A DNA stretch of 64,000 nt from Gekko japonicus (taxonomy: Eukaryota). The stretch's first letter is position 1; every line of letters begins with the position of its first letter. Of the stretch, positions 1 through 64,000 are shown piece by piece. The position numbers were made by a program, and so were the translations under genes. The stretch spans positions 1,180,853 through 1,244,852 of the forward strand of contig NW_015161956.1 of NCBI RefSeq assembly GCF_001447785.1. The letters run 5' to 3'. The notes below the pieces were generated by a model, which worked only from the letters and a program-made list of their open reading frames with translations, had not been told where the DNA came from and ran no database searches.

Positions 1-671
1 GGGAAGGAAAGCATCTGGGATAATCATGCACGCCTATATTTGATAATCACAGGTTGAAGTCAACATGAAAAGAGAGCGATTGGGAATGAACATGGCGGTC
101 CCAACCCTGTTCACAACCAAATGTGCTGGCCCCACCCCCACCCTTTCATAGCTGTTGGAACGTTCAAGCAACTGAACACAGATGGAGGGTGGAACCAGTG
201 CATGCGTTTGCACTCCCCGTCTACATGCACTGGCGTCTTTCTATATATCACTGTCAGGATCCCCTCCTCCCCTGAGAACAGATTCCTCATCTAAGGGGAG
301 TGGGAGGGAAAAGACTACCCCTTTGACCAAGTCCAGCAAGTTCAGGAGACACATAGAAAGGGAAGGACTACTTTCACTAGAGCTACCTGTGTAAAGATCA
401 TTGCTGGCTATGATAACTTTCAACCATTCTTGGTCCAGCTACCTGACAGAGACCGCAGCTCCGTCTTGGGGGCAGTTGAATTGCTAAGTGACAAGTCAGC
501 TGGTGGGCCCAGCTGTTTCCTCTTTTAAAGGAGCTGTTTCTTTGTTCAAGCATCCAGAAGATCTAAGCTAGAACTGTCAGGGGTACATATAGGTATGAAT
601 GTGAATTCTATGTGTAGATTGCAGTGTGCAGCAATCCATTATATGAGGGAGCCCCCTTCATGTACACACAT

Positions 672-768
672 TGGCACCGGGGTTTTGGCCATTGTGTGAC
701 ACAGAGTATTGGACTGGATGGGCCATTAGCCTGATCCAACATGGCTTCTCTTATGTTCTTATGTTCTT
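672..768 (+). mobile_element. CR1 LINE 3' end fragment
   Basis: tggactggatgggcca...cctgatccaacatggcttctc followed by a (TTATGTTC)2 tail. Confidence 0.7.
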
Positions 769-1580
769 TAGTTATACACGTGCTGAGATGCTGCAGCCAG
801 TTCTGAGCACACGTTGAATATAATGACTACTGACTACATCTTGAACACTGCATGTTCTGACAAGGGAAACACTAAGAGAAAATGGTTTCCCTTAATTTAA
901 ACAAATTGCTTTTCATAAAAAAAGAGAAAAAAATAAAGACAAAAGCAACCCTTCCTTTGTCCTGAGGCTTGTTGTGTTCAGACATCAGCCGCACCTAACA
1001 TATGTGGCCAAGCCTATAAAAGCTTGAAAGTAAACCTGCGTTAGAGAAAATGCTGACAGCCTAAAATGATAGATCTGTAAAAATAATGACAGTTTGTTGT
1101 AGTCCTGAGCTTGGTGGAAAATAAAAGTTGCTTACTTTCCAGAAATAGCTAGCTGGGTACTGAATAGGCATTTTTCTGTGCTTCCTCTGCGTGTGAATAA
1201 TCTAGGGCAGCTTGTTAGTGTTTCTCAGTGCATGGGTGTGGGTGGGGAATATCATTAACAGTTTTAATGGTTTGATTTGGGGGAATTGCTTTCAAGTTTC
1301 ACCCTTGGCATGCAAGAAGAATATAGGCAAGCCATACATCCTGTTGCATTCGCCCCATTTAGGGCAAATCCAGAATGTTCCTACTGTTCCCTTCGCTGCT
1401 GCTGCTGTACTGTCCAATATTTATTTCATGCCAACTGTGTTTTTAACACCTCTTATAGAAGCATTCTGATTGCTAGGTCACCATGTGATAGGGAAGACCA
1501 TGTGATTGATAGATAGATAGATTTCTAGTCACTCTGCCACAGTTACTGCTAGAATTACCAGCATGTTCAGTAGGACCACT

Positions 1581-1810
1581 AGAGTCAGGGTGGAGTAGTG
1601 GTTAAAGTATCAGACTAGGATCTGGGAGACCCAAGTTCGAATCCTCATTCTGCCATGGAAGCTTGCTTTGTAACCATGGGCCAGTCACACAGTCTTAGCC
1701 TAGCCCACTCACAAGGTTGTGAGGGTAAAATGAAGGAGGTGAGCACAGTGTAAGTGGCTTTGAGACACCACTAGGGAGAAAGGCAGGGAGAAAGGAAGTA
1801 AATAAATAAT
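1581..1810 (+). mobile_element. tRNA-derived SINE (Squam3-like)
   Basis: A box tggagtagtggtt, B box gttcgaatcc, (TAAA)n tail. Confidence 0.75.
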
Positions 1811-2113
1811 ACAAGTGGACAGTTTTGTGTGTGAAGAGAGAAAAAGCAGAAGGAAACCATCAAACTTGAAAAGTGTTCACGTTATTATTTGTTGTGCTGG
1901 GTAACAGATAGCCTCTTTTATCCAAATAGCCTTGGAGACCCCCACCACCCCAATACCTGGGTAATCAAAAGTTGAGATCAATGCAGTAATTGTTTGCATG
2001 GACCTATGATGTTGGTTCACTAGGGACAGCAAATACCCAGTTTGTAATAATAGGGATTTCTGATAGTCAAGTTCTGGGTATCAAAAGGTTCTATTATAGA
2101 CCATGTAGCCAGT

Positions 2114-2980
2114 GTTCTGTGCACCTCGGCATTTAGTCATGCTGACCACATGACCACGGAAAAGTCTTCAGACAGCACTGGCTCTTTGGCTTGGAAACAG
2201 ACAGGGCCGGCTCAAGGTGTTTCAGTGCCCTAGGTGAAACTAACTCCCCCCCAGGCAAGGCTGCCTTCTGGCGCCCCCCTCACCTTGTTTCCCCCCCCCC
2301 GCCGCCGCATGCCTTTCTGGCACTCAAGCCAGGTGCATCAGGTGCGGGGGGAGAGGGGGCTACAAGGCTCTTCGGAGGGCAGCCCTTCTGCTTTTTCTCC
2401 CCCCCCCACCCGCTTCCCCCATCTCTTCTTCCCCCCGGGGGACCGGGACTCCACCAGCCGCATGTGCCCTGTCCCCTCACTCCCCGCGGGGGTGGCACCA
2501 AGGAGACTCACCGAGGGCGGTGTGGAGGAGTCATCGGAGGAGGAATCGGCGGCGGGTCTGCTCCAGCCCCCTCTATGCACCACGCACGCCTACCTGAGCC
2601 GCCCTGCCGCTGGGCCCTTCAGGCGGCGCCATCCTCCTCCTCCCTGCCCTGCAGGCCACCTGCGCCTCAGGACAGGCCCCGATTGCAGCAAGGGGGGGTG
2701 CTTCCTCCCTCCTTGCTTTCTTCCCCGCCCACTTCTGGGCGCACTGGGTGCTGGACTCAGGGTGAAAGAGGTGGAGGCGGTGTCCCCCAGTCAGGGACTA
2801 GATGCATGCAGGGCTTTTGGGGGGGCGGGGGCAGTTTGGTGCCCCTAAGGGCCAGCCTGCTCTAGGCGAACGCCTAGTTCGCCTAGTAAGCGAGCCAGCC
2901 CTGGAAACAGAGATGAGCACCGCCTCCTAGACTTGGATTCAACTGGCTTTTGAGCAAGGGAAACCTTTACCTTTTACTTT
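2114..2980 (+). mobile_element. 3' half of a Sauria SINE interrupted by a hAT MITE
   Basis: 2114-2201 and 2912-2980 align to the reverse complement of the intact copy at 16340-16688; ACCTTT-type tail. Confidence 0.75.
2202..2903. mobile_element. Non-autonomous hAT DNA transposon (702 bp, GC-rich)
   Basis: TIRs CAGGGCCGGCTC / GAGCCAGCCCTG; perfect 8-bp TSD GAAACAGA (2194-2201, 2904-2911). Confidence 0.88.
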
Positions 2981-3960
2981 AGCCAGAAGAAGCATCTTCT
3001 GGAGTAGCACTGAGACAGAACAAGAGATGTGTAACTGCTCTGTTGTCACCATTTGATGCAATCAAGTATGTGGTATAACTCTGTAATACCTTCCATTTAA
3101 TTCATTGAGAATGTGTCATACCAAGCTTCTCCACCTTTACCAGAAACATAATTACCATTCAGCAATCAGATTTTCTCCTGTCTGAGAAGCAGCTTAGGTC
3201 GATTAGCAATTTAGTTTCATACTGTTTACGGAGTAGGTCTCAGACAGCCCAATTATGCCAGCCTAATGTCATTACAATCCTTTGCCCGGCCTGCAGCAGA
3301 AGTGAAATGATACCAGTCAGAACTAGAGATAACATAGCAATTCTGACAGCTGCTCCCACAGCATCCCTGGCAGCACCATCACCGCTACTGCCCACTTGCA
3401 CTCATGATCTCTGACTCCACCCCCATATTAGGCATGCATGGAGTGTAACTGTCAGCACATGGTGATGCCCAAGTAACCCTGGCCATGATGTCACATTAGT
3501 CTACCCACTTTCCCATCAAGAAGAGCAGTAGAGAACTCCATTGTGCAATTGGTAGGAAGGCATCAGTTGATACCTACAGACAGAAGATAGTGTTTCTGCA
3601 TTCTGGGTTTTACTCCTTGACCATCTCAGATGCAAGAGCAGCAGGCTGTATACCACTGGCCTGATGACAATGGAATAACCAGAGCCATAAAGGGAAAGAT
3701 GAAATGTTACTGCAGTCCTAATAGGCAGCCAGCTCCATAGTCCAACAGTTAAGAGGAGGCCTAGGTGGACTCGTACAGAAGCTGTATGCAAAGTTTTAAA
3801 GTTTATTTCTGTTTCCATGTAAAGAGAGTGTGCATTTTACAAGGAGCCACATACACAAGGAAGAAGGATCACTACAATACTGTTCTCACAGGAGGCAGCT
3901 ATAGGCAGCTCAGTGAGAAAGAATGATGCATTGAGAAGTCCAGGATATGGGCTTTGAGTC

Positions 3961-4656
3961 TGTCCTGCTCCAAAGGTCATGGGATGAACAGACCAGGCGC
4001 CGGGGACCCCGACAGACCCTGTGAGGCCCCCTACACACAACTCACCAGGCAGGACGTGTGCCGGCAGTCTGGGGAGGGGGCCATGAGCGGTGGCCCATCA
4101 CCCATCATGCTGCGTTGGCCAGGCCCGGAGACAGGCCCGGGGCCCACGGGACAATGACGCGGAGGAGGGGAGGGGCGGCGGCAGCTTCCCCAGCGAGCCA
4201 AGAGCAAGCGTGGAGCAGCAGGTGCGATCGCGGGGTGGTGGCAGTGCGGCCCAGAGGCTGCCAGCACAACCGCACTCGCACCTGGGATGCCCCACCAGCA
4301 TCCAGGTGGATAAAGGAGGGCGTGGCCAAAGTCAGAGGGTGGATGGGTGGTCCTGGGAGCAGGGCGGGGAGATAAAAGGCAGGGTTGGAGAAGGGGCGGG
4401 AAAGGAGGCGTGCACTGAGGAGCGGAGTGGGGCTGTGACAGAGAGAAAGACAAGGGACGGCTGCAGCACACTGGCAGAGAGAAGACTCACGGGGTGACGT
4501 TAACCCTGTCCCCTGCCTGTCTGAGGCCCCTCACTCCCTCTCCCCTTATGAGAACCTGACGCTCCAAGGACTGTCTCCCCAACCAGAGTCAGGTCGTGAG
4601 CACTGACACCACGGCCACTGGGGGCGCCGCACCAGAGCACAAGGGGGAGCCTGACA
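3961..4656 (+). mobile_element. Solo LTR (GC-rich, probably Gypsy)
   Basis: Imperfect inverted termini TGTCCTGCTCC...GGAGCCTGACA (TG...CA); flanks GAGTC/GAGCC; internal TATA-like GATAAAAGG near 4370. Confidence 0.6.
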
Positions 4657-4667
4657 GAGCCCTGCCC

Positions 4668-7600
4668 ATCCATCCATTTTTATTGCTCATAGACCCATAA
4701 GTCATAAGCAAATAGGATATAATACAACATATATACATGCAATACATTACAATTACAGTTACAATTTCACAAAATTGAGTAATTTGGTTACCAAATATAT
4801 ATATTAACTGCCTAAAAGAGTCAATTCATTTAATACCACCCAGGGTTAAAAATAAAAACTTTGCCACTGCCAATGTCACATTTGGATCAGTATCAGCTAA
4901 GAGATTAGCTACAAGTTCCTGATTAGTAGCAGGGCTCCATTTTTGAATATACACTGAGATCCATCTGTCATGAGCCATATTGTGTTTTCTGCAATCAATG
5001 AAAGAATGCCAAATTGTATCCAAATCACCTGAATTACAATTACAATGTTGTTCTGAACGAGGGGTCCCTAGGAATCTGCCCGCTAGTTCCCCAAGAGGTG
5101 AAACATTTAATCTTGCCTTGGAAAACAATATTCTATATTTGGGGATCGTCAAAGATTTACAGTAAGAGGGCAAAGATTCTGGAATCGGAAGACCTTAATA
5201 ATACAAAGAACAGACCCGTCGAGCTCGGCAACTTGTACTCCATTTATCTAAGCGTAAAACACTAGATTTAATTTGCTCCTCGCAGAAAGGTAGTCTACTT
5301 GACTGAAAAATTCAGGGGGAAATCCTAAACTTTGTAATCTGCCATCAACCAATTTCAGCCATGAACTTCGAAAACTGTCCTTAGCTAAAAGGTGCAAATA
5401 ACATCCCTCTAAGAATAGAGTATTTTTAGCCTAAAGAAAAAAGTTGCCATCCAAGCCTTTGTTTCTAAGGACTGCTCAGCAAATTCCACACAAATAGCTG
5501 GACCAGATACACATGAGGAGAGATTAGACAGAGAACAAAGAAAAGAGGTTAAACAGGAGTCTAACTTGTCGTTGACCCTAGTAATAAATAAAGGAGCACC
5601 ATAGAGTAATTGGGAAACCACTTTTGCGTGATAAGCATGAATGCCAGCAGGTAAAAAGTTACTGCCCGTAGTCCGTAAAAATGTTAAGAGAGCAGATGAA
5701 TGTATTGATGCCAGCTTCTTAGTGGCAGTAATATGAGTTTTCCAGGACAAATTATAAGGAAAAAGCACACCCAAATAACAAAAGGAATTAACCTGTTCGA
5801 TCGACTGGCCATTTATTAACCAAGAAAAACGGCGAGGCAGTACACCTTTAGAAAAATCAACTACTTTGGTTTTGGAGTATTTTATGTCCAGTAGGTCCTG
5901 AGAGCAGTAAAATGCAAAAGTGTTCATCAAACGTTTCAGCCCAACATATGACCGAGATAACAACATGGCATCGTCAGCATAAAATAAATTTGATATAGGT
6001 TTTTGAGACAGGTGGGGAGGATGGAAGGATTCACCAGAAAGGTGGTTTTCAATGTCATTAATATAGAGGTTAAATAAAAAAGGCGCTAATAGGCAGCCCT
6101 AACACCTCTATTAATTTTAATCATTTTAGACAGTTGGCCTTTACTCCCACACCTCACCTGTGTGGTGTTGTTTTGGTAAAACTTGTGAATTAGCCAAAGT
6201 AGGCGATGATCCATACCAGCTTTTGTAAGCTTTTCCCACAATCTGGCACGAGGAATTGCATAAAAAGCCCTTTTCAAGTCAATGAAGGCAACATATAGTT
6301 TACCTCCCGAAGGATTAATATACTTCTCAATCACATGAGCAAGTACTGCACAATGATCAATGTTAGAAGTCTGACTCTTAAAACCAATCTGAGAGGGCAT
6401 AAGGACTTGTTTCTCTAAGAGCCAAGTCCGTAATTTAATCAATAAATAGGAGGTAAATAATTTGCCCACACAAGAAAGCAGACGAATTGGTCTGTAATTG
6501 TCAGGTTTGGAATAATCACCTTTTTAATGTATCGGAACAACTATTGAATTTAACCAGATTTCGGTATGAAGCCAGAATGGCAAATGTTAGAAAAAAAGGG
6601 AGCCAAGATCTTACTCCAGCCTGGAATATTACTCTTAAAGAGTTCATTTACTATATAATCAGGGCCAGGTGCTTTGCCAGTTTTAAGCTTGGTAATGAAG
6701 CTAGCTATTTCTTTCTCTGTTATTGGAGACCAGGAAGGGAGATTATCTGATAAGCTATGTACACTAGTATCAGCAGGTAAAGTAGTAGAGCCGAAAATCT
6801 CTGCAAAATAGTTCTCCCAAACAGTAGGAGAAATATGACAGTGTAATCTAGAGCCGTGATCAAGTTGGAGCATCATGGTTGTTTATAGCCATAATCAATC
6901 TATACCAACTTTCTTTCAAAGAGCTTCTTTTTAAAAAACCTAATCAGGTGCTTTAGCTGCCTCTTACGATTGATCAGAGTAGCCAATAAACTCTCAGAGT
7001 TCATACACCTGTAGGCTCTGGAAATTCTACATATTTCTTTACGAGCATGATAACAATCTCTGTCGAACCATTTTTTTCCCCTAAAAAGAGGTTGTGGCTT
7101 TAGTTGTGTTACCCTTTTAAACAACAAATGGTCAAAAAGGTGAAACACTTACTCCAAAATCACTGTTTGTTTAATAAATGAAGGCTCATTAAAAAGTTGT
7201 GACATAAGGCTCTGTCCGAATAAAAGATGGCATAGGCCTCATTTGATTTATTGACATCCCATTGGGCTCTTTTTAAAATCTGACCTGAATTTATTAATCC
7301 TACCTCAGGTTCTTGTTCAAGTTTCTCGCCGAAGGGTAGTATTACTTCCAGATGGAGAGGCAGGTGGTCGCTACCCAATGGTTCACCTACCCTAAATTTA
7401 GAACAGTAGGGTAGGAGACTAAAAGAGACCGAACAGAAATTGACCACACTACCACCATTTCCATTAATCTTAGTAAATTCTCCCTGATCCCCTAATTTAC
7501 TGAATCCATTTAAAATATTAAATCCCAGTTTGATGGTGGAGTGAAAAAATATCTTTCCCCTAGTATTTATTTTTTGATCCTTCGAGATTCTGTGTAAGAT

Positions 7601-9139
7601 CAGAAGATCCCACACATCATTGTCAAGTCCATAGATGGAAAAAAGGATGGGTTCATTACTGCTACCTATGCGTGCATTCATGTCCCCAGTTAACAAAGAG
7701 AGCACCTTCGAATAGACGTGTAGGATAGAAGAGATTTTACACTCTATATCTTTCCATAGACAAGAATAATCAATATAGATAGACCTGGCAGGATATAAAT
7801 AGTAAACAAGAACAGGGGATGGGCCTCAAAGTTGAGTTTAACAGTTCCCTAACCCTAACCCTTATGATCTTCTTTACATCAATCTTGATGGCCGGTACCC
7901 CCAATAAAAAGGATAAGTGGCACTTGACCTGCCACTTAGAAGACCAAAAAATGGTTTTCCCTCTATATGGAGAGATTTCAAGGAGAACAGTAAAAGGGAC
8001 ATATTTAACAGAATCTAGGTCATCACTCAGATAATCCCTATTTTTGGAGGGCTCCTCCTTGGGTGAACAGATTTTATTTGCATTTGTATTTATCTCAGAT
8101 TTAGCACACTTGGTATTACAGGTGCAGGAACTGCAATTCTTTGTAATAGAATCCAAACTGCTGAAAACCTTCTGCAGAGTGTCAACAGAAGGGTCTGTGA
8201 GGCTAAAATCTGGAGTAAATCTGAGGAGCAAGGATAAGTGCCACTTATCCTTTTTATTTAGCATTAGTATTGTGAGTACCATCAGCAGTATGGTCATCAG
8301 CATTAGGCAAAGAAGTATGACTTAAATCCAAAGGTGAATAAAGGCTGTTTTCTTCATGCTCCAAAACATCAAATCTATTAGATTTTGGGAAAGCATCAAA
8401 GAAGTCATCTAATTTACTCTGTTTGCTTTGCTTCCGAGAAAAATCTTCTTCTTGGTCACCAAATGGATATCGTCTTTTTTTTACTCATAGTTTGGCTTGA
8501 AGCAAAACAAGTTCAGAAATGCAGGTGGCTCCAATTAAGTGAATTTCACCAAGAGAGGGGGAAATGTAGTCTTTGCTCTGGGTATCAGAACAAAACCCAC
8601 ACGACAAAAAGGCTTTAGTAAAAAAATAAAATAAATAAAGTAAATAAAATAAATAAAGTAAACAAGCAGAAAAAGAAATAATAGTGCAGTAACAAACACT
8701 GACTAATAGTCCTTATAAGGACCAAGTGCGGAGCTTAACTAGAGTTCATTACTTTAAATATTAAAAATACTTGACTAAGACAAGGCTAAACTAAAATGCT
8801 AATAACAGTAAACACCAGTGGAAGATTAAGAGTCCTTGAAATAACCCAAATCAACTCCCACTCTAATAAAACAAACCAAAACCAGAGGGAGATCTAAGAA
8901 AAACACAGAGAATTAAAAACTAAATGTTGCGGTTAACTGGCAAGCAGCAAACGCCAAATGCCAAGCTCCCGAAGAGCCAACACAAAATCCCAATCACATA
9001 ACCAATAAACGAACAATGGACAAACAATAAATAAGCAAATACACATAAACAAAGGGCAGATAAAACGGAGCTCAAATGCAACACAACACTTCCCTCTCAG
9101 CTGCAGACTGGAAATCACATCCTTCAGCTATGAATTCTT
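4668..9139 (-). mobile_element. Near full-length degraded LINE (RTE-X-like): 5'UTR, ORF1, partial APE, RT, C-terminal Cys/His motif
   Basis: APE motifs GDMNARIG and GSDHLPL; RT motifs KAPGPD, FIDLKRAF and YADD; 3' AATAAA plus (TGGA)n tail; 11-bp TSD GAGCCCTGCCC (4657-4667, 9140-9150); many frameshifts. The clade is inferred. Confidence 0.88.
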
Positions 9140-9255
9140 GAGCCCTGCCCTGGGTAAATGGTGAAGTGACTTCTGCAAAGCCAAAACTACCTTTTAGGGA
9201 TTTGCTGGGAAGAGTCACATTAGATGCAAAAGGCATTGTACTAATACTCAAATTC

Positions 9256-9420
9256 ATAAGAACATAAGAAGAGCCCTATAGGATCAGACCAGTGGCCCAT
9301 CTAATCTAGCATCCTGTCCCACACAGCAGTCAACCTGTTGCCCTGGACAGTCAACAAACAAGGCACAGAGGCCAAGGCCTTTCCCTGATGTTGCCTCCCA
9401 GTACTGGTAATCGGAGGGCC
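9256..9420 (-). mobile_element. CR1 LINE 3' fragment
   Basis: cataagaacataagaa tail followed by ggatcagaccagtggcccatcta. Confidence 0.65.
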
Positions 9421-9698
9421 ATTATAATTTCCTAGGAGTCCAGCCAACCCATGCCACCCTCCCCTTCCTACTGTTCCTGGAACTCAGGTAGCACAGCTGT
9501 ATAGCCAGAACTGAAGCACCTCCATTTCTGGCTGCATAGGTTAGCATACAGAAGTCCCAGGTTCAGTCCTGAGATACAGCATCACAGGAGAAAAAGTTGT
9601 GAAAATCTATTCATACTTAACGCAGTGCAGTGATATATCCGATGAAAGAAAGTGGTACAAAGAACAGTGGCCTTGCTAAGGTAGCTGTCTAACTCAGT

Positions 9699-9925
9699 GA
9701 GAGCCAGTATGGTGTAGTGGTTAAGAGTGGCAGACTCTAATCTGGAGAACCGGGTTTGATTCTCCACTCCTCCACATGAAGCCTGCTGGGTGACCTTGGG
9801 TCAGTCACAGCTCTCTCAGAACTATCTCATGGGGTGTCTGTTGTGGGGAGAGGAAGGGAGGCCAATTGTAAGCAACTCTGAGACTCCTTTAGGTAGTGAA
9901 GAGTGGGGTATAAAAACCAACTACT
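9699..9925 (+). mobile_element. tRNA-derived SINE (Squam3-like)
   Basis: gagccagtatggtgtagtggttaag head, gggtttgattctc B box, L2-like tail. Confidence 0.78.
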
Positions 9926-10325
9926 ACTCCTCTTCCTCCTCCATCTTCTTTCTCCTTCTGCTCTTGCCTTTCATTTTGCCCAGCCCCCTTTATTTATTTA
10001 TACATATTAGTCTACCTGTGCCTTGTGGTCTACAAATCCAAATTAAAACAATACTCAATATGGTAAAACCCTGTTAACACCTCCCCCAAGAAAAGGCTGG
10101 CAGCCTAGACCCCATTAAAAGATCTAGCAAATAAAACAGCCTAACAGCGCTTACTGAAAACTTCCGAGGATGGTTCAGTTGTCATCTCCACAAAATGGGA
10201 ACCACTACTGAAAAGGACCAGGCTTTGGTAGAGGCCAAGTGGGCAACCTTAAGCCATTTTCTGTTTTAAGGAGGCATGTTTGAGGTGCATCTTGCTTTCT
10301 CACAGAGGTTTTCTTTTCTATCCAG

Positions 10326-34140
<23,815 letters not shown>

Positions 34141-37100
34141 TCTGAAAGGGGAAAAAAGGACATTTTTCTCTCCTCCAATAAGATGTTTTTTCCTCTGTGA
34201 TCACATGGCACTGCTTTATACAAGACAGTTGTAGGCCACTTTGAAGCAGCGTAGGTAGCTATCATGTGAGCTCCTTCTGTAACTGCCTACAGCTGTTTGG
34301 TTGCTATGGCTGATCTTTCAAAAGGGTTGTGGGTCCTCCTGATCACCTCTTGGCCTTCTGATGGGAGGCTCAGCCGTGGGAGAGGCCCCAGCTATTACAG
34401 CCAGTGAATGCTTATTTGCCCACAGAATTCTCACTAAGTACTGGAGTCAAGTGGGATGATAGTCAGTATTCTGCTTCTTGTAGGTCCCCCCCCCCCCGGG
34501 TTCTGGGAAAACACGACTGGGACCAGCATATCTGGACATTATTATCTGGCAGGTAATCATATGGATTTACACTCTCCTTCAGGGCATGAGGGGGGGAAGC
34601 CTCCTTTAGCAGTACTGCCTAGACCTCTTGTCTACCTCAGTGGTTCTCAACCAATGGGATCTATATGGCTGCTTCTGTGCAGTGAAGAAACATTCTGCCC
34701 TTTTCTTACAGTGGTGTTCTGTGGACAGGCATAGGCATCCCTCAAGCCTTACTAAGCAGCTGAACAACAAAATTCCAGCCCCACACTCCACAGGGCCTGC
34801 GTATTGACTTTCTGTACTTTAGCTTTGACATAGAATCAGTTATGATCAAGGTTGCCATTGAGAGCAAAACTAAGAGGGTGATAAATGCAGATGGACATGA
34901 ACCAAGATTCAAACATTTTAAGAGAACAGTGTAGACAAAGCTGGCACTGTGTGGAATCAATTGATACTAAATCATGCAAAGAGAGGAAAAGCAAAATGCA
35001 TATACAAAGCAGAGGTCTATAGTGAGTGTAGGAGGCAGTGCTTTAATGAAAAACAGAATTTCTTTTTCCTTTCTTTTTGAGGGGGTCTATCCTGCTGCCT
35101 AAATTTTTCCTTATAAACAAACAGTACCTTATAGGAGGGAAATTGGTAAACTGACACCATGAGAAAAATGCCACAGGTGTCTTCTGTGTGAAGAAAGGGT
35201 TTGAGAATCGCTGGATTACCTGATTCGAGGCTCTTCTGTCATTCTACACAAGTTCAGCTGCTTTAAAACATAGCTTCGCCTATTTGGGGCAACATTCCAG
35301 AGGGATATACTCAAGTTTTTTAAGGTCTCGTTTTTCAATTAGCCCATATGATTAATTGCAAAGGAGAATAACACATACTCTTTTTTTAAAAAAAGATGAA
35401 TACATGTGGAAATCAATATTTTTTGTACAGCTGTTCCTAACATAGAATATGACACCTTATCAAGGCTGCCTGAATTTTTTGCATACTCAAATTCTTCTTT
35501 CCTGTTTGAAGGACTCCCTGATGCCATGATACTCAGCATGCAACAGAATCACATCAGATGTGATGCCAGTGAAGTTAGATACTTGTCTGTCGAACTGATT
35601 TCCAAGAGAGTACAAATGCTTCACGCTGTTCCATTGAAATCTACAGAACTTAAAATGCTTGATTTTGGCTCAAACATCCCCAATTGTTTGCAGGTGGGCA
35701 GATCCTTCAGAAGCTGTCTGCACCACCAAATTGCACAGACAGTTAAAAAAAACACTGACAGAACGTCTTGTTATTCATGCTTACTTGTTAGATATCTAGT
35801 TCAACACTTACTGAGTAGCCATTTCTTCCTGTCACTTGTAGAAATAGGTAACCTAAAATTATTGAAGCTGAAGTCACCAATCAAGTCCTCTTGAGGGACA
35901 GCAAGAGGCCCCTTCTACAAATCACTTAACCCTATCATGTCTTAATCTTTCTTGTTCACATAAATAGGATGATTGAAGATAGTGACAAGTGGTCATTTAT
36001 ATCTTTTACATTTACTCTGCCAGAGAATGTAATTCATATAAATAAAAACCATCCTTCACCATCATTAAGAAATAGAAGGGGGGGGGGTGCAGTGTATGCA
36101 CTGTTCTCAGTTACTCTCCTTCCATTCTATGGAACAAAGTAAATTCACTGTCCTGAGCACGACTATACGTTGGGGGAACCTGTGCACCCTACAAATAATG
36201 GGGCACATCATCAGGGAGAGATTTATACATACACACATCCCAACTGTTATCAGTGACTTCCCTTTACTTTCTGCCATGTAAAGATGTATTTTTCATTCAA
36301 ACTTGTGAACTAAGTGTTCACTTTGCCCTTACTACCACATACCATAGTGCAATTCAAAACATTTACTCCCTTTTAAGCCCATTGACTTAAATAGATTTAG
36401 AAAGGTATAACTCTGTTTAGGATTGTACAGATAACACTACACAATCCTAAATACACTTACTAGGGAATAAATCCCATTGAACTCAATGAGCTTTACTTCT
36501 GAGTATGCAGGCTTGGGATTGCCCTGAAAGCAATCATTAAGGGCCAAAGTAGACATGATGGCACCCGTTTGTTTATTCACATGTTTGTCCCATTAATTAA
36601 GGGGGAGATGGGTTTTAATTTTTTAAAACAACAGTAGATACATGTAGCAAAGCAGAGGGGGTCCCTCGTCTGCCTTATCTCACTAGGCATTTGCTCTAGG
36701 CATTTTTCTTCCCAACCCAGCACTGATACTATAAGTGACACAGGCCAGGGGAGAAATGCTTGAAATGACAGAGCAGAGGTAAGTCAGGTTAGGGAGAGTT
36801 CAGCTCTGCTTAACATTAAAAAAAATTAGATACATGCACCACTCAGAGTCCACATGTGAACAATCAAAATGACTTTCCCCTCTCAGAGTGACTGCCTCCT
36901 AAGGTCCCCTGGGGAGGGTTGCAGGGAAGAGGGACAATGTACTGCATTGTTTACTGGATCTTGTAATAGACGAGCACATTCTTCCCTTCTTCGGCTGCTT
37001 TTACAAGAGGATGTGAAAAGATGCCCCTGCTGTGGAAGCAGCCATGAGTAGGGTGGAAGTATACAAGGACAGCAGCTGCATCCCCTGTCCCAGCACTATT

Positions 37101-38483
37101 TGCTGCTGTCCCCCTACAACCCCTGCATCTCTCTTGTTTTGGTACAGAAATGCCAATGATTGTTCCAGCCCCCATGAGCTGGCATCCCCCCCCCCATCAC
37201 AGCTGAGAGGTTGTGCTCAAAGTGCTGCATCTCAGCTGAAGGGGGGAAAGCCTTTGGTGTGTGTGTGTGGAGTTTAACTCCATTTTGAATGCAGTGCTTC
37301 GCTCTTCCTTTCCCAGGACTGGCTGCAGGAGAGCATCCACGTAGATGTTTTGCCCACATCCACCCTGTAGTTCCCCTCGAAGACATAGTAAAGGATTTTT
37401 GTTTTGCACTAACTCAAAGGGGAGAAGTATGGGAGCCCCATGAGTCATGTCAGCATAATACTCTGAGAACCTTACATAAATTTACATTGAGAAACTGGGA
37501 GGGGGAGAAATCCTCATTTTAGTTTTACGTATGTTAACTATGAGAACTGGACAGGAAGGAGTGGCTAATGTTAGCTATTTTGCATTACGTTATTGTGAAA
37601 TAAGCCTGAAATATTACAAGTGTCACAAGCATTGATTAATCCATCATAAAATAGCATGTGCTCTAAAAACAGGTCATTATTTGTGCAAACATCATCCACG
37701 GTATTCATTTATTGCCTGTTGTATTTGGTTGTGCATACCAGTTTCCCATAATTGCAATGGCATGTTACCAAAACTAATGATTGGCATGGGGATGATAAAA
37801 CTGCTGAGCTACTAACATTATAACGGTGATTAAAAATGGTTGTGTATGGTCAATTTTGAGACATCCACACTAGATATTCTTGACTGAAGTGGTAGACTTA
37901 GGACCAAACAGTAGTGTTCAAAATAATTATCCTCTGGGCTATTGTGAGAAAATCCCAAGGTTTAAATTTCATTTTTCAATCTGAATCCAGATTTGAAATG
38001 ACTATTCTACCATTGGCTGAATTTGAGATTTTGAAAGACACTAATCTGGTTGAATTAAACCACTTGAAGTAAGCATTCTACAGAAGCCTTTCTGATGGCC
38101 CATGCAATAATTCAACGTGAGTGTAGACAGAACTTTATTGGATGTTAGGCAGTGTCCTTCCCCATTTATTAAGGTTGTTTACAAGAGACACAGGAGAGGG
38201 GTGAGAGCATAACTCTTAATAAAGAATGCCATCTTCTCACCTGATAGAATGAAGAAGGCCATCTTCTCAAAACTGCAGTATGAGACATGAAGTCAAATAG
38301 CCCAGTACTATGCCTTTTTACTTGGAATCAAATTTTACATCAGTTCAATCGGATTTATTCTCAAGTAAATCTGCATAGGATTGCAGTTTAAGTTTCCTAC
38401 AGCAGCCACTTAGCAAGAAGAGCAACTGTACATATAAAATCTAATTTTCTGAAGCATGTCATTTAGTTTTTATGCTTTTATAA

Positions 38484-38489
38484 AATAAA
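38484..38489 (+). terminator. Candidate TYRO3 polyadenylation signal (alternative candidate: AATAAA at 36041-36046)
   Basis: AATAAA in AT-rich context, with an upstream TGTA and downstream GT/T-rich sequence; no transcript data. Confidence 0.35.
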
Positions 38490-38946
38490 ATATGTACTGT
38501 GTCCTAGAGCTTGTCTTTTATTAATTCCCTGTCATCACTTTGGAATTGCTTTTCATGAGTTTTTGAAAAAGAATTAACCAATGTGGTTGTCCCCATTGCT
38601 TTGAATCAAAATGCACTGCATCAAAGATCTACTGCCATCCCCAGTCTAAAGTGGTAAAGTTGGGGCCAGACTTTCCCAGAGTGCATTGCTATCATGGCCA
38701 GGCAGTTGCCAAGAAACGGTTCCTGCTTTTATGTCAAAATTACTTGCGAGGACTGCATCTTCTGCAGTCTTCCAAAAGTCAACAACATGGAATATTTAAT
38801 GAGATGAGACTGATCTATGAAGGAGTTTAGTTCCTATGCTGGATACTTCTTCTTGTTCTTTCAGTACTGACTTTTATGCAAGAAGAAAGGCTGTCTTGGA
38901 CATACATCTGCTATGTTATTTTGTTTCATGCCAGGAAGACTATACT

Positions 38947-39593
38947 CAGGGGTTGTTTCGTAGAAAAAGAGCTAGGGGAACTCATTAGCATAACTTATTA
39001 GCATATGCCACACCCCCTGACATCACCGGAAGTGTGTCATAAGGCCACACCCCCTGACATCACCGGAAGTGTGTCATAAGGCCACACCCCCTGACATCAC
39101 CGGAAGTGTGTCATAAGGCCCGCTTTGGGGGGGCTTTTTTAAAAAAAATCAGCAATCGCTGTGTCACTATAATGCTAAAATGCTAGAACCAGTTTGGTGT
39201 GCTGGTTAGGAGCATGGACTCTAATCTGGGAAAACCGGATTTGATTCCCCACTCCTCTACATGCAGCTGCTGGTGTGACCTTGGGTCAGTTACAAGTTCT
39301 CTCAGAGCTAGGGTTGCCAAATATGTTTTGGAATGTGCGTGCGCGTCACCTGGAAGTGACGTCGCACGCTGGGGGCAGGGCCACGCCATTTGAGGGGAAA
39401 ACTCTTTTGTTTTCCCCTCAAATGGTGTGGCCCCGCCCAGCGTGTGACGTCACTTCCGGTGATGTTCCGGCGGCGCGCGCGCGCGCGCACACTCAGAAGA
39501 CTCCCGGACGGGAAGGAGCCTCCCCCGCCGGTGAGTCAAATCGATTTGGCAACCCTACTGGGGGAACTGTAATCCCCCCCGAAATGACCTCTG
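38947..39593 (+). mobile_element. Composite hAT MITE containing a 3x37-bp tandem repeat (39007-39120), a Squam3 SINE head (~39186-39308) and an inner TAGGGTTGCCAA MITE (39309-39557)
   Basis: TIRs CAGGGGTTGTTTCG / CGAAATGACCTCTG; perfect 8-bp TSD ACTATACT. Confidence 0.88.
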
Positions 39594-39886
39594 ACTATAC
39601 TATTTAAAAACAGAGACACAGTACTATTTAATGACATTAGGGTAAAATTTTATTCAAGGTATAAGCTTTAGCGTGCAAGCACACTTCTTCTGATACCTCT
39701 CCCTGGACTCAAACTTTGTTCTGCTGCTTCAGACCAACATGGCTATATTGGCCAGAATCTATCTACAGTAAAGCGTCTTAATTTGCTCCTTGGCCTTGAC
39801 ACGTGGAAGGTTCTTTCCACAGTGCTCTAAAATGGAAGTCTCGTGTACATACAGTGGAGCTGACTGATTTTTCCCCCTTCAAAGCT

Positions 39887-42800
39887 TTCAAGTATTGAGG
39901 CAGGAGACGATGAACCATTAACAAAAACCTTTATTCAAGATTGCTTCAGGTCTCGAACAACAACGCTTGCAGTTTCTCTATTTATACCGTTGCACAGTGA
40001 AAGCAAACAACATTGTAACTCTGTATGATAGGCCTGATTGGCCCTAAGTGGAGCCATGTGATTGGTTGCTTCTAGTGTGGCTTTAGGACCAATGAACAAT
40101 CTTTATTCTTCAGCCAATAGTAATGCAAGGATTACGATACCATATTCAAACACAATAACTCAGAACATAACATCCCTCCCCCTTGGTTTAGACAACATAG
40201 TCCTTCAGGCGGGGGGGGGGGGTGCCGTGCCCGTTGGGACCGACGTGGTAAGGGCGTAACCCGTGGAGACTGGACCACAGGAGAATCGTCCCATGGGCTC
40301 ACTCGGCCCCTTGCTGTCCCGCAAAGATTCAGAGTCCAAGCGGCCAAACACCGGCTCACCCATCTGGCTGCGAGCCCTTGTGTTCTGGTTGGGTGACAGC
40401 TCACTGTGTAGACCTGGCGAGGCAGGTGGAGGCGGGAACCCCCTAGCGGTGACTGCTGGCTCAGTCAACTGCAGTTCCCCCTGACGTCCGACAGTCTCCC
40501 AGACAGGAGGTGGCATCGGTAATCCTGGGGTGGCTGGCATCTCCCGAGCGCCAACAAGGTGTGGAGGTGGGAGATCTCCCGAGTCAGCAATCTGTACTGG
40601 GGAGTGTTGCAAATCCTCATTGACAGCAGGAACTGGGGGGTGTTGCAATTCCTCATAGACAGCAGGAACTTAAGAGCGTTGCAAATCCTCATTGACAGCA
40701 GGAACTTGAGAGCGTTGAAAAATCTCATCCTGTCTCAGCCAGCGCCACCTCAGCTGGACGAGGTGCCAGCGGCAGGTTTGCCCTGTGCTGTCCTATACCT
40801 GGTACGAGATCGGCCCAGTGGCCCGGAGAATGGTGGCGGGAACCCAGCGAGGGCCTTCCCCGTAGTTCCAGGCATAGACCAGCTCGCCCGGATTAAACGA
40901 TTTGGTGGTCCTGGATGCGATGGGGTCCCGGCTGCTGTCTGGTGCCAAGTCCAGGTGGAGCCGGCTAAGGAAGGTGGATAGCCGGCGTCCCATGAGCAGC
41001 TCTGCAGGAGACCGACCTGTGGTGGCGTGAGGCGTGGAATGCTGTTGGAAGAGGAAACTGGTGAGGTCGGCACGGAAATCTCCCCCGTTCAGCCTGCAGA
41101 GCGCATCTTTCATAGACCTGACCATTCACTCTGCCTGGCCATTGGTCTCCGGATGGAAAGGGGCAGAGGTGATGTGCTGTATTCCCCGCTTGTCCACGAA
41201 GTTCTGGAACTCAGCGGAGGAGAATTGAGACCCGTTGTCGGAGACGATAAGGTCCAGTAGGCCGAAGGTAGCGAAAAGTGATCCAAATGACACGTGACGT
41301 CATTGAAGACACCTGGAACACCTCCAGCCACTTGGAGAATGCGTGGATGACCAGGAGAAGCGTTCTGCACCAGAAAGGCCCCACAAAATCGATGTGAATT
41401 CACGACCAAGGACCCCACGGCTTTTCCCAGGGGTGAACAGGGACAGCAGGTTCCTCCGGGCCTCAACTCTTGGCAGCGCTGGCAAGCTCGAACCCAGAGA
41501 TGTATGGCGTTGTCTAGGCCCGGCCACCACACGTATCCCCTCGCAATCGCCTTCATCTTCACAATCCCGGGATGACCAGCATGCAAGGCCTCCAGCACCT
41601 TGGTTCTGAGCGTAGGAGGGCCAATGACACGGTTTCCCCACAGGAGACACCCTTTACTGACCAACAATTCTGAAGCGCAAGACTGGAATGGCTGGAACTC
41701 AGCCTCGAGCTTCCCAGGCGGCCACCCCTGCCACACGAAGTTGAGAACTCTGCCAAGGGTCTGGTCACGGCGGGTCTGGAATGCGATGTCAGCCATGGCC
41801 AGTGGAGGCTGAGGAAGTTCCTCGATGAGAAGTGTTTCTTGCGCCGGAACCTCGTGCTCACTTGGCAGTGGCAGGCGGCTGAGGCCATCGGCATGCCCAA
41901 TGGATTTCCCTGGCCGGTGGACCAGGGTGAAATCATAGGCGGCCAGCAGGATGGTCCATCGCATCATCCGCGGAGACATGATTTGCGGGGTTTGACGGCT
42001 GCATGTGAAGATGCCGAGCAACGGCTTGTGGTCAGTGACGATCTCAAACTCCCGGCCATAAATGAAATCGTGGAACTTTTTTACGGCAGCGATAATGGCC
42101 AGTGCTTCCCGATCGATTTGGGCATAGTTCCTTTCAGCAGCAGAGAGCATCCTGGAGTAGAAGATGATGGGGGCTTCTCGCCCCAAAGGCAGCCGATGGC
42201 TGAGTACCGCCCCGATTCCATAGGGGGATGCGTCACACGACAACACGAGCGGTTCTTTCTCGTCATAGGGAACGAGGACCCTATTGGAGACTAGCAAAGT
42301 CTTGATGGCTTGGAAAGCGGCATGTTCCCTATGGCCCCACGCCCACAGAGCATTCTTGTCCAACAGTCTATGGAGCGGTTCTGCGACAGCTGCTTTGTTT
42401 GGTAAAAAAAGTGTGATAGAAATTGAGGAGCCCTAAAAAGGACTGCAGCTCTTTCTTCAATTTAGGCGGGGGTGCATTTCGGATAGCGGTGACCTTGTTG
42501 GGGGCAGGGTGTATGCCGTCTTTGTCCAAAACAAACCCAAGGAATTGCACAGTTGGTACGAAAAACTCAAATTTCTCCTTCTTCACACGCAGGCCGACCT
42601 TCTGTAACCGATGGAGGACTTCTCGCACTCGGGCAGACAGCTCGATACTGGAGGACCCTGTGATCAATACATCATCAAAATAAGGAACAACACCTGGTAT
42701 CCCTTTGAGGAGGTGCTTCATCAATTCCTGAAAAATGCCGGGGGCGACGCTGACTCCAAACTGCAGACGATTCACCTTGAAGGCACCCCGGTGCGTTACG

Positions 42801-43960
42801 ATTGTTTGTGCCTCCGCAGTGGCAGCGTCGACAGGGAGTTGCTGATATGCTTGCGCGAGGTCGATTTTCGCGAACACCTTGCCCCCAGAGATGGAGGCCA
42901 GCAGATGACTCACCACAGGGACCGGATAAGCATGTGGTTGCAAGGCCTTGTTGAGGGTGCACTTGTAGTCTGCACACAGACGGATGGAGCCATCTGGTTT
43001 GATGGGCGTGACGATCGGGGTGTCCCACTTCGCATTGGGAACTGGCTCCAATATGCCCTGAGCAATCAGCTTATCCAATTGTTCATCGATGCGTGCCTTG
43101 AGTGGAATGGCGCTTCGGCGTGGCTTCAGGCGAATGGGTGGAATGGCTGGGTTTAGGTTGAGGGATATTGAAGGCCCCTTGTAGCAGCCGAGTGTGGAGC
43201 TGAACACCTCCGGAAACTCCTCTGCGAAATTGGCAGCACTATCGAGTTCGGTGTGGTTTATGCCGACAACGTTGATGTCTAGTGCAGCGAACCAGTCTAG
43301 GCCAATGAGGCTCGTCTGGCGGCCCTCGATGACGAGCAGGTTGAGATGGCCATTGAAAGTCTTGTTTCTGTTAGTTACCAACTAGTTAAAAGTTGAAGGC
43401 TGCACTCTTGCAAATGGTGTGCAGGGTACCTCGGACAGATCTGGTGGAAGGTAGCCCATGACACGATTGACAGGGCGGAGCCAGAGTCCACTTCCATTTG
43501 GCAAGCACGACCTTCGATATATACAGTCACCTTGATTTTAGGGCAGGTATGCAGGCCCTGATGATTGTACAAATGGTTTGTGTAGTCTTTGGGAGAACTA
43601 GCCTTATTGCTGTACAGCGACCTCCGATCAAACGAACGAGGGAACGATCGTTGGTGCCTGCCGGAGGAACCCTCTGGACGACGGGACTTGTCAGACGCAG
43701 GACGGCCCTTTGATCAACAGACCTTAGCAAGGTGACCTTTCTTTCCGCATGAATGACAGATGGCCTCACGGAAATGACAGTCCCTTTGGGCATGCGCCCC
43801 ACCGCAGCCAACACAACCTCCCGTTCGCGGGCTTTTTCGAGAGCGGCACGGTTTCTGGTTGGCCCTCATTCGATACACGCCATCATCGGATGAGTCTGAG
43901 CAGTCGTCACTAGCGTCGGCCTGGTCTGTGCTGGCACCCTGGTGGATGGCATCAGTGCAG
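39887..43960 (-). mobile_element. Ty3/Gypsy element C (Mag-like), 5'-truncated; 3'LTR ~39887-40172
   Basis: Knuckles CVGCGGAHAQRDC and CHSCGKKGHLAKVC; protease VDSGS; RT YFDD; RNase H CDASPYG and TDHKPL; integrase HPGI...CQRCQ; PPT AAGGGGGAGGGA next to the LTR; 36-bp tandem repeat at 40596-40728. Confidence 0.92.
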
Positions 43961-43961
43961 C

Positions 43962-46550
43962 ATGACACGTGACCATCTTCAAGCTGAAGCCAATTATGAG
44001 ATCCTTTTGACTCATATAAATGAGTTGTTAAAACATAAATATCAGGGCATCAAACCAAATCAATTTGTCCAACCTGCTAATAGCTCTTGGTTTGATAAAG
44101 AATGCAAAGAACTGAAATCTCATCTACGCACCATTTATTGCAAATTCTGTAATTCTTCACTCTCTTATCTCCCTGAAAAATATCAAACATGCAAAAATCA
44201 CTTTAAAAACCTTATCAAAATCAAGAGGAGTACCTTTGTCAAAAAACAGTGGAAGCGATTACTAACTGCTGTCTCCCACAATGATTTAAAGCAATTTTGG
44301 GCATTAGTTAATACAGCACTCAGACCAGGAACTCCCAGCCCCTCTGTCATTTCTCCTTCTACTTGGTACCAACATTTTTCCGACTTATTTCAGGAGGAGG
44401 TTCTAGGTGCTTCCCATATTACCAACCTTGCCTTGGAAGATATGCCTGAATGGCCCCTTGTAACTCCTGAAGAAGTTGTTTCTCTTAGTGACCAACTAAA
44501 ATCAGGCAAAGCACCTGGTCCTGACATACCTGTGGAAATCCTAAAAGCTGGTCCTGAATGGTGGGCACCCCCTCTGGCTGCTTTTCCCCCCATGGTAAAT
44601 TCAACAGGTCATATGCCTACAGCACGGACTAATGCAGTTATAGTTCCAGTTTTTAAGAAGGGTGACCACTCAAATCTTGCAAATTTTAAGCATATCAGCC
44701 TTCTTTCTGTTATTGGCAAACTGTATGCTAAATTATTACAAAACAAACTTCATAATTGGCTAACAATTCAGAAATTTATTGGCCCAGAGCAAATTGGCTT
44801 TAGGCAGGGGAAATACACTCTGGACCACTGTTTGGTTCTTTCCCTCTTAGTTAATAAGTATACAGGGCGCAGAAGATCCAAATTATATGTGCTATTTCTG
44901 GATCTTAAAGGGGCCTTTGACTGTATCCCTAGGAATCACCTCTGGCAGAAGATGGCTAATACTTCCCTAGACAAGAGGCTCCTTTTTCTGATTAGTAGAC
45001 TATATACGTCCACCTCATGTCAAATCAGATACTCTGTTTCAGGGAGATAAACCCCAAAAATTTCTACCAGCAAAGGAGTCAAACAGAGCTGCGTTCTTGC
45101 TCCCCTTCTTCTCAACTTTTTCCTAAGCGATCTTGCCCCCTTTTTGGCCCAAGTTGGATGGCCATAGTCCCAAACTGGGTTCCACTAACATCCCAATTTT
45201 GCTTTATGCAGATGATGCGGTCCTATTGTCATGCTCCCATGTGGGTTTGCGCCGCTTATTGAACTGCTGCCAAGAGTACTGTAAAATCAACCAATTAGAA
45301 CTTAACGATGGAAAATCGTGTTAGTCTTCTCCAAATCTAGGAAGCAATTTACTTGGAAGGTGGGCGACCACAAGCTCAAACAAGTAAAACATTTTAAGTA
45401 CTTAGGTTTGCATTTCCAAGCTTGGACCCAACAATGTAGAGTAACAATTAACAATGCTGAAACAAATATTAATGCACTTTTGCGTTTTTATTTTTCTGAA
45501 AGAGGAAACCAATATGTTCCAGCCGCACTAAAAATCTTTAACCTGAAAATAGGTCCTCAATTACTTTACGGAGCCCCTATCAGGATTGAATCAATAAATA
45601 AGGCAGTTGAGCAAGTGCATTCAGGCTTTCTTTGGAAGATCTTGGGTATTCCATCATGTGTCCCATATGCGGCTTTATCCCTAGAATGTGGCCAAAATCT
45701 TATGGCTACAAGGACGTGGCTTACGACCTTTAAGTTTTGGCTTTGATTACATTATAGATCTGATCCCTCTAGCTACTGCATCCAACTCTTGACTGAAACT
45801 AACTATTCCCCTTGGCTGGTCATTATTGAAAATAAATTAAGAACACTGAATATCTCCTTCGAATCTTTGCTCCCACTTTCAGAATTGAAGGCAATGCAAA
45901 CAATAAGGGACAGACTATTTGAGGCAGAGCAGTTTGAACTATATAACGCAGCTAATAAGACATGTTCTCCCGTAAATCATGGGATATTGCCCATTGTGGG
46001 TCATCCTGCTAGCTATCTTTACCACCTTCAGACCAGCATTATGTAGAACCTTTTCACTTGCTAGGTTCAACGCTCTCCCTTCAGTAATTTTAACTGGGAG
46101 CTTTAATAGTATTCCTTTCGTTAACAGACTATGCCCCTGTGCAAGTGGGTCTATTGAAACAGTATGTCATGTGTTACTGGAATGTTGTTGTTATGCCAAC
46201 GTTTGGCACAACATTTTATCGCCATTACTTGGTGGCATCACAGAGCTTCCTGAGTCACATAAACTGCTATATCTACTAAACAACATTGATGAAAATATAA
46301 CTGACACAGTGGCAAAGTTCTTTCAGGTTGCTCTTTTTACACATACTACAGTATTGTAACACAAAACTTGTTTTTGGGAGATATGGAAGTGAGACTTATT
46401 TATATGGATTTTAGATTATTTTAGAACGGGGTGTTGTTCTTTTTCCTTCCCCCCCAGTTGGTATATGTGCCTTATGTTTTATTTATTTATCTATTTGTGT
46501 ATTTTCTCCAATGTCAATGCCAATAAAAGTAACTGAACTGAACTGAACTG
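43962..46550 (+). mobile_element. 5'-truncated RTE-X-like LINE (RT and C-terminal domain)
   Basis: KAPGPD, FLDLKGAFD, LLYADD, RLCPC...ETVCHVLLEC; AATAAA plus (AACTG)n tail. Confidence 0.9.
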
Positions 46551-47074
46551 TACCCAGTACACAACCTTTGTAATTGATTATGCACACACAAGAAAACTCT
46601 GCAACTTGATCCTTGGCATCTCTAGGTTTTGATGCCAATGCCCTGAGGGCGCTAAGGTTCTTTGGCTTCTGTGGCTAGCTGATAAACCACACAGTTAAAA
46701 CAATCATCCAGGTAGTAAAGGGTAACAAAATAATTTATTCGAATAAAGGAACACCTTACAGCTCGTAGATGTTCAATGTGTTACAGCCAGGAGCTTGCTT
46801 ATCTACTCTTCTTGCTCCTCCTAACTTTACATCATCATTTGACATCATTTAGACATGCTCAGTTCAGATTTCTTTCTCTGGTCAGTCATCAATCACATAT
46901 TTGACACACAGGATGTTACTTGGCCACATCTCAACTCCTACAATGCAGGTGCACTGCTCATTATGTTGATTTATATTTCTTTTGGCTGTTCTCCTAGACT
47001 CTTTTCACCTTTGAATGAACTCTCAGGCTGAGTTCATTTTTAGTACAAAACTTAGATGTTTAAATTACAAAAAT

Positions 47075-47717
47075 GGTTCACCGCGAGGAGCGGTGGAGCA
47101 GGCTGGAAAAGCCTGCAGGTAATTCTATCTACGAACTAGCCACAAGGCTAGTTTGAGTCCCACCACAGCCGGGGTGAGCTCCCGGCCCTCGTCCTAGCTC
47201 CCGCCCACATAGCGGTTTGAAAGCTTGTAAGTAGATAAATGGGTACCTGCCTTAGGTGCAGGGGGCCACCCGCCTTCCGGTGGAACGGCGTTGGAGAGGA
47301 GCGCGGTGTCGACAATCCGGCAATTCAGCAGAGAATGGCGGCAACAATAACATCGAGCAGTGAGCATTCCAGGTCGAGGACTGGTCTGGAGACGCGGCGA
47401 CGCGGCAGCACAAGCACGGCCGGAGCCAATTAGGACAGTGGCCGATGCAGAAAAGCTGTCGCACAGCCGCGGACAACGGAACCACCCAGAGGAGCCGCTG
47501 CGGAGCTGAGCCAAAAAAGACATCTACCGCGCAGAATCGAAGGAGAGAAGAGCCGCGGAGGAGGAAACATCAAAAATAGCCGGTAGGGTGCCTGATAGGC
47601 ATTCACCTCCCCAAGACTATGTGGCCCTAGTGAGGAGTTGTAATGTATGTAAACTGCTCAGAGACCCTTCGGGCTTAGAGCGGTATAGAAACAAATAAAA
47701 AAAAATTAAAAATAATA
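47075..47717 (+). mobile_element. Long CpG-rich chimeric SINE: Sauria-like head and body, unique core, L2/Squam3-like tail
   Basis: B-box-like GTTTGAGTCC at 47151; 47170-47250 aligns to the Sauria SINE body; 3' end tgtaaactgctcagagacc...gagcggtatagaaacaaataaa. Confidence 0.7.
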
Positions 47718-48590
47718 CATGCATATAAAAGTATAACAATATTGTTAAAGCATTTTATAAACTTATTTTCACTAAAAGGTATACGAAATATGAGAATATA
47801 TATCATTACAATGACATTCTAAAGAATTAAACCTTTTACATGAATTCTTTTAGTGTTTTAAAGTAGCCTATGGCATAAACCTCTTGTAGATGCACTGAAT
47901 CTATCAGTTTTTATTTGGTCCATCAGAATATTTTTGATAATTTTATAAAGCCATTTTTGTCTAAATTAAACTTTTAATTTGTGAAATACACCACCTTATT
48001 TTAGCCAGCAGAGGGTCCTCTTTTATAATACAAGTTCTACATTTTTAACTGACCCTTTTAATTGGCTTTCAGGTGTGCATGATTTATTATTTTGTTTTCT
48101 TAAACCTTTTGGAACATCTCCCAACCTTTTGCTTGTTAGTCCTTTTAACTTAGCTTCTTTAGTTGACCTGTCCATGATTAATGTCTTCCATTTTGGCTGG
48201 GCTCCCTACACACCTGGTCAGCCCTTGGTCATTTTCCAACTCTTGTTCTTGTCAACAGCTTGTTAGCTTTAAACACATTTCATTATTAGAAAATTAAAAC
48301 CTTAACTAGTTTTCTTCTTTTTCATTAAACAAACAAAAACATTTTATCCATAAGCTGTCATTCTCAGCTATAAACATTCAGAGATATTTACTCTTTTAAC
48401 AATTATTCTTTGCTATAAAAGCACCTTAAAAACTTAGATCTATTTTACATGGAAAGTACAACTGGACTTCTATTCAACCCTATTAATTTCGACATCCTTA
48501 GCTTGTGGATCCTTGCCAGGTCAGTTTTTATAAAAACATCTTGACCAAAAAACATCTTAACCAATTATCCTTTGAAGTGAAGGATGGAAC

Positions 48591-49625
48591 ATCAATCTCT
48601 TAACTGACAATTAATGCTTTCTGTTATTCCAATTAAAAATGCAAACAAAATCTTTTCATCTTTATAATAATGCTAAGAAGGCAAACATATATAAAGATAT
48701 TGCTTATAGACTCCAATAATAATATGTCAAAACATCCCAAACTTAAAGAGTAACTTAATATTAGCTTTTCTCATTTAAAGTTGCTAAAAATCATAAACTT
48801 TTCACCTTTCTTTGAAGTATAAGATTTCATCATAAATCTTGAACATTTATTGTGTCATCCCAATTAAAAGAGCTGATGCAAAAACACCTGTTCATTAAAC
48901 CTCAAACAGACTTAGTTTAGGCTTACCAAGTGGCGGCGGGGGATCCGCATGTCTTTACAGGATCCCTGCCGTGGGGACGGCGATACGCATTGCACCAGCC
49001 GTCGCCAGGATGTGACGCTACGCGTCGCTCTGGCAATGGGACTCCAAACAGCCCCGTAGCGTCACATCCTGGCAACGGCGGTGCAATGCGTATCGCCGTC
49101 CCCACGGCAGGGATCCTGTAAAGACATGCGGATCCCCCGCCGCCACTTGGTAAGCCTAAACTAAGTCTGTTTGAGGTTTAATGAACAGGTGTTTTTGCAT
49201 CAGCTCTTTTAATTGGGATGACACAATAAATGTTCAAGATTTATGATGAAATCTTATACTTCAAAGAAAGGTGAAAAGTTTATGATTTTTAGCAACTTTA
49301 AATGAGAAAAGCTAATATTAAGTTACTCTTTAAGTTTGGGATGTTTTGACATATCAATCTCTTAACTGACAATTAATGCTTTCTGTTATTCCAATTAAAA
49401 ATGCAAACAAAATCTTTTCATCTTTATAATAATGCTAAGAAGGCAAACATATATAAAGATATTGCTTATAGACTCCAATAATAATATGTCAAAACATCCC
49501 AAACTTAAAGAGTAACTTAATATTAGCTTTTCTCATTTAAAGTTGCTAAAAATCATAAACTTTTCACCTTTCTTTGAAGTATAAGATTTCATCATAAATC
49601 TTGAACATTTATTGTGTCATCCCAA
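48591..49625. repeat. Long inverted repeat (arms 48722-49022 and 49055-49354, 32-bp spacer) plus a 273-bp direct duplication (48591-48863 = 49353-49625)
   Basis: The arms differ by 1 substitution and 1 indel. Segment 48722-48863 is present three times (+,-,+). Confidence 0.95.
48918..49158. mobile_element. Palindromic MITE (TAGGCTTACCAAG...CTTGGTAAGCCTA) at the centre of the inverted repeat
   Basis: GC-rich hairpin element in AT-rich DNA; termini resemble the TAGGGTTGCCAA MITEs elsewhere in the window. Confidence 0.7.
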
Positions 49626-51399
49626 CACTGATAAAACTGGCAGGGGTGAAGTCAGAAAAACAAAGAGAAACATTTGCAAGGAGGATTTCTGAATCTATCT
49701 GTGCTAAAAAGGAATCTCTTCACCAGTAACTGACATCACTGCTCTTCTCACTGTGCATGCATGGAGAGGCAGGAGACATAGTACCCTTGGGCTCTACAAA
49801 CAGGGACTAGCATGAGACCTTGTTCGTAGAGCTGTTCTGCCAGGCTTTTAGTTGAGGCGGTGGACACCCAAATAGTTGGCCTCCCTGCATACAGGCTGTC
49901 CTAATCATCTGTTCCATGTGGAGTTCTGGTATATGAATTTGGACTGATTCCAGTTACCATCAGTCCGGCTTATGGGGGATTTGAATTGCTATGTTTATTT
50001 CACCATCTTTTGTTTAATGGTTTTAGCTATTTCTAAGAATTAACTATATTAATTTGGTTTTGATTGCACATGTACCCTGATGTTGCCCGCCCCGTGCCCG
50101 TTTTGGGAAGAGCAGGATATAAATTTAACTAATAGATAAAAAGCAGCAAAAAATTGCTTAGCAGCAACCTGGAGCCATGCAGGGTCTTGCACTGCCCATT
50201 TTAAGATTACAGCAGTTATATTCTACTCAGGATGGGAACTGATTTGCTCAGTAGGGGGAACTTACGATTCGCTCTTCACACTATGAACCTTGTTGTCAAG
50301 AGAAATTGTTGAAATCAGGTTCCAACTACAAAGCCGGCAAACTGAAGAAGTTGCTGGAAACGTCTCCTTTAAGTATCTGGGGCGTTTTTGCTAAGGCTGT
50401 TCTTGAAAATGTTTTGAAAACATTTATGCCTTGTTTGTATTTGTATGCACATTTTGATGTTGTGGCACCACCAACTTTATAATTGTTAAATAGAGTATAT
50501 ATATATTGGCATTTTTGATGGCGTTTTTCTTAGCGGTTTTTGCTTTTTTTGGATCATTTTAAGATTACAGCAGTTCTACTCAGGATGTGAACTGATTTGC
50601 TCAGTATGGGGGGGGGAATTAGAGGGAACATTGAACACCACTAACCCTACCTATGCTCTGGGACCTATGCTCTTAAGTTCTTCAACATTAAAGCATGGAG
50701 GTAAGTATTCTAGACTGCATTTAACATTATGCCTCTACAGGAACTGAGTGCATCCTTCACTAGGAAATCTGTGAACTGTGTGTTGAATATTGACTCTCTA
50801 GTTACATACACACGCAAACACCATTTAATACAGCATGACTTCACAATCTTCTTTATTATACATGTTAATACAACAAAAGGTTTTGAAGGCCCACTTCTCA
50901 GGCAATATTACAGGTATTATACCTGTGTGGCAACAGCCCTGTACACCAATGACTGCATTCCAGCTCTAGTTTTGTTTCATTCAACTAGTAATTTTGGATG
51001 GACATGAGCTGCCCCACCTGCATCCAGCAAGTTCAGTGGGGACCATTACACCTCCACTGGATTGAATTGCATGTATATGCTGCATTTATGTGTGTGTATA
51101 CAAGGGAAAGTTATCATTTTTCAATGTGTTCACTGTGTGTAAATATAAGGAAATCAATACAACACATTTGCCATCATGTATGGTGGTTTTCCTACACAGA
51201 TGAATTATTTGTCAGTATTTGCGGAGCTGGACTGTGCATTCCAGTTATTCTAAAACCATTGATTTTAAAGAGTATAGCCTGGAGTAATTCTTCATAGGAG
51301 TCCTGTATCAAAGTCGCCGGCAGCAAGATATTTAACATCCGATCTGCATATTCAGTTGGACTGAATATCACATCTCACATTTCCTGTTAGACGTTACAA

Positions 51400-52360
51400 G
51401 AGAGAAAAATACACGAACAGAAAATGCTTCCTCCTCCATCCAGCCACTGGACACCCCGCCCCCAAAACCTGCAGGTGTCCCTAACCTGAAAGCAGCGCTC
51501 CGCCACTATGTGCCACTCGCGAGAGGGGGGGCGCTGCTGTGGGCGGCGCTGTTGACTGCAAAGCCCCACTGAACTTCCTCCCACGTAAGAGCCCTCAGAA
51601 CTGCGGGCTTTTCAGCCAGGAAGCGCGGAGCGCCCACGAGGTCGGGGAAGCCTTCGACTGAGCGCAGCGCGGCCCTTCCTCTGCAGGGCAGCTAAAAAGG
51701 AGCGGCCCAACAGCGGCCACGTCCACGAGGCCAGGAGCGCTTTATGGGCCTTTCTAAGCAGATGCTTACGACCCTCGACCCTCGTTTGCTCCACAGGTCT
51801 GCCCCGCTGAAAGAAACGATTTCTGAAGCCTTCCCTTCGCGACGCCACTAAGCGACACGCGGGCTTATTAGCAGTTCGGATCCGATACGGTGGGGCCGGG
51901 GGGAAGGGGGCGAGGCACGTGATCGGGTGTAGGCCCGCATCTCGCGGGAGCGCGCGTGGTCTGTGTCCAGCGGGCTTTGTCCGCCTAGGGGGTCCTCCTG
52001 TGGTGGCGTGGCGGGGATTGCTGTGAGGAAGCCCGAAAACTTGATTCTCCACTCTCGCGGCCGCCCCCTGCCCAGCTTCGCGTGACGCCCGCAAGCTAAA
52101 CAAAAATATTGCTCGGGCAGGGACAAGATCGCGCGCCAGTTCCCCCCAGGTGAGCCAACGTGGAGGAAGAGCTCGTGCCGCTTCCCACGTGTCTCTCCGA
52201 GCCCCTCCTTACGAAGGGATTGTGGGCGTCGCGGGGGGAGGGGGATGATATTCCCTGGGGGGAGGGGCGAAGCCTCAGATTGGCTGTATGGGGGGGGGGG
52301 GAGAGTGTCGGCGGCCGAGTGTTGTATGCCGTGTGTTGTGAGTGACCTTATATGTCGTCG
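51400..52360 (+). promoter_or_regulatory. CpG island promoter and non-coding first exon of the MGA-like gene; splice donor after 52149
   Basis: Non-repetitive GC/CpG-rich block about 1.3 kb upstream of the first coding exon. Strong donor CAG|GTGAGC at 52149/52150. CACGTG E-boxes at 51916 and 52186; CTCGCG-core motifs near 51517, 51941 and 52054. Confidence 0.8.
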
Positions 52361-53379
52361 GTAGTTGGAACGTAAAGTTTAAAAAAATGAATCAGATTGA
52401 ACTGGGTGTCATAGCAGCCTTGGGCACTTTTGAATAGTCCTAGTCGTGGCTAATTCTATATAAAGTAAACCACCTTTTATGGTTCCTCTCGAGCCATAAG
52501 GCATTTAAAAGTTGTAAACAGCCATATTAGTCCAAAAGGCAACAAAATTTGTGTGACACTTTTTATGAGGCTCAACCAGCGTAATTTAATTAAGTTAATT
52601 GAAAACAATTACTCAAATACCGGTTGTTTTTTGTTGGACGTTAAAGTGCACTTATGCTTGGGTTTGTTTTTTAGTGTTTTAAATGCGCCTTCCTGCTTTT
52701 CTGCATCTTTTTAAATATATACTTAGCTAAGCCCAAACCAGTATATTTGACTATGGTTTACAATTTCACAACAGGTTTTGTGAGAAGTGTATTTGTTTGT
52801 TTAAAATGTTTATATCCTGCCTCATCCAAGGACATCTCTTGGAGTCAAGTGTTCTTGAACTCTAGATGCCTAATAAATCAGGAGAAGCTGCAAGGACACA
52901 AAAGCATCATAAGCCTCCAGCAACAAAATAAGCATTCTGTTAAAAATGTGGCCAATTCTGCCAAAACAGTTTACCCTCCATTCAAATGCCCTCTTGTATA
53001 AAACCATCTTACCAACCATAAGGAATACTATTATCCCTAATTATTTTTCTGTAATATGAACTACCTCATCCTGCTACTACACTGTTGGAATGCTAAAAGC
53101 CAGTTTTGTGATTAGCCAGCACATTTATTCTGTTTTATGGAAGTTTAACTCACCAAGGATTGCTTGTTAGTCACTTAAATTTCAATAGGCTAGGATTGAA
53201 TTGATAAAATTATTGGATGTGCATGCTTGAGTTGTAGATATTCTCTTATGAATGTTAGAGGTGATTTGTCATGTGACTATGATAATTGGATGGTTGTACG
53301 GTGAAAAAATACATTGTATCATCATCCTGGTGGTTGCATAATATCTCACAAATGTTGACTATTCTTGTGTGTAAAGTGC

Positions 53380-53541
53380 TGTTGTTGTGGCTGACCCCTC
53401 AATGGGTTTTCAAAGCAAGTGAGAAGCAGAAGTGGTCTGCCATTGCCTTCCTCTGCAGAGTCTTCCTTGGTGGTCCCTCATCCAAGTACTGACCCTGCTT
53501 AGCTTCCAAGATCTGATTAGATCAGGCTATACCATGTAGCC
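53380..53541 (-). mobile_element. 5S rRNA-derived SINE
   Basis: Minus strand gcctgatctaatcagatcttggaagctaagcagggtcagtacttggatg matches the 5S internal promoter region; followed by gaggaaggcaatggc. Confidence 0.75.
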
Positions 53542-53698
53542 TTCTCTCTGATGACTGTATTCGTAGTGCTAACCGATTCCTCTGTAGTTCAGATACTTTA
53601 TTGTTTAATTTGTTTCTCAGGAAATTGGCCACGAGAGGAATGCTGTCAGGAGTGTACAAGATTTGGAGCTGATATGAGAATATACAACAGTACATGTG

Positions 53699-54723
53699 AT
53701 GGAGAATCAACCAGTTGTGTTACGAAACCAGGATGGCAAGAGAGCATCATGTGCAGTACCTGCTTTTCCCATCCTTGTGAAAGAGCCACTGGGCAGTGGA
53801 AGAGCTGATCAAAGCACCTTGCTTTCAAATCACAATAGCTTTGGTCTTGTGAGCAGTGCAATATCATCAGTAAATTCTAAAGTGAAGACTTGCCTTCCTG
53901 TGGATTGTACCTCTGGAGGCATTACTGTCACCTTGGACAACAATACCATGTGGAATGAGTTCTACCATCGCAATACAGAAATGATTCTCACTAAGCAGGG
54001 AAGGCGGATGTTCCCATATTGTCGATACTGGATCACAGGCCTGGAATCCAACCTGAAGTATATCCTGGTCATGGATATTTCTCCCGTTGACAACTACCGC
54101 TATAAATGGAATGGGCATAGTTGGGAGCCCAGTGGAAAAGCAGAACCTCACGTCTTGGGGCGAGTATTTATTCATCCGGAATCACCTTCCACAGGTCATT
54201 ACTGGATGCATCAGCCAGTGTCTTTCTACAAACTCAAACTTACTAACAATGCCTTGGACCAGGAAGGGCACATCATCTTGCACTCCATGCACCGCTATCT
54301 ACCTCGCCTACATTTGGTGCCTGCCGACAAAGCCACAGAAGTTATCCAGCTGAACGGTCCTGATGTCTGCACCTTCACCTTCCCACAGACAGAATTCTTT
54401 GCTGTGACAGCCTATCAAAACATTCAAATTACACAACTAAAAATAGACTATAATCCATTCGCAAAAGGTTTTCTGAAAGATGGACTGAGAAGTAGTTCCC
54501 AATGTGAGGCAAAGCAAAATGGTAGGTTAGAGTATGAAGTCTTTCCTAATAATGACAGATGCCCATGTTCTCCTGAAGCTGATATTTTGGATCCTGGACA
54601 GAGAGGCCTAAATGGTTTATACAACAACCAGAAGATGTGTAATACTGATTTGGAAAGAGAGTCATTCAATTCAGACATCAATGAGCCTGATGAACCAGAA
54701 TTAAAGCAGGAGACATCTGAATT
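53699..54723 (+). CDS. MGA: MGA-like first coding exon containing the whole T-box (exon acceptor at 53620/53621)
   Basis: ttctcag|GAAAT acceptor; ATG at 53699 in context GTGATGG; donor GAATT|gtaaga. Confidence 0.93.
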
Positions 54724-57700
54724 GTAAGATCATATCTGTATATTTTTGGTGATGGTTGGGTTACAGTGAGCTTCGTTAGTTATTGCTGTGCAATACTTTG
54801 AAATACTGTGATGTTATAGCTTCTAAAGGAGAAATACCTGCATGTAGTTTTCTGCAACAAGAAATGGAACGTGGTTTTGACTTTGGAAACTATGTAAACT
54901 TTTCTAGCCCATATTCATGTTGTGCACTGCCCCCTTAGTTACTGCTTTTGTTTTCTCATATATGTTACATGAGTCTGTTTTTAAAATAAGTACTTACTTC
55001 ATTTATGCCCAATGGAGATACAAAGAATCTTGCATTGTTCTTCGCTCCTTCCACAACAACCCTGTGAGGTAGGTGAGGTGGAGAGTGTGATTGGCTCATG
55101 TTACCTAGCAAGTTTCCTAGCAAGTTTCCATGGTAGCATGGGGAGTCAAATCTGGGTCTTATCACTACACCACACTCTTACCACTACACCACACTGGCTC
55201 CCATACATGTTCATTTCTTTATCATAGTAGTAGAAAGTTGAGCAAAAAGGCCATCTCAAACGGCAGTATCTTTCTGACCATCACATGTAAATGGGCAGTG
55301 GGTATTGTCATTTTCTCTATTTATGTGAGTTCTTTTAATGGCATCTACTTGGCTTCCGCTAGAGACAGAATAAGTACCTACCTGCTTCATTGTTTCCTTT
55401 ATCTACTTGGCTTCCGCTAGAGACAGAATGAGTACCTACTTGCTTCATTGTTTCCTTTGCCAGGACTCAGGTATTTCTTCTGTTCCATGTGCTGATTTAT
55501 TACACTATTATATGATAATACTTCTGAGTAAACATTAGTCCCATTGATTACACTGACACCTGCTTCCAAGTTAGTATGCTTTGGGCTACAGCATAGAAAT
55601 AAATCCTGTTCCAACCAGTGGGACTGCAGTGCTATAATAAACTGAATTGAGGAATTAAAATTACTTCTGAGTAAACATGGTTATATAAGAGTCATCGTGG
55701 AAACAGACAGGATGATAGCAATTGCTTTATTCTGTTTTCAGGTTTTTTTAAATGTCAGTACATTGAAGTCTGATCATGTGTATGCTTAATCAAAAATAAA
55801 CACCACTGAATTCAATGGCACATTACCAGTAGAAGTGCATAGAAAGATAGAATTGCCTGTAAGGCTACATTTACATGCATACCTACATGAGAGCTGGTCT
55901 CACTGAACTGAATTAAAGTTCCATGAAAATGATAATAGATGAGAATAATTATTCATTGCAAATAACATGTAAATATAAATGTTTGAGTTTATAGTGTCTG
56001 AAAACTTTATTGGTGTAGAAAAGTTTTATTATTGTTTCAGTTAATTAGTGTTCTCTTTTTCTTCAAGAAATTCTTCAAGATTATTGCAGGAAAAGATCAT
56101 AAGGTAGGGATAGGGTCTGCTAAAACAATGGGCTTAGTTTTACAGACCATGAACTGAAGGAGTTCATGGAACAGATCTCTTCCCCCTGCGCTCTGCAGCC
56201 TCCTGCACCCTGGGAAAACAGCTACAAAGGTTGGGGAAGCCTCACGAATAGATTGGACTTAGGCAAGGGCTGCTGCCACAAGAAGGAATTGGCAGACGTT
56301 GTGCCCTCACCTCTTGCTACGGTTGTCAGTCTCCAAGTGGTTGGAGATTTCCCGCTGTTACACTTGATCTCCAGGTAACAGAGATCAGTTCCCCTGGAGA
56401 AAATGGTGCTTTGGAAAGGTAACTCTATGGCATTATATCCCATTGAAGTCCCTCCCCCCTCTAAAACTTGCCCTCTTGGGGCTCCCCCCCAAATCTTCAG
56501 GTATTTCCCAGTCAGGGCTGGCACCCTACCTCTTGAACAAACCTGTTTGCAGAAGAAATCATGCAGACCAAGTGTCCGTGTGTGATTTCTGTTGAACTCA
56601 CCTTAAACAATAGCAATCTGTGCTGCATTCTGCTCTGTTTGGAAGAGAACAGGACAGAACAAGGTTCCTGACCTTCAGAGGCGCAAGAGGCTGCAGGAAG
56701 AAGGTAGTGAGATCTGTTTCATAAGCTCTTTCCATCCATGGCTTGTTGTGTTGAACCTAATATGTTGGTTGTACAGCCATTGCTTGGTATTTCTTTTCTA
56801 CAAATGCAACATATGAATCTTTAGAGGGTAGAGAAACTACTAAGTATAATATTTATTATATAATTTTGATTTTTTTTCCCGTTAGTATAGTTTTTCTTAA
56901 TTTTTTTTCTCCAGTCCAATAGCTAACCCTTGTGAAAGTGACTCTCACATGAAATCTCTGCTGATCTCAAGTGGGGACATCAATGTTTCCATTAAAGAGG
57001 AGCTGGTAGATGATTCTGATTATGTTTCAAATGTCAATATGGAAAGGATGCAGTTGAAACAGGAAGACATCAACAAAGAGACAGAAGATTTTTCCTGTAG
57101 TGATGATGATCCCATATTGGAGAAGCAGTTGAAGAAACATAGTGAAATGGGAGAATCCCACAAGCGATCACACAATAGCCCATTGGGTGTTGCCAAAACA
57201 AAAATGCTAAAATTGGACAATAGAACAATGTCTGCAGCTTCTATAGAGGCCTATGAGGTCACCAAGAGTATGGTAAAGATCTCTGCTCTTCAGTCCATTT
57301 TGTCTTCTTGTCGGACAGATAAATCCCTTTTGAAACATTCAGAACATTTATTTCCTGCTGGTTTTGAAAACATCGCTAGTCCAATTAAAGCTGTAGGGAC
57401 AAAAATTAAAAACTTTTTTTCTGGAAACAATGAAGAACAGAAATATTGTTTAGTCAAAGATGTGCCATGGGAAAACATTCAAATACATAACAGCCATTCC
57501 ATAAAGCAAAAACCATTGAACCTCAAATGCACAAACTCAGCAGCAGCCATAAATAATGTTGGAGGAAAAAAGCCAAATACAGCGAAGAAACCTGTGTTGA
57601 GTACTGATGTTAATAGTAATCCAAGTGCTGTGTTATCAGGACCATGTAGGAGAGGAAGACCTCAGAAGCTGAAGTCAGAGGTTGAACAACCCCTGAAATA

Positions 57701-60700
57701 CATCAGAAAGGCTATTATGAAGAACCGTTGTGCCCCTTTGAGATCATGTTCTGACCACCCAGAGTTTATACTTGATCATGAGGATGTGGATGGAGTCCTG
57801 TTTGTATCCTTTGAATCAAAGGTAAATCTATGGGTCTTAATTTAGTATTCTGAAACACAACAGTTACTATAGATTTCAGGTGGGTAGCCATGTTGGTCTG
57901 AAGCAGTAGAACATTTCATTCTGATGCATGCACATGAAAGCTTATACCCAGAATTAAACGTTGGTCTTAAGGGTGCCACTGGACTCAAACTTTGTTCTAC
58001 AACAGTTAATAGTTCCTTCTCAGTCTTAGCTATGAAATGTGAGATTTTGGAAAAGGGGTTCCCCCATGCTTAAAATTGAACGTTGTGGCTTATTTTTATT
58101 AAACCCACTAGCTTTGAGTTTTGTAATTTGGATCTTGAATGGTATATATGATAATGCAAAATTGTATTATCCAGACCAGTCTATTTCAGTTGGTTTATAT
58201 TGTCATATGTTACTTACATGACTTTTGGAAGATTGTCTCTCTTGTGAGCCTGGAATACTGTTTCATGTAAGACATTTGATATTTATTTTGTCCCTGTTTA
58301 TATATAGGAAGATCTCAATAATCACACCATTGATCAGTCTGGGAGAACAGGAGAACCACTGAATGAACAGACTGTTTTACAAATTACATGTGATTCAGGT
58401 ACTGACTTAGCATGAAGTAATTGTAATTTATTTCCTGCTATTTAGAAAAATATTTAGAATAATGCTAAAATGGTATATTCACATCATAACCACTGAATGT
58501 GAATTTTTTCTTCTGGCCGGCTGTCAAGAGAAGCCAAATCTGCTCGAAATAAAGCTCTTAGAAGATTTGAAGTCCTTCAGGCATAAACAAGTGATACATC
58601 CCAGTCTTCAAGAAGGTATTTACAGATATTCAGACCTTAGATCTCATGAAAGATAAGTAGAACATATTGAATTTGCATTGGCAAAAACTGTTGCTAAAGT
58701 GATACAGATACAGTTTTATGGTTGAAATTATATGTGCAGATCCATTATCCAGGAAAAAAATATTCAGGAAGAAGCTCTCTTTTCTTGCATTTATACTATG
58801 GAAACTGTTTAGCTGTACTTTTATTTGACATAGTACTGTGAATAATGCACAGGTTTATTGCCCACCATCCTGTGGATTGGATTCAGTGATCTGCTAGCAG
58901 GAGGACCTGGAGGCTACAGATCTTTCCTCTGGTCCCCGTTCCCTCAGCAGTCCACAGGAAAATTGATTCATGGCGTCTTGGGACTCACATGTACTGATAA
59001 CCATGTGGACAGAGGGCTGCATTGAGAAGGGGACAAAATTGCTTCATCTCCCATCACTGAGCTGTGCTCATAGAAGCAGGAAGCAGTTTCATCCCTTTCC
59101 CCTCAAGGTAGTCTCCTGACCAAAGTGCCCTGTTGTCCACTCAGGTTCCATGAGCTCAGGAATCAGTTTTCCCAGGGGGCCCTGAGGAGATTGCTGAAGC
59201 GGAGGGGAACACAGCACGGAAACATGCTTCTTGCAGTGGTGGTTCTTTAGATCCAATCCGTTTCATGGAGTCCTATATTTGTTTTTGAGGAGGTTGGTTA
59301 TCCACATAATTGAATTTGAGCTGTAAAGATACTTGAGGTGGTATTTTCTTCTTCCAGTGGGACTGAAGCTGGGTTCTGTGGACCCAGCAGTTAGCATTGA
59401 CCTAAAATATTTGGGTGTACAGCTTCCTCTGAGATCTTCAAAGGATCGTGTATTTGGTAACAACCAAGGAATAAGACCCAGTTCTTTAGGTAAATGGGTT
59501 TTAAAATCCATAAAGTGTTAGAATATTAGTAGGCAAGAAAAGCTTGAATGTTCTAATATTAATAAAATCTTATTCTTTTTTCTAGAAGAACATTTTGTTA
59601 ATCTTGCTACCTAATGAAAATAATTTCTAGTAAAGGCAGTTGCTATCTGTAAGTCTGGTAAATAGTTTTCTGTTAAAAATCTCTTTTGTCTTTTCATTTG
59701 GTCTCTGGTTAGTAGGGTTGCCAAGTCCCCCCAGGGGGTGGGGAAACCCCCGCCCAAGAGGCCCGTCCCCGCTGGCGCAGATCGGGCCACCTGGGGAGAC
59801 CCCACCCACAAAGTGTTAAATGTGCCTGGCATGAACACGTCACCTGGAGGTGACGTAATCGCGTTGGACACGTTGTGGGGGGACGCTCTGTCATCCGAGG
59901 GAAAACTCTATGGTTTTCCCTCGAATGATTGTGGCCCTGCCCCCAACGTGCCCGATGTGATTACTTCACTTCTGGGTGACGTAATTGCAGCGCGTGTGCT
60001 TTGCTCGCACACCAGGAAAATTCAAAGGGACGTCCGGGACTCCCCCCGCTATTCCCGAGGTAGGACTTGGCAACCCTACTGGTTAGTAAGATAACTTTGC
60101 TGTCTTTACTTCTAGATGCTAGCCTTTCCTTCATTTCCAGGACTGGGAAAACAGATGATTTTAGAAAGATAAAAGGATGGCAGGAAAAAGTCCACAATAC
60201 TTCTAGGCATGAAGGTAAGAAGTAGATTCTGTATGGTATGGTGATTCTACAAACAGAAAAACTTAATTTTTTCTCAGTGAGAACAAAGTAAATAAATAAT
60301 AACCCTACACTTTCCTAACAATCAGTTTTCTGTTGTTTTCGTTTTTATGAGGAACTGAAGATTTGATTGATACTGAAATATTTTTGTTTATGCAGTACAA
60401 ACACATTTATATATAACACCAGTTCCCATGATTTCATCACATTTGATTGTGACCCCCCCAAACCAGCACTTCTGTGGGACTGAGTAAATGGTTCTGTTTG
60501 AGTTCTTAGCATTAAATTTAGCAGACAGCAGCTGTCAAGACTGTTGAGAGATAGGCAAAAACTGTCATCCCCAAGAAAGTGGAGTGGCTAGAGGTGGGAG
60601 TATGTTTTGCTTGTGAATAATTGATGCTGACTATTTTATTCTGTTTGTAGCAACAATCGTTTTTGCTTCCCTGTGTTCCTAGAAGAACATCAAGCTTCAA

Positions 60701-62641
60701 ATCCTAACCATTTTTCCATTGATGGAAGGCACTTAGAAAGAAGGGGTGGTTTTTGCTAATTTCCCTTCTCCTACTGCAGGAGCGCCCCACTTCATCCACA
60801 CATGTCCACACTTCTTCCAGATGTTCACCAGTCCCTGGGGCATGACAGTCTGCAGCCAAATAGTGTAGACAAGAACTTTTGTTACTTCAGATGTTGATCT
60901 GCTCATCCTAGATAACATCTAAGTCCAAGGTTTTTTCTTTACTTTTGAGAAATGTCTTTATGTGGCCCTTTAACAAAATAGAACAAAAAGGGAAATACAT
61001 CAGGTGATAGTTGACTTATTATTGTACAAAGTTCCTATGTGTTTCACCATGCAGGCTTTGTCAGGGGGAATCTATAAAAACATAATTTTATACTTAATAC
61101 AAATAATAAAAGGACCCCTTAATAAAAATTATTACAAAAGTATTTTAAAAGTATTGATTAAAAAGACATGATCAGAATTAATTTCAAAATTTGATACATA
61201 TTAGTCAGTATACCATATAAGATGAATAAATTATACATTGGAAATGAAACAAGACAATAAAATATATAATATATGAAGCAAATGCGGACCAAAGCATTCA
61301 ACTAGTGCTGGAATTGTCCACAGCAATTAAGTTCTTTTACTAGTGAAGACTGACATAGTGTTTTTTTTAATGTATAGAGATTAGCTGAACATGGCCAGAA
61401 GTTCCAGATCAGAATTTAACCCATGAGGGGTCAAAGTCTACAATCTTAAGATCCACTCCATCTCCTTTTTTAATAGGGCTTTTTCATTGTGATGGTAAGA
61501 TTTATATAAATCCCCAAAAATGAAATCAGTGGGTCCATGTTCTTTTTCCATAAAATGCTATACCAAAGGTGCACCAACTGTTCTGCGAAGTATGTTGTTC
61601 TCAAATACTGTTATATGAGTTTTAATTTTCTAGAGGTCTTCCCTATGTATAATTAAAAGAACATCTGATGACATATATAATCATATTTGAGTTGCATGTT
61701 GTGAAGTTGTTTAAAACATATTTTTTGTCAAAGGGTTGATAAAACACTTCATATTTTGAGTTAGGTTACAACAAATGTCCACATCTAAGATGGCCTTGGT
61801 CAAACCTGCTTCTGGAATGGTTCTTTGTAGGTTCATGGGAACAAAGATGTTGCTTTAAAAAAAATAAAATAGGGATGTATTGTCAATGGTCTCATTTACG
61901 CAGATTTTTCAGGGAAACTATTTTGTGTTTCCTTTGAAGCCAAGGTTAGATTCCACATGCTTTTAGGTGTTTGGGATTTAACATCTTTCTGTGTAACGTT
62001 CTGTGGTTTATTCAGGTACCATTCTGGAGGGCTCCTTGAAGAACCGATCTGCCTTCTGCAGTGATACACTCGATGAATATTTAGAAAATGAAGGGAAACT
62101 AATGCAAACAAGTATGGGATTTCCTCCTAACTTCTCCAGTTGTCCTGTGGTTCACCAGTTTTCATCTGAAAGCAGCAACTATGTACAAGCGCAACACAGC
62201 ATTCTAAAGAAAAAATGCACTCCACCCACCTCTTACAATTTTAAGCCACTATCTCTGCCTTCCTTTAGAAAGAGAAGAAGAAACATTAATAGGAAAAAAG
62301 TGTCTTCTAGAGGCAGCATAAAATCCAGTAATTCTGCAGTGGCTTCACTTGCTTTGTCAAAGGAGCAATACCACATCCAAGTCTTGGAAGACAGAGTTAC
62401 TAATCCTCAGCCAAACAGCGAAACAGATAATACAGTAAATGTTCTTATGACGCCAGACTTAGATGAAGATGTGCAGGGAAAACAGGGAACTGTTTGTTGG
62501 TCAACATGGAACAGTAACATATGTACAACTGATACAAAACTGATGGATCTGGAGGGTTGTGCGTTACAGGATGGGAAGCCACAAACTTATATTACTGAAG
62601 AACGTGCGGACTTTTCTCTGAGAACTCTGTTCATTTCACAG
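53699..62641 (+). CDS. MGA: MGA-family T-box transcription factor (MGA or a divergent MGA-like paralogue). Joined exons: 53699-54723, 56915-57821, 58308-58398, 58520(or 58529)-58615, 59358-59489, 60116-60214, 62016-62641 (about 990 aa to this point).
   Basis: MGA-type T-box (EMILTKQGRRMFPYCRYWITGL...KIDYNPFAKGF) and MGA-specific motifs SDDDPILEKQLK, EDVDGVLFVSFESK, HKQVIHP, SIDLKYLGVQLPL, SRTGKT, LKNRSAFCSD.LDEYLENEGKLM, KLMDLE..ALxDGKP.TYITEERAD. Exon phases are consistent. Orthology versus paralogy is unresolved. Confidence 0.9.
54992..55202 (-). mobile_element. Squam3-like SINE, degraded
   Basis: Reverse complement begins gggagccagtgtggtgtagtggtaagag. Confidence 0.7.
55343..55458 (+). repeat. 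Tandem duplication, 2 x 58 bp
   Basis: atctacttggcttccgctagagacagaat...tgtttccttt occurs twice, with 2 mismatches. Confidence 0.9.
56318..56528. mobile_element. Old hAT MITE (TAGGGTTGCCA family)
   Basis: Degenerate TIRs TACGGTTGTCAG / CTGGCACCCTA; TSD CCTCTTGC/CCTCTTGA. Confidence 0.75.
56915..57821 (+). CDS. MGA: MGA-like coding exon 2 (907 bp; SUMO-type IKEE/LKQE, AT-hook-like RRGRPQK)
   Basis: ctccag|TCCAA...CAAAG|gtaaat; open frame ending DVDGVLFVSFESK. Confidence 0.9.
58308..58398 (+). CDS. MGA: MGA-like coding exon 3 (91 bp)
   Basis: atatag|GAAGA...TTCAG|gtactg; encodes EDLNNHTIDQSGRTGEPLNEQTVLQITCDS. Confidence 0.8.
58520..58615 (+). CDS. MGA: MGA-like coding exon 4; homologous acceptor reads CG, with an in-frame alternative AG giving a start at 58529
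   Basis: Encodes GCQEKPNLLEIKLLEDLKSFRHKQVIHPSLQE; donor GAAG|gtattt. Confidence 0.75.
59358..59489 (+). CDS. MGA: MGA-like coding exon 5 (132 bp)
   Basis: ttccag|TGGGA...TTTAG|gtaaat; encodes VGLKLGSVDPAVSIDLKYLGVQLPL... Confidence 0.9.
59713..60078. mobile_element. hAT MITE (366 bp)
   Basis: TIR TAGGGTTGCCAAGTCC at both ends; perfect 8-bp TSD CTGGTTAG. Confidence 0.92.
60116..60214 (+). CDS. MGA: MGA-like coding exon 6 (99 bp)
   Basis: ttctag|ATGCT...TGAAG|gtaaga; encodes DASLSFISRTGKTDDFRKIKGWQEKVHNTSRHE. Confidence 0.9.
62016..62641 (+). CDS. MGA: MGA-like coding exon 7 (626 bp), ending at the start of DUF4801
   Basis: attcag|GTACC...CACAG|gtaagc; encodes SLKNRSAFCSDTLDEYLENEGKLM...KLMDLEGCALQDGKPQTYITEERADFSL. 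Confidence 0.9.
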
Positions 62642-63223
62642 GTAAGCTACAGTGCCAGTTGTCCATCACCCAGTGATTGTTTACGGTTAGATGTGCATGT
62701 GCTAAAAATGGGGCATGTGTATCTATAGCTATTTTTCTTCTCTAGTCTTTTTGTCTGTCAAATGTGCCCAGTTAGGTTTTGCATGACAACCACATCTTCT
62801 ACCTGATAGTTCTTTTACACACACACAAAATCATAATAACTTGTTTCAAGCCCTCTATTTTGTAGAATGAATTGGCAGTAGTAGTGTCCATAGTAATGTA
62901 CACCCTGTAATTTCCTGGATCAGCCCAAAGTATTTTATTTCAAAAGGACTTTGTGCGCTATTTATTTATTTATTTTCTTCACTTATACCTAGCCTTTTTC
63001 CCCAACGGAGATTTGGACCTGAGTCTCCCAGATACTAGTTTGGCACTGCATATGAATAAAACATTGCCGTTCCTCATACTTATTCAGCACAGACTTTCCT
63101 CTTACTCAGAGGTATGCTTAATCTGCATTGATGAAATACATAATTTCTTAGATTGTTATATACATATGGTTGTATCAAAGGCCAGAGTTTCTGTCCATTC
63201 TTCCTTTTAATTATGATTCTTAG

Positions 63224-63380
63224 TTCCAAATAAAGCTATTGCAGTGTCTAATCATACCCGAGTGGGTTCAAGTGAAGTTGATGGGTTTGGAGGATAGTGC
63301 ATCACGGCAGGGGAACACACAGACTTACGTTTCAGAAGAGCAAGCAGACGATTCCCTGTCAACTTTCAGGGCCATTGAGG
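63224..63380 (+). CDS. Putative extra exon: diverged duplicate of the 3' end of the preceding MGA exon
   Basis: Polypyrimidine tract plus tag at 63223, phase 0 and in frame. Encodes QVKLMGLEDSASRQGNTQTYVSEEQADDSLST. Candidate donors after 63380 or 63388. Confidence 0.5.
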
Positions 63381-63524
63381 GTGGGGAGGTCAGCTGTTGT
63401 GCTCCTGAAGCCAGGATTTCATGCAGAATACATTTTATTTTAATGCAGTTCTGGCTGCAGTGACTAGCATTGCAGAAAAGTCAGAGCACAGTAAAACCAC
63501 TATGTCAGCTGTCCTGCCTTTTAG

Positions 63525-63680
63525 CAAGGCTGAAAAGTAAACCCTCGCCTAACAGGATCATGCGTAGCCTGTCAACCAAGCCAGCATTGGAGGAAGGCAA
63601 GACAAGCCACCACAGCTGATGTCTGCTACAGTAATTGCCAGGCTGCAGCCTGCTAACAAGGTTGTTGTCTTCAGTGGTCT
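63525..63680 (+). pseudogene. Decayed remnant of the MGA Cys-rich DUF4801 exon; possible terminal exon with TGA at 63617-63619
   Basis: ARLKSKPSPNRIMR...ALE resembles ASLKTKPIHTIIRK...ALE. KVVVFSG in another frame resembles KVVLVKGG. The CRLGCVC block is absent. Confidence 0.5.
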
Positions 63681-64000
63681 GTTCTTTCCTTCTTCCTTTC
63701 CTTGTACCCAGCTCCATAGTTTTGTCTACCCAAAGCAGCAGTTAGTGTATTGTAGCAAGATAAAACAACCTTTCCTTCTCTTTTCCTTAATAATTTTGAA
63801 CCCTGTATGTTCAAAGACATGAGCAAAAAAAAACTTCTGACAACTTTATTTGAAATCACTATTTATAAAAATAGAGATGTAATTTGGGTAAAGTGAGTAA
63901 AGAGAAGTCGGTAGATGACAATGTGATAGTGTAGGTAGCGTAAGTCTGTCAGTTGAGTTCAGGCTGGGTAATATCTCCCATTTGCTTAATGGACAGAGCC

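What the first reader, a model, noticed from the sequence alone, without database searches (positions are those of the whole stretch)
53699..63680. Candidate truncated, fast-evolving MGA paralogue: T-box kept, DUF4801 decayed, bHLH-Zip unreachable
Seen: the T-box is nearly identical to MGA and ~990 codons are open. Blocks I recall as strongly conserved are eroded: PVVHQFSSESSNYVQAQHSILKK versus PVVYQLPTKSTSYVRTLDSVLKK; the second GRP motif and the Q-rich linker are lost. One acceptor is mutated. The only in-window homologue of the Cys-rich DUF4801 exon is frameshifted. Every splice route I can trace ends at a stop (63461, 63531, 63538 or 63617), giving at most ~1075 aa. Known: MGA is ~3000 aa, scaffolds PRC1.6 and binds MAX through a C-terminal bHLH-Zip. 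A mouse germ-cell splice variant lacking the bHLH-Zip has been reported to antagonise PRC1.6. Inference: a tandem duplicate may encode a stand-alone T-box competitor of MGA, with full-length MGA further downstream. Together with the E-box/E2F promoter motifs and uORFs, this would be a gene-encoded PRC1.6 anti-repressor circuit. This is a hypothesis only, because the window ends ~400 bp after the stop.
Basis: partly seen in the sequence, partly recalled or inferred. Interest (0 to 1): 0.8.

Follow-up and report, generated by a model that had tools for sequence, protein, structure and literature searches.

The report
Gecko MGA-like paralogue, cut by window
This is the first 989 codons of a gecko's second copy of the Polycomb/MYC-network factor MGA, an old, fast-evolving, already annotated squamate duplicate that is not truncated: the window ends mid-gene, and the full 1750-residue protein keeps its MAX-binding bHLH-Zip but has lost the DUF4801 segment.

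Summary
The sequence facts hold: seven + strand exons (53699-62641) give 989 open codons with an intact T-box. They match the RefSeq protein 'MAX gene-associated protein-like' of Gekko japonicus (P0169, 1750 aa) at 99-100% over most exons.

The 'truncated, bHLH-Zip unreachable' reading is a window-edge artefact.
- A spliced RNA contig of this species joins 62641 in frame to at least 2.6 kb of sequence outside the window (FPGQKSATSS...).
- That is the same junction as in P0169, Gekko kuhli and Heteronotia.
- P0169 carries a bHLH-Zip at residues 1206-1254 and the conserved MGA C-terminus.

The 'paralogue' idea is right.
- Trees split squamate MGA into a canonical clade and an 'MGA-like' clade, each 100/100 and each holding geckos and other lizards. 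An AU test rejects a gecko-only duplication (p=1e-62).
- The MGA-like clade evolves about twice as fast. Its T-box stays 97% identical to canonical gecko MGA.
- The DUF4801 segment is diverged in most MGA-like proteins and undetectable in Gekko and Heteronotia.
- At 63266-63364 there is an unexpressed relic of the KLMDLE...TYITEERAD motif, followed by a stop at 63461.

Canonical MGA in Gekko itself and the tandem arrangement were not shown. The gene is already annotated. I found no paper on the duplication.

The parts
14865..34137 (+). Context: 3' part of the upstream gene TYRO3, with kinase-domain exons at about 14865-15089 and 15609-15845 and the last coding exon inside 33535-34137.
   Evidence: ORF translations. 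PK_Tyr_Ser-Thr hit. The best solved-structure match is TYRO3 (72.5 bits) against AXL (46.3) and MER (33.8).
51500..52300 (.). CpG island, the putative promoter and first non-coding exon region of the MGA-like gene. CACGTG lies at 51916 and 52186, and GCGGGA at 51944.
   Evidence: GC 0.63-0.66 and CpG o/e 0.8-1.06. The promoter role is inferred from position only.
53699..54723 (+). Coding exon A: start codon and T-box domain (residues 77-259, about 53927-54475).
   Evidence: Pfam T-box E=1e-73. TBX5 structure match E=9e-65. 99.7% identical to P0169 residues 1-342. Donor GT at 54724.
56915..57821 (+). Coding exon B (907 nt), with the single GRP/AT-hook-like motif; ends ...VLFVSFESK.
   Evidence: tblastn to P0169 343-647 at 99.3%. 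AG at 56913-56914 and GT at 57822. RNA loose end before 58306 carries the end of this exon.
58308..58398 (+). Coding exon C (91 nt).
   Evidence: RNA joint to exon D, reported as 58396>58527 with the cut 2 places further right. Splice sites.
58529..58615 (+). Coding exon D (87 nt).
   Evidence: RNA joints reported as 58396>58527 and 58613>60114, each with the cut 2 places further right. 100% identical to P0169 675-703.
59358..59489 (+). Coding exon E, a 132-nt in-frame cassette (VGLKLGSVDPAVSIDLKYLGVQLPL...). It is included in P0169 but skipped in the RNA reads seen.
   Evidence: tblastn to P0169 701-747. AG/GT. The 58613>60114 joint skips it in X17, X18 and X1.
60116..60214 (+). Coding exon F (99 nt).
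   Evidence: RNA joints reported as 58613>60114 and 60212>62014, each with the cut 2 places further right.
62016..62641 (+). Coding exon G (626 nt). It holds the eroded PVVHQF... block and motif copy 1 (KLMDLEGCALQDGKPQTYITEERADFSLRTLFISQ, 62537-62641), and ends in phase 0 with the donor GT at 62642.
   Evidence: RNA joint 60212>62014, seen in 8 raw reads and one contig. The same contig runs on from 62641 for at least 2.59 kb into letters not in the window; the first 30 read FPGQKSATSS in frame. The junction matches P0169, P0001 and P0170.
63266..63364 (+). Intronic, unexpressed relic of a second copy of the KLMDLE..TYITEERAD motif (VQVKLMGLEDSASRQGNTQTYVSEEQADDSLSTF).
   Evidence: Motif HMM E=3e-11. 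BLASTP 17/34 identical to the exon copy, E=8e-08. About 70% DNA identity. RNA depth 0-0.05 in 63201-63400 against 5-17 on exon G.
63461..63463 (+). In-frame stop (TGA) that closes the relic's reading frame.
   Evidence: Translations. No DUF4801 signal on either side.

Best explanation
SHOWN
- Window 53699-62641 (+) holds the first seven coding exons (989 of 1750 codons) of the gecko gene that RefSeq calls 'MAX gene-associated protein-like' (MGA-like). It lies directly downstream of TYRO3.
- It belongs to a squamate-wide paralogue clade that split from canonical MGA before geckos diverged from other lizards, and that evolves about twice as fast.
- The gene is transcribed and correctly spliced.
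- Exon G is joined in frame to exons beyond the window end.
- The near-identical annotated protein keeps a T-box (97% identical to canonical gecko MGA), a bHLH-Zip with the H..E..R basic-region residues, and the MGA C-terminus.
- That protein lacks the equivalent of canonical residues about 1040-2065, including DUF4801.
The motif at 63266-63364 is a dead, unexpressed second copy.

INFERRED (about 40% likely)
- The protein still pairs with MAX and still binds T-box and E-box sites.
- The aa 967-1300 segment around DUF4801 is what binds L3MBTL2 in human MGA. Without its DUF4801 part, the Gekko/Heteronotia form would recruit PRC1.6 poorly.
- It would then act as a PRC1.6-uncoupled, possibly competing, relative of MGA.
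For: GENE MODEL AND IDENTITY
- Exons and phases.
- Identity to P0169 (Gekko japonicus MGA-like, 1750 aa): 99.7/99.3/100/95.7/100/99.1% for exons A, B, D, E, F and G.
- TYRO3 lies upstream on the same strand.

TRANSCRIPTION AND CONTINUATION
- RNA-seq joints are GT..AG. A 3318-nt spliced contig runs on from 62641.
- Gekko kuhli P0001 and Heteronotia P0170 share the junction ISQ|FPGQKSATSS.

DOMAINS
- P0169: T-box plus HLH at 1206-1254, no MGA_dom.
- bHLH-Zip alignment with H-T-x-x-E-R-x-R-R and the zipper kept.
- Colinearity with canonical MGA skips about 1040-2065.

PARALOGY
- Two 100/100 clades. AU test p=1e-62.
- Canonical MGA with T-box, MGA_dom and HLH exists in five other gecko genera.
- Per-domain identities.

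DUF4801
- A DUF4801-segment HMM hits the other MGA-like proteins at 30-57 bits, but not Gekko or Heteronotia and not the window tail.
- Human MGA aa 967-1300, including DUF4801, binds L3MBTL2. MGA lacking 1003-1304 co-precipitates less L3MBTL2, does not raise L3MBTL2 levels, and suppresses proliferation little or not at all (PMC8266391).
Against: - The part of the gene beyond 64000 was never seen as DNA.
- Continuity past 62641 rests on one RNA contig (30 letters shown), on the RefSeq model and on orthologues.
- The HLH scores only just above Pfam's cut-off (22.0 vs 20.7 bits). The bHLH-Zip is 58% identical to canonical MGA, so MAX binding is not assured.
- Some PRC1.6 or HDAC partners bind MGA outside the DUF region (PMC8266391), so loss of DUF4801 need not uncouple it fully.
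- A DUF-like exon could still exist downstream and be used in an isoform I did not see.
- Canonical MGA was not retrieved for Gekko itself.
Confidence: 0.82

Rival explanations
1. One reading: the locus encodes a truncated, stand-alone T-box protein of at most about 1075 aa that cannot reach a bHLH-Zip. It would act like the mouse germ-cell Mga variant, or like intronic-polyadenylation forms of human MGA. This could be the only product or a regulated minor isoform.
For: - Reading through the donor at 62642 meets a stop after 28 codons, at 62726-62728.
- RNA run X17 shows depth of about 3-4 in 62801-63200, where other introns show about 0.
- AATAAA hexamers lie near 63054 and 63229.
- Truncated MGA forms with dominant-negative action are known in mouse germ cells (PMC8102552) and in leukaemia (cited in PMC8266391).
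Against: - The dominant spliced product leaves 62641 for exons outside the window.
- P0169, P0001 and P0170 all continue to a bHLH-Zip.
- No reads begin or end in clusters (table 6).
- To my eye (not checked against a repeat library), 62990-63150 resembles a transposon tail, and 62955-62985 is a simple repeat that the read tool skipped. Intronic reads there may therefore come from other loci.
- X16 and X18 show almost nothing in 62801-63000.
Confidence: 0.08
2. It is simply the single, canonical MGA orthologue of geckos, fast-evolving in this lineage. On this view its grouping with the 'MGA-like' genes of other lizards is a long-branch artefact.
For: - It occupies the position right after TYRO3, where MGA lies in human (order recalled from my own knowledge).
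- No canonical MGA of Gekko japonicus or G. kuhli was returned.
- Both MGA-like subclades have long branches.
Against: - Five other gecko genera have both a canonical MGA of about 3000-3200 aa (T-box, MGA_dom, HLH) and an MGA-like gene. In three of them (Heteronotia, Paroedura, Sphaerodactylus) both are seen on the same chromosome.
- The window's gene sits inside the gecko MGA-like clade at 100/100, next to Heteronotia and Paroedura MGA-like.
- The AU test rejects gecko monophyly, with a log-likelihood difference of 254 and p=1e-62.
- The word search only sees proteins of 0.55-1.75 times the query length. A fragmented Gekko model would be missed.
Confidence: 0.04
3. It is a decaying or unprocessed pseudogene copy of MGA.
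For: - Conserved blocks are eroded and DUF4801 is lost.
- A dead motif copy lies in the intron.
Against: - 989 codons are open across seven exons with intact splice sites.
- Spliced transcripts are seen in three RNA-seq runs.
- Orthologues of 1600-2400 aa are kept open in at least 11 squamate species.
- The T-box is 92-96% conserved among gecko copies.
Confidence: 0.03

Closest known systems
Canonical MGA (MAX gene-associated protein / MAX dimerization protein MGA), the scaffold of PRC1.6
   Same: - N-terminal T-box, 97% identical to canonical gecko MGA.
- The same exon layout over the first about 1000 codons.
- The KLMDLE..TYITEERAD motif.
- A C-terminal bHLH-Zip and a conserved C-terminal tail (in P0169).
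- A position just after TYRO3.
   Different: - It belongs to a separate, squamate-only paralogue clade.
- It is 1750 aa rather than about 3000-3300.
- It lacks DUF4801/MGA_dom and about 1000 residues of the middle region.
- It evolves about twice as fast.
- Its bHLH-Zip is only 58% identical to canonical MGA.
- Invariant blocks such as PVVYQLPTKSTSYVRTLDSVLKK are eroded.
'MAX gene-associated protein-like' genes of other squamates (Paroedura, Euleptes, Sphaerodactylus, Hemicordylus, Elgaria, Lacerta, Podarcis, Zootoca)
   Same: - The same clade (100/100).
- The same T-box plus weak-HLH architecture.
- The same fast rate.
   Different: - Those proteins keep a diverged Cys-rich DUF4801-like segment (30-57 bits with a custom HMM).
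- The non-gecko ones carry two tandem coding copies of the motif.
- Gekko and Heteronotia jump from ...ISQ straight to FPGQKSATSS. In this window the second copy survives only as an intronic relic.
Engineered human MGA lacking 1003-1304 (delta-DUF) (PMC8266391)
   Same: It lacks the DUF4801 part of the L3MBTL2-binding segment (human aa 967-1300) while keeping the T-box and bHLH-Zip.
   Different: - This is a natural gene with a much larger deletion and many substitutions.
- It coexists (in related geckos) with an intact MGA.
- No binding data exist for it.
Mouse germ-cell Mga splice variant with a premature stop (PMC8102552), and intronic-polyadenylation MGA forms
   Same: They show that MGA-derived proteins missing one functional module can interfere with PRC1.6.
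   Different: - Those forms lack the bHLH-Zip and arise by RNA processing of the single Mga gene.
- This is a separate gene whose main product keeps the bHLH-Zip and lacks the DUF module instead.

Membership tests
MGA family (dual T-box / bHLH-Zip MAX-network factors) | N-terminal T-box DNA-binding domain | tested here: met
   PF00907, E=1e-73, 247.5 bits, residues 78-260 of the 343-aa ORF 53696-54724 (= residues 77-259 of the protein). 97% identical to the canonical gecko MGA T-box.
MGA family (dual T-box / bHLH-Zip MAX-network factors) | bHLH-Zip in the C-terminal part | tested here: met
   Not in the window. In P0169, which is 99-100% identical to most window exons: PF00010 at 22.0 bits (cut-off 20.7), residues 1206-1254. 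The basic region H-T-x-x-E-R-x-R-R and the zipper align with canonical MGA. The link to the window rests on the RNA contig and the RefSeq model.
MGA family (dual T-box / bHLH-Zip MAX-network factors) | DUF4801 / MGA_dom (PF16059) after the KLMDLE..TYITEERAD motif | tested here: not met
   No PF16059 hit in P0169, P0001 or P0170. A custom HMM of the DUF4801 segment finds nothing in them or in window 62642-64000 (best E=0.29).
Canonical MGA orthologue group | Falls in the clade of canonical MGA of the same taxon | tested here: not met
   Canonical gecko MGAs form their own 100/100 clade, and the window's gene falls in the MGA-like clade. AU test p=1e-62 against gecko monophyly.
Squamate MGA-like paralogue clade | Groups with the MGA-like genes of geckos and other lizards | tested here: met
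   100/100 support in two trees. 80-90% identity to Gekko kuhli and Heteronotia MGA-like.
Squamate MGA-like paralogue clade | Second copy of the motif right after the first (coding in Hemicordylus, Elgaria and lacertids) | tested here: inconclusive
   A relic copy lies 625 nt after exon G (E=3e-11). HMMs of first and second copies score it equally (36.5-39.6 bits). Homology with the second coding copy therefore rests on position and a shared VQV prefix only.
Truncated, bHLH-Zip-less MGA forms (mouse germ-cell variant, intronic-polyadenylation forms) | Mature mRNA ends in a stop before the bHLH-Zip | tested here: not met
   The main spliced product leaves 62641 in frame and runs on for at least 2.59 kb. 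A minor read-through isoform is not excluded.
PRC1.6 scaffold function | Binds L3MBTL2/PCGF6 and MAX | not testable with these tools
   Needs co-immunoprecipitation. The only data are for human MGA, where aa 967-1300 bind L3MBTL2 (PMC8266391).

The most novel reading that the evidence does not exclude
Squamates carry an ancient second MGA gene. Its Gekko/Heteronotia version is a natural 'MGA delta-DUF':
- it has the same T-box as MGA;
- it has an E-box-competent bHLH-Zip that still pairs with MAX;
- it has no DUF4801, the domain at the centre of the L3MBTL2/PRC1.6-binding segment.

It could then occupy MGA sites, or take up MAX, without building PRC1.6. That would make it a gene-encoded counterpart of the mouse germ-cell splice variant that relieves PRC1.6 repression of meiotic genes. 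Its own promoter, a CpG island with two CACGTG and one GCGGGA, could be under PRC1.6/MYC-network control. A minor read-through isoform ending at 62726 would add a T-box-only form.
Probability: 0.2. Interest if true: 0.7.

Novelty: new variant of a known kind. Interest (0 to 1): 0.4.

Why it matters
- MGA is the scaffold that brings PRC1.6 to germline and MYC/E2F target genes, and it is a tumour suppressor. In mammals it is single-copy.
- Squamates offer a natural experiment: an old duplicate with an almost unchanged T-box, a drifting bHLH-Zip, and a DUF4801 module that is degraded in steps. That module is diverged in most lizards and gone in Gekko and Heteronotia.
- Comparing partners and targets of the two copies, and of MGA-like proteins with and without the DUF-like segment, could separate MGA's DNA-targeting role from its Polycomb-scaffolding role.
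- For the scan, the lesson is more ordinary. A gene cut by the window end looked truncated, and the gene model is already in RefSeq.

Tried and rejected
- Looked for an intact DUF4801 exon in 62642-64000 in all six frames, by translation, by tblastn with Paroedura, Hemicordylus, Podarcis and Elgaria segments, and with a custom HMM. None was found. The 'CQLSCLLARL' resemblance to CQLGCVCASLAS is not statistically supported, so I dropped it.
- Tried to assign the relic motif to the 'second copy' lineage with separate HMMs. The scores were equal, so no assignment was possible.
- Tried to fetch genomic context of the gecko genes with the look-up of encoding contigs.
- Searched for a canonical MGA of Gekko with two word searches and among short representatives of the big search. 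None was found. The length filter means this says little.
- The scan's earlier notes held nothing on MGA beyond this same finding.
- Paper searches for the squamate duplication found nothing.
- I did not build or search a joined spliced model of the window's exons. Exons were searched one by one by reference, and the RefSeq protein P0169 stood in for the whole product in trees and alignments.
- The N run 18961-19362 was left as it is.
Full report
WHAT IS IN THE SEQUENCE

The + strand of 53699-62641 carries seven exons with canonical AG/GT borders:
- A: 53699-54723
- B: 56915-57821
- C: 58308-58398
- D: 58529-58615
- E: 59358-59489
- F: 60116-60214
- G: 62016-62641

They total 2967 nt, that is 989 codons ending in phase 0. 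Exon A holds a full T-box (PF00907, E=1e-73; best solved relatives TBX5/TBX3). A CpG island at 51500-52300, with two CACGTG and one GCGGGA, lies 1.4 kb upstream.

Upstream on the same strand are tyrosine-kinase exons whose best solved match is TYRO3 (72.5 bits, against AXL 46.3 and MER 33.8). From my own knowledge, TYRO3 is the neighbour of MGA in human.

IDENTITY OF THE GENE

A full HMMER search with exon A and cluster look-ups led to Gekko kuhli KAL8169434.1 (P0001, 1658 aa). A word search led to 'MAX gene-associated protein-like [Gekko japonicus]' (P0169, 1750 aa).

P0169 residues 1-989 lie colinearly on the seven exons. Exons A, B, D, E, F and G match at 99.7, 99.3, 100, 95.7, 100 and 99.1%. 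The short exon C aligned only as part of a hit running into its flanking intron (82%). The window is therefore Gekko japonicus or a very close relative, and the gene is already annotated in RefSeq.

IS IT TRUNCATED? NO

I laid three raw RNA-seq runs of the species and one Logan contig set on 58001-64000.
- GT..AG joints link exons C>D, D>F (skipping the 132-nt in-frame cassette E) and F>G.
- One 3318-nt contig covers exon F and exon G. From 62641 it runs on for about 2.59 kb in letters that are not in the window.
- Its first 30 letters read FPGQKSATSS in frame.
- P0169, P0001 and Heteronotia P0170 have exactly this junction...TLFISQ|FPGQKSATSS....
- RNA depth over 63201-63600 is essentially zero, against 5-17 on exon G.

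P0169 has an HLH at 1206-1254 (PF00010, 22.0 bits against a cut-off of 20.7). The basic-region residues H-T-x-x-E-R-x-R-R and a well-aligned zipper are present. The conserved MGA C-terminus is present too (53% identical over about 400 residues between Gekko kuhli P0001 and Candoia MGA).

IS IT A PARALOGUE? YES

- A second word search found canonical MGA (T-box, MGA_dom and HLH, about 3000-3300 aa) in the geckos Heteronotia, Euleptes, Eublepharis, Paroedura and Sphaerodactylus, and in other squamates.
- Four of these gecko genera (all but Eublepharis) also have an MGA-like gene. Where contigs are listed (Heteronotia, Paroedura, Sphaerodactylus), both genes sit on the same chromosome. The same holds for Hemicordylus, Podarcis, Lacerta and Elgaria.
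- IQ-TREE trees of the first 1070 residues split squamate MGA into a canonical clade and an MGA-like clade. Each has 100/100 support, and each holds geckos and non-geckos.
- An AU test rejects a gecko-only duplication (log-likelihood difference 254, p=1e-62).
- Root-to-tip length is about 0.60 in the MGA-like clade against about 0.3 in the canonical clade.

Per-domain identities:

| Region | Window gene vs canonical gecko MGA | Among gecko MGA-like | Among canonical gecko MGA |
|---|---|---|---|
| T-box | 97% | 92-96% | 97-98% |
| bHLH-Zip | 58% | 75-83% | 97-98% |

The block PVVYQLPTKSTSYVRTLDSVLKK is invariant from gorilla to canonical geckos, but here it reads PVVHQFSSESSNYVQAQHSILKK. The lost second GRP is not specific to this copy, because canonical geckos lack it too.

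DUF4801 AND THE RELIC

Pfam finds no MGA_dom in any MGA-like protein at E of 0.01 or better. I built an HMM from the DUF4801 segment of 89 canonical MGAs.
- It detects a diverged Cys-rich homologue in Hemicordylus, Elgaria and the lacertids (35-57 bits).
- It detects one in Sphaerodactylus, Euleptes and Paroedura (30-41 bits).
- It finds nothing in Gekko japonicus, G. kuhli or Heteronotia.
- It finds nothing in window 62642-64000 (best E=0.29).

The loss therefore maps to the Gekko+Heteronotia branch.

The motif before DUF4801 (KLMDLEDCALWDGKPRTYITEERADLSLTTLL) occurs twice in tandem in the non-gecko MGA-like proteins and once in gecko ones. The window has a second, non-coding copy at 63266-63364. 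It scores HMM E=3e-11, is 17/34 identical to the exon copy and about 70% identical as DNA, and is followed by the stop at 63461.

By position this copy looks like the remnant of the exon that still codes in other lizards. HMMs of first and second copies cannot tell which lineage it belongs to, so a local Gekko duplication is not excluded.

Against Candoia MGA, the Gekko kuhli protein skips the equivalent of residues about 1040-2065.

HOW IT LIKELY WORKS

Shown: an expressed, spliced gene for a 1750-aa protein with an MGA-type T-box and a bHLH-Zip, without DUF4801.

From the literature:
- Human MGA aa 967-1300, which contain DUF4801 (1043-1084), pull down L3MBTL2.
- MGA lacking 1003-1304 co-precipitates less L3MBTL2 and does not raise L3MBTL2 levels. 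It does not slow mouse lung-tumour cells and only mildly slows a human MGA-mutant line.
- Other partners bind elsewhere on MGA (PMC8266391).
- A mouse germ-cell Mga variant without the bHLH-Zip impedes PRC1.6 (PMC8102552).

Inference (about 40%): the Gekko protein still pairs with MAX and binds T-box and E-box sites but recruits PRC1.6 poorly. It would then act in parallel to, or in competition with, canonical MGA. Ordinary subfunctionalisation, for example tissue-specific use, is at least as likely.

A minor read-through isoform ending at 62726 is possible. X17 has some depth in 62801-63200. That stretch holds a simple repeat and, to my eye (not checked against a repeat library), a transposon-like tail, so I give this isoform about 8%.

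LIMITS

- No canonical Gekko MGA was returned. The word search sees only proteins of 0.55-1.75 times the query length.
- I built and searched no joined spliced model. Exons were searched singly, and P0169 stood in for the whole protein.
- The N run was left untouched.
- No paper on this duplication was found.

VERDICT

- Observation: largely real.
- 'Truncated, bHLH-Zip-less' interpretation: wrong, a window-edge effect.
- 'Fast-evolving paralogue that lost DUF4801': right.
- The gene is already annotated as MGA-like, but it is an uncharacterised and moderately interesting variant of MGA.

Noticed in passing
window 32878-33151 and 33448-33721: Two 274-nt copies, 100% identical and 570 nt apart, just before or overlapping the last TYRO3 coding exon. 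This is either a very recent tandem duplication or an assembly artefact.
   Followed up: partly
window 59600-60000 (intron between exons E and F): RNA and contig depth jumps to 200-270, with many loose ends and non-GT/AG 'joints'. This fits a high-copy repeat (SINE-like) rather than part of the gene.
   Followed up: no
window 22000-27000 (+) and 40000-44000 (-): Two LTR-retrotransposon pol regions (RVT_1, RT_RNaseH, integrase zinc-binding domain) with long ORFs. One lies inside the TYRO3 region and one between TYRO3 and the MGA-like promoter. LINE-type reverse-transcriptase ORFs lie at 5412-8321 (-) and 43914-46356 (+).
   Followed up: partly
window 59358-59489: Exon E is a 132-nt in-frame cassette. 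It is included in the RefSeq model but skipped in every RNA read or contig that crossed it here. The Paroedura isoform X2 also lacks it, which suggests conserved alternative splicing.
   Followed up: partly
window 51500-52300: The CpG island upstream of the gene holds 2 of the window's 7 CACGTG E-boxes (51916, 52186) and a GCGGGA (51944). This is compatible with MYC-network/E2F6 control, but I did not test it against chance for CpG-rich DNA.
   Followed up: partly
related proteins: MGA-like genes were returned for geckos, Cordylidae, Lacertidae and Anguidae. None was returned for snakes, iguanians, Tiliqua or Rhineura.
   Followed up: no
window 18961-19362: A 402-base N run (assembly gap or mask) lies inside a LINE-like ORF region. 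I left it as it is.
   Followed up: no
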